Assembly (NCBI GenBank): GCA_050084985.1
Contig: JBITNC010000002.1
Coordinates: forward strand, 28,458,001-28,522,000
Length of the DNA: 64,000 nucleotides
Origin: Nageia nagi
Lineage: Eukaryota; Plantae; Pinophyta
Direction of reading: 5' to 3'
The notes beneath the pieces were generated by a model. It did no database searches. It had not been told where the DNA came from and worked only from the letters and a program-made list of their open reading frames with translations. Positions 1-64,000 of this stretch are shown here, in pieces. The translations under genes were made by a program, and so were the position numbers. How positions within the stretch are numbered: the stretch's first letter is position 1; each line of letters opens with the position of its first letter.

Positions 1-2088
1 ACTCCTGTCATGTAATTAGATCCCCACGCCTCTATACCATAAAGCACCATCGAGGTAACTAGAGTGTGGAAGAGCTGCAATTTGGACTGGATGTCTTGAA
101 AGTGAAGCTGAACACATTGTCTCTCCATAGTGTTGACCACCGCATATCCTCGATTGACTCGAGTGGAGCTCACCCTCCTCGTAGAGAACCTAGGGCCTAA
201 GAAGAGCACACCCAGGTATGTGTAAGAGGTGGTGGACTCTATAGTACCATCTTTGAAGATGATCTGGGTTTGGTGAAATGTTGCCTTTGAGATGTTAAAA
301 GCCAAAACCTTAGTCTTGCTAAGGTTCACTGTAAGCTCTTGCTGAGCACTAAAAGAATCTAGAACATGGACCAAGTCCTGAAGACCCTCAGCTAAGTGGG
401 AGAAGAGCACAATGTCATCCACAAAGAGGAGGATAGGTACTCGACTACCATGAAGGAGACAATCCAAACCAAGATCCATACTCTCTAGGATGGAAGCCTC
501 TAACTCATTTATGTAGAGCCCAAACAAAGTCAGGGAAAGGAGGCATCCCTGCTTCACCCCAATCATGTTGAGGACACTATCTAAGAGTCCATCAGAAGTG
601 CAAATGCGAACTGAAAGGGTCTCGTACAATGTTATTATGGCTGTGAGATCAATCTCCAAAACTCCTAGTCATCTGAGTCGATCCATAAGTTTGTGCCGAG
701 GGACGATGTCAAAAACTTTTCTGAAGTCCATAGAACAACAAAAGATGAGGGACTTTCGGAATCTGGCCTCTTCTATGATTTCTCAAAGGGTAAAAGTATG
801 ATCTATGGTGCGATGATCTCATCGGAAACTTGTCTGCCCTCCTGCTTTAAACCCTTTATAAGCCAATTGAGAAAAGTAACCCTCAAGGACAGTAGCATAA
901 AGCTTGGCCAAGGTGTGACCAATCATGATGGTACGGTAGTTGCTCGGCTCTCAAGGTTACCGGATTTGAAAATAGGATGGATGATGTTTGTGGTCCAAGA
1001 GGCATGGAAACCAGAGTAGATGACATTATTGAAGAGCGTGGAAAGAAAGGACGAGAGGGTGAATTTGGCATGCTTAAGGAGTTTAGCCTGGAGGTTCTTG
1101 ATGTTGGGAGCTTTGCATAAACTAAGCTTTTTGATGGCATTATGGATGAGGGGGGGGGGGGGGGTGGGGGGGGAAGAAATATGAAGTAGGGGCATGAAGG
1201 AAGTAGGTGGGTGCTTTTTGGTGGGGGGCAATGTAAAGTTGGGAGGCGTACTTCGTCCAAGCATGGAGGGAGATGGAGCTTCGGATGTGCTTTTTAGGAG
1301 GGAAGGGGGGAGGGCAAGGAATATGGGTTAAGGGAGAGAATGACAAGTTAGCATGGTCGACCAGAGGAAGGCAAGGGGCCACACGTAAAGAATGAAGATG
1401 TGTATTGAGGGAGGAGCTAGAGAGGATGTAGTCTACTATGCTAAAGCCTCCTGCGTGGGGGAAACAGGTATGGTGACGAAACTAAGAAAACCAAGCAATT
1501 CCATTGAGGATCAAGAGGTCATGCGTCTCACCAAGTTCGAGTAGGAACCTACTATAACCTGAGGGGGGGGCGAATCTGCAAAGTCAATGCTACTATCATA
1601 GTAATTGTGTCTAAACACTCCCTGTCCTACCATTAAAGTAACCTAACAACAAGATCTCTCCTTGAATGGAGTACCTAGTGATCTCTGGATACAAGTCAAG
1701 GTAAGGGGACTCGCTTCATGAATGGCATAGATCGAAGACGCCAACAAGTAGCATCCAGTGATGAAGATCTCTTACGAGGTGGAGCCCTCGCAAGTGATAT
1801 CCAAATGTAGTAAGTGAGGGTGTCAGTACCCTCAACTCATATCCTAGAAAGTAAGTGATCTCTGATCAGAAAGGCCACTCCTTCTGAACCCCGACTCCTT
1901 ATGCCTATGCTGTAAAAGGATCTATAAGTATAAATCAAAGTGTACCCTGAAAAGAGGGGGAGCCCCTTAACCAAACTCTCATGCGTCTGTGAAAAAAATG
2001 TCAAGTCTGACTACAAAATGATATCTTGTATTGAGCTTGGAGAAGACCACAACATCCCATTGCAGTTCCAGACTAAGACTAAGAGCAT
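1..2088 (-). mobile_element. LINE ORF2 remnant (APE endonuclease + reverse transcriptase), frameshifted, continues off the left edge
   Basis: Minus-strand translation starts MLLVLVWNCNG (ATG 2086-2088), then QTHE and LILNG endonuclease motifs, IHPIFKSG, GVKQGCLLSLTLFGLYINEL and LLFVDDI (YADD-box equivalent). Confidence 0.9.
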
Positions 2089-2503
2089 GTCAAGCACGAA
2101 AGGGGACTCTAATCGGCATCATTTAGAGGTGGAGGGAATATCATTTTTTCTTGAACCACAACCAAAATAATTAAAACAATCAAAATACAAAGAGCAATCC
2201 AAATAATCAAAATGTTTAAGGTTCACCTCCACCTATTTCAAGGGCACAAACAAATTTAGAAACATCAAAATTGATAAAACAATTGGATCAAACTAAGGCT
2301 GAGATAAAACCATTAAAATTCAACGTGCTCCACATCACACTTACAAAGGTCTCAATTAAAACCCTCTTTCTCTAGCAATTCAAAATGCTCCTCTTCCATA
2401 TTAGTACAAATCTTCAACATCTGAAATGTTTAATTGAGAAGGAAATCAAAGATAAGATTTACTATTATTACTATTGTTTGAGAAAGAATATAGCATAGAT
2501 TTT

Positions 2504-3469
2504 TGTAATGTCCCCTTTTATGGGATGCCTCTTTTAGGAGTACTTTGGTAGTTAAGAGTGTTTATTTATTTATTGCATATGTATTTAGGCATCATTGTAA
2601 CTTAGGATAGGAGACACATGGGTCCCATGGACCAATTGTGAGCCCGTAAGTGGGCCGTCTCCCTCCTAAGAGTAGATTGGAGCATTTAAGTGTGAGAGTA
2701 CGGATCCCAAGGCACAACAAATGATTTGAGGCTAGGCACATGATTTGAAGTGATCTTAAGGCACAATCCAAATGCTCAAGCATGACATCACCTTGCGGGG
2801 TGTGTGAGCAACCAACCTTGGTGGATTCCTATTTACATGGCTGGCGCAAGGATGAGGAGGTATCATTGTGCATATTCAACATCTTCTATCTTCAAAGTGG
2901 CAACGCCATCTCTTGGGCCTCTCATTGGACGACAACCTAGTGTGGAGAAGAGCATAGTGGGCCGTAGCCCTCACTAAGCTATTGGCTAAGGACGGAAACC
3001 TAGACCATTCATGGCTGGCGCAGGGATGAGGAGGTATCATTGTGCATATTCGACATCTTCTATCTTCAAAGTGGCAACGCCATCTCTTAGGCCTCTCATT
3101 GGACGACAACCCAGTGTGGAGAAGAGCATAGTGGGGCATAGCCCTCACTAGGCTATTGGCTAAGGACGGAAACCTAGATCATTCAATGTTGCAATTAGAT
3201 CTGGGGGTTGAAGGCCCTACTAGCTAGACATTAACATTTGAGGAGCTTATGCCCTAGATCTAGTCTCTTGAACAAGACATCAATCCTCTAGGGCCTATTT
3301 GGCTGTAATATGATCATTTCTTGCTATATATTGATACGTTGGCATTTTTCCTCTATTCTTGCTTGTGCGTTGCATAATTTGTTGTGTGAATTCTAGATCC
3401 ATTTTATTTCTTGATTACTTGCTTAATTGCCTAATAATTTTGGAACAAGAAATAGTTTGGGATATTACA
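2504..3469 (+). repeat. 5' LTR, containing an internal ~173-bp tandem duplication (about 2837-3182)
   Basis: Aligns with 8201-8782; CATGGCTGGCGCA.GGATGAGGAGGTATCATTGTGC occurs at 2837 and 3010. Confidence 0.9.
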
Positions 3470-3470
3470 G

Positions 3471-3482
3471 TGGTATTAGAGC
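3471..3482 (+). promoter_or_regulatory. Primer binding site, tRNA-iMet type
   Basis: TGGTATTAGAGC just after the LTR end; one mismatch to canonical TGGTATCAGAGC. Confidence 0.85.
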
Positions 3483-3538
3483 TATAATCCTACCATCTTG
3501 AAAAGATTTACCAAAGGCAGAAACGAAGGAAGTCTCCC

Positions 3539-6500
3539 ATGGCACCTCACACCAGATCCAAGGAGGATGTAGGGAGGCAGCATGGAAATCCAACCCAACA
3601 AAGTTGGATGAATGAACCAGAACATGCTCATGGGGAGCAAGAAGCGCATGAAGAAAGAGAGATCCCACCCAAGGATACGACAAAGAAGAAGTTTAACAAT
3701 TTGTTATCCATGATGAAGACGATTGCAGATCAAATGAGCCTACAGAATGAGTGTGTGGCCAGAAGGGAGGCACAGGAGAGGGGCATAGGACCTGGAGAAA
3801 ACCCTAGGATGCCCCTTACACAAAGATCTACCTTTTCTTGTGAGAAGGAGCTAGAAGGGGAAGCATCCTTGCACAAATCTCATAAGAGAGATCTTGGAGA
3901 GGAGGAAGATTTCTTGCATAGATCCAAAGATTTAGGGCTTAACCAAGAAGGCCCAAGGTTTCAAGAAAGAGAACATGTGTTTCAATGATAAGAGAACATG
4001 TGTTTCAAAATCTCGATCGGCCAGAATGGTAGACAATGGAGGGTATTCTTTGTTTAGAACGAGATCTACCAAAGATCCCTTGGTTGGTGAGCCAATGTGG
4101 GAGAGATTCATGGAGAGAGATGCCTCAAAGATGGTCGCCACATCTCCACCTCTACCACATCCTAACAAACCCATGTTCAAGGCAAGAAAGCAGCACGAGC
4201 TTGATTTCACCATTGGAGCTCAATCAGTTGTCCCGAGAATACTCCTTGAACACACAAGAGTTCCAAAGTGATGTAAACTTCTCTTTGTATTTGGAATCTT
4301 TGGGCAAGAGAGCCAGTAGTAGTCATGCGCATGGTGGATCCAGGGAGAATAGGAGGGATCTACAATAGCGGTTGAGAAGGATGCCAGTGCCCTTGATCGA
4401 TGGGAGTGGCAAAATGACTGCCAAGCCATGGTTGCAAAAGTTACAAACGTATTTCATGCTCCGCCCCATGATAGAGGAGGATGTTGTACAGTTTGTCATC
4501 TTGCACTTGGACAACATAGCGTATGAAGTGGTGGCAGCATGGCATGACCACCCAAGGTTATAGGAAAATAACCTCATTTGATGTGTTCAGCTAGAAGATG
4601 ATGGATCGGTTCGATAGGAAAGATGAGGATGACTATTTCAAGGACCAGACTATAGTGAAGCAAAGAGGATCGGTGGACGAGTATATGGCAGAATTCCAAC
4701 CACTTGCAGTAATGGTTCTGAGTATCTCAGAAAAGATGGTCACTTTTCTCTTCATTGAAGGGTTGGCAGAGCCATTGTGAGGTTTAGTCAAAGCCTTCTA
4801 TGTAATGTCCCTATTTTTATGGTGTTTTCCCCATTTCACCACTGATAAATAGGAACATTAGATTAGGAGTATTTTTGCTTATTTTAGGTGTTATTTGGCC
4901 AATTAATTGTAAGTTCCACTTGGAGAGTAGTTTAGTACTCCAATTATGGAACGTTGGGCCCTTAGCATATTATGTATAGTTGAGTGTCCAAATATGCCAA
5001 TAATGATGTATTTATGATACCAAGGCCATTATAATTAGAAATGCAATATTAATCTCCAATAATTAGGAGTTGTGTATTCTTAGCCTTGATGATTGTAATA
5101 TTGGCATTAGATGGTCCTCTTGTCATTAATGCCCCCCTCTTCAAGGTAGAGCATACATCAAGGTGATTACACCAACTTCGAGGCACTATGAAGATTCCTA
5201 TGCTTGGACGTGGCTCTTCTAGAGAGAAATATAACATCACAAGGCATTAGAGAGCTCACACACATGGATGTTGGGCTTATGAGGACATCTAGACCCCGCG
5301 TTGAGCATTTGGGCATCCCTAGGCCCCACATCTCACCCTTTTAGGATTGCTATCTCATGTGTTGATACCGAGACACATTGAAGTCTCCCCTTGTCCAATG
5401 TTGGCATTCTTGGCCCTTAGATGTGATTACTCCCATCCCAAGGCATTGAGAACACAAGGATCACTCTTGAAAGACATTGGATCAAATCAACTCAAAATTA
5501 GAAGATGAACCACTTCGTTTATAAAAGGAGGATGCCTGAAACACAAGAGATATGTTGAATATTTGATTAAACCCCCCTTTTGAAATTGAGTTTGAGAACT
5601 CTATCTTTGCCACTTGTAGGTGCCAATCTGCATTTGAGGTCTTGAGGTGATTGAAGACTAGCCTCTTGTTCCATCGTTAGAGAGGTAGAGAAGCCCTGGG
5701 CTTGGCCTTGTCGCTTTGCGACTAGTGAGGCCCTAGAGCCATCTACAATAACCCTATTGGAGGCAACCTCAGTGTAAGCTCCTTAGGTACAAAAATACCA
5801 ATCCTTGCAACACTCTATCAAGCTATTCTAATTGAGGTTCTCTCTTATTCATAATACAATCACCTTGTCTTGTTGTCATTTGCTATTGTCTCGTAATTGC
5901 TTGGACGTTGGATTTGGAAGTGTGTTTGGCATTGGTTATTCATGTTTGGCTTCCTAATCATCTACATTGCGCAATTAAGTATAATTGTGGATTGTTTACT
6001 ACATTCTTGCCATCAATAGCTAGACGTTGGATGTATTGTGTCGTTTTGTGCTTGATTGGTAAGATTTGGAGGTTAAAGGCAAACGTCTCTCTCCTAGGGC
6101 ACATTTGAGCATGAGCCAAAGGTTTGGGTTCATCACATTCTCCCCTACGCAGCTTTAAGATGCCATGAAGAGAGCGTTGCATTTGGAGCCTAGCATGATG
6201 AGGGTCAAAGCAACGATGCCACCAAGGATGGGGACGTCTGGGAGAGGGACGATGGAGATGGGTCCTCCACTGGCCAAAAGAAGCCAAATATCTGGAGAAA
6301 GCAAGGCAAGTTTAGAATCCATAAATGAGCTAAGGAAGAAGAATCTATGCTTCAATTGTAAGTAGCCTTAGGAGTGTGGCCATAAATGTCTGGGTAAAGG
6401 ACAAGTCCATCACATTGAGATAATTTTAGAGGATGATGATTCAAATTTGGAGCTGGAATTGGGAGAATTGAGTTTGCAGCCAAAAAACCCTACTTCGAAC

Positions 6501-6930
6501 AACAAGAACGCCATTGGAGGAATGATTGCCTCACTTTGTGGAGTACCCAAATATTTCACGTTGAAGGTCAAGGGGATGGCCACCAATTAGGAGGTGACGA
6601 TGCTAATTGATCTTGGAGCCACTCATAATTTCATTGATGAGGAGGTTGTGCAAAATAAGGGGCTCAAAACCAAAGAGTTCGAAGTCTTTCACATCACGAA
6701 TGCCAATGGGAAGCTCACATTAGTAGATAAAATCGTGGAGAAATTCAGAGTGAGAATCCAAGATTATGTGACCAAGGAGAACTTTTACATCTTCCCCTTG
6801 GATGGCATTCTAAATTTGCTTTTGGAAGTACAGTGGTTGTACAATTTGGATGATATTCGCTCAAACTATTAGAAGTTAGTGATGAAGTTTGAGGTGGAAG
6901 GGAAGGAGTATACATTGCAAGGCATCAAGG
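3539..6930 (+). pseudogene. Gypsy gag-protease pseudogene interrupted by a solo LTR
   Basis: WLQKLQTYF...LHLD, FDRKDEDDYF, LFIEGLAEPL, zinc knuckle LCFNCK..GHKC, protease LIDLGATHNFI; many stops. Confidence 0.88.
4801..6137. mobile_element. Solo LTR inserted in gag
   Basis: TGTAATG...CATCACA termini, TSD TTCTA/TTCTC; the gag frame (VKAF|SPTQL) resumes across it. Confidence 0.85.
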
Positions 6931-6939
6931 ACTACTTTC

Positions 6940-8190
6940 CAAGGAATCATCCAATCATTTGGAGGTGGTATATGGAGGTGGACGACTAGGCTAGGTGGAC
7001 GTCACATCTAACAAAGAAGGATGCGCATGGGAGGGGTCACGTGGTGATGAGGAGTCCATAGAAGAAGGATGTCATGCTTTAGGGAAAATAGAGGAGAGAA
7101 GATCAATGAGTTTAGAGAAACCAATCACTACCTTGATACATTCCGTCCATCCTTTGGCTCACTTGGATGATGCATGGGTTGATTATAAAAGTTGTGGCAA
7201 AAGGTATGACTCACATGATATATTTGCCTTGTTGATTTCTAACTATATTTTGAGCTTGGTTCATGATAGAGTTTGATAGAAGGTTGGGACCAATGAGGTG
7301 ATTGTGGTACCTCCAATGTCCACATTGGAAAGAATGTGGGGCACATGTTTGGACGTTGCACCAATGGAGGTTTTGAGGAATGTTGATAACCCCTTTCCTG
7401 CACTTGTCCCTTTGGAAGACAGTGTGGATGTTGGCATGCTTGCATGGGGGTTTGCATTGAGGGTGTTGGATAATGTCCATACCTTTACAAGAGGGGCATT
7501 AATGATCTTCTTCAATATTACCCACTACAGGATTGAAAACTTCAAGAAGTGGGCAGATTAGTTGTGTGAAATCATGGCTGCATTTAATGATGAGTTTGTG
7601 TTGTAAAGCATTTATATTTATGACTTCTAGTTAGGATGGTTTGGCTGCCACATTTTGGGGACCCTTTGGCCAAGTCTTGGTAGTTACCCACCATTCCTCA
7701 TGGACTGCATTGGAAGGAAGCTTGACCACAAGGGGCACGACATGGACATTCATGGGCACTATCGAGGATAATTCATTTGCAACTCAATTTGGAGATGATG
7801 GCGTAGGTGAAGACCCAACGTTGGCAATCCTCCTGCCAAACATTGACACATGCCTTAGGTTTGTGTGTTACTATTTGAGAATGGAGAGAGGAGCTATTAT
7901 TCCATTTGCACTTTCAGTTTGTGACCCATCCGACATCAAAGCTAAGCATGGGAGACATGTGTTAGTACATTTCATATATATTAATATGAAAACTAGACAT
8001 GAGTTACTAGATTTCATATATGCCCACATGAAGAACATGATGAATGAAAAAACATGATGAAGACGGTACTTCAACAATCAATCAAGACATGTATGAATCT
8101 TGATGTTGCCAATAAAGTATTGAAGACAAAACTACCTACAGAGTTGATGACAAATGACAATCTTACATTGCTTGAGCTCAAGTAATTCAA
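6940..8190 (+). other. Unidentified coding-like cargo in place of pol
   Basis: Chained degenerate ORFs 6995-7276, 7298-7561 and 7641-8057 with no RT/RH/INT motifs, lying between protease and 3' LTR. Confidence 0.6.
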
Positions 8191-8200
8191 GAAGTAGGAC

Positions 8201-8782
8201 TGTAACGTCCCCTTCCCCTTTCATGGGACGTCTCTTTTAGGAGTACTTTGTTAGTTAGGAGTGTTTATTTATTTATTGCATATGTATTTAGGCATTATTG
8301 TAACTTAGGATAGGAGACACATGGGTCCCATGGACCGATTGTGAGCCCATAAGTGGGATGTCTCCCTTCCAAGAGTAGATTAGAGCATTTACGTGTGATA
8401 GTAAGGATCCCAAGGCACAATGCATGATTTGGAGGGATCCTAAGGCACAATCTGAACGCCCAAGCATGGCATCACCTTGAAGGGTGTGTAAGCGCCAAAC
8501 CTTGGGGGATTCCTATTTACATGGTTGGTGTAGGGATGAGGAGGTATCATTGTGCCCTAGATTTGATCCGATCTGATCCCTTGAGCCAGATGTCAACCCT
8601 CTAGGGCCTATTTGGTTGTAATTTGATCATGTCTTGCCATATACCGAGTCGTTGGCATTTATCCTCTATTCTTGCTTGTGCGTTGCATAATTTATGGTGT
8701 GAATGCTAGATCTATTTCATTTCTTGCTTATTAGCTTAATTGCCTAATAATTTTGTAACAAGAAATAGTTTGGGATATTATA
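8201..8782 (+). repeat. 3' LTR (shorter, lacks the duplicated block)
   Basis: Colinear with 2504-3469; followed by TSD ATTTT. Confidence 0.9.
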
Positions 8783-9147
8783 ATTTTGGCAATGCCAACA
8801 AAGTAATTGTTAGAATAATAATACATTAGTGGTTAATTGTAGATTAATGGAAAGGTTCCACAAGGCATCAGGATCGGGGGAATGCATTAGGAATGAGGAA
8901 TTTGTCTAATTTTAATAGGCAATGGGGGAACATGTTCCCAAGTACTGCGAACACCTCCTCCAAGGGGAGGAACGCATTCCCATGTTACCCTAATTAATGG
9001 TTAATTATAGATATATATTATTTTTAGGAACAATTTTCTATTTTTAAGTTCGAATTGGGCTAAATTTTGCAGTTTTAGGCTTGAATCTCGAAAACTCCTG
9101 TATAGAATCTATGTAAAGTGGATGATTACTTGATTTTTTGAGTAAAA

Positions 9148-10620
9148 ATGGCACAAAGTGTTCCAATAATCCTCCTTTCTAACTCTCAAGTCTTGAAAGG
9201 AAACAATTACGCTGCCTGGAAAACAAAAATTCGAGCCATTCTTGAATTTGAAGGTTTGTGGGACATTGTTGATGGGATTGAGAAATGGCCAAAAATTGTT
9301 GGAGATCAACAACAAGAGTTTGATCAATGCAACAGAAAAGCGTGTATGATCCTCCTTGGAATCTCGAATGATGTCCAACCTCATGTTTGTGATTCCAAGG
9401 ATGTTGCAGAAGCCTATAAGGAATTGAAGCAAATGTTTGAATCAAAGAATCAAAATCAAATTCATCTTCAAGGATAGTTACACAATTTAAAACTGAAAGG
9501 TGGGGACAAGTTAGAATCCTTTCTTCATTGAGTTGTGGAAATGTGTGCCTCCCTACAAGCATTAGAAGAGATAGTGGAAGATAAGCTCCTTGTACCCATT
9601 ATCTTGAGAGTACTCCTGGATTCATATCACATCTTGTGAAATTCTTGAACATCACCAAACAAAAGCCAAAATTTGAAGAGTTGGTGTTGGTGAATATTTT
9701 GCAACAAGAAGAGGCCTTCCATGAGAAATCAAATGAAGAAGAGCATGCAATGGTGTCCACTCAAAAAGACAAGAAGCAACATAAGGGAAAAGGCAATTCA
9801 TAAGACACCAACACATAGAAAAAGAGTTATTTGATTTGCAAAAAGAAGGGGCATGAATTGCAAGATTGTTGGTACAATTCTTTCACTTAAGACTCTTCAA
9901 GTGATAAGAATCAAAACCATAAAGTACCACCTCCCAAGAAAAAAGGAGAATGAAGAAATCAACGACCACAAGGGAAACAAGGGAATGTTGCTAATGCTAA
10001 AGAAGAAGAGGAGACATAAGATTTTTCTCTTGCCCATCATTACGAGAAACCATCCATAACCACCACTTGGTAAGTGTATTTTAGTGCTACCAAGCACATG
10101 ATTTGCCGAAAGGATTGGTTCGTTTCTTTGAATGAAAAATCCTATCTTGATCAACTACAATTAGGAGATGGCATACCCTATGCCATTAAGGGGAAAGGAA
10201 ATGTGCAAATTCATCTTGGGAAGCATAATTGTCAAATTAAGGTCTTGTATGTGTCATACCTTAAAAAGAATCTCTTGTCTTTTGATCAAATGTTAGATCA
10301 CAACCTTAGAGTGGAGTTTGATACTTTGGATGGGAAGAAACATCGTCTCATTTGAGACAAATCCAAAGATTCTCAAATTGTGGCTTGGGCAATAGGAGTT
10401 GTGAAGATGGTGCTCATTGTTAATGTTTCAGATGACACCTCTCTTCAGCATTGCATATATGGACACATGAATTCCAACTACTTGATTACCTTTCAACAGA
10501 AGAAGATGGTCCATGGTCTTCCCTCTATTACTTCTACACCTATTTGTGTTTTTTGCATCTCAAGAAAACAACATAGGGTACCTTTTGAGAATAGCACCCA
10601 TTATGCTCAGGGAAGCGCTT
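9148..10620 (+). mobile_element. Ty1/Copia fragment (gag, zinc knuckle, protease, GAG-pre-integrase), truncated
   Basis: LKGNNYAAWKTKIRAILEFEGLWDIVDG; ATKHMIC; VLYVSYLKKNLLS; YGHMN...VHGLP...C..C..KQHR. Confidence 0.85.
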
Positions 10621-11150
10621 AATCTCTCATACTTGGCACCTGATAAGGACCCATCATATTACATCTTTCTTTTGAATCTCCTTAGTTGTGGGAACCCATA
10701 AGAGACGACCCTCCTCATTCTCTTCCTATGTGTTGCACCATGAAACGCCTTCAAGTTGCCCAAGCTCTTATGGGAACTCATCAAATCTCATCCTTCTTCC
10801 CCCCAGGAGCAACACGTCAAAATGACACATAGTGACCAGCAAGCCCCCCCCCCCCCCCTTCTTCGTTGAGCATATTCGAGCGCCCATACACTACCCCACA
10901 TAGAGGCCCAAGGAAGTCCCCCCTTGACCATTTTATGCTTTGTTTTGATACCCTATTTGTATCGCTATATTTAGTTGTTTTTATTCTAGCTATTATTACT
11001 TTATTTTAGCATTAGTGTAGACCTTTTAAGGGCCTTGCTGGTTACTTGTACATTATTATAGACTCTGGTCCCAATGACTGATTTTGGTCACCCGTGGATA
11101 TTAATATATTTTGATTTTCTCTCTTTCTCATTACCTCTTCCATCTATTGA
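10620..11150 (+). repeat. Probable LINE 3'-tail remnant
   Basis: TTTTGGTCACCC...AATAT tail resembles 40575-40700; similarity judged by eye. Confidence 0.4.
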
Positions 11151-11169
11151 TTGCTAATAGAATACAGGC

Positions 11170-11800
11170 CCCTCGTGATCTTCAATAGCTTTCAACACAA
11201 ACGGGCAATCTTTCTTATCATGCCAAATAGATCTACACACATCACACTCACATATCTAGAAGTCTATTATCCATAGAAATTGCCTTGCCCGATGACTTCC
11301 TAATGCCTAACAAACCTTGAACTAGTTTATGGGGATCCTTTGACTGCTGATAGACCTGCTCCATCTCAACGAAAACAAATGCTCTTAGCATGGCCTTCAC
11401 AAAAATCTTTGCACCATAGAAGTGGCTCACCTATTCTCTATAACTACAAGTCTGTGTGTTGCTGCAAATTCTGCAATTGATTTTCAATTGAAACTTAGAT
11501 TGGGTTTGCAAGATTTTAAACAAATGTGCTACCAATCACCTAGATTTCAACTTTCATAGTCATCGGGACTATTATTTTCAGCGTTTCCACATCCTCCTTT
11601 AGAAATATTTACTTTCAACATGACTACAATCCACAAATAAATAATTCTGCTTGTTGAGCATTAGCCTACCACGTATGACATTTCTGAAGTTCAAAACCTA
11701 CAATCATAACCTTCCAACAACTCATTTAGTATGTGCCAATGACCTCAGTTAGGCTCTTCTTAGATCGTTGTATCATGTATGTGATTGAATAGTTTCAAAT
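11170..11800 (-). mobile_element. L1-type LINE ORF1 remnant
   Basis: Minus frames give RIGEPLL, RAFVFVEME and the zinc knuckle CDVCRSIWHDKKDC (CX2CX4HX4C). Confidence 0.6.
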
Positions 11801-13108
11801 ATTTTGTTTTTATTTCATCAGACAAAATACATAAACCAAGTGAGGGCATCTTCACTCTGCATGGCTGAGAACTGCTGCTTCTTATGTTTGCATCACTCAC
11901 ATTTCTCAATTTCCAGTAGATATTGAACAGCTTCAATTTTTGATATTTAATCTATATTTCACTCATTTGTAAGTGATTTTCTTACTTATCACAATGGTGG
12001 AGATCCCCCTAGCAATCATAGTGAAGTCAACATAGCTATAAGCTCGCTCTTGTAAGCCTGGAATTTCTCAATGATCAAATTTGCAAGCAGCTATTCAAAT
12101 ATATTTGAATCTCTCCAACTGATCAAAACAACATTCTTCAAATATTCTTTAGTGGGCTTCCAGACTTCACTACTACTTCTAGACATAAACCTAGAAGGTC
12201 CCACATACCGAACCAATTGTTAGCATAGTTCATGCATTAATCCAAACTCATACCCCATGAGATGGATTTAACCTTAGAAACATAACAAAAATCATATTCA
12301 ACATGAAAGCAAAGCAAAAGAAATGAGCATTCATTTGAGGACATTTGAACAGTTACATAAGACAAAGGGATATCTTATTACTCCAAGAAGTCTATACAAC
12401 AACAGATCCCTATATATCCCTAGAAACTAGTTACATTGTATAAGTCCTTTGTCGAAACAAAATTTTATGACCCCCAAACAACTGTCACCATTGGCAGACA
12501 ACTGTCATAACTGCTCATTGGCAGTCAGCTATATCAACTATCATCAGCATCGGCATCAGCAGGTAGCCATCTTTTGGCATTTAGATCAACACTCTGGTGA
12601 TCATTATCATTGCCGATTGGCACCATCACTATAGTAGATGCAGACTGATTCAAAATTCCTACCAACATAACTTTTCATTTAATTATTATGAATAAGCTAT
12701 CTAGTAGCATTGCTTTTCATTTAATTATTATGGATAACTTTTCATTGTGTTACTTGTTAGATAGTATCAAAATTTAGGACTTTTTATTGTGACCATAACT
12801 TACTTTTAAGAAATCATGAAGAATTGTGCTCTAAAGTATAAAAAAGGAACTTTCAGATTGAAATATTTTTGAAATATATAAAACTTGAGAAAGTCAAATG
12901 ATTATATTTATTCTAAGGGCTTAGGAGATAGAAATATCTACTACAAGAGAAAACAATAACATAGTAAGACTAGAGATAGAAATATTTATTACACAAGAAA
13001 AGAATAACATAGTATGACTACAAAAATCAGTTTATAACCAAACAGTTCTCCAATGGAGAATTAAGAGTGATAAAAAATAGAAAGAGGAAATCATTAAAGT
13101 TCTCTTAC

Positions 13109-13233
13109 CGATATTTGTGGCAGGTAGTATTGCATATTTTTGGACTACATTGTTCAACACAGAGAGTACCATTTTTGTATATGGACTTTAACATTCCTGA
13201 AATTGTATGAGTGGAGGCGTTATAATGCAATCC
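13109..13233 (-). CDS. Host NCS2/NAT (UapA-like) purine permease, third visible exon: GLHYNASTHTISGMLKSIYKNGTLCVEQCSPKICNTTCHKY(R)
   Basis: CAG acceptor (13234-13236), GTAAG donor, open frame; phase-0 continuation of exon 28957-29073 that completes a symmetric Cys motif. Confidence 0.8.
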
Positions 13234-13940
13234 CTGTCCAAAACAGAGAGATTACAACTTCAATCAATAAATTTGTTCAATTAAGTAAATGTTTTAACCC
13301 AATATATTGAGGACAACATGGTGATAGAACGAGATGCATAGTAATACATTAGAGATAAAGAGAAGTTTCAAAAAGTTAAATAGGTGAGTATGATCAATTG
13401 TAAATCTAATCTTAAATGTGGAATGAAGATCACACTGTCATGTTAATCCATGCATGACAATATCTACAAAAAAACAAATGAAACTAATCAAAGCAGAAAA
13501 TAGACGAACAAGGCATCTCAAGTATTTTAATCAGGTCTAAAGTGGAGGCAAACAATAGAGGACAAAAAATAGAAGTTCTATGAGCTTCTAAACAAGATTT
13601 TAGTCAATTGCAAAGAAAATTGAAGGCAAGTTAAACAAGTACAAAATCTAACTATAGTCTATAACAAGACAAATAGCCGGAACAATATCCAAGTATTGCT
13701 ATAATACTGTTATTGACTGGTTCTATCGAGGATAGTCAAAGAAACAAGTTCATAAGATTCCCAAAGTAGTGGTGTTCAATTCATATGATTATAATGTACT
13801 CCCATAATCAGATGTGATTTGATGAGGCATTGTACTTTCTTGTTTATTTAATTGATTTCTTGAAACACTTTGCAGTTGCATTTCCTTTTAGTCATTTTGT
13901 ACAAAAATCGAAAGGGGAATGTTCTGTAACTCATAAAGGA

Positions 13941-14140
13941 ATTTATATTAACTAATATTTTCAATGTCCTCGAGTAATTGATATGCCCTCTAAAAAACAA
14001 ATCAATGATATTTAACATTGATACAAATTGCATGAGTTTCATCTATATCAACTAATATTTTCAACATCCTCGAGTAATTGATATGCCCTCTAAAAAACAA
14101 ATCAATGATATTTAATATTGATACAAATTGCATGAGTTTC
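13941..14140. repeat. Tandem duplication, 2 x 100 bp
   Basis: 13941-14040 and 14041-14140 are nearly identical. Confidence 0.95.
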
Positions 14141-14599
14141 AAAATGAAACTTCAGTACCTAAAGATAATTATATATTTAGTTGTGAACTTAATGTAATAC
14201 TCAAGCCTACTTTCCCAAGCCTCTAGAGGATTTTGTGAACTTGTTGATAGAATATGAACAGAATAAAACAAGTCATATTTTCCTTGAACAAATAAATATG
14301 ATGGTGAAGATTGTCATCATTGAAATCTTATTATTTCAATTCTCACTCATCAAACCTCCTTGGAAATCGACTTCTAGATAGTCTCCACCTGATTTTAGCG
14401 TGTCTCCCCATCACATCCAGCAGAAGCTCTTCAAGGTGTGTTACAAAAAGTATGAAATTTAATAAAAAGAATCATATCAGTTCATAATTAGTGCCTATTG
14501 CTAGAGAGAGAAGTGGGGAGAGGAAAGAAGAAACGGACAAAGAAATTTTCTTAATGGCCATGCATGACCAATGTAGGACAACGAGATTCGATAAGAAAT

Positions 14600-16680
14600 G
14601 ATTGTATACTCACCATTAGGAAGGCTTGAACAAGACCCAAAATCTAAAACAAATAGGGTATGTTGGGATGGAAATCCTTCTTCATCAAAAATGACCATGG
14701 TGAGATGGGCAAAATGGGAAAGCACCCCAACATCTAGGTGAGACAGTGCTACTTTCTCCAGCTTGAAAGGACTCCTACCTCAAGGTTTATATGTGAATGG
14801 TGTGCAAAGTTGTATGGTGAACTCTAGGATAGCTCAAGTGGGAGAGGATGACCGTTAACCTGTTAAGGCATCTGGAGTTTGTTTCTAGCTTTAGATAGTC
14901 TTCCTAGACTTTACTGAAATTTGTTTAAGTTCATTCTACAATTTAGCAGTAACGGAAAGGGTTGGTTCTCAAAGAAAAAGAAAGACAAAGAAAAGTAAAT
15001 AAATAAAAGTAAAAATGGAATAGAATGGGGAACCAAGTTTCTAAGATACAAGAAGAGACTTATCACAAGTGATGCATTGTCTAAGTCCTTGGCTTTCCGG
15101 GTTTGTTAGTCTTTCATTCATTCATTCAAATCTAAACACAAATGACATAGTCCAAATTGTAAATAAATGAGAGCACATGGCAATTTGATCCTCTAGAGAT
15201 CACCAGATGGAAGAAAAAGATGAAAAAGGTGGAAACACCAAGTTTGAATAAAAGATCACTTTCAAACGACATAGAAAGGCATATATTCATAGTACATTCA
15301 CTTTACATGCAAGACATAAAAGAAAAAACTTAAACACGTGAAATGATATTCAACAAATTTTTCTAAAACTCATGGTTTTCAAGAGAAAGGAACATAAGCA
15401 TTCAATTCACAACATAGAATGAAAAAGCTTTCAATTTATGACATTCATATCCCCAAAATCGACAAATCCACTTCTTTACATTGCTTTCAAGAAAGCTTTG
15501 TCCTCTCTGGTCCTCTATTCTATCAATCCTCCTTACAGTTTAATCCTTAGCTGGCACTGCAGAGGAAGCCACGAGGGTTACCAAGGTTGTCGAAGCTTCA
15601 ATGTGGTAGCTTATCAGGCATACCACTCCTTTCATTCCTCACCTTACTACACGGAAATCTATCAGTTACGAAGCTTGTGGGAGCCCTTCATGACGGATGT
15701 TGGGTGCCTAGGGCGTTAGTGCATATTCAGGGATCTCACTCGATCAAGAGCCCTTGGAAGCATGACAAAGTAGAGACACATAGATAGGCGCTCCAGACCA
15801 TATTCTTGGGACTTTGCCGTATCGGAGACACTATGGGAGCCTGGACCTGATGTCAATGTTTCACATCGAAGTGCCAGTGTCATGTCCACAAAGGCATGCC
15901 CTACCCATATGGGCGTTGGCTCTTTGAAGTATTTATAGTTTCACTAGGCACAAATTCCTCATGTTGCCCAAATGCTAATAAAATAAATTGGACTTACATT
16001 GAAATTACATTCCACTTGTGGGGAGTAAAAACTCTTCCCCACTAGAAAATAAACTAAATACTAAAATTTCTGACCAACTTCATCTTGATCTTTGTGCCTT
16101 GGGAATCATGATAATTTAGATCCTTGTGCATGAATCTTTTCATCTTGTGTGCATCCTTGAGGAAATTCCTCATTTTCGCCTTGATTAGGGTCTTTAAAGT
16201 CATGCAGATTGGTTCATGCCCTTGAAAATCTCTCCCTTGCCTAGTCGCACCATTTAGGCCTCTAAAATCTTTTAAGAGTCTGATTTCATGAGACCAAGGA
16301 GAGATAGTAAGAGTAAAATGTAGAAGTGAAAGCTTTACTCCTCTTTATACTCCTTTTGAAGGTGTCTAGGACATGTGGCATACACATATTGGGTGATAAA
16401 TCAGCCTTGTTTTATATGATATAAGGTCTAGGGTTGGTAGCATGTAAATGAGGTCTTAAACTCCTTATTCCCCCAATTTGGTATGCCTAGGAGAGGTGTG
16501 CATGCTTTTGGGGTCTTAAAAGTATTAAGACTCCCAAAAGGTGAGCCCAAGGGAAAGAGATGTGAGTGGTGTGCACAAATGAAGACCCAAGACACCTTTT
16601 ATACTTCTTTGAGCAACTCTTGGACACTTGGCATTCTCCCATTTGATAAAAAATTGGCCTTGTTTAGTGCGACAACAACA
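14600..16680. repeat. Large LTR-like repeat, same family as 30993-34581
   Basis: Colinear similarity (GGGAAAG.ACCCCAACAT.TAG.TGAGACAG; ATGACATTCATATCCCCAAA) with about 31260-32330; boundaries uncertain. Confidence 0.6.
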
Positions 16681-17640
16681 ATTTGAGCTGGGTGCACCTT
16701 CTAGACCCCTTAAAACTTCTAACCTTTCAAAACGATGGTCTCAACGATGTAATGACCCAAAATGGCAGGTCCCAGCTCATGAGCATATTATTCAAATCCT
16801 ATTTTAGCTCATGTAGTGGGATGCACCTCCTTTGGAGGATTCTTTGTCATTTATTGTAATTTCTAAGCATGTTTAATAATTTTTGGCCATATGGAGATGA
16901 ATGTTCCAATTTGGATGCAAAAATGCTTAATTGAGCACTCAAGGTGGCACATCCCTCTTCTAGGGGTACTTAGGAGTGTTTTAAGTGGTTAGATGTGATT
17001 TAATATTTGTTTAAGTTGTTGACCACATTCAGAATATGATTTGTAAAGGTGTAGATCTCATTAAGTGGGACGTCCCATTTGCAAGGCCACTTTCAAATCC
17101 CAATAATGTAATTTCATGATTCCAAGTTGCTAGTTGGGAAGATCAGCCAATTCAGGATGTATTATGATTATTTTGTGAGCTCCTCTATAAGAAAGAGGAG
17201 TGTCCACATTTGGGCATCCATTATCTATCATTTTATCAACAATACTTCTTCTTGAAGTGTGGGGCTACAACAATCACATGCCAAAACCCTCTTGAAGGGT
17301 GCAATTTTCGTCAAGAGCTACTAGGTCATGAGATCTAGAGGGCCTGGTGCCTTCGCAACATCTTCATAGTTCAAATCTACACTTGGAGGCTCCGGCACAA
17401 CATTTGTTAGTTCAAGAGAGCATAATTGGAAGGTCATTTAATTTGGAGGTTGTTAGTGGATCCTCGAATCTTAATTCAGCCTTGGAGGGAGGACGTCTAG
17501 CTAGAGAGAGATAATTTGAGTTTAGATTTGCAATTGGTAGCTATGGAGTGGTTGATTGAGCCCCTTGGAGGGGCGTGACATTTCTAGGGCACACTTAGGG
17601 CATTTTGAGGCTTGTTGTGATGAGCCAAACTAGGGCTCAC

Positions 17641-20600
17641 TGTTGGTGCAGATTCCCTTAGAAGATCCAAATAAATCTCCAAAAAAAGTAATTGATTTAC
17701 ACAACAAGCAAACCAATGGAAGAATAACCCTTTTTTTTAACACACACCTTATTTTATTCTTCTGAATCTGCACTACCTTTTTCAGGTCTGTTACAATAGC
17801 TCATATAGCCAAGAGAAAACTTGCACTTCCAGAAAATCACGAACCGTCCGAAAACTCGCACTTACAAAAAATAGAAACTTTCTAAAAATAGACAAATGGA
17901 AACTTTCTAAAAATAGAAAGGTCCTCAGATCATGGCCAAACTGGGCGTGCAAGCACAGTTAACAAGGACTAAAGGAACTCTCACTTATTATCTTAAACAA
18001 ACTCTTACAACAAAAGATATTAAAGTCTACTTATTGAGAAATCCTGAAAACTGACACTAAAAGCTAATTTTGAGGCACTAAATGATGGATTTAGGCCAAT
18101 CGGAAAACTTTCCGTTTGGACGCATGCCTCCCATAGGAGGTTGCCACCGCATGATAAAAACCCATATTTAGCTCTCCTCAAAATTTCAAGACGATCCGAC
18201 AGTCGGATCAAAAGTTATGAACGTTTGACGGTGCATCATTCTCCTCTGGTTGAAAGGAACTCTGCTCCTGCGAGTTCTGCTGTTGAAATTCCTGAAGTTT
18301 ATCATTAGCAATCCTCCTTACTTTTTCCTCTGAAACCCATGTATTGTCCGCTGCTGATAGCCCTTCCCATTGTACCAGGTACTTGGTATAGCTCCCATGT
18401 CGAGTGTTGAACACTGTCTGATCAAGGATCTGTGTAATGCGCTCCTTTTTCTTAGGAACCTGTTGCTCCCATTGTATTGGAGTTGTAGCCTCAACATCTT
18501 CATCATCACCATGGAAAGCATATAAATCAGAGACATTGAAAATAGGAGAAATATCTAAATTATCTGGCAACCCCACCTTATATACATTGTTGTTCCTTTT
18601 CTCAAGAATCCTACATGGACCAATCTTCTTTAGCTTCAACTTATTATAGGTGCCTTTGGGAAACCTCTCCTTACGAAGGTGGACCATCACTAAGTCACCC
18701 TCCTGAAAAATCTTTTCTCTCCTATGGGCATCTGCTACTGCTTTATACTTACTATTATTCTCATGCAATCGTGCTCGAACCTCCTCCTGTAGTTGGTGTA
18801 TGTGCTCTGCAAATGCCTCTGCATTATCACTAATATTGTCTGTGATTGGTAATTCAACTAAGTCAAGGACACCCTTGGGATTTTGGCCATAAACAATTTG
18901 GAAAGGCGATTTCCCTGTTGAACGATTCACTGAACTATTATATGCAAATTCTGATTGTGCTAATGCTCTATCCCACTGCTTTGGTTTTGCACCAACTATA
19001 CACCTTAACAAATTTCCCAAGCTACGATTTACAACCTTGGTCTGGCCATCAGTTTGTGGATGATAAGCACTGCTGAACTGTAATTGGGTACCCAACTTTT
19101 TCCATAATGTTCTCCAGAAATGGCTCAAGAATTTGACATCTCGATCTGAGGTAATGGATTTTGGAACACCATGCAACCTAACAATTTCATCAAAAAATAG
19201 AACTGTGACACTAGTGGCATCCTCTGTCTTCTGACATGCAATGAAATGGGCCATCTTAGAGAACCTATCAACAACAAGGATGGAGTCCTTACCTCGTTGA
19301 GTACGTGGTAATCCCAACACAAAGTCCATGCTTAAGTCGACCCATGCTCCTGTCGGAATAGGTAAGGGCATATACAAGCCGGTATTTTGGGCATGGCCCT
19401 TTGCCATTTGACATATCCTACATCGATTGACAAATCTGATCACATCTCTCCTTAGCTTTGGCCAATAGTACTTTTCTGCAACAAGCACCAATGTCTTATC
19501 TATCCCAAAGTGTCCTGCCAGACCTCCACTATGAAGCTCCCTCAAAATATTCTCCCTCATAGAACCAATTGGAATACATAATTGTGTGCCTCTAAATAAG
19601 TAACCATCCTGTATAATGTATTCTGAAAGAATGTTACCACTCTGACCAAAGGTTGGATTCTTAAACTCTTGCATCATCGGTCCAAAATCAGCATCATCTT
19701 CATACATATCTTTGATACCCTCAAATCCAACCACTACATTTTCCATGGTTGTCAGAAATAATGATTTCCTACTCAGTGCATCCGCCACCTTATTCTGTTT
19801 TCCTGATTTATGCTTCAAAGTGAATTCATACTCTTGCAAAAATGATACCCACTTTGCATGCCTTTTATCCACTTTCTTTTGGGAATTGACATACCGTAAC
19901 GCTTCATGGTCAGTAAAAAGCACAAACTCCTTGGACAGCAGGTAATGACGCCAATATCTTAGTGCTTGTACAATAGCATAAAATTTGACATCATAAGTGG
20001 AGTAGTTCTTCCTTACCTCATTCAATTTCTCACTGAAGAATGCTATCGATCTTCCTCCTTGGCTCAACACGGCTCCAATCCCAATATGTGAGGCATCACA
20101 ATCAACCTCAAATAGTTTTTCAAAATCTGGTAACACTAAGACAGGTGTTGTTGTTACCTTCCGTTTCAAAAGCTCAAAACTCTTTGCTACTTCCTCTGTC
20201 CATATAAATTCCCTCCCCTTCATGCATTCTGTGATGGGGGCAGCAATGCTACTGAAATTCCTAATGAATTTCCTATAGAAAGCTGCTAATCCATGGAAAC
20301 TTCGTACCTCTGTTACATTTCTTGGGACAGGCCACTCAATGATTGTCCTCACCTTTTCTTCATCCATTTTGAGGCCATCTCTTGAAACTACAAACCCCAA
20401 AAATACTAAGCTCTCTTGAAGGAAGCTACACTTCTTAATATTGGCATACAATTTCTCCTTTCTTAACAAATCTAACACCAGCCTTAAGTGAAGCATGTGA
20501 TCTTCTGCAGTCTTACTAAAAATCAAAATATCATCAAAGTAAACCACTAGAAACTTACCATTGTATTCCCGTAGCACTCTATTCATCAACCGCATGAAGG

Positions 20601-22125
20601 TACTTGGTGCATTGGATAACCCAAATGGCATCACCATCCATTCGTATAATCCATCTCGAGTCTTAAAAGTTGTCTTCCATTCATCACCCTCTCGAATCCG
20701 AATCTGGTAATAACCACTCCTCAGGTCAATCTTACTAAAGTAATTAGAGCCAGCTAAAGCATCCATCATATCATCAATCCTTGGCATCGGAAATCTATAT
20801 CTTATGGTGATCTTGTTTATGGCCCTGCTATCAACACACTTCCGCCATGAGCCATCCTTCTTGGGAGTCAAAAGTGCAGGAGTTGCACAAGGACTCATGC
20901 TCTCCCTAACCAATCCCTTCTGTACCAATTCTGTTACTTGTTTATTCATTTCAGCATTCTGTGTTGGGCTCAACCGATAGGCTGCTTGATTGGGAAGAGA
21001 TGATCCTGGGATTAAATCAATATGGTGCTGGATATCCCTCTTTGGTGGTAGTCCATTTGGCAATTCTTCTGGTAGGACATCTGCATATTCCTTTAGCAAC
21101 TTCCTCACTACAGGTGGTATGAGGATCTCCCTTGTTTCTACCTTTTGTGTAGTTAACACATAACACCAACCAACTTCATGTGCTTCTGTGAGAAATCTTT
21201 TTGCGGTCAAAAGGCTTTGTCCTTGGGCTTCTTCCTTAAGGGATAAAAGAACCACCTTTACACCATCTTTCCAGAATGTGTAAGTGTTCTTACTTCCATC
21301 ATGATGAGTCTTCCTGTCAAACTGTCATGGTCTCCTAAATAATATATGACATGCATCCATGGGAATTACATCACACCATACCTCATCTTTATAAGTATCC
21401 CCAATGGAAAACTTTACTAGACACCTCTTATCAATAGTTACCTCATTTCCCTTCTTGATCCATGAAACACGATATGGACATGGGTGCTTTTGACATTTGA
21501 GTTTCAACTTATCAACCATTACAGTAGAAACCATGTTTTCACAACTACCACCATCAATTACTATGTTACATACCTTTCCTCCTGTTGTGCATCTTGTATG
21601 AAATATATTGGTACGAAGCCAACAATTACCACTATCCTCAGCTTGCATGTTCTCCTCCCTTGGAACAATCAGGGTCCTTCTTATCATTAGGTTCTCACCC
21701 ATATCTGCAGAAACTTCTGTTTCAACCTCCTCTTCTTCCTCAACTAGAGCAACCCTAGCATTTCCCCTCTCTTCAGCCTCATATTGGGGACATTCAGATG
21801 CCTTGTGACCTTCTTCATGACATCTATAACAAATTAATGGTTTCCATGTGCCAATAGTAGATCGACCCCCTCCATTACCTCTTCCTCTAGGGTATCCCCT
21901 TCCTCTCTGACTTTGGTTTACCTCTTCTTGTTTAGTGGGTACGAAGGATTCTCCCTTGGAGAAATTAGATCCTCCTCACCCCCGATTCGAAGGTGTGAAT
22001 CCCTTCTTTCCTCCTCGATTGGTCCTTCTCAATTTTTCCTCAACCTTGAGGGCTATTTGATATGCATCCTCCACAGGAGTGCGATGCATGTTAATTTCAT
22101 CTTGAATAACAAAGCTCAGACCATT
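17641..22125 (-). mobile_element. CRM-clade chromovirus (Ty3/Gypsy), 5'-truncated; 3' LTR about 17641-18238
   Basis: PPT AGAGGAGAA next to TGATGCAC; protease RTNIFHTRC...VIDGGSCENMV; gag cut at about 22125. Confidence 0.85.
18208..21255 (-). CDS. pol: Gypsy pol: RT, RNase H, integrase, chromodomain (1015 aa open)
   Basis: [29 protein letters not shown]...[27 protein letters not shown]...NTWV; the ORF runs into the 3' LTR. Confidence 0.95.
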
Positions 22126-22814
22126 TACGTATCTTGCAGACTGGTGAAGGGAACGTCGTCCTCACCACATAGGTATTCATGATGCCGACTCAGGTGACGA
22201 TGCGGAAGAGGATGAGGACACAGGGGATATACAAACCGGATGGGATGCTCCCTACACGGCGGTAGGGTGGGGAGGAGAGAGTAGCCCGACATATGCCCGT
22301 GACGCATCTCTAGATGCAGGTCATGATGACAACGAAGAGATAGATCCAGACCAGGATGAGTATGAACCTAAGGATGAGGCGGATACAGATGCGGAGGAGG
22401 AAGACGATGATGAGGATGATGACGGTAGCTTATTTTCTCTTTTGCTTTCTTTTGATTTTCTGCTTTCATGATATGCAAAAGACTAACATGATATGTCTAT
22501 GCTATGTCACAGATGACCAGGACCCTGAGGTTGAGATGGCTAGGCTACGCGGTCAAATCGGTTAGAAGGATGCGGAGATCAGAGAGCTACAGGGTCGTCT
22601 ACGGTTCGGAGGGGATTATATTGGCATCTATCAGGACCTACAGGCAGCCAACAAAGAGATCAAAGCCCTCTACAAGCAGCTTCACCAGGCCGAGAGACAG
22701 ATCGGCGAGGAGAAGGCGCGCGCAGAGAAGTACAAGGCACGGTGCGGGGGTGGCTCATCTAGCAGGGCTACTAGCTCTAGTGTAGGGGGAGGGGGCTCTA
22801 GTAGGAGATTCTAG
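22126..22814 (+). pseudogene. C-terminal part of an antisense extra gene of the retroelement (acidic tract + coiled coil), with an 88-nt intron at 22425-22512
   Basis: Removing the GT...AG intron joins ...EEDDDEDDD to DDQDPEVEMARLRGQIG*KDAEIRELQGRL...GGGGSSRRF* in frame; two in-frame stops. Confidence 0.7.
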
Positions 22815-23219
22815 GTCATTCTATGTGATCTCATCCAGTTGTATTAAGACTTCCTGTAAACAGAAACATTTTGATTTTTCATAATATATATATAAAATAC
22901 AAATTTTGTTACCTGCTTGCTCTTGTATGTGTGCTTGTGATGGATGAAACTAATGTTCCGTGATTCCTGAAAACGAACGCCAATGACACAACCTGCAATT
23001 CTGACTTCTCATGCTGCGGGGGGAATTGAAACCTTTGACTTTCTCCTGTTTTCCACTAAAAGAGAACCACCGGCGGTCCTATTAACATGAAATATAACGC
23101 CGGCACTCCTGTTATAACGTCATGAAGCTCCCCAATCTCTTCACCATGGCATCCGTTAGTGACCTGGACTGACTGTTAGCTTCTCTCTTTTTTTTTTGTG
23201 TTAGTTTAGTCATATCAAT

Positions 23220-25391
23220 CTACCAAATGATACCCCCGGAAAGCCTAGAGCTCCCACTGGTGCTAGCCTCATTCTGTCGTCCCTCTGACTGTCTTTCTAA
23301 GATCTTGATTCCCCTTGTCGTGTGTCCCTGGGCAAATAGTATTCCGGTACCATGTTGTGGCATTGGGTTCTTATATATCCCCAATTTTTCGTTATCTGTG
23401 TGCACTGGAGTCTTTCTTTTCTTTTCTGGTTTGTTGAATGAGATAGCCTTCTTATCTACTAAATCCTGAATAATATCTCTGAATTTTTGACATTCACATG
23501 TTTTATGGCCATGACCCCTGTGATATCTGCAAAATCCTCCTGTAGTTCTTGTGTTTCTTTGATTCACCGGTGGTAACTGGATCAAACCTCTTTGCACCAA
23601 TGACTGTAACAACTCATCATGATCTTCGGTAACTTTGGTATATGCTCTAGGGGTCCTCTGTTTCGTGGGTCCTTGCGACTCTTTGGTTGCTGCAACTGTA
23701 GCTATCACTTTGGTTGGTATTGGTTTTTCATCTTTCTTATGCCCCCATAAACCAATTTTCATCAAGTGTCTGTCTTTTCGAATCATGGATAGGATCATTT
23801 CTGTAAGGGGTTGTTCTAGATAATTGAAAAATTCGAGCATCACCTCATCCCTTAGTGACTTTATCAACATCTGCTTCAATTCCTTTTCACTTAATTCTAT
23901 GTATGTCGCCACTTTCTTCCAACCTGCCACAAACTCTTCAAATGATTGGTTCTTCCCTTGTCTCATTCTAGCCAAATCCATGATGGTAGGTTTCTTCTTT
24001 ATATTGTGTTGATACCGATCCAAGAACTCCTGTTTTAACTGTCCATAGATGGTGATACTTTGGTCCTTTAGGTCATAAAACCATTCTGAAGCTTCTTCTC
24101 CTAGACTGAGCTGAAATAACCTAGCCAACATATCCGCATCATGAAGGTGACTACAAGCTGCCTCCTCGAAAATCGTGATGTGCATCCTTGGATCACTTAT
24201 ACCGTCATACTTGCTGAATTCGATGTCTTCACCTTCCCATGTTCTTCTTCTAATTCTTGTGCAAAGAGGATGATTTTCTGTTAAATATTTATTTGCTTTT
24301 TCGTCATGTAACAATGTTAACTTTTTGAGCTGCTCGGCCATTGCTTGAAGTTGTGCCATTCTTTGCTCTGCTATCTCTCTTTGCCTTTGTTTACCTGTGT
24401 CATCCTGATCTGACTTCTCTTCTGGAGTTTTACACCCTTTTGTCTCTTCTTCTTTCTCATGGTCTGATGGTCCTGGGGTGAATCTTAAATTCTGTTCCTT
24501 CCATTCCTGTACTAGCTGTATCTCTAATTCTCTTATGATGATCTCTTTTCTGCATGATTGCGATTTTTGATAAGATCCCGTGCTGATAACCCTTCTTACT
24601 TCTGCTTCTTTAATCTCTTTTTCTCAATCTGACCAATAGGGGTAAGCATCAACCAGTCTCTGTGTTATTGGGTCTATTTCAAGCTCCGTCTCTGACTCAT
24701 CATCTGATTCTTCATCAAAATGTACAACTTCCTCTTCATCTGAATACCCATTGTTCACTTCTTCCTGTATTATTGTCTCATGATTTCTAAAATCTTCAAC
24801 AAAGGTTAGAGATGACATAGATCCACAAATATTTGATTTGATATCCTTAGGAGTGGAAATTCGTTGGTTAAAGCATGGCACATAAAATTTCTCATGATCT
24901 TCTATAATAGTCAAAGTTGATTTGATGAAAGATGCTCTAATGATTGATGTGAGATTGTTTGTAGTTTTGAATTTCCATAGGTAGTGGAAAGAGTATGCTG
25001 TGCTAGTGTCTGTAGCAAATTTGTAGAACATCCCAAAATCTTTCATAAACTGTTGCACTAACCTAAGTTTTTCTTCGGTAAGGTTCCAGCTGTTGAATTT
25101 GTTGGGTCGGTACATGGTTATTGACAAATCCTTTTCGAACATTTGGCTAATATTTTCTAGGGTTTCACCATCGGAACTATCGTTGTCTTCGGAATCACCA
25201 TTATAGGATTCCTCATTTGGAAGTTTATCTTTGATAATCCCAGGAGCACTCTCTTTGTTTAGTCTAGCACTTTTCCTAGTTGGCTCTGTTCCTTTCCATG
25301 TTTTTCTTTTCCTCTTAGGTGATGATTGAACTAATGAAGAATAATCTTGAAATTCATCTATATCTTTGTCCATTTTCGAATTAGCAAGCAT
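23220..25391 (-). pseudogene. gag: Tat/Ogre-type gag with long N-terminal extension (ORFs 24624-25391 and 23220-24359)
   Basis: FSKYDGISDPRMHI, LFQLSLGEEASEWF, RQGKNQSFEEF, zinc knuckle CRYHRGHGHKTCEC; no pol follows. Confidence 0.85.
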
Positions 25392-25393
25392 GT

Positions 25394-25411
25394 TTCACGT
25401 CGGGTTCACCA
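25394..25411 (-). promoter_or_regulatory. Primer binding site complementary to plant tRNA-Trp 3' end
   Basis: Plus strand TTCACGTCGGGTTCACCA matches the recalled 3' end of plant cytosolic tRNA-Trp; 2 nt from the LTR end. Confidence 0.75.
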
Positions 25412-26279
25412 AATGTTTACAAATAAAATTGAGCATGTAAATAAATAAGCAGGTAAATATCTACAAACCCAATATATTTGTATTCGAGCTACGGATAGCA
25501 ATTTATACAAAACAATGAAAGAGACAATCAATTGCAGAAATAGAACAAGTATTTTAACAAATGAGAAACTCGAACTTATTTGCAAAACTCAGACTATACA
25601 ATATATTAAGACATGTATACATAGTCAGGCATAAGATGACACCACCTATCAAGACAGAAGTTATATACCCACCTCACAGAGCGTGCTTGAAACGAAGCTG
25701 TTGACGAAGTCCTGGGATCCAACGTTGATCATATCTGAAATCACGGAACTAAAAAGTCATAGAAGAAGGCCGCTGGCGGTGTTCATCGCACTGGATAGGA
25801 ACGTCGGCAGTATGTATTCGTCCACAGAGGAGCGCCGACGGCCTTCGATAGGCTATGATCCGTCTCCAACGAGTCTACACCTCCACTCAAATCTCGAGAT
25901 AATTGCAGTATGACATTCAGATAAGTCTCTCAGTTCTTCAGAATGCTCGCAAGAAGGGGATACACAAAATCCAGCTTGATAGGCGGTGTCAAGAGACACC
26001 TTACAATATGATTGCCAGTATCAAGACCATACGCGGGATCATGTGTATCCTTGATTATGGACTTACTATTAGATCCCTTATTTATATAGATAATAGATAA
26101 TACAACCCATGGGTCGGCATGCATCTACATAAACAAGGCTAATTCACAACATTCAAGATAACCACACCAATAAACAAGATAATTCATGCAATATTCAAGA
26201 TAATCATTATAAAATTCACATTCAAGACAAACATTGATATTATCACATTAAGACATTCAAGACATATATTTAGACCAAG

Positions 26280-28731
26280 CATGTTTTCATTAATTTTATT
26301 GATTTAAAAACATAAATTCATTTTTATGTGTTAAAATTTTGCATGAAGGGGCTGAAGGGATTGATAGCTGCTCATTCACCAAAAATGCACTAGAGAGGGC
26401 CAAATTCAAAGCTAAGAATGATGATGCACAAAGGCAGAAAGAACAAAGAAGCAAGATTGGCCATGATGGAAATACTCGCTTAGCTACTAATAGTGAGCCA
26501 AGGATTGTACATGAGGCAAGGAAGAGCAAGGTTGCACTTAAAGATAACATATCCACCATTGATTCACAAAGCAAAGACATCAGATTAGTGAGAATGTTCA
26601 GCAGCCAAGAGGGAGAAGAAGCAGAGACTAGAGTTGCAAGGGCCATCTATGCTTGTGGCATTATATTAAATGTGGTTCGGTCCCCTTGCTGGGAGGATAT
26701 GGTGAGGGCAATTACCACAACACCTCGAAGTTTTAAAGGGCAAAATTATGAAAAAGTCAAAACTACTTTGTTCAACAAAGAGAAGAGTCTTCTTGAATAT
26801 GTTTTAAAACCCATTCGAAACTTATGGAGCAGCTCAGGAGTGTCTATTATTTCTGATGATTGGACTGATACAAGACAAGCCTTTGGTTAATATCATTGCA
26901 TCATCACTTCAGTAGCAATGTTTTTGAAAGCTGAAGATTGTTCAAGGGAGGTAAAAGATTCTAATTTTATTGATGAAATTTTAATATTTGCCATTGAGCA
27001 AGTAGGCCCAAGTAAAGTTGTGCAAGTTATCATTGATAATGCACCTGTTTGCAAAATTGTTGGTTTGATTGTTGAAAGTAGATATAACCATATTTTTTGG
27101 ACTCCATGCATCGTTCATAATTTAAATTTGATTTTAGAAGAGATTGAGGCTAAAATTGAATGGATTAAGGAGATCATAGGGCAATCAAGGAGATAATTAA
27201 ATTCATAACCAACCATCACTTGTCTCAAGCAATATTTTAAGAATACTCCAAATTGGAGTTGCTCAAAGTTGTTGAGACAAGATATGTCTCAAACTTCATC
27301 ATGTTGAGGCGGTTTGTTCAGTTGAAATCAGCATTGATGAGTATGGTGGTGGGTGCTACTTGGGCTCAGTGGAGACAATCAAATTCAGAACGGGGAGCTA
27401 TGGTGCGAAGAACCTTGATTGATGAGGATTTGTGGATGAAGATAGATTTCATGATCAAGTTCACATCACTTTTCTTTGAGCTTCTTCGAGAAGCAGACAC
27501 AAAGAGACCTTTCTTGGGAGAGGTTTATGATCGCATGGATACCATGCTTGAGAAAACCGTGGACATTATTGCATAGGAGGCTTGTACTCTTTATTTTGTT
27601 GATATTGATTATGCAGAGCAGGTGAGGACCATCATGGTTACAAGGTAGAATGGATTTAACATGCCATTGCATTGTTTGGCACATGCTCTAATGCCAAGAT
27701 TTTATGATGAACTCATTGCTCAAAGCAATGGGAACAAGAAGGCCCCACACAAGGACAAGGAGTTGGCAAATGAAGTGAAGAAGGCTTTCCTTAGGTTGTT
27801 TCCAGCTAAATACAAACTGAAGTGAGGGAAGAATTTTCTTGTTTTGATGTTGGTTTGGAGGATTTTACAGACATATGATCTTTGGCTGAGAGGAGGACCA
27901 TGAACCCAATTAAATGGTGGACTTGTCATGAGGCAAGTGCAACATATTTGCAAAACATCGCCACTTGTATTCTATCACAAGTGGCAAGTTCTTCATCAGC
28001 TGAAAGGAATTGAAACACCTATGGTTGGATTTATTCTGTGAAGAGGAACAGGTATCTAAAAATTTACTTGAAAGTTGGATTTTAATTTTTTAAGTTTGTA
28101 TAACAATAAATTTTAATTTGAAGCCACTGATATTAAAATTCATATGGAAGATGACTGAAATGTAACTATTATTACATGTATTGAAATAGGTTGGGATCAT
28201 AGAAGGCTAGGGATCTTGTGTATGTGGACAACAACCTACGTCTTGTGTCTCGTAGGGGTGAAGAATATACAAGTGGGCCTCATACAAATTGGGATGTGGA
28301 TCCAAAGAACCCAGACTTAGATCTCTCTCTTGGTGCTCTTGACATCGGTGATACTAGTAGTGCAATTGCAAGCGGAAGAGGAGCTGCCTCTTCTTCCACT
28401 GCATGCACAGGATCTACTGAACAAGCATCTTGTTCAATTTTTGATGATGAGGATGATTGATTATCATAATATGTAATTCTGATCAGACTATTTTTAGTTC
28501 TGATTTTTTTCATTCCCAGCTCTGTTCTGTCTTTAGGACTGTTTTGTTTCATGTGCAGCAGGACCAGCCATGTATAAAGGCTAATTTTGGATCATGTAAT
28601 CATCTATGGGAGTTAATATAAACATGGTTATGCTTCTAAAATATTGTTTATGTCTATCATTCATATATATATATATACACGCATACCTGTTTCCGAAACT
28701 CGTAAATGTTTCCATGTTTCGTGAAACTTAG
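26280..28731 (+). mobile_element. hAT DNA transposon (DUF659-type transposase pseudogene), 5' end missing
   Basis: GVSIISDDWTD, VVQVIIDNA, FWTPCIVHNLNL, ETRYVS, dimerisation motif ILSQVASSSSAERN, intron about 28052-28189, end ...GAAACTTAG. Confidence 0.88.
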
Positions 28732-28956
28732 AGTTGAAGCAATAAACTAGGGCAAAATTTATAAATCTGAAATTGTAAAGAATAATTCATACTTTTTCCT
28801 AGTTTGGGTCATTACACATGAGAATACTTACATATATCAATAGATTTTCTTTACAATTTTTAAATGTCGTATGTCCATAATAGCCATTATTAATAACAAG
28901 GAAAAGTTTCCCTCTTAAAGAATTGAAAACATTTAAAATAAAAAGGTTTGATTTAC

Positions 28957-29073
28957 CTCAGGGAGGACATCATAACAAATATCTTTGCATGTTTGTAACT
29001 GGCAATTTTCTTCACAACGGGTGACATGTACTAATGAGGCTACAAGCATGCCAATTGCTAGTCCTACTATAAC
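28957..29073 (-). CDS. Host NCS2/NAT permease, second visible exon: VIVGLAIGMLVASLVHVTRCEENCQLQTCKDICYDVLPE
   Basis: CAG acceptor, GTAAAT donor, 117 nt phase 0/0; VIVGLAIGMLVAS matches the UapA TM segment VVIGLLVGCIVAA, directly after the RNTQ of the previous exon. Confidence 0.88.
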
Positions 29074-32000
29074 CTGTGTTCAAGTAACAAAATACAAAGC
29101 ATTATCTACATAGTCATCATGTTTTGAAAAAACATGCAACCACTTGACTCATATTCTCAAATCTATTATCTCCACAACTTATATAATTTAAGATTTAGCA
29201 ATCCTTCAATAAGTACCTTATTAAATATAGGACTTGTAGTGATCAACACAAGCATAGATTACCTAGTTTGTTATGTATGGTGATAATAGAAGTGATTTCC
29301 AGAGTCAGAATTATCACCTTGAAATTTATAAATCATAAAGGGGACATGCATATTCCACTAATGATTTAGAACCACTTAACACATCATTGTTAAACAGATC
29401 AATCACTTGAAGCACGTTTCATATTGGTCAGAAATATTAGAATGGTACAAATTTGCTTATGAATAACGTAATTGGGAGTATATGCCAAACACAATTCATA
29501 TACTTGCAAATGAATGCAGTGACCTTTTCCTTTGTCATGTAATGAAAGAATAAACAAAAAACAAAAACTCTCCATATTCTGAGTTTTGTCAAATTGATGA
29601 AATCCATAATGTTGAAATTAAACAAATCAGTTTTACAGGAATTCTGATTGGATTTCTTGCAAATACGGAGTTTGAAAAGTAAAAAGCTATGAAAGCCAAA
29701 GTATCAAAACCAATAATGTCCACATTTCATACAATTCCCAAATACCAGTAATGAACTGTATAATGGAGACCAACTAAATAAACAACAATTCCAACTAATA
29801 TTTGAAAATAATTCAGTTATTCTGTGTCAAAGGCTCAACTGAGAGCTGGGAGCATCCGTCAGCTCTCATCCGTCTGAATAAGATGAGATCATCTCTAGTC
29901 CCTTTTTGCTATCTATGTAATGTGAAATCATAAAGTTTAGATTGTTGAAAAGAAAAATATAGCTCCTTTTTGGTTGCTTTCGTTTTTTTGTTTATCAGTA
30001 TTCTAGTCTCTTGAATCCATTGATGCTGAAAGAAATGTGCATTTTCTTTTGTGGTTGTGTTTCGCATTCCATCCTAAATCTAAATTTTAGATCTTGCAGC
30101 TTTTTGAAAAGGTTTATGTTTTCCTTTTATTAATGAGTTTATTATTTTTTAGGAATTTTCATAGCAACAACGCATTTAGGAATTTTCATTTCAGATGTTA
30201 AGAGATGTTTATTATTTTTTAGTTTTTGTTATAGTTAGAATGAAGGATCAAGGTTATAAAGAGGTTGGAGGGGTCTGTTGGATACCCTTCCCAACACCTG
30301 TCCTACTACACTTTCGCTTTTTTTTTCAAGTACTTTCGTTGGAGACAACCAAATGTCCTTAGTATAGTAAGAAATAGTCATTCTAGGGATGCCCAAGCAT
30401 CTCCAAAAACATTCTTGTTTTAGGGGATGGTTTCCTAGTGTACCCAGGATGGCCTGCCCAAAAGACCGGCATCTTGGATACAAGGGCCATTCCCATATGG
30501 CCAAAACTCAAGTAGGATGAGATGGTCCATAGGAGAATAAGGAATTTGAGAATGCATCCCCATGTAACTATGGTTCAAACTTCAAACATAGCAAAATTAT
30601 AGATTCTAAGTTCATGAAACTTTATGCCTCACTCACTCATTATGGCATCATATTCCTACTTATGCTTGGCTAGTTGCTTGCTAAATGCTTTTGCCTTCTT
30701 GGCTGCCCCACTCATCTTAATAATTAACTCTTGGGTTCTATACTCTCTATTGAAGTTGTCTTACCTGTTTTCTATTTTCATTTAAAATGATAATCCATCA
30801 TTTTCAAAATTTTCCATACATTAATTTCATGCCTTCAGCCTATTTTTCACGTCCACAACATATTGTCTAAACTTATTTCGTGTATTTTCACTTTTTTAGT
30901 AACATATAATTATATTATTCTTTATTTGGAAGTACTTAATATTATAAGAAACTGCTTGAATAACTAGATGTTGATTGCTATCTGCTGCATATTGTTGTAT
31001 GTAATGAGCCGGACAAGGGCTCATCTGAAGATGCACAATTCTTCTTCATAAAATTATCACAAAACTCCAAATAGAAAAAACAAATTGTTCCAAGCCCAAT
31101 TTGATGATCAAAGAATCTACTTAGGAACTAGTCGGTCCCCCTAAGGGTGTAGATAGCCTATTGGGAGAGAAGCCAAACCTCTGAAGTGTTTCGGTAACTT
31201 TAACAAATCAACATCGATGATAACCCTAGGCAGCTAGGTCGATCAAGGAAGCCAAGACCATCGTCGAGAGACAACAAAATGGGAAAGTACCCCAACATTT
31301 AGATGAGACAGCATTACCTATCCCCACTTGATAGGACTCCTACCCCAAGGTTTATGTACGAATGTGCAAGGTTCTTTGATAAATCTTTGGGAATGGTTCA
31401 GATGGGAGATGGTAGTCGTTAACCTGTGTTTTAAGGATTTTGGAGTTTGTTTTCTAGTTTAGAATGTCATCTTCACTTCATTGGGATTCGTTGCTATTTA
31501 GATCATTCCAGGGTTTTGCAGCGGTAGAAGGATAAAACTCTAGTTTTAGAAGAAATTGAAAATTAAAGAAAAGTCAAAAGGAGAATAGAACAGAAACAAG
31601 TTTCAGAGGAACAAGAAGAAATTCAACACGAGTGAAGCATTGTCTAAATCATTTACTTTTTGGTTTTGTTTAGAGTCTTTCATTCATTAATCAAATTTCT
31701 AAGCAAGCAACCTTTTTTCGAGTCACCACATGAAGGATGAAGATGTAAAAGAGATGCAAACATCATGCAATTTGAATTAAAGATTTCTATTAAACATCAT
31801 AGAAAATAAACATGTTCAGAGTACAATCACTTTGCATGAAAGATATGAAACAAAAAGCAATATAAACACTTATCTGATATTCAACTAGCTTCTCTAAAAC
31901 TCACAGTTTTCAAAAGAATCCACACAAATATTTACATCACATCATGCAATGAAACAGATTTCATTCATGACATTCATATCCCCAAAGATGACATATCCTC

Positions 32001-32702
32001 CTTTGCATTACTTTCACAAAGCTTCCTCCTCTTTGCTCCTCTATCCTATCTATTCTATTCTATTCTGGTCCATTCCATCCTATTTATAAAATGAGCAATA
32101 AAGGGTATTTATTGTTTTTCAAGGCACAACTGCCTAATGTTTCTCTAATGCAAGTGAAATAAAATGGAAATTGTACCGAAATTACATTTTGCTTCTATGA
32201 GCCAAAACTATTCCTCACAAGAAATAAACTAAGTAAATATCATTGTTTTAAAAAGTGTTTTAAAACAAGTAATGTTTGAAACTGAATTTTTTGCCTGCTT
32301 CATTTGATCTTCATGCCTTGGTGTGAGTAATAATCTTTCCTTTGAATATTCTTTCACAAAAGCACCTTGAGCCTTTTATGTCATAATGGAGAACCACCAT
32401 GGGATTGTTCAAAGCCTTGGATATTTCTTTCATTTAACCGCTTCTGCTAAGACTCGACCCTAGAATATTGACAAATTTGTCGATCTAGTTTTTGAGCTCT
32501 TCTTAAGATCGTATCTCCATCTCTTGTAATTCCACCATCTTTGAAGAAGTCCCTTAAGTTCAATTTTGTCATTTGGCACATAGACTTTTTGCTTTAGAGT
32601 TTCTACCGCCTTGAGAGCTTTTGTTCTAGAAGAACTCATCCTTTATTTGAAAGAATTCATGTTGCAATAGACAAGCAAGATTAGTTTGATCATGGTTCGA
32701 GT

Positions 32703-33192
32703 AAATGACCATCACTTCAATAAATCTCAATGACTGGATGACCCTTCCTAAGTTTCACAATGTTTGGGTGGGGTAAGATTTTAAGACTTTAAACAAGTGC
32801 GAATTGGGGCATAGATAGGAAAATTCTCACACCAAAAGATAAGTTACCTTTTTAAGACCCAGAAATGGTGTGAACAACTGTAAGATCTCCTTGAGATGTG
32901 ACCTATTTGTTTGAACTTATAAGAGCCTCAAATGATGCAATTAGAGGAAATGACCATCACTTCGATAAATCTCAATGATTGGATGACCCTTCCTAAGTTT
33001 CACAATGTTTGGGTGGGGTAAGATTTTAAGACTTTAAACAAGTGCGAATTGGGGCATAGATAGGAAAATTCTCACACCAAAAGATAAGTTACCTTTTTAA
33101 GACCCGGAAGTGGTGTGAACAACTGTAAGATCTCCTTGAGATGTGACCTATTTGTTTGAACTTGTAAGAGCCTCAAATGATGCAATTAGAGG
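32703..33192. repeat. Tandem duplication, 2 x 245 bp
   Basis: AAATGACCATCACTTC at 32703 and 32948; near-identical copies. Confidence 0.95.
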
Positions 33193-33924
33193 AAAATTAC
33201 CTAAAAAACTCTTACATTTGTAAGGCATCAAAATGTTTCAACTTGAGATCGGAGGTTAAGTGTTTTCGCATTTGGAAAAATCTTAAGTTTTTATGGCACA
33301 AAAATGGTGCGAAATGGGTAAGGATAATTTTGATCTTTCACACCAGAAGAAGAGAATTTCATTTTCACACCAACAAGAGGGATAAAAATTTTAAGACTAT
33401 TTTCTGTGCGACTGTGAATGAGTGTTTTAAGCCTCGAAAATGGTGTGACTAGATATGGAGATGGCGAAATGATTTTTGCAACAAAAAAAGTTTTACAATC
33501 TTAAGAGAGTGAAATGGCGAAGAGGCCTTTGTGCTTTTTACACCAAATTTGAATCTTACAGTTTTAATCCTTGAAAATGGAGCAAACTGTTGTAAGAGGC
33601 ACAAATGATGCGAATTTTTAAGACCTTCTGGAGCTGTGATTGGGAGAGACCAGAAGGATTACGCGAAAATAGGAGCTTGGATGAATATTTATAGGTTCTT
33701 TCTCCTCTTGGGACACATGTCAGCTTCTCATTGGTTGTCAAGTCAGCCCTTTTAATCTTCAAAACTAGTGCGCCCAAGGTGAATTTGCACTTGTTCCATG
33801 TCTTAATTTTTAAGCCTTCAAAAAAGTGTGACTAGGTCCATTTTCGTACTTAAAAAAATTTTAAAGTTTTAAGCCCTCGAAATGATGCAACTTAATGCAA
33901 TTCGCACCAAAACCGACTTTACCT

Positions 33925-34345
33925 TTTTAAGACCCTCTAGAGGTGCGAACTAAGCTTTTTGAGCATTTTAAGACCCTCTTAAGGTGCAAGTAAGTTTTTT
34001 GGGCATTTTAGGACCCTTTAGAGCTGCGACCAAGCTTATGTGCATTATAAGACCTTATAGAGGTGCGACTACGCTTTTTGGGCATTTCAATACTCTCAAG
34101 AGGTACGACTAAGCTTTTTGGGCATTTTAAGATCCTTTAGAGGTGTGACTAAGATTTTTAAGCATTTTAAGACCCTCTAGAGCTGCAACTAAGTTTTTCG
34201 AGCATTTTAAGATCCTCTAGAGGTGCGACTAAGCTTTTTGGGCATTTTCACACCCTCTAATGGTGTGACTTTGTTCTTTCAGCTTGTTAAGAGCCCATAA
34301 TGGTACGAATTAGCCTTTTAGGCTTGTAAGACACTGAAATGGTGC
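33925..34345. repeat. Minisatellite, ~40-bp unit (TAAGACCCTCTAGAGGTGCGACTAAGCTTTTTGGGCATTT), about 10 copies
   Basis: Directly visible periodic repeat with degenerate copies. Confidence 0.9.
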
Positions 34346-37172
34346 GAATTTTCCTCTTGACCCTTACAAATCCCCATCATGGTCCAAATTTGCTCCTTCA
34401 CTCTTCAAAAACAGCTCTTGGCTTGGATCTTGACACCTTTTTCTATCTTTCAAGTGTCCATTCCCCTAGAGGCATCAAAAATACCTCATCTCGTCCCTTC
34501 CAAACAATTCTCTTTGTTGCCCTAAAAAAAATTGAGGCCTCCAAAATTTGAAATTTTGGGGTATGTTTTGCGCGCACAACAAACCCTCCACACTCCACAT
34601 GTTGCACCAAATGATGCCTTTAGGACACCCAGCTCCACTGACAACTCTATAGATCTCTTCCTTCTTCTCCTTCAGCAATAGTATCATAGGCACAACCCTT
34701 AAGGACTAACAAGATCTCTACCTAATGCAAAGAGCACCTACATGCGCTCTCTCAAATAGACCCAAGATGACCCTTCCCTCACCGCTTTCCTTAGGGTTTG
34801 GATCACTTTTGTATGGATCTATGTAATGTACCTTTCTAGGGTTTATCCAATTAACTACTTGATCATGCATTCATTCGCAAATTAGGGCATCATAGTAAAT
34901 GTTCATTAACCATCCAAACATGTGCTCAAAATTGAAATATAACGACAGTAGCCAAATCTGATATAAATCTCATATAACATGCGAATATGACCAATCTAGG
35001 GCACAATTTCAGATCTATAACATAACAAAAATATATAGGAACATTCATTCACATTCAAGACGCAATACAAGAACCAAGATCATAAATAATCAACCAAGAA
35101 TAAGTATAGGGTTGTAACAAGACTGTAACAAGTTCTAGGGTAAAGCCTAAGACTCAAAGATGCTCAATCTAGACTCCTCAAGGCTGGCGCAAATCCCAAG
35201 GAGGATCCCAAGCTTGGCACAAGTCCCAAGATGGTTCCCAATGGTTGGCGCAAGCTTACAAATGGCAAAGATGGATGGCGCAAGTTTTCCAAGTGATGTA
35301 GAAGCGTAGAAGAGCCACTTCTAGGCTAAGGAGCAACCTTAAGCCCTACAAGGTAGAGAAAGGAAGCATCCCCAAACTCTGAATGATCCAATATCAAATG
35401 CACAAGATGATCCTTCAAGTGGCCATAATCCATGCTTATATAGGTCTCCAAACTTGCAAATATGTCCCCCAACAGGCAGCTGACTAGGAGGGGAGTAATA
35501 ATAAAACATTAAATAACTCCCAACCTTCCTAACATGGCCAACTTGGTGCAAGGGTGATAGTTTATCATAATGGCCTATTTAATTGGCCCAAATAAATATA
35601 TAATTTGCCCTTATTGAGCGTTGCCTTTGAGGCACAAGTGTAAATATGATAAATAAATAATTTGACAAGTAAAACACTCCTAATCTAAATAATAAAATCC
35701 ACAATGAATAGGCATGGGGGGTGACTTCTAGATGTTTCAAATTGGGGACATTAGAAGTCCTCCCTCCTCAAATTGCTTGCCCCCACGCAATTTCAAACGC
35801 ATTCCAAAGTGGCACTTGTTTTCTTGCATAGCCTTCAAGTGTACCAAGCCACCCAAGTGTCCCAAGTGGTGCTTGATTCCATGACTGACCTCTAAATATG
35901 CTTGCAAATGGTCCAAGTAATCCTCATAACAATCCCTTGGCATTATCAAGAAAATACAATCATGGAGGCAGCTATCCCAAGGTGAAGAAGCAAAAAATGT
36001 TGATGATGCATGTTTTTTCAACCTCCAACTGTGTGCCTTGCTTCCAAACTGATCCCAATGCCTTGTTGTCCCAAGAATGTGGAAAATCACAAATGATAAG
36101 GTGATGGTCTGACTTATTTCCAAATGCTCTCTCTTCATTGGATCTTGTTGTCATGTCTCTTGTGCTAATTGTACTGAACTTGGTAGGGATGTTCCCAATC
36201 AAAACAAGGTATAAATCAGTCAATAGGGGACTGATTTTTGAGTCCACAAACTGTGTCTTCTTATCAGCAATCTTTAACTCAAATTCTTCAAAAGTTTCCC
36301 AAACTGAACTGTATTTGTTTGTGCCTAAATCATGGGGAAGTAATACATTTAATGTCCATAAACCTTTGATGTATACCTTGATTTCCAATGCTATGAGGTT
36401 GTAGTGACATGTTGTGCTCCCTTTTAAACAATGCACTTGGCTGCCCCAATCTTGGGTGCATATCAACCACAAATATGTCTCTTACTTTTGCAATCGAAAG
36501 TGAAGGAATGAAAGAGGGTGTATAGTCGTTATAAGGATGCAAAGGGCTGTCATACCTTCTTGGAAATATCATACCTTGCTGTTCAACATCTGAGTGTAGG
36601 GAAAGAGACTAGTTTGCTTCTTTGAGTATGCCTTTTCCTTGCCACTCCTCCTTTCTAGTCTTTGTATGAAGCAAGCTTTTGATACCATGCTCCAACCACC
36701 TATATCCAAGCTTCATTGTGGCCCAAGGAGGTGATGCAAAATGGTATACTGCTTTCAAACTCCGGAGCACTGTAGTGGTTCTTGTGAGTGATAGAGGGGT
36801 TGAGTTTTTTCCCCAATGTGTGCCTTTGGCCTTCATTAACACTGCTGCAAATTTTATGAATGCTGATGTCCCATCTAGTGGCAATAAGCTTCATTTGTTT
36901 GCCTCCAACTTGAAGTGGAGACCAAAGTGATGTAACCATACTATTACAAAAATCAGAACTGATCCTGAACTTTATCAATACTGAGTTTATTGTTGTTGGC
37001 ACTGTTATACCCCCCTTGAAAAGGTGTCATGGCTGATTGGAGTCCTTTTCAATCTATTAACAGTTGTCAAAGGGTGTGTGGCATTGATGTCTCTCAAAGT
37101 GATGATGGTGTGGTTTCCAAAGATTAATTCAGGGTCTCTAATTGTCCACTTGCACCTAGTTGAGTATCCCTT

Positions 37173-37802
37173 AACTTTGAAAACATGTTTGGCGGTTTTA
37201 CCAAGAGAACGGTATGGTCCCCTTGTACCCTCTCTAAGAATGATAGGTGAAACCATGCAACACTAATGACATACATGCATACAGGAAAAATCACTCAAAT
37301 AAAATAACCTTTCCAAAAGATTGGTTGTCGCCCCATGGGCTACCATACAATCTTGTTCAATATTTCCAAAATTTATACCTCCATACTCTCTTCTATCATT
37401 AATTGCCATTAAAACCTGATCAACCCTTCCCTTATCGGTATCCACCTTTTCAATTAAAACATCACCGCTACCAAAGTCTGAAGTAATGTGAGGCAGACCA
37501 TCAAATTTTCCTGTTTTGTGCTTTCCTCGATTTGACTTTCCAAAACCTTTGGATGAATCTTTAGGGTCATGGTCATTATAGTTGGTCTCCCATGTGAATG
37601 TATGGAAATGCATGGTTTGAAATAGTCCATGATTTACTGAAGCTTGATTTATAATCGAAGAGTCTTCTTGGTTGTACCCATGGTGATCATTGACAACAAT
37701 AATAGCACTTTGATCATTATAGTGCTTTGCCCTTTTGAGGCATTCATGAGACATAGTCTTAAACAGAGGTTTTTGAGGATAAAATAATAGGTGCGAAGCG
37801 GT
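37173..37802 (-). pseudogene. NRPD2: Captured, intronless, internally deleted fragment of RNA polymerase IV/V second-largest subunit
   Basis: LLFYPQKPLFKT..ECL, HHGYNQEDS, GLPHI...GSGDVLI, KGRVDQVL, YGGINFGNIEQDCMVAHGATTNLLERLFYLSDFSCMHVC, RGPY...HVFKV; diagnostic residues fit NRPD2/E2 rather than RPB2. Confidence 0.88.
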
Positions 37803-39006
37803 CCAATCTCTTCTTCCATCATCTGTCATATCTTCATGAATGGAGCTGAAATATAGAAGAAAACCTGAGTGTAAATTTGAGCCATCAGTAAACTCAATGT
37901 TTGGATTAAACAAGGGCCCCTCCACACACTTCATCATCATTGTTTCTTGCTGCTGTCCATAAACTGAGTGTAATAACAGGATCAGATTTTTCTTTCCAAT
38001 CATGCCATCAATTTCGCCAAGTGGGACATGTAGGGCATCCATACAAGTGACCCTAAATGTTCCCACCAATGTGGACATGCTAAGTCTCAATTTGATCAAC
38101 CTATTGCCTCTCATTATTGCAAACCAAGGAGAGGAAATGAAACATAGTGTACTGCTGTAATAAAAATCATTGGTACAGCCATACCTTTTTGAAGATATCA
38201 CATGCTGCTGTCCAAAATCAGAATGTAGTAAGAGAGCATGATTTGTTTCTCTGATCATGCTATCATCCCCACCATGATTATGAGGAAGGTTCTTTGGTAC
38301 CATTGTATGAAGTGTTCCTTTAACTTGGTGTTTCATTGGTCCATGTCCCATTCCCAATGCATCCCAAATTGAGTTAATTAAACTCAATATACTGTTATAG
38401 AAATCAGAAATGTTGTAGTACCTTTGTGAGTGGGAATGTGGCTAAATCGTGCCTCAAATGTGTGCCCTTGAACTTCCTTTATGCTGAGTGCACTGCTGCA
38501 AAAATCAGAAGTGTTGTAATGTCTTTTATGAGTGGTAATTTGGCTGGTCAATGACCTTAAAGAGTACCAAGATGAATCCATAAGTGGTGCACCCCTTTTG
38601 AAACTCTTCAAAGTCTTCTCAAGAATGGGTTTACCATGCTGATGTTGTGCTACTCTTTCTTCAGTGCCAACTTCTAGACTTGTCACATCTTCTTCACTTG
38701 TCATGGTTCCTACACAAGGCTTGTGAACCAAGTCATCTTCTTGCGGAAAGATGTCATCCTTCCTTTCATCATATTCTTCCTTTCAGGGCATATTGATGAT
38801 CTCAATCATGTCATCAATTCCACTAATCATAGAAATCTCATTTTATTTATCTATTAGAGTCATTGTTTTGTTCTTTTCCTCATGCTCAACATTATCAATA
38901 GTAGTTGTATGTATATCTATAAAATCATTTGGAATTCCATCATACATATCTCATGAGATAAGGTGTTTTCTTCATGTGATTCGAGTTGCTCTTCTTCTCT
39001 AATCTC

Positions 39007-39390
39007 CTAATTCTTCTTCTCAAATCGTTCACGGATCTTTTGGCTGAAGTCTTTGAAAGTGATGATGTGTTCAAGGCCCAAAGTGGTAAGGCCATTGTAC
39101 CACCATTCATCCGCAATACCTTCAAGGTGGAGTGAAGCATACTGAATTACATCCTTCTCATTCATCGAACGGAGGGTGAAGTATGCTCTCATCTTTTGTA
39201 GCCATACTTTGATGGAAATGTTGCTTCCATTGAACATGAACACTTGCAATTGCTTGTAGTACTTGCTTCCTTCGTCAATCTTCTTCCCAAAAAACTTCAA
39301 ATATCCGTCAAATAAAACCGCTTGTCTAAATTCATCACTTTTTGCTTGGTATTATGCGAAATGGTCATCCATTTTATGCTCTTGCAAGAA
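39007..39390 (-). pseudogene. gag: Truncated Gypsy gag N-terminal region
   Basis: FNGSNISIKVWLQKMRAYFTL...LHLEGIADEWW...FSQKIRERF; homologous to 4372-4620 and 58500-58700. Confidence 0.85.
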
Positions 39391-40829
39391 CATGGGTGAT
39401 GACTTGGAATCTTTTGATGGGGTTGAGCGAGCCCATAAACCTTGTTTACAAACTAAGCTAACAAATCGTACATATACTTCAACTAATCTTGACGAATAGC
39501 TATCTCTCTAATTCCTCACAATCTAGCAAGAGTTAGAGCTCTAATACCACTGTAATGTACCTCTCTAGGGTTTATCCAATTTCTTACTTAATCGCGCATT
39601 CATTCACAAATTAGAGCATCAAAAAATGCTCATTAACCATCCAAACATGTGCTCAAAACTGAAATATAACAGCAGTAACCAAATCTGATATAAAGCTCAT
39701 ATAACATGCGAATATGACAAATCTAGGGCACAACTTCAGATCTGTAACATAACAGAAATATAGCTTCAAAACACTCTAATCCGTATACATTCCGATGCAC
39801 AATGAAGATAATAGCATAGCAGATATATATAGGAATATACGTTCACATTCGAGACGGAATATAAGAGCCAAGATCATAAATAATCAACCAAGAATAAGTA
39901 TAGGGCTGTAACAAGCCTGTAACAAGTTCTAGGGCAAAGCCCAAGACTCAAAGATGCTCAATCTAGACTCCTTAAGGCTGGCGCAAATCCCAATGAGGCT
40001 CCCACGCTTGGTGCAGGTCCCAAGACGGATCCCAAAGATTGGCGCAAGCTCACAAATGGAAAAGATGGATGGCGCAAGTTTTCCAAGTGATGAAAAAGCG
40101 TAGAGGAGCCACTTCTAGACTAGGGAGCAGCCCTAAGCCCTTAAAGGTACAGAAGGGAAGCATCCCTAAACTCCGAATGATCCAAGATCAAATGCACAAG
40201 ATGATCCTTCAAGTGGTAACGATCCATGCTTATGTAAGTCTCCAAACTTGCAAATATGTCCCCCAACAGGCAGCCGACTAGTAGGGGAGGAATAATAAAA
40301 CATTAAATAGCTCCCAACCTTCCTAACATGGCCAACTTGGTGTAGGGGTGATAGTTTATCATAATGGCCTATTTAATTGGCCCAAATAAATATATAATTT
40401 TCCCTTATTGAGCGTTGCCTTTGAGGCACAAGTGTAAATATGATAAATACATAATTTGACAAGTAAAACACTCCTAATCTAAATAATAAAAGTCACAATG
40501 AATAGGCATGAGAGGTGACGTCTAGATGTCCCAAATTGGGGGCATTACAATCTATTTGCCTTGTGTTATTTTATGCTTTCTTTAAGATGGGCCCTGTAGG
40601 GGCTTTGTTAGTTTCTTGACCATGCTTGTACATGCTAGTCCCCTTGACCACTTTTGGTCACCCAAAAACAGTAATATAGTTTCTTTCTTTTTATCTTTGG
40701 CATGTGACCAATATGCATTGCAAAAAAATCAGTAATATAGTTTCTTTCTTTTTCTAGTCAAAGGAATGCTTGCCTTCAACATTGCAAAAAATATATTTTC
40801 TCTTTTAGAGAAATTATTGACAAAAATAA

Positions 40830-41190
40830 TTAATTTAATTGGTCTAACAAATTCTCTACTACATTAGCACCAATCTTGTCTTTGAAAATGTGAATATCAA
40901 AATTGACTTGTATCTTAAATGGTGTTAATCCTCCAAAGGGCTTTCCAAAGAATGGTGTTCCTCTTTGCATGAGTGGTTCAAACTTCTCCCTCATCTCTTT
41001 CTTAAGCTCTTCCAAAGATTTTTGCACCATTGTTTTGATTGCTTCTTCCGTGATACTCCTATCCATTTGAGATTGCTTGGAACAATGACAAAGATACTCT
41101 GAAGGGGTTTGAGTCTCTGATCCAAGCTTTTTATAATTTGGCATTGTGTTAGTAGGCATGCAACTAAGGATAGACTAACTCTAATACCAA
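40830..41190 (-). mobile_element. Gypsy gag 5' fragment with Met-type PBS
   Basis: FKIQVNFDIHIF.DKI; CTCTAATACCA at about 41179-41189. Confidence 0.65.
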
Positions 41191-41568
41191 TCCAAATTGG
41201 TGAGATAAATCCACTGAAAAAACATTAAGTTCATGAATTTGATGTATTGTGAATTATGAACATCCATAGGAAGAACATAAGAAACAAGTATATACATAAT
41301 TTGAGCTCATATGTTGTCTTTCTCTTGGATGAATGTTTAAGTTATATATATAAAAGAGCTCAGCTAAATAAGGTAAGTAGTTTGTATTGTTAGAAGTGAG
41401 CACAACAAAGTCTTTTTGCAGAGATTTATGGCAGGATATCTCTGTGAAAAACAGATTCCACTATGATCTCTGTGCAGAGGACTATTAGACTCTGGATGCA
41501 AACTGAGTTTTCTTTGGTGTCTTCTCTTCTTCCTCAAACCTCCTTGACTGAAGAAAGAGTTGTATTTG

Positions 41569-42205
41569 GTGACCATTCTATGCTTCGGGATGCATGTAGA
41601 CAGTCCCTTATTCTTTCACTTGATGTGGGAATTTGAAAACTCATAATTGATGACCTTTCAAGCTCCTGTACACAATACAAAATCGCAGGAAGCAGTATTG
41701 ATTGTTACGAGCAGAAGATTTTTTTCGTGAAGATTCTCAGCAAAATGAGCTTCTGAATGCATTTTCAATGAGGTCAAACAAAGCTATGGTTAGAAAGTTA
41801 ATGCTTGTGGAAGTTGACCTCCAAGTATGTGCGATGCATGATGAAACAAGGATAAAACAAGTACAATAAATTTGGAGGATCAAATGTGACCATTCCATGA
41901 TTCTGAATGCATGTATACAGTCCCTTGGTATTTCACTTGATGAGGGAAGTTAAAACTCATAATTGATTACCTTTTAAGATCCTGTAGACGATGCAAAACT
42001 GCAGGCAGCAGTATGGATTGTCACAAGCACAAGTTTTTTTTTGTTTAGATTCTTAGCAAAACAAGCTTGTGAATGCGTATTCAATGAGGTCAAACAAAGC
42101 TATGGTGAGAAAGTTATTGCTTGTGAAAGCTGACCTCCAAGAATGTGCAACACACAATGAAACAAGACTTAAACAAGTATAATAAAAAATTTTGGAGGAT
42201 CAATT
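41569..42205. repeat. Diverged tandem duplication, 2 x ~318 bp
   Basis: GTGACCATTC at 41569 and 41887, colinear through TTTGGAGGATCAA. Confidence 0.9.
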
Positions 42206-43371
42206 GTATGCCTTGGAAGCTTAACTCGTGGATCAAATTTTCAGTCCCATTAAACTGCTTTGGTCATCTATAGAGATTAAACCATCTTGCTCTTTCTAGA
42301 TATAATAATAAGGATGATTTTTGTTCATCTGTAGGACACTGGGATTTGCAAAGAATAAACTCAATGATCGCAAAGTAATCGTGTGTCCTTTTCATGTTCT
42401 AAGTCATCTTACTTCCATCATGGCTATAAATATTACATGTAATTCATCGCCTTAGAAATAAGGAAACATAAATGGTGTGGGAGCTTTTTGATATCTATAC
42501 AATTATAGCTTGACGAAAACTTTCCTTTTCACAAATGCAACTTACCATATGTGGGAATAAAGGCAAAGAGGACTTCCAAAGCAGTCTATCTAATTGTTCG
42601 ATGTTGTCACATTCTGCAGTAACGTGCTCTTACCTGGTCAGATACGGTTTTGTATTTTAAGCTCCTGGACTAATTAAGGCCTGATAAAAAGTGATCGATG
42701 TTCTCAGAAATGGTTTGGATTAAGTACGGTTTCTTTGAGTTGTTGACTAGTTATTATTGTTAACTATAACAACTTTGAACTCTGTCCTTTTCGCTGATCT
42801 TTTTAAATGCTTTATCAGCTTTGGACTTAGTTTTTTGGGACTCTGGCACCTGCTTTCAGAGCTTTTAAGTACTTCAAATATTTAGATTGCAAGATTAAGG
42901 TGCACTTTTCAACCCTAAATATTTTATGTTGTCTACAGTCGATTATCAAGAGTTATGATTGTCCTGCAGATGCAATGAGCATAGTTTAATAAGTATGTCA
43001 GCACCTTGTCCATATGAGTACCACTCAGCCTTATATGTCTAACAGTTGATTACCGTTTTCATAAAAGTTTCCTTTCAACATTTTTACTTGCTTGTCGTCT
43101 AGTCAGGTATTCTAACTGAATGATTTCTGTCCAAAGGATAAAAAGCATTGCATCACGAGTCATGCTTCCCATGATGCAAATTGAAAGATTATGATTATAA
43201 TATTGAACATAACAAAGGCGAGAATTGTTGGTTCCACAATCATTGTCATAATAAAGTATTTTTGTATAGCTTTGGCAGGAACAATCTTAGCTGTAATGCA
43301 AGAACCAATCTATACAAATAACATAAGACATGAAATAATACCATCATATAATCTATGATTTTTGCAGGTAC

Positions 43372-43518
43372 CTGAGTATTTCGCATAAAGGGAGATCCAA
43401 ACATTTCCACCAATATAAGAGTACAGAAGACTACAAAGCCAAGACCCACGTAATACCTATGGCCAAATGGAAGTTTCACATCACCATTCCCTGTGCACAA
43501 TGTCTTGGACGTTAGCAC
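43372..43518 (-). CDS. Host NCS2/NAT (UapA/UapC-like xanthine/uric acid) permease, first visible exon: VLTSKTLCTGNGDVKLPFGHRYYVGLGFVVFCTLILVEMFGSPFMRNTQ
   Basis: TTGCAG acceptor, GT donor, 147 nt; matches UapA LPWGSPEFIGLGFLVFVSIILCERFGAPIMK. Confidence 0.88.
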
Positions 43519-44774
43519 CTGCAAGTCCCAAATTAATTATCAGCATTTGAATAGTTCAACTATCTTAAGTGATAAAGCAATTCAATAATTAATTCCATCA
43601 AATTATATAATTGAGGAATAACGTACACACAACTAGAGACACACATACACACTTGTTGGATGGTTGCTCCATAAATTTGACATTGAAAAGGATTGTATTT
43701 AGTAGGTCCATCAAAACTCTTTTATTTGGTTAAGGAAATATGATATGGGGTTCAATCATTTTTTTACCTATGGTACTTTGGTCTTATTGAACTACTTGCT
43801 TCACCGGGTAAATCTAGGGCCTTCCTAATTATTCATCACTTGCATGGCCATAGTATATAGCTGGGTACAAGAACTAATGCAAATCAAAGTCTCCAATTTT
43901 CTAGATTGCAATATCAAATGTATCCGATAATAACAGTAAAAAGGAATGCCCATGTAACTAGGGTAAACAAATTACTGGGAGATACATTTCTAACATGTCA
44001 GACTGGAAATTTTATGGTAAGAGCTTGACGGTTGTAATTAATTGGTTAATGCGTTGGTAGCAGAAGCATTGCAAAAAGAAACGTGACTGTTAATACTTAA
44101 ACCCAATGTCACTCATTAAATTATGACATCAAGCATTCACAAACTATGAGTGGTCTTACGTCACTAGCATTTATATGTCAGAGTTTCATTTTATTCATCA
44201 ACAAATTTCTAATTCCAACTAAAAATGATGAATGTTGGCAATCCAAACTATATCCAAATGCAGTCAACATTCATAAACAATGAGTCATGTTGAGATTCAA
44301 TGGTCAGTAACCTTGTCAAGAAGCTTATGGAAATTGATTTCCAAGGGCTTCATTAAAGCAAAAGAAAAATGTACCAGTATTTGTGGTTCATGACCTACAT
44401 AAGAAGTGGTGACATGAGAATGGAGATAAGCTTAATAATACAGTTCAAGCTACAGCAGTAGAAATACTCTTTATATACAAGAACAGTTCTAAGGACACTG
44501 AAAAGTTTATGTTATCCCTATGTTCCAAGAATTTTTTGGGACAAGGATGGCGAGGTAGAGTCGTATGTATCCTCAAAACTGTACAGCTTGGGCTCAATTT
44601 TGGGTACAGGAGTACGACAATATTAAAATATAAAAAAATTAGCAATTGCAACATTGCACAATGGGTACACTGAAAGAGAAAGATTTTTTTTTTTTTTTTG
44701 AATGAAAAAAACTTTGTAATAATGTAAAATCTTTTTCATACAAAAAAAGAGGTGGATGGAATTAAGCACACCCC

Positions 44775-47700
44775 TGAAGGAACTAACACTAACAAAATAA
44801 TTCCTAAACCAAGATCTCTTGAAAGTTCACAAAAACATCTAAACAACTCACAAAGCAATCTCACAACACAACACAAAATGTAAGTGGTTCCTCCAACTAG
44901 GAGTACATCCACTAACTAGATCTTTACTTCAATTACAAATACAACTCTCTTACAATCCTCCTACACTCTTCTCCAAAACACTATCCTATAGCATAACTTC
45001 ACTCCACAATTGGTGTGTAATCATAAAGAAAGAGCCTTCTATTTATAGGCCAAAATCTCTCTTTTAATTACCTTTTTATCCAATGACCAAAAGCATGACA
45101 TGCACATCCTTTTACCCAATGGGCATGCTCATGACATGAAGTGTAGGACAAGTTATATTATCATATTCACTTAAATACTTAAGGTATCAAATGATACCCT
45201 TAAGTATTAATGAACTTATATAGAAGATTATTACATAACCTTTACAATAATGCATTATACAATCTAGCACTTCTCCTTAATGCAATATTGGGATAGAGCG
45301 AATAAGAGAGAAGAAGAAGAGACAGTAAGAGAGTTCTCTTTCAAACAAATACAACGAAGATAAAAACTTTTTACATATTTGTGAAGTAAGAAAGATCTAG
45401 TTTAAGACTCACTACTTTGCCAAACACAATCATTAACCACAACCAATTTCAATGTACTTGAAGCAGTCATCCAACTAGAAATCATGAAGAGTCTCCAAGA
45501 GCCTGCATACTTGAGGTAAGTAACTTGCAATCTCAAAGGATAGATGAATCACACAAATGCCATCATAAACTAATCAATGGTGCACTACAAATTATCATGA
45601 AGATGCCAAGCCAAAACTCATAGTCACCTACTGTATATAAAACATGTGTTGATTATTACTACAAAATAGAGCATGCACATACGAGTTCCTCACATATAGA
45701 TAACTGAACAATGCCAAAAGACACAAAAGAGTTCCTCACACATGGATAACTGAACAGTGCTAGATTGGCCAATCTTTTTGCTTTAAGAATTTGTACAGGT
45801 TCCTCACGCAGAGGGAACTTACCACGAAGGTGTACAACAAAATCAACACTATACAACACAAAATCCTCTTAGGGGTGAAGTTGTCATCACAAACATGAAT
45901 TCAACACAAGAATTCAAACTTTACTCCCCTTTGAGGGCAACTTCACCAACCCGATAGCATCCTAAAGCTTACAAAATAGAGCTTGCGAAAGGGGCTTGGT
46001 GAACAAATCAGCGGAGTTCAAGGTGGATAGACAATACTCCAGGTGTATGATGCCATCAAAAACCTTCTTCCTGATAAAATAGGCATGGATTTCCACATGT
46101 TTTGTTCTCTGATGGAACACAAGATTCTTAGCCAAAGAAATAACCGACTGATTGTCTAAAGAAATCAAAGATAAGCCACCTTGCTCATACCCAATTTCTT
46201 TCAGAAGATGCCTTAGCCAAATGGCTTCTTGGACTGCAACAGACATGGCATGGTATTCAGCTTCTATGGTGGAAAGAGAAACAATATGTTGCTTCTTGGA
46301 AGCCTAAGAGATAGCATCTGAACCAATGCTAAACACATACACAGAGGTTGATTTCCTATCATCTCTATCTCCCCAATAGTCAGAATCTAAGAATCCAAAG
46401 AGAACAAACGAGGGCAACTTAGAATCCTTGAGAGCAAGATCCTTAGTCCCTGCAACATACCTCAAGATTTGCTTAACAGCATTAAGGTGCTCAACATATG
46501 GTTTCTGCATGAATCGTGCCATCAGATTCACTACAAAGGCAATATTTAACATGAAAATAGTCAAATACAGAAGACTACCAATTAATTGCCTGTAAGTTGT
46601 AGCATCAACCAACTGAAAGTTGGAGCTCAAAGAAACAGTGATTCCAAAAGAGACTGGGATCGTAGCAAATCTACACTCCATTCCAAACTTCTGCAAGATG
46701 TCTGATATATACTTAAATTGACTAAAATAAGTACAATCCTTGTATTGATACACTTGCATTCCAAGATAGTAATGCAAGAGACCAAGATCAGTCATTTCAA
46801 ACGTTGCCTTAAGTTTGGATATGCACTCTTGAATGATTTCATCATTGTTTCCAATAATCAAAAGATCATCCACATAAAGGAGAATCAACATCACGTCTTT
46901 TCCTTAATTGAGCACATATAGATCGGAATGAGAAAAACACTTGGAGAATCCAATGTCTGCAAAGTACCTTGAAATCTTTCTGTACCAGGCTCTAGGTGCT
47001 CGTTTAAGTCCATACAATGACATCTTTAACTTGCGCACAAAGGATTCTTTGCGTTGCACAATTAACCCTTCTAGTTGATTCATGAAGATTTCCACATCTA
47101 AGTCACCATTGAGAAATGCACTCTTGACTTCAAGTTGAAAAACTTTCCATCCTTGAGCTACAAAAAGAGCAAAGCTAATTCTCACAGTAGGCATCTTTGC
47201 CACGGGAGCAAAGGTTTCCTCATACTCTACGCCGTATTTCTGAACAAAACCTTTAGCTACTAACCTTGCCTTGAATTTTTCAATATCTCCAACTGAATTG
47301 AACTTGACCTTGTAGATCCATTTATTGCCAATCACATTCTTCTCATTGGGACAAGGAACAAGTCCCAAGTTTTATTTTTCATAAGCATCTCATACTCCAC
47401 TTTCATGGCTTCCATCTCGCACTCGTGCTTTGAAGCCTTTTTGAAAGATGAGGGCTCATGCTTGTTGTCAATCTTGGCAAATAAGAACTCGTTCAAGGTC
47501 ATGCTCCTTGTTACCCTTTGTGTTGGAGAGTTTTGTTCCTATGGTGACTTGTCTACATCAATATCCAACCAACTAGGAGCAACTAACAAGTCCTCTGGAT
47601 TATCAACATTCTTATTAGAAACAGATTCTTCAGGAAGTTCATTAAACTTGACATCTCTCGAAACGAACACTGCTTTGTAGGATGGAGAGTAAAGCTTGTA

Positions 47701-50700
47701 GCCTTTATGCTGACTGTCATAACCCACAGAGATGCATTTTTCAGCTCTTTTGTTTAACTTCTTCCTTTTATTAGAAACAATGTAGGAGAATGCTTCACAA
47801 CCAAACACCCTAAGGTGAGAAATGTTAGTGACCATACCTCAAAAGGAGTTTTACTCTTAACGGCTTTTGCGGGACACCTATTCAAAGTGTAAATAGCAGT
47901 GCTCACAATTTCACCCCACAAGAAACGAGGAAGATTACCCAACATACATCTAGCCATTTCCATAATGGTTCTGTTTTTTCTTTCGCCAACACCATTTTGC
48001 TTAGGAATGTAAGGAATCGTAAATTGCCTCTTGAATCCATACTTAGCACATTAGTCATTGAACTCATTGCTGTTATATTCTCTCTCATTATCTGATCTCA
48101 ACATCTTGATTTTAAGGTCAATTTGATTCTCAACAAAGGCCTTAAAAACCTTAAAACTCTCAAAAGTTAAATCCTTGGGCTCAAGCAGATACCCAAAGGT
48201 CATTCTACTAAAGTCATCAATGAAGGTCAAGACGTAAGATGCTCCTCCAAGCGACTTAGTCTGAAACGGACCTATCAAATCTGAATGCACAAGTTGAAGA
48301 GGTTGAAATGCTCTTGTTGCCTTATCTTTTTCAAACTTTTGTCTATGCATCTTGCCAAGAATGCATTTCTCACATAGATCAATCAAAAGAAAAATTGAAG
48401 GCAAACCTTCCATATGTTCTTGGTCTTTCATGGCTTGAATACTCTTATGGTTAAGATGCCCTAAACATTGGTGCCAAAGATTGCCTCTAGAACACACTTG
48501 TAGCAAGACACATCTTTCATGGAACTTGATCCATAATGTAGACATCATCTTTCACTGATCCTTTAACCAAAGTGGCAATTCTTTTCTTAATGCACCAGGA
48601 TTGAGAGTCGAACTCAAAAGAGTACCATTTTCTAGCAACTTGAATCACAGAAAGAAGGTTCATCCTAAGCATAGGAACATAAAGTACATTGTCAAGAACC
48701 TTCTTGTGAATCAACACACTCCCAATTCCTTGGATTTCAAGGGTAGAGTTATCACTTATCACAACCGCATCTTTTCTATACTTGTGAAAGTTCTCAAACT
48801 TTTCCTTTTCAAAACATAGATGATTAGTGCAACTAGAATCAACAATCCAATCAGACGAAAAAGAGCGAAACATGGAGTAGAACGCCACAGCAAAACTAGC
48901 TTGAATATTCTTCTTTCCTTTGAAGTTCTTTACATTTCCATTGCCTTTGTTCTTTTCCTCTCTTTTCTTTTTGTAACAAAAAACTTCTTTGTGACCTTGA
49001 ATGCCATAATAATTACAATTACCATCAAAATTTTCCTTAAAATATGAATTGTTTGTTTTGCTTCTTCCATCTCTTTGCTTGAAGTGGTTGTTGTTGCCAT
49101 TGTTCCTAATGTTATTGTTGTTGTTATTACTATTGTTCCTATTGTTGTTATTGTCATTGTTTCTTTTCTCAAATCTTTTAAAGAAAGAAGGATAAGATTT
49201 CTTTTGATGCTTGAACTTCTTCTTGAAAGGAGTTTTGGTTGCTCCAAGAGTAATGTTATTATCCTTAGGAGAAGAAATCAACATCTTATTGTTAAGGGTT
49301 TTCTCATGCTTCAAAAGATGCCTAAAAAGGCTCTCAAGGGAAAAGACTTCTCCTTCATCATCAAGCTTTGTTTCCATAACCGTTACAAAGTTTCCAAACT
49401 TTGAAGAATGATGAAGACCATTAACTCATCACTGATCCAATTGCACCCACAAGCAACAAGTTGGATCCTTAGGTCAATGATTTTGTTCAAGTAGATGGCA
49501 ACATTTTCATCTTTCCCTTGATGAGTTTGAAACAACTTTTGGAGAATGGTAAACTTTCTTGAAAAATTTGAACTAAGGTAGATTTGCTTAAGCTTATCCC
49601 AAGCTTCCTTTGCCGAGGTTTAAGAGGAAATCATCAAAAGCACATCATCTGAAACTGCACGGAAGACCATGGAAGTTGCCAACTCATTCTTTGTGTTATA
49701 AGCCTCTAATGCCTTCTCATCAGCAGGAGGTACAAGGTTCTCATTCACTATTTGCTAAAGCTTTCTTGCCTGCAATTCAACTCTCATCCGAGGTTCCCAA
49801 ATACCAAAGTTGGAACCATCAAGAATGTGTTTGGGTAAAAAAGAGTCTCCCATTTGCTACACAAGGATATGAAAAAGTAATAAGCATATGATTCAATAAA
49901 CAACATTATATGTTAAGTTTTAACCAAGTAAATAATACATGTTAAATTTAACACAAGAGCTATGCTTGATTTGATTCACAAGTGCAAATGTTTTATAACT
50001 CAAATAATCCATGTCTTCGAATACATTTCTCATCTCAAGAACCATTGATGTAGAGTGATATTGTTGAGACTTGTTTTGTCGTCAGTATTATACTCTCACA
50101 AGGAGAAGTACCTACTATTTTCCAAGGTTATGACGTATATTGGATCGACCAATTTAATAATCTTGATTAGGTCTGAAGTTGTCCTTCTAGATTATCAAGA
50201 TAATCCCTGAATGGACGTGCGAACATGTGGTATCACTACACATGTTTGTCCATCTATTGGAGTTATATCCAGACCAACAGAGGACTTAGGGGTACAGACT
50301 TTTCACCATTTGGATCATCGGATTTAAAGGCTCCAGTCCGCCTGTCCTCACCTCATGGCTCCCCAAACAAATCGTTGCGGAATGTACGTGCAGATGTGTT
50401 CATTTTAGAGGGTTGCTCATATCAATGTTTGCATTTTTGTTTGCATAAGCAAATAAATCAAAATGCAAAACATGAAGTAAAAGAGCATAAGTAAAACATC
50501 ATCCATTCAAAATTTGAAACCTAAGTGTCCAATGGGTTTTGTTTACCAACCCCTAAAGGACATATTTTACATCATTCCTAATTTTGCACAAGTCCATTCT
50601 TGCATAAGGAAGTAAATTGCATCATAACTTAAGTAAAAAAAAATGCATTATAGACAAGAATTATTCCATTCTTAAGCAAACGTTTAAGAGGCATAAATAT

Positions 50701-52898
50701 GCATTATTTTCTCAATTTGCATTTATTTATCACTTTGTAAAATACTCAGCGTGCATTTTTTTTTAATGTAGATAGACATGCAATATTTTATCTAACATGC
50801 TATAGATAAAAAATTAAGTAAAGAATTATACAATTTTCCCCCTTTTACTTAAAATTTTATCCTAAAGATAGCATGCTATTTTTACTTAGAATTTTAACTA
50901 AGGAAAGAGGAAAAAAATTAGCTAAGTATTATTGCCTACAATAAGCTTTAAAAAAGGCTTAATTAATGTAATTTTAGGCATTAAAAAACATCTACTTCAA
51001 TAATTCATTTTCTCCATTTAAACAAGTGTTTAATAGGTTATGATGCTCCTACTAGTACTTGAAAAAAAAAAGTTAAATATATTAAATGAAATTTACCAAA
51101 GCACTCCAAGTAAAGTTTTAAAAAAATACTTTCAATTAGATTTTATTCATAATGGAGTACTTCTTAGTAAGCAAATAAATGCATTTAGGTAAAAGTGATG
51201 GCTACCCCTCCCTTACCAAGAAGGAGAATACATTGTTCTGCAAGTACATTTAATAAAGGCCAAAAAAAAGGTTGCAAGAAATCAATTAAATGCACAGACA
51301 AAAAAGGAACCTCCACCTTTATTCTAAGGCAAGAAGGAGGGCAATGTCAAAAGGAATGCAGAGTGGGAGAAGACCGCCGTGGGCTCTAGTAGCTAAATTA
51401 AAAATCGATCTAGCAGATGATCGGACTAGAAAAAAAAAACTTCCACCTTGCCCTCCAAACCGACCAAGAAGATGACGTGGTGGTCACCTCCAACCACTGG
51501 CACCCCCATGTGGAGGAGGCCGGGAGGCTCGAGCGGCAAGCTGCGAAGAGAAGACAATAGATAGGTAGGCGCAAACAGTGGAACGAGGAGAAGGTCAAGA
51601 GGCGCGGGCCAAGGAGAGACAACGGTCAGAGCCACCCAACACGTTGATGTTTTTTTTACTAATTTTAGGGGGTTCAAGTCAGCGTGGCCGAGCAAGGTTC
51701 AAGAAAAAAAGGGCTCGACTGACTTCCCTCTGTCACAGCCGCGCCATGAAGTCAACCGCACCATGGGCCACCCTCTCATGGATCTCAAGTCCACATGGCC
51801 TATCAGGGGTTCAAGGTGTTGATTTCGAATTTTTGATTATCAACAGACCCCCTCTGAATTTTTTGTAAAAAAAACTTTTTTATTATTAATTGTGTATACT
51901 AATCCCTTCTCCCCTTTTTTTTAATAAAAAAATAACCTTTTAATATAAAAGATTATAGCAACATAGAGAGCAAAATTTAAAAAAAAAAAACATTGCAAGT
52001 AAAAAAATAGTATCAACATATGAATTGCATCATACTGCTAGTTCTAAGTACAAAAAAAAAACTAACACATAGCAAAAAATATGTTAGTATTGATATTATA
52101 CAAATTTGTATACTAACTCTTTTTAAAATATATATATATATAACAATTTTGAAGAAAAAATTGCAAGTAATCATAGGAAGTTAGTATAGATAAAAAAATG
52201 TACTAACCATATTTTGCTTAAAAAAGAACTAACATAACAAAAAATATGTTAGTAGCATAATGCAATAATCCAAAAAAAATAAGGATGTTTGTACCTTCAC
52301 AATACTTTTACCTCAACAAGAAAGAGTAGGATGAGGAATGAAGAAAAAGAGTTTCCACACCAAGAAGAAGAGCTTCCACACTAAGCTCTGATACCAATTT
52401 GAAGGAACTAACACTAACAAAATAATTCCTAAACAACCAAGATCTCTTGAAAGCTCACAAATAACATTTAAACAACTCACAAAGCAATCTCACAACACAA
52501 CACAAGATGTAAGTGGTTCCTCCAACTAGGAGTACATCCACTAACTAGATCTTTACTTCAATCACAAATACAACTCTCTTACAATCCTCCTACACTCTTC
52601 TCCTAATCACTATCCTATAGCATAACTTTACCCTACAATTGGTGTGTAATCACAAAGAGGGAGCCTTCTATTTATAAGCCAAAATCCCTCTTTTGATTAC
52701 CTTTTTATCCAATGTACAAAAGCATGACATTCACATCCTTTTACCCAAGGGGCACGCTCATGATATGAAGTGTAGGACAAGTTACATTATCATATTCACT
52801 TAAATACTTAAGGTATCAAATGATACCCTTAAGTATTAGTGAACTTACATAGAAGATTATTACATAACCTTTACAATAATGCATTATACAATCCAACA
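44775..52898 (-). mobile_element. Full-length decayed Ty1/Copia LTR retrotransposon
   Basis: LTRs 44775-45269 and 52400-52898, TSD ACCCC, PBS TGGTATCAGAGC (52385-52396), PPT TAAGGAGAAG, domain order gag-PR-INT-RT-RH. Confidence 0.95.
45962..49853 (-). pseudogene. Copia gag-pol with stops and frameshifts
   Basis: WIVDSSCTNH, LVHSDLIGP, LRSDN, KARLVAKGF, LYVDDLLI, RTKHVEI. Confidence 0.95.
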
Positions 52899-53149
52899 AC
52901 CCCAAATATCGAATGTATCAAACTGACATTAAGTTAGGAAACACAAGAATTTAGCAACCACCAAAACATAACCACTGCCAGTTACAACAGTTTATCACAA
53001 AATCTCATATGAGGACAAAAAAGAACAAAGCATAGCCGCAAACTTAAACAGGAAGCTGAGGAGGGTGGAAATTGTCCACATCGCCCAAGTACTCCCAACC
53101 TTTATCACCTGGGTTTGATATATCTCAACCATCATTAGCATTAGTACCA

Positions 53150-53390
53150 TCGTTATTATTATTAATTTTATTATTTTAATTTTTTTTATCATTATTGTTA
53201 TTATTTTTATTATTATTATTATTATTTAAATTGTTATTGTTGTTATTTGTATTTTTTCTTATTATTATTATTATTTTGTTGTTGTTGTTGTTGTTGTTAT
53301 TGTTATTATTATTAATTATTATTGTTATTATTTTTTTTGTAATTGTTATTATTGTTATTTATTTATTTATTTATTATTATTATTATCATC
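53150..53390. repeat. (TTA)n/(TTG)n low-complexity tract
   Basis: Direct inspection; a second tract lies at 53895-54075. Confidence 0.95.
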
Positions 53391-54077
53391 TTGGGCTTTT
53401 AGGCAGTTACATGTTTAGGCGGTTACATGTCGTCGACTCTCTAACAAACAAAGCACATACATAATGCTACATGTTGCCAAGCAGTTATAAGGCCCAAAAG
53501 CCTTTTGTAGCTTCTACAACTTGGGCCGCACAGGCCACAACTAGATCTCATTTGCATTTCAAGCCATGAGATAAGATTAATGACCGAGGGTGAGTAGGTG
53601 GGCATCTACAATTTTCAAATGTAAAGCCATGCTTTATAACCTTTGCTAGCAGCATGTGCAGCCATGGAAGCTTCTACAATGTAGCTATGGACATCAATCC
53701 AATAATAGTTGAAAATGGTGTTTCATCAAATATTGTGGTAACGAATGGCTTTGATAGATATTTATGTTGTTTCCTAGCGCGTGCCACCATGAGGAGGCTA
53801 GACAAAGGTATCAACGTCCATTTATGGGTTATTGAGGCAAGACTCGAAGGATATGCACAAAACAAATACATTGAAAGCGTTCGTGAATTATTTGACAACT
53901 ATTACTACTATTATTACTAGTAGTACTATTACTATTGCTATTATTATTTTTATTACTATTGTTATTATTATTATTGTTGTTGTTGTTGTTGTTGTTTTTA
54001 TTTTCTTATTATTCGTTATTCTAATTTATAATTTATATTTAAAATTTAAAATTTTTATTTAAATTTTAAAATTTATA

Positions 54078-54957
54078 TGCCTATCCTTTCCCTTTCCTTT
54101 GCAAGGTCATATGCTTCACTCCTCGACCTCGCCCATTCCCTCGCCTCTTACGGGCTTGTAGTCACCCTTCTCACCACTCCTCACAATGAGCCCCTCCTCC
54201 ATTCCCTACTCACCATCGCTTCCTCATAGGGACTCCACATTCAACCTCTCATTCTCCCCCTCCCTCCGACAAATGGATTGCCTCCACATTCCAAAAACAT
54301 GGCACACTTCCCCTGCATCTCATTCTCAATCTCATTTACTCTTTCGAAGACCTGCCCCATCCAATACAATAGTGGTTACTTCAATAACAACAAGAGAATG
54401 ACGAAGGGTTTGGGCCTCCCACCTGTATGATAAGAGATTTCTTTATGGGTTGGACTTAGGACACCATCGCCAAGCTCAAAATACCCAAAGTAGTATTCTA
54501 CCCATTGGGAGCGTTTGCCATCTCCATTATTAACTCTCTGTGGAAACACCTCCTCCATGAAAGCGTGGAATCTAACAATGACGAATTCTCTATTCCCGAC
54601 CTTCCCATCCTCTTATCTTTCGAAAACTTTAAATACCTATGATGTTATAGAACTTTCAGAGAATGCATCCATCTTTGACTTCATCAGGTACATGATGGAT
54701 TTGACTGTGAAAAGTAAGGGCATTACTATGAACACCTTCGATGATTTGGAGTCTCTTTATTACACCATCTGGGGAAAGTTTTTGGCAAGCCTTTCTGGTC
54801 CATGGGTCCATTGCTTGCATCCGATGTGTTGCAGGATAAGCACGAATTCAACGTGGTTCATAGGGGCTACCATAATTCAATCAATGAATTTGCATATCTA
54901 TATTGGTTGGACTTGAGGAAGGAGAAATTTGTTGTGTATGTCTACTATGGTAGCTCG
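54078..54957 (+). pseudogene. UDP-glycosyltransferase (family 1, UGT89-like) N-terminal fragment
   Basis: PFPLQGH..LLDLAHSLASYGLVVTLLTTPHN, DFFMGWT, KIPKVVFY, MNTFDDLES, WSMGPLL, YWLD.RKEKFVVYVYYGS; ends before the PSPG box. Confidence 0.85.
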
Positions 54958-54979
54958 ATTGAGCTCTCCCAAGTACAAA

Positions 54980-55230
54980 TCCACGCATATGCAAAATGTG
55001 GAAGAATACGCAAAGCCCAAGAATTGTTCGACAAGAAGCATGATGCAGACACAGTTTCATGGAATGCAACGATCACAAGATATGCACGAAATAGATACAT
55101 CGAAAGGGCCCGTGAATTATTTAACAAGATGCATGATAAACACAGTTTGCAAGAATCACAGGATATGCACAAAACAGATACATTTTAAGGGCCAATGAAT
55201 TGTTTGAAAAGATGCATGATGCAGATAGGG
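54980..55230 (+). pseudogene. PLS-class PPR fragments (another at about 53820-53900)
   Basis: YAKCGRIRKAQELFDKKHDADTVSWNATITRYARNRYIERARELFNKM; EGYAQNKYIESVRELFD. Confidence 0.85.
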
Positions 55231-56099
55231 ATTGAAAGCAACTATATTACTATGTGAAAACCATGCAAACCTCTAGGATCAACGGCTAACAATGTCTCAA
55301 TGATGGCCAGTTGTAAGCGATTGCCAACCGTGGGATTAAAAACTAAGCTTCAAAAGCTCCTTCGATGTAATTATAAATATAAAATATATATAAAAGTGTT
55401 GATTTTTTTTTTTAAATATTCTTATGAAATTTTAATTAATCATTAACATCAAAATGCAAATATAATCAAGTTATCAAACGCGTGAAATTCAAAAATTCAA
55501 ATCATATTTCATTATCAAACATATATCATATATGAGAATATTTGCAAACTTTTGACAGTCGGAACTTGAAAGTAACAGTTGTAAATCTATAACAATGTAA
55601 ACTTGTAACAATATGCTTGCAAGTTGTAATAGTATGCTTGTTTGTAAGTTTGTAACAATTATAAACTTGTAAATAGTATCCTATATTTGTTTCTCATAGA
55701 TTGTGGAAAGTGGCAATCACCAATTGACAAGCTTGTTGCATGCATTTAAATTTTCTAGCTTGTACAACATGTTTTTCACAATTCTGTAGTTATAAATGTT
55801 TCTAAGCTTTATACAACATGTCAAAACCAAGTCCTTTCAAAAATGTTATTTCTACTAAAAATTTAAAATATTCAGGACTTGCATAGCACACCAAACCTTA
55901 AGGAAGCAATTGTCAAAATCATATAACAGGTTATAAAAGAAAAACAATTGCCCAACCATATGGGGCAAAGACATCTGGGAGTTTCCAAGATGTCGAGGGG
56001 ATGTCTAGACTTCCCCCACATGTCTCGAGCATGCCTTGTCCAGACGTTGGGTATATTTGCTTGTGTTCAACTTAATTGCACTTGAATTTGTAATTGGAT

Positions 56100-58260
56100 C
56101 TTTACATTAGATGACCTTCAGAAATCACTTGCCCCTTGTTCTGAACGGTTGATGAGGGAAACCTTAATCAGTTTTGAGAAGGATGATTATATATTTTGAG
56201 AAAGTCACATTTCCATCTTTCTCTGAAAAGGTGACCAGAGCATAGAGAAAGCACTTTGTCCAGAGGTGTACCATTTTCAAATTTGGAGTTCACCCGAGGT
56301 AGGAATGGAAGAAAATGAAGATCAACTTTTAACATTAGTTGCTTTAGAAATGTGTAATGTTGCGGAGATAAGGATAGTAAAAAGGAGAATACCTCGATAA
56401 AGTGACACCTATTTTCATGAAAAATGACATTTGTTCCAAGTAAAATCTATAAAAGAGAGACCTCAAGGGATCATTTACACATCGGTAGAAGCAAGTATGA
56501 GTTCCTCAAAGATGAGTCCTTCAAAGGCACAAAGTGCAAGATAAGATAATAAGGGCTAGAGCAAGTTTGGAAGAGCTAAAGGCTTCATCATGGCAATTCA
56601 CTACCCCAATGTGGTTGGATCCAAGTTTTTATGATTGTATCGCTTGTGCCAAAGTTGTGCAGCAAAGGAATAAACAAAAGGCTGAAAATACAATCCAGCA
56701 AGTGAAATGTAGGGAATCTTTTATTACCCCTCAAAGAAATACAATGTCCATCAACAGGACTATCTCAAAATGAAAGACGCCTGTCAAACCCTAGGAGTTG
56801 AAGGTCAACACTGAACAATTATAGGTAGAATGAGATATGGAAGAACTTTCTCTCCAAGTAACCCAATTCCTTGCAAAAAAAAAGGAATCAACACCACAAA
56901 GAAGCAGATTTCTATTCTGATAGATAATGTGACAATACTTCATAGGATACTGATTGGCGACCTGAATTATCAACATAAAAAGCTGGAAAGAATTAAAGAA
57001 TGTCTCTTTTACCTAGATTGGCTATAGTATGCAAAAGAAAAGACTCCAAACATGGTCATCACCAGTGCAAATTTTGTCAATAATTTTGGCCTATTTGATG
57101 TACTAGATACAAGGATACAAAAGATCTAGGATTTTCTCAATCAAAACTTTGAAGATCTTGAAGCATCAAACAAAGAGGAGCAAAACAAGGAAAAAGAACA
57201 TCCTATGAAGCCTTAGTTCAATAGTTGTGGTTACATGCATAAGGAAGTAGAATGAAACTTTTGTTGTAATACCTGAATCATGAGGATGAGTTGAGCTCCC
57301 ACAAATTCAAAGTCAATAATTTCAGCTATTTTTTATTTTATTAGTTTATAATCAGTACTTTGGCAGTATTAGGTTGTTAAAAAAATAATAATTAGGTTTG
57401 GCCCTTCAATTGTTTCAAAGGGTGTTGTGTTGTTAGATTTGTGTCAAACATTGTTGTCAGAACTTGACCCTTCAGTTGTTGCAAAGGGCATTTTTGGGTT
57501 GTGTCAGTCATGTTAGTTACTTTTCATTAAATGTTGGTTGTTAAATTAGGGCAACAATTGTCAGACTCAAATGTTATAAGTACCCCATGCGGGGTCACTT
57601 TTCAACTCAAAATGGAATGCAAAGAAGTTTGCCCAAGAACAATTGGCCTTTGGTGTTTATTCTTGAGTTGTGATTCTATATTGATGTGTTGATTGCTATT
57701 CGTTTAGTGGGGTTGTGGAATATTTTATACAATATCTTTAATAGTTGCTTATTCGCTTGTGAGCATTTCCTTTGAAAACTTCGAGTTTTAAGGAAAGAAG
57801 AACAATTATCTTTTGAAGTGATTAAGTAACTATCAGTTTCATACTTGCACATTAAGTGTTGTATTTTGGGAAATATTTGTTTCTATGTCATTTATGTGGA
57901 ATCTTGTATGCATAACAGTGACTAGTGATTGAATGTTGAATGCATCTGGTGTTGTCTTTACCACGCTCTGCTTCTTACTCATTTAAAGTTGTACTTCGAG
58001 CATTCTTGTTGTATACCTCTTTAATTTGATAACTACATAAAGATTCCCGCCAAACTCGGATCCTAGATCTTCCAAACCCTGCAATACTGGCGAATCGTCG
58101 TCATTCGTACTGAGTCACTTTGAGTTTCTTCCATTCTCAGCCTTTTTTCTTTATTTATTTTTCTTTTTGTTAACAAACCCCTACAACTTTCATTGAAGCA
58201 AGACCTGAATAGGTCCATATAAACTTGTGAGTTAATATTCTCGTCACTTGCTTTACTGAG
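56100..58260 (+). mobile_element. Retroelement 3' extra-ORF remnant (coiled-coil-like) followed by LTR-like sequence
   Basis: Chained broken ORFs 56534-57215, then a T/G-rich LTR-like region; family not identified. Confidence 0.4.
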
Positions 58261-58479
58261 TTGATCAACCTACCATTTTATATTGTCCAGAGGCACGATG
58301 GGTCTCTAGTAATTCTAGTCCTAGAGGTCATGAAGCCAAGTAGCCCCATAGGGTAGTCAGTCCCTTAGAATGGAGATAGGTAACGCTATCTCACCATATA
58401 TGTTAGTGAGGCCTCTTTCTCTTGCTAAGCCCACCTCCGTTTTGCCCTTGTAAGGTAGGAAAGAAATCAACACCAACAA

Positions 58480-59185
58480 AACCCTTTCACTAAATTCGTT
58501 GCAGGTCATGATAAATCACATTCATGAGTGGTTAAGCCATGATACCACCAATTAGAAGCAACTCCATCCAAATGCAAGGTTGCGAATTGCATCGCATCTT
58601 CCTCAAGCATAGGACTAAGAGTAAAAAATGTTTGCAAATTATGCAACCATGCTCTAGTTGTCAACTCCTTCTTTCCATCAAATAGCGAAATACTTTGCTT
58701 GACTTCTCTCTGGTGGCCTACAGAATGTTGATCACTGCTTACTCTTTCGCAAATTCTTCAAGAAACTCTGAAAAATGGCCAAAGCCTTGAGATCTTCATT
58801 CTTTCCTTGGTATTCTTTGAAAAGAGCATCCAACTCCTTGGGGCTCACAAAACTCGGGTCTTCTTGCCCTAGCAAAAACATGGGACGAAATGGGGAAGGC
58901 AAGGATGGAGGATGCATAGGGGGTGGACGTCCATGTGTGCTCCATGTGGGACCTTCTCTAGCTTCTAAATTCTACACAAACCTATGCATAGTGGGTCGAA
59001 CAATCATGGTTCCATCTGATCCAACCTTGGAGGTTGAACTGGATGATCATGGGTCAATCTCACCAAGTATTTCGCCATCTTGTCAATCACTATGTCCAAT
59101 TTTTGCTCAATCTTTTGGTCAAGATTGCTCACGCATCCGGTCCTCATGGCTCATAGGCTAGAAGGAGATCAACTTTGATACCACC
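58480..59185 (-). mobile_element. Gag 5' fragment with Met-type PBS, relative of the two cargo-bearing elements
   Basis: TTTGATACCA near 59173-59182; FDGKKELTTRAWLHNLQTFFTLSPMLEEDAMQFATLHLDGVASNWWYHGL. Confidence 0.8.
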
Positions 59186-59369
59186 ATAACATTACGTTTT
59201 AGCAAAAGTATTATTTTATTTAAAACGGCCAATTCCAAATCACAACAGTTTTGTAAATGAGCCTGAAAATCAGATCTAAAATTAATAGTAGTTGGGAGCC
59301 AAATAAAATATTCAAAATTCGTCCAAAAATTGCCCTAAGGCTGGATGTCACTCTCGAATGCTCAAAATT

Positions 59370-61012
59370 ATTGAGATAGAGCGAATAAGAGAGAAGAAGA
59401 AGAGAAAGTAAGAAAGTTTTCCTCCAAACAGACACAACGGAGATGAGAACTTTTTACATATTTGTGAAGTAAGAAAGATCTAGTTTGAGACTCACTACTT
59501 TGCCAAATACAATCATTAACCACAACTGGTTTCAATGTTCATGAAGTAGTCATCCAACTGGAAGTCATGAAGAGTCTCCAAGAGCCTACATCCCTAAAGT
59601 AAGTAACCTGCAAGTCATAAGCAGCTCGAATAACAAGATCAGTTAGATGCAACATATTCATATCAACAAGGATAGATGAATCACACAAATGCCATCATGA
59701 ACTGATCAATGGTGCACTATAAGTCATCATGAAGATGTCAAACCATAACTCATAGTCACGTGTTGTATATAAAACATGTGTTGATTATCATTACAAAATA
59801 GAACATGCACATACAAGTTCCTCACATATGGATAACTGAATAGTGTAAAAAAACACATAAGAGTTCCTCACACATGGATAACTGAACAATGCTAGATTGG
59901 CCAATCTTTTGCTTTAAAAATTTGTACAAGTTCCTCACGTGGAGCAAACTTACCACGAAGGTGTACAAAATCAACACTATACAGCAGAAAATCCTCATAG
60001 GGGTGAAGTTGTCATCACAAACATGAATTCAACACAAGAATTCAAACTTCACTCCCCTTTGAGGGCAACTTCACCAACCCGATAGCATCCTAAAGCTTAC
60101 TGAACAAAGCTTGCAAGAGGGGCTTGGTGAACAAATCAGCGGAGTTCAAGGTGGATGGACAATACTCCAGGTGTATAATGCCATCAAAAACCTTCTCCCT
60201 CATAAAATAGGCATGGATTTCCACATGTTTTGTTATCTAATGGAACACAGGATTCTTAGCCAAAGAAATAGCCGACTGATTGTCTAAAGAAATCAAAGAT
60301 AAGCCACCTTCCTCCTATCCAATTTCTTTCAGAAGATGCCTTAGCTAAATGGCTTTCTAGGCTGCAACAGGCATGGCACAGTATTCAACTTCTGTGGTGG
60401 AAAGAGAAACAATAAGCTACTTCTTGGAAGCCCAAGAGGTAGCACCTGAACCAATGCTAAACACATACATAGAGGTTGATTTCCTATCCTCTCTATCTCC
60501 CCCATAGTCAAAATATGAGAGTTGAACTATAACATGAACAACTCTAAACTCCCAAAATCACATGAAAGCTCATACTAACATCAAGATAACTCAAGAAGAC
60601 AATCTCACAAAGTGACATAAGATGTAAGTGGTTCCTCCAATTAGGAGTACATCCACTAACTATATCTCACTTCATTCACAAACATGAATCTCTTACAATC
60701 CTCCTAACTTCATCTCCTAAACACTATCCTAGAGCATAACTTTGCTTCACTAATTGGTGTATGATTACAATGAGGGAGCCTTTTATTTATAGGCCAAAAT
60801 CCCTCTTTGGATCACCCTTTTATCCAATTTACAAAAGCATGGCATGGACATCCTTTTACCCAAGGGGCATGCTCATGACATAGAGTGTAGGACAAGTTAC
60901 ATTATCATATCCACTTAAATAATTAAGGTATCAAATGACACCCTTAAGTATTAGTGAACTTACATAGAAGATTATTACATAACCTTTACAATAATGCATT
61001 ATACATTCCAAC
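59370..61012 (-). mobile_element. Deletion derivative of the same Copia family (3' UTR + RNase H joined to an LTR at about 60523-61012)
   Basis: 59370-60512 is colinear with 45290-46390; the LTR matches 52400-52898. Confidence 0.85.
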
Positions 61013-64000
61013 AAAAATGTAGTAAAAATGGCCCAAAAGGCTAGATGTTTGGCTTGATAGACTAGATCTGGCAAAAAATACTCCACAAAACTCAACTAGT
61101 TGGACATCACACTACTAGGGCCTCAAACCTTTGGACCTAAATGCAAGAATCACATCAACTAACTCCAAAAGTTGGATGCACCACTGAAGGTCTCCCAATT
61201 GCTGGATCAAACACTCTGGAGCACCCCATGAACCCAGTGAAGGATCCACTCCTATGAACACAAGAAATTTAATCCTTGGTTCACAAAAGCCACTCAAAGA
61301 TTTTCATCCTCAAGAAGCCTCCTTATTGAAGGTTTTCGTCCACAAGAAGGGATGAGAAGCAACAAGTCACGCACTCAAGAGATAGAAGATGGTAGATGAA
61401 AAAGATCTCCAAATGAGGCATCTCCCCTCTAAATAGTTGGACATCCCATCATAGGGGTCATAATGGGACCACAAGGATACAACTTTCAAATTACAGGATT
61501 CATTAAAATTGGATGCATTAATAATTGCCTAGATAATACAAAAATGACACAATAAATTACTCCTATCAACGGATGTCCAGTTTGGGATAACAAGACATCA
61601 TTACAATATTACAATAATGCCACCTTGGGCCCACAATAGCAAATGTTACTTACAAAATACACCTTTTTAACAAAAGACTCCTAAGATCACACAAAAGGGT
61701 GGGCATCCCCTTTTAAATGACAAAAAATAAACATTAATAAACCACAAAAAAAGGAAACCCTAAAAACGAATGTTACATAAGGCCTCTAACTCTTGGATCT
61801 GAGATGAATGGGACAAGCCACACTCCCTCGGACTAGGATGCACCACTGAAGGAGCTCTCTCACGCCTAGATGAAGGAAGAAGTGCAACCTTGGAATACCA
61901 CTAGATGGACTAAGGGGTGTGAATCCTCAGTAAAAGATTTAGAGGCATCTTTGCTCCCCTAAACCCTCTCTCATGCTACAAAAAAGGAATAAGTCTAGCA
62001 CTGCACCGGTTCTCCAAGAGAAGATGAAATGTCTAAAGATGTCTTCTCAATTCTACATCATCTCCTTATGTAACTAGACGTCCCATTATGACGTCTAGAT
62101 CTCACCTCGGGATCCATGAAATCATGCCTAAACGCAAGAAATACAACTAACTATCTCAAGGAGAGAGACATTCCACATTGGGGCTCACACCCACAAATCT
62201 CCTATCCGAGATCTCACTAATACATCATGCCCAAGAATAATTCTAGATACAATGAATCATTACTACTCTTCTCTAGAAGAGGGGCCTCCTTACTACAAGT
62301 TTTCGCCCATAGGAAGGGATGAGAAGTGACGAGTCAGTCACTCGAGATAAAAGATGATAAATGACAAAGACTATAATGTCCCCAATTTTGACATTACTTC
62401 TACTTCAACATGTTGTTGCTACATGTGGGCCACTTGGAATGAGACGCCCCCCTTGGGGAATGATTAAATGTATTTGATGTATTTTGTAATAATTAGGAGT
62501 GATTTAGTACTTAGGAGTAATTTAATGCATCGTAATTGGCACTCAATGTGGGACGCCCGACAAAAACCCTCAAGGAGTTTTTGCAGACCAAAGACGAAAA
62601 CCCTTGTATTCGTAGGAGTGGATCCCTCACAAAATTCACGAGGTGCTCCAAAGCTTCACATCCAGCAATTGGAAGGCCTTCAGTGGTGCATCCAACCTAT
62701 GGAGTGAATTGGTGTAGTTTCAGTGTGTTTGAAGCCCTAGCAGTGTGACATTATGATGATCCAAATTTAATTTCAAACATAAACTAGCAAACACGGACCA
62801 TCAAACCCTGACGTCAAGTCTAGGGCATCAAGCTAGCACAATCAAACCCTCAAACATCCAATGTTAGGGTTATTAGGATCACACATTCAGATACCCAAAA
62901 TGCCAACGTCTAGCATATGCAAACATACATCAATGAATACAAGCTCAAGATGCCAACATCTGGCTAATGCATACATTTACAAACCCTATTACATTAATGT
63001 GCCTTCGAATGATAAATACAAGTACATACAATTAAAGAGATCCAACGCATGCACAAATATGAGACAATACAACACAATAATGAGATCCAATGCCCTTTGG
63101 CTGTATATGAATGATATGAAGAACAATAATACAATACCAATGCCCATTGGGCAATCGTTAGCCTCAAGGGAGCCAACTAGGGCACAATGCTTTGAAATCC
63201 TCAATGTCGAACAATTTTAGAACCATGGGATAGACTTACTCCCTCAGATCCCGAATCCTCTCCACTAAAGGAGATCTCCTCGAAATCTAGTGAACCACTG
63301 AAGGTAGAAGTAGATCCTCAGAATACCACCGGATGGGCAAGGTGCTCCACCTATGCCGTAGATAATCAGGATCCCACTACCTAACTACTCTGTAGACGCT
63401 TTGCCTAGGAATGTATTGCTTAGCACCACTAAGACTTGTGCCCGAAGGTCTGTAGTAGGTGGAAATAATAATCAATGTTGTCCAATACTGAAGCTCCAAT
63501 GTCTATTTATACCTTTCTCATGTCCGGAGCTCACCTTGGAAATCAATGTTTTGGGGGGCTTCAATGAAAACTTGACAATTTTTTTCCTTTTGATTCTCAA
63601 GATACCCTGCCATTACAACATGTACAAATGATTGGCCCAAGGTAAAAGACAAATGAAGGACTAACCCAATCAAATGCAGAATCAAGCAAAGCCTAATTGT
63701 GAAAAGATTTTGGGTGCTGCAATGAAAACTCAACAACGGTTTGAATGTTCCATAGAACTACTAAATGAACCTATATGAATGATTAACTAAAAGGAGAAAT
63801 AGAATAGAAGCACGTATCCAAAATCAATCAAAAAACGGATGTGAAACCTAGTGGAGAATCATAAAAACCTTGACAACTTTTTAATACTCAAGATTCCACT
63901 ATACGAATGACCATCCCAAATCCAGACATGAAATCAACTATTTTGGGCTGCATTGAAACCAGATATAGCATGGTGGCTAAGTTGTGTATGACCTGATCAA
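61013..64000. repeat. Nested LTR fragments
   Basis: 61100-61300 is an inverted copy of 62570-62750; 61318-61405 is repeated directly at 62285-62370; no coding domains. Confidence 0.6.

Follow-up and report, generated by a model that had tools for sequence, protein, structure and literature searches.

A pol-less Ty3/gypsy-type LTR retrotransposon carrying a fragment of NRPD2/NRPE2, the second subunit of RNA polymerase IV/V

Results

Organization of the element

The stretch of DNA analysed here, a window of 64 kb, harbors on its minus strand an LTR retrotransposon of about 5.7 kb that encloses a gag remnant and a fragment of the coding sequence for the second subunit of RNA polymerase IV/V (NRPD2/NRPE2), hereafter called the cargo (Table 1). 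The paired LTRs, perfect TSD, PBS and PPT listed in an initial annotation of the locus are all present, with one coordinate moved by a base. The LTRs align end to end and are 91% identical, with 81 mismatches over 933 aligned bases and 2 gap events (K2P 0.093). One change separates the TC at the start of the 3' LTR from the TG at the start of the 5' LTR. The PBS matches the 3' end of the initiator tRNA-Met at 11 of 12 bases. Depending on the rate that is applied, the divergence of the LTRs places the insertion of the element at about 3.6 to 21 million years.

The gag remnant matches the Pfam Ty3_capsid family with an E-value of 4.8e-6 and 26.6 bits, under the cut-off of 29.1 bits, and is 44-47% identical to the gag pieces of two other elements of the window (E 1.6e-15 and 1.6e-13). 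As had been proposed, the cargo lies in sense with gag, both being on the minus strand. No trace of pol (protease, reverse transcriptase, RNase H or integrase) was found in the element, either with Pfam or by tblastn with the intact chromovirus pol of the window, and the element is thus non-autonomous. It is an old copy of a non-autonomous, pol-less LTR family of the Ty3/gypsy type. The gag frame closes with a stop and the long ORF sits in another frame; there is thus no gag fusion in the copy studied here, which speaks against the gag-fused decoy suggested in the initial annotation.

The cargo block is flanked on opposite sides by segments A and A' (Table 1). These are 60.5% identical over 441 columns by blastn (E 4e-23), and their tblastx matches are colinear. 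Since the two segments are far more diverged than the LTR pair, the duplication is older than the insertion of the element, or the segments come from different source elements.

Table 1. Positions of the element and of its parts within the window.
Feature	Position	Strand	Description
LTR element	34822-40549	-	encloses the gag remnant and the NRPD2 cargo
TSD left	34817-34821		ATCTA, identical to the right TSD; direct sequence reading
TSD right	40550-40554		ATCTA; direct sequence reading
5' LTR	39551-40549	-	999 bp, ends TG...CA
3' LTR	34822-35755	-	934 bp, starts TCTAATG and ends TACA (minus strand)
PBS	39538-39549	-	TGGTATTAGAGC, one base beyond the 5' LTR; direct sequence reading
PPT	35756-35769	-	GAGGAGGGAGGACT, abuts the 3' LTR; direct sequence reading
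gag remnant	39007-39300	-	Ty3 capsid-like, followed by broken frames; same sense as the cargo
Open frame	37266-38441	-	392 codons, coding-like N-terminal part and NRPD2 cargo; from the ORF list and six-frame pieces
Upstream part of the open frame	37827-38441	-	205 codons, coding-like, in the frame of the cargo, not NRPD2
NRPD2/NRPE2 cargo	37134-37826	-	231 codons; limits by tblastn and profile search (hmmsearch)
Cargo piece 1	37826-37395	-	about residues 795-953 of the full-length subunit
Cargo piece 2	37403-37134	-	about residues 1068-1153 of the full-length subunit
Segment A	38105-38539	-	435 bp, partner of segment A'
Segment A'	36476-36885	-	diverged second copy of 38105-38539

The window contains several other repeats. 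On the minus strand, positions 18208-24359 hold a chromovirus-type Ty3/gypsy element with an intact pol frame of 1015 codons, which includes reverse transcriptase, RNase H, integrase and a chromodomain, and a gag frame of 379 codons; the closest relatives of its pol in the databases are angiosperm elements, 55-64% identical. This element is a possible source of proteins for nearby non-autonomous elements. A second LTR-bounded element, at 2504-8782 on the plus strand, has a gag piece (4381-4624) that is 47% identical to the gag studied here and a protease remnant (RVP_2) at 6594-6872; its remaining frames have no Pfam match. Between LTR-like repeats (52460-61014), a frame of 128 codons on the plus strand (54802-55188) encodes PPR repeats (E 1.8e-11) and may be another captured host fragment. 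A gag-like piece is found near it, at 58691-58527. Tandem repeats outside the studied element comprise a 245-bp unit present twice, a 40-bp unit present about seven times and a periodic array of 9-12 bp in two blocks, at 32696-33185, 33923-34321 and 53102-54067.

Identity and extent of the cargo

The motifs LFYPQKPLFKT, HHGYNQEDS and RGPY, by which the captured NRPD2/NRPE2 piece had been recognized, are all located within a minus-strand ORF at 37263-38387, to which Pfam assigns the Rpb2 domains 6 (E 1e-18) and 7 (E 7e-9). The best solved structure for the cargo is subunit 2 of Pol IV/V (7eu0_B, E 7e-39), with matches over residues 732-868 and, separately, over residues 1063-1108; RPB2 chains reach about 1e-22. 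A protein search that covered 1.84 billion representatives returned as its top match an NRPD2-like partial protein from Taxus chinensis (E 6e-54, 53-60% identity), followed by proteins from Diphasiastrum, Triticum (named Pol IV/V subunit 2-like), Ensete and Adiantum. The initial observation of an NRPD2/NRPE2 piece inside an LTR retrotransposon is thereby confirmed.

The cargo does occupy 37173-37802, where about 210 codons had been reported, and its true extent is slightly wider. It comprises 231 codons in two directly joined pieces, between which about 160 residues are deleted; it has no frameshift and a single in-frame stop, at 37260-37262. The cargo covers only the C-terminal third of NRPD2/NRPE2. 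Judging from residual similarity, the captured stretch probably runs to the stop codon of the donor, at about 37090. The reported lack of introns is borne out insofar as homology is uninterrupted across 432 and 270 nt; intron positions of the donor NRPD2 were not found in the literature.

We built a maximum-likelihood tree from 39 sequences and the 216 kept columns covered by the cargo, reading its stop as X and naming the groups after inspection of the tree. In this tree, the cargo and the Taxus protein are sisters (SH-aLRT 94). Together they join Triticum and Ensete in a group of seed plants (97), which lies within a clade of land-plant NRPD2 (99), and the RPB2-like sequences fall apart from this clade. 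Forcing the cargo into the RPB2-like group lowers lnL by 73.8 and is rejected (AU p 0.0014), whereas a position just outside the nine sampled NRPD2 sequences is not (AU p 0.30). The cargo is thus of the NRPD2 lineage and not RPB2, as initially proposed, whereas its nesting among the sampled NRPD2 sequences appears less certain.

State of the cargo as a protein

The residues missing at the join include the hybrid-binding core, GDKF..HGQKG. The join lies at a V-N-D / V-S-D microhomology of the donor, which fits what a template slip would leave. Two cysteines of the zinc ribbon are gone as well. Nine NRPD2 sequences, with lycophytes and grasses as the extremes, define 50 invariant columns; the cargo departs from 14 of them (28%), as compared with 2-7% for real genes in a leave-one-out analysis. 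Among the variable columns, 39% differ between the cargo and Taxus. Such near-equal change at conserved and variable sites is expected of a sequence under no constraint. In the tree, the terminal branch of the cargo measures 0.54, against 0.079 for that of Taxus.

From the 28% figure, we estimate that the cargo may have gathered about 0.15 substitutions per site since it escaped constraint, which would be about three times the changes gathered by the studied copy since its insertion. A full-length NRPD2 subunit, with hybrid-binding core, zinc ribbon and intact frame, is absent from the element. The cargo looks dead as a protein, pseudogene-like and unfit to serve as a polymerase subunit.

The long hybrid frame

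The cargo shares its open frame of 392 codons with an upstream part of 205 codons (Table 1). The chance that such a frame would have gained no stop under neutrality since the insertion is about 0.17, so that its being open requires no selection.

The upstream part gave nothing significant in searches for homologues with Pfam, against the PDB and in databases. We considered that it might be a further piece of NRPD2. A profile of 112 homologues, run with all filters off, scored it like shuffled sequences, and Smith-Waterman comparisons gave z-scores of -0.8 to 2.0. A match to Rpb2 families in a protein atlas disappeared once the piece was searched alone, and was thus taken as carry-over from the remaining protein. 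An origin from the protease of the element, prompted by a likeness by eye to the remnant at 6594-6872, found no confirmation (BLASTP E 0.35, nothing in Pfam). Two independent weak matches over about 37827-38111 (minus strand), one to the C2 domain of synaptotagmin (E 0.8-1.7) and one to C2 in the protein atlas (0.87), offer a lead, and only a lead, towards a possible C2-domain origin. The predicted structure of the upstream part is unusable (mean pLDDT 31.6).

Other copies of the family

Further copies were sampled as contigs from four public runs, one air metagenome and three coded organisms, aligned to 34690-40680; being contigs, they give no copy number. The cargo is covered by all four runs, and contigs bridge the 5' junction, the 3' junction and the internal deletion at 86-100% identity. 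A 1042-nt contig that spans 36966-37963 with 28 differences crosses both borders of the cargo and the deletion. Two stretches, 37011-37436 and 37441-38071, are covered by further contigs, with 58 and 91 differences respectively. Over 37395-37756, a contig from a run whose label as RNA is a guess only shows 100% identity. Since the same junctions are present in copies up to 14% diverged, the cargo was captured once and then amplified, and it is not the single copy that had been named as counting against the initial interpretation. No further copies were found among JGI metagenome contigs. The air-metagenome runs carry multi-copy contigs of the family, which suggests that pollen from the source species or a relative was present in the air.

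Selection among the copies had been raised by the initial annotation, and the variants do not point to it. The cargo variants of the other copies, a small sample pre-filtered by the listing tool, consist of 1 synonymous change, 8 nonsynonymous changes and 1 stop, a pattern close to the 27:70:3 that neutrality predicts. At several of these sites, the other copies retain the ancestral NRPD2 residue that is lost in the studied copy. The stop, Q324*, is present in all contigs of one run (X1) at that site and marks an abundant subfamily. It breaks the frame of the 1042-nt contig, whose gene call (P0004) is thus only 65 residues long.

Changes of C>T and G>A together make up about 45% of the differences among copies. 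The CpG observed/expected ratio is 0.27 in the element, 0.36 in the cargo and 0.34 in the whole window. The depletion of CpG and the excess of C>T fit the signature that long-term methylation would leave.

Discussion

We consider it likely that the element is an old copy of its pol-less family in which a single capture of NRPD2 was amplified, and that the cargo is now a pseudogene-like passenger. The ancestor of the family would have captured, once, the 3' third of a host NRPD2/NRPE2 coding sequence, most probably because reverse transcriptase switched templates to a host mRNA that had been packaged alongside. The internal deletion may have occurred by microhomology. Autonomous relatives would then have supplied the proteins that copied the chimeric element many times. 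Since its capture, the cargo has evolved under no NRPD2-like constraint, as a passively carried passenger. Neutral capture, the null explanation of the initial annotation, fits best with a decay without constraint and with variants rich in nonsynonymous changes, and the scale of fragment capture reported in gymnosperms makes it more likely (PMC13477047). According to this 2026 comparative study, a gymnosperm genome contains on average about 400,000 captured gene fragments, and those in conifer TEs come from an average of about 12,000 donor genes (PMC13477047). With such numbers, NRPD2 is expected among the donors by chance if the present genome is that of a gymnosperm, as is suggested by the affinity of the cargo to Taxus and by the pollen-like matches in air metagenomes. 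No mention of NRPD or Pol IV was found in the main text of that study, so that NRPD2 is not described there as a donor.

Some observations sit less easily with a passenger. That the 392-codon frame is still open despite a 9% difference between the LTRs is mildly unexpected, even at a chance of about 0.17 for stops alone. The cargo-bearing family did amplify, so a benefit from the cargo is conceivable. Finally, the peptide runs NLLERLFYLSD and ILREGTRGPY are identical in Taxus, and nucleotide identity to the host gene over at least 21 nt may persist.

These peptide runs also bear on a counter-defence, in which siRNAs raised against the cargo copies would strike host NRPD2 as well, dampen Pol IV/V and favour the element. 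The cargo is multi-copy and sense-oriented in an element of the transcribed type, and cross-talk of this sort has precedents in miR820 (PMC3459959) and in work on epigenetic conflict in maize (10.1101/777037). Runs of 10-11 residues are identical between the cargo and the nearest NRPD2, so local nucleotide identity may be high, and it is because such long runs are still common to the cargo and Taxus that cross-talk stays conceivable. We nevertheless judge it very unlikely. No inverted repeat that pairs two arms of the cargo was found and the RNA fold is ordinary (z -1.07); a precursor of the miR820 type is thus absent, and no hairpin or inverted duplication is available to yield a miRNA or hairpin RNA. 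The cargo has also diverged by an estimated 0.15 substitutions per site, the family bears the mutational signature of methylated DNA, and in Platycladus orientalis the TEs that carry gene fragments have no methylation advantage (PMC13477047). Moreover, about one third of conifer genes are donors, so the presence of NRPD2 needs no selective explanation. A related proposal, in which the amplified cargo would either soak up or give rise to 21-24-nt RNAs matching host NRPD2, with silencing feeding back on Pol IV/V, is decidedly unlikely; if true, a giant genome of the gymnosperm type would contain, in a retrotransposon, the equivalent of the miR820-DRM2 loop.

Other readings attribute a role to the protein of the hybrid frame. 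Like Bs1 of maize (PMC13317346), the element might have given rise to a new chimeric gene whose role, for the host or for the element, has nothing to do with silencing, a view that could draw on the long open frame linking two coding-like parts and on the weak C2 leads in the upstream one. It is very unlikely, since the variants among copies look neutral, the N-terminal part has no homologues in the database search, and chance could account for the frame having stayed open. The chance is remote that the protein instead acts as a dominant-negative decoy that binds NRPD1/NRPE1 or other subunits and poisons the assembly of Pol IV/V. The frame does include some of domain 6 and the beginning of domain 7, and an identical contig comes from a run guessed to be RNA, but that label is itself a guess. 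Furthermore, the frame ends before the zinc ribbon, of which two cysteines are lost, lacks the hybrid-binding core, has changed 28% of the invariant residues, is unfused to gag, and is stopped at codon 324 in an abundant subfamily. The probability is close to negligible that a processed NRPD2 pseudogene entered the element after its integration. The only point in its favor is the presence of an uninterrupted coding fragment, but no poly-A tract or duplication surrounds the cargo, and this scenario is ruled out by the diverged contigs of other samples, which share both junctions and the internal deletion. Deprived of the core and of two zinc ligands, interrupted by a stop, changed at invariant residues, devoid of a hairpin and marked by a methylation-type signature, the cargo leaves the anti-silencing role put forward in the initial annotation unsupported, as far as can be read from its sequence.

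Capture of gene fragments by transposons is already known, and the family studied here is a further Bs1-like LTR example, pol-less and multi-copy, with a host fragment in sense that forms part of a hybrid frame. As in the maize Bs1-type elements, pol is lost, a gag-like remnant is kept, the host sequence is uninterrupted and in sense, a hybrid frame is present and the family has amplified (PMC13317346). Unlike in Bs1, the donor is a gene of the silencing pathway, a single donor is proven with the C2-like second one being a lead, and the status of a new gene is not claimed. The captures described in PMC13477047 are alike in being old captures, each of a single gene fragment, by TEs, including LTR elements, whose carriers are not less methylated; that work also treats the epigenetic conflict between donor and TE, and differs in being a census. 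With miR820 of rice CACTA transposons, which targets OsDRM2 (PMC3459959), the element shares the carriage of sequence related to a host RdDM component. However, miR820 has a hairpin precursor and a proven, co-evolved target site, whereas the NRPD2 cargo has no hairpin and is decaying. VANC of the VANDAL/Mu-like elements is a transposon-borne anti-silencing factor, as was proposed for the cargo; VANC is a conserved protein, encoded by the element and under selection, whereas the cargo is a host fragment that has been truncated, contains a stop and has lost key residues.

The passenger cargo is valuable above all as a well-delimited example, and as a dated marker, of an ancient capture event that went on to spread with its family. 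Capture of gene fragments is common among plant transposons, and silencing of the element can spill over to the gene from which a fragment came. In the present case, that gene encodes a core component of the silencing machinery, which makes the family a natural test case for such spill-over. If true, spill-over onto NRPD2 would tie the strength of RdDM to transposon load.
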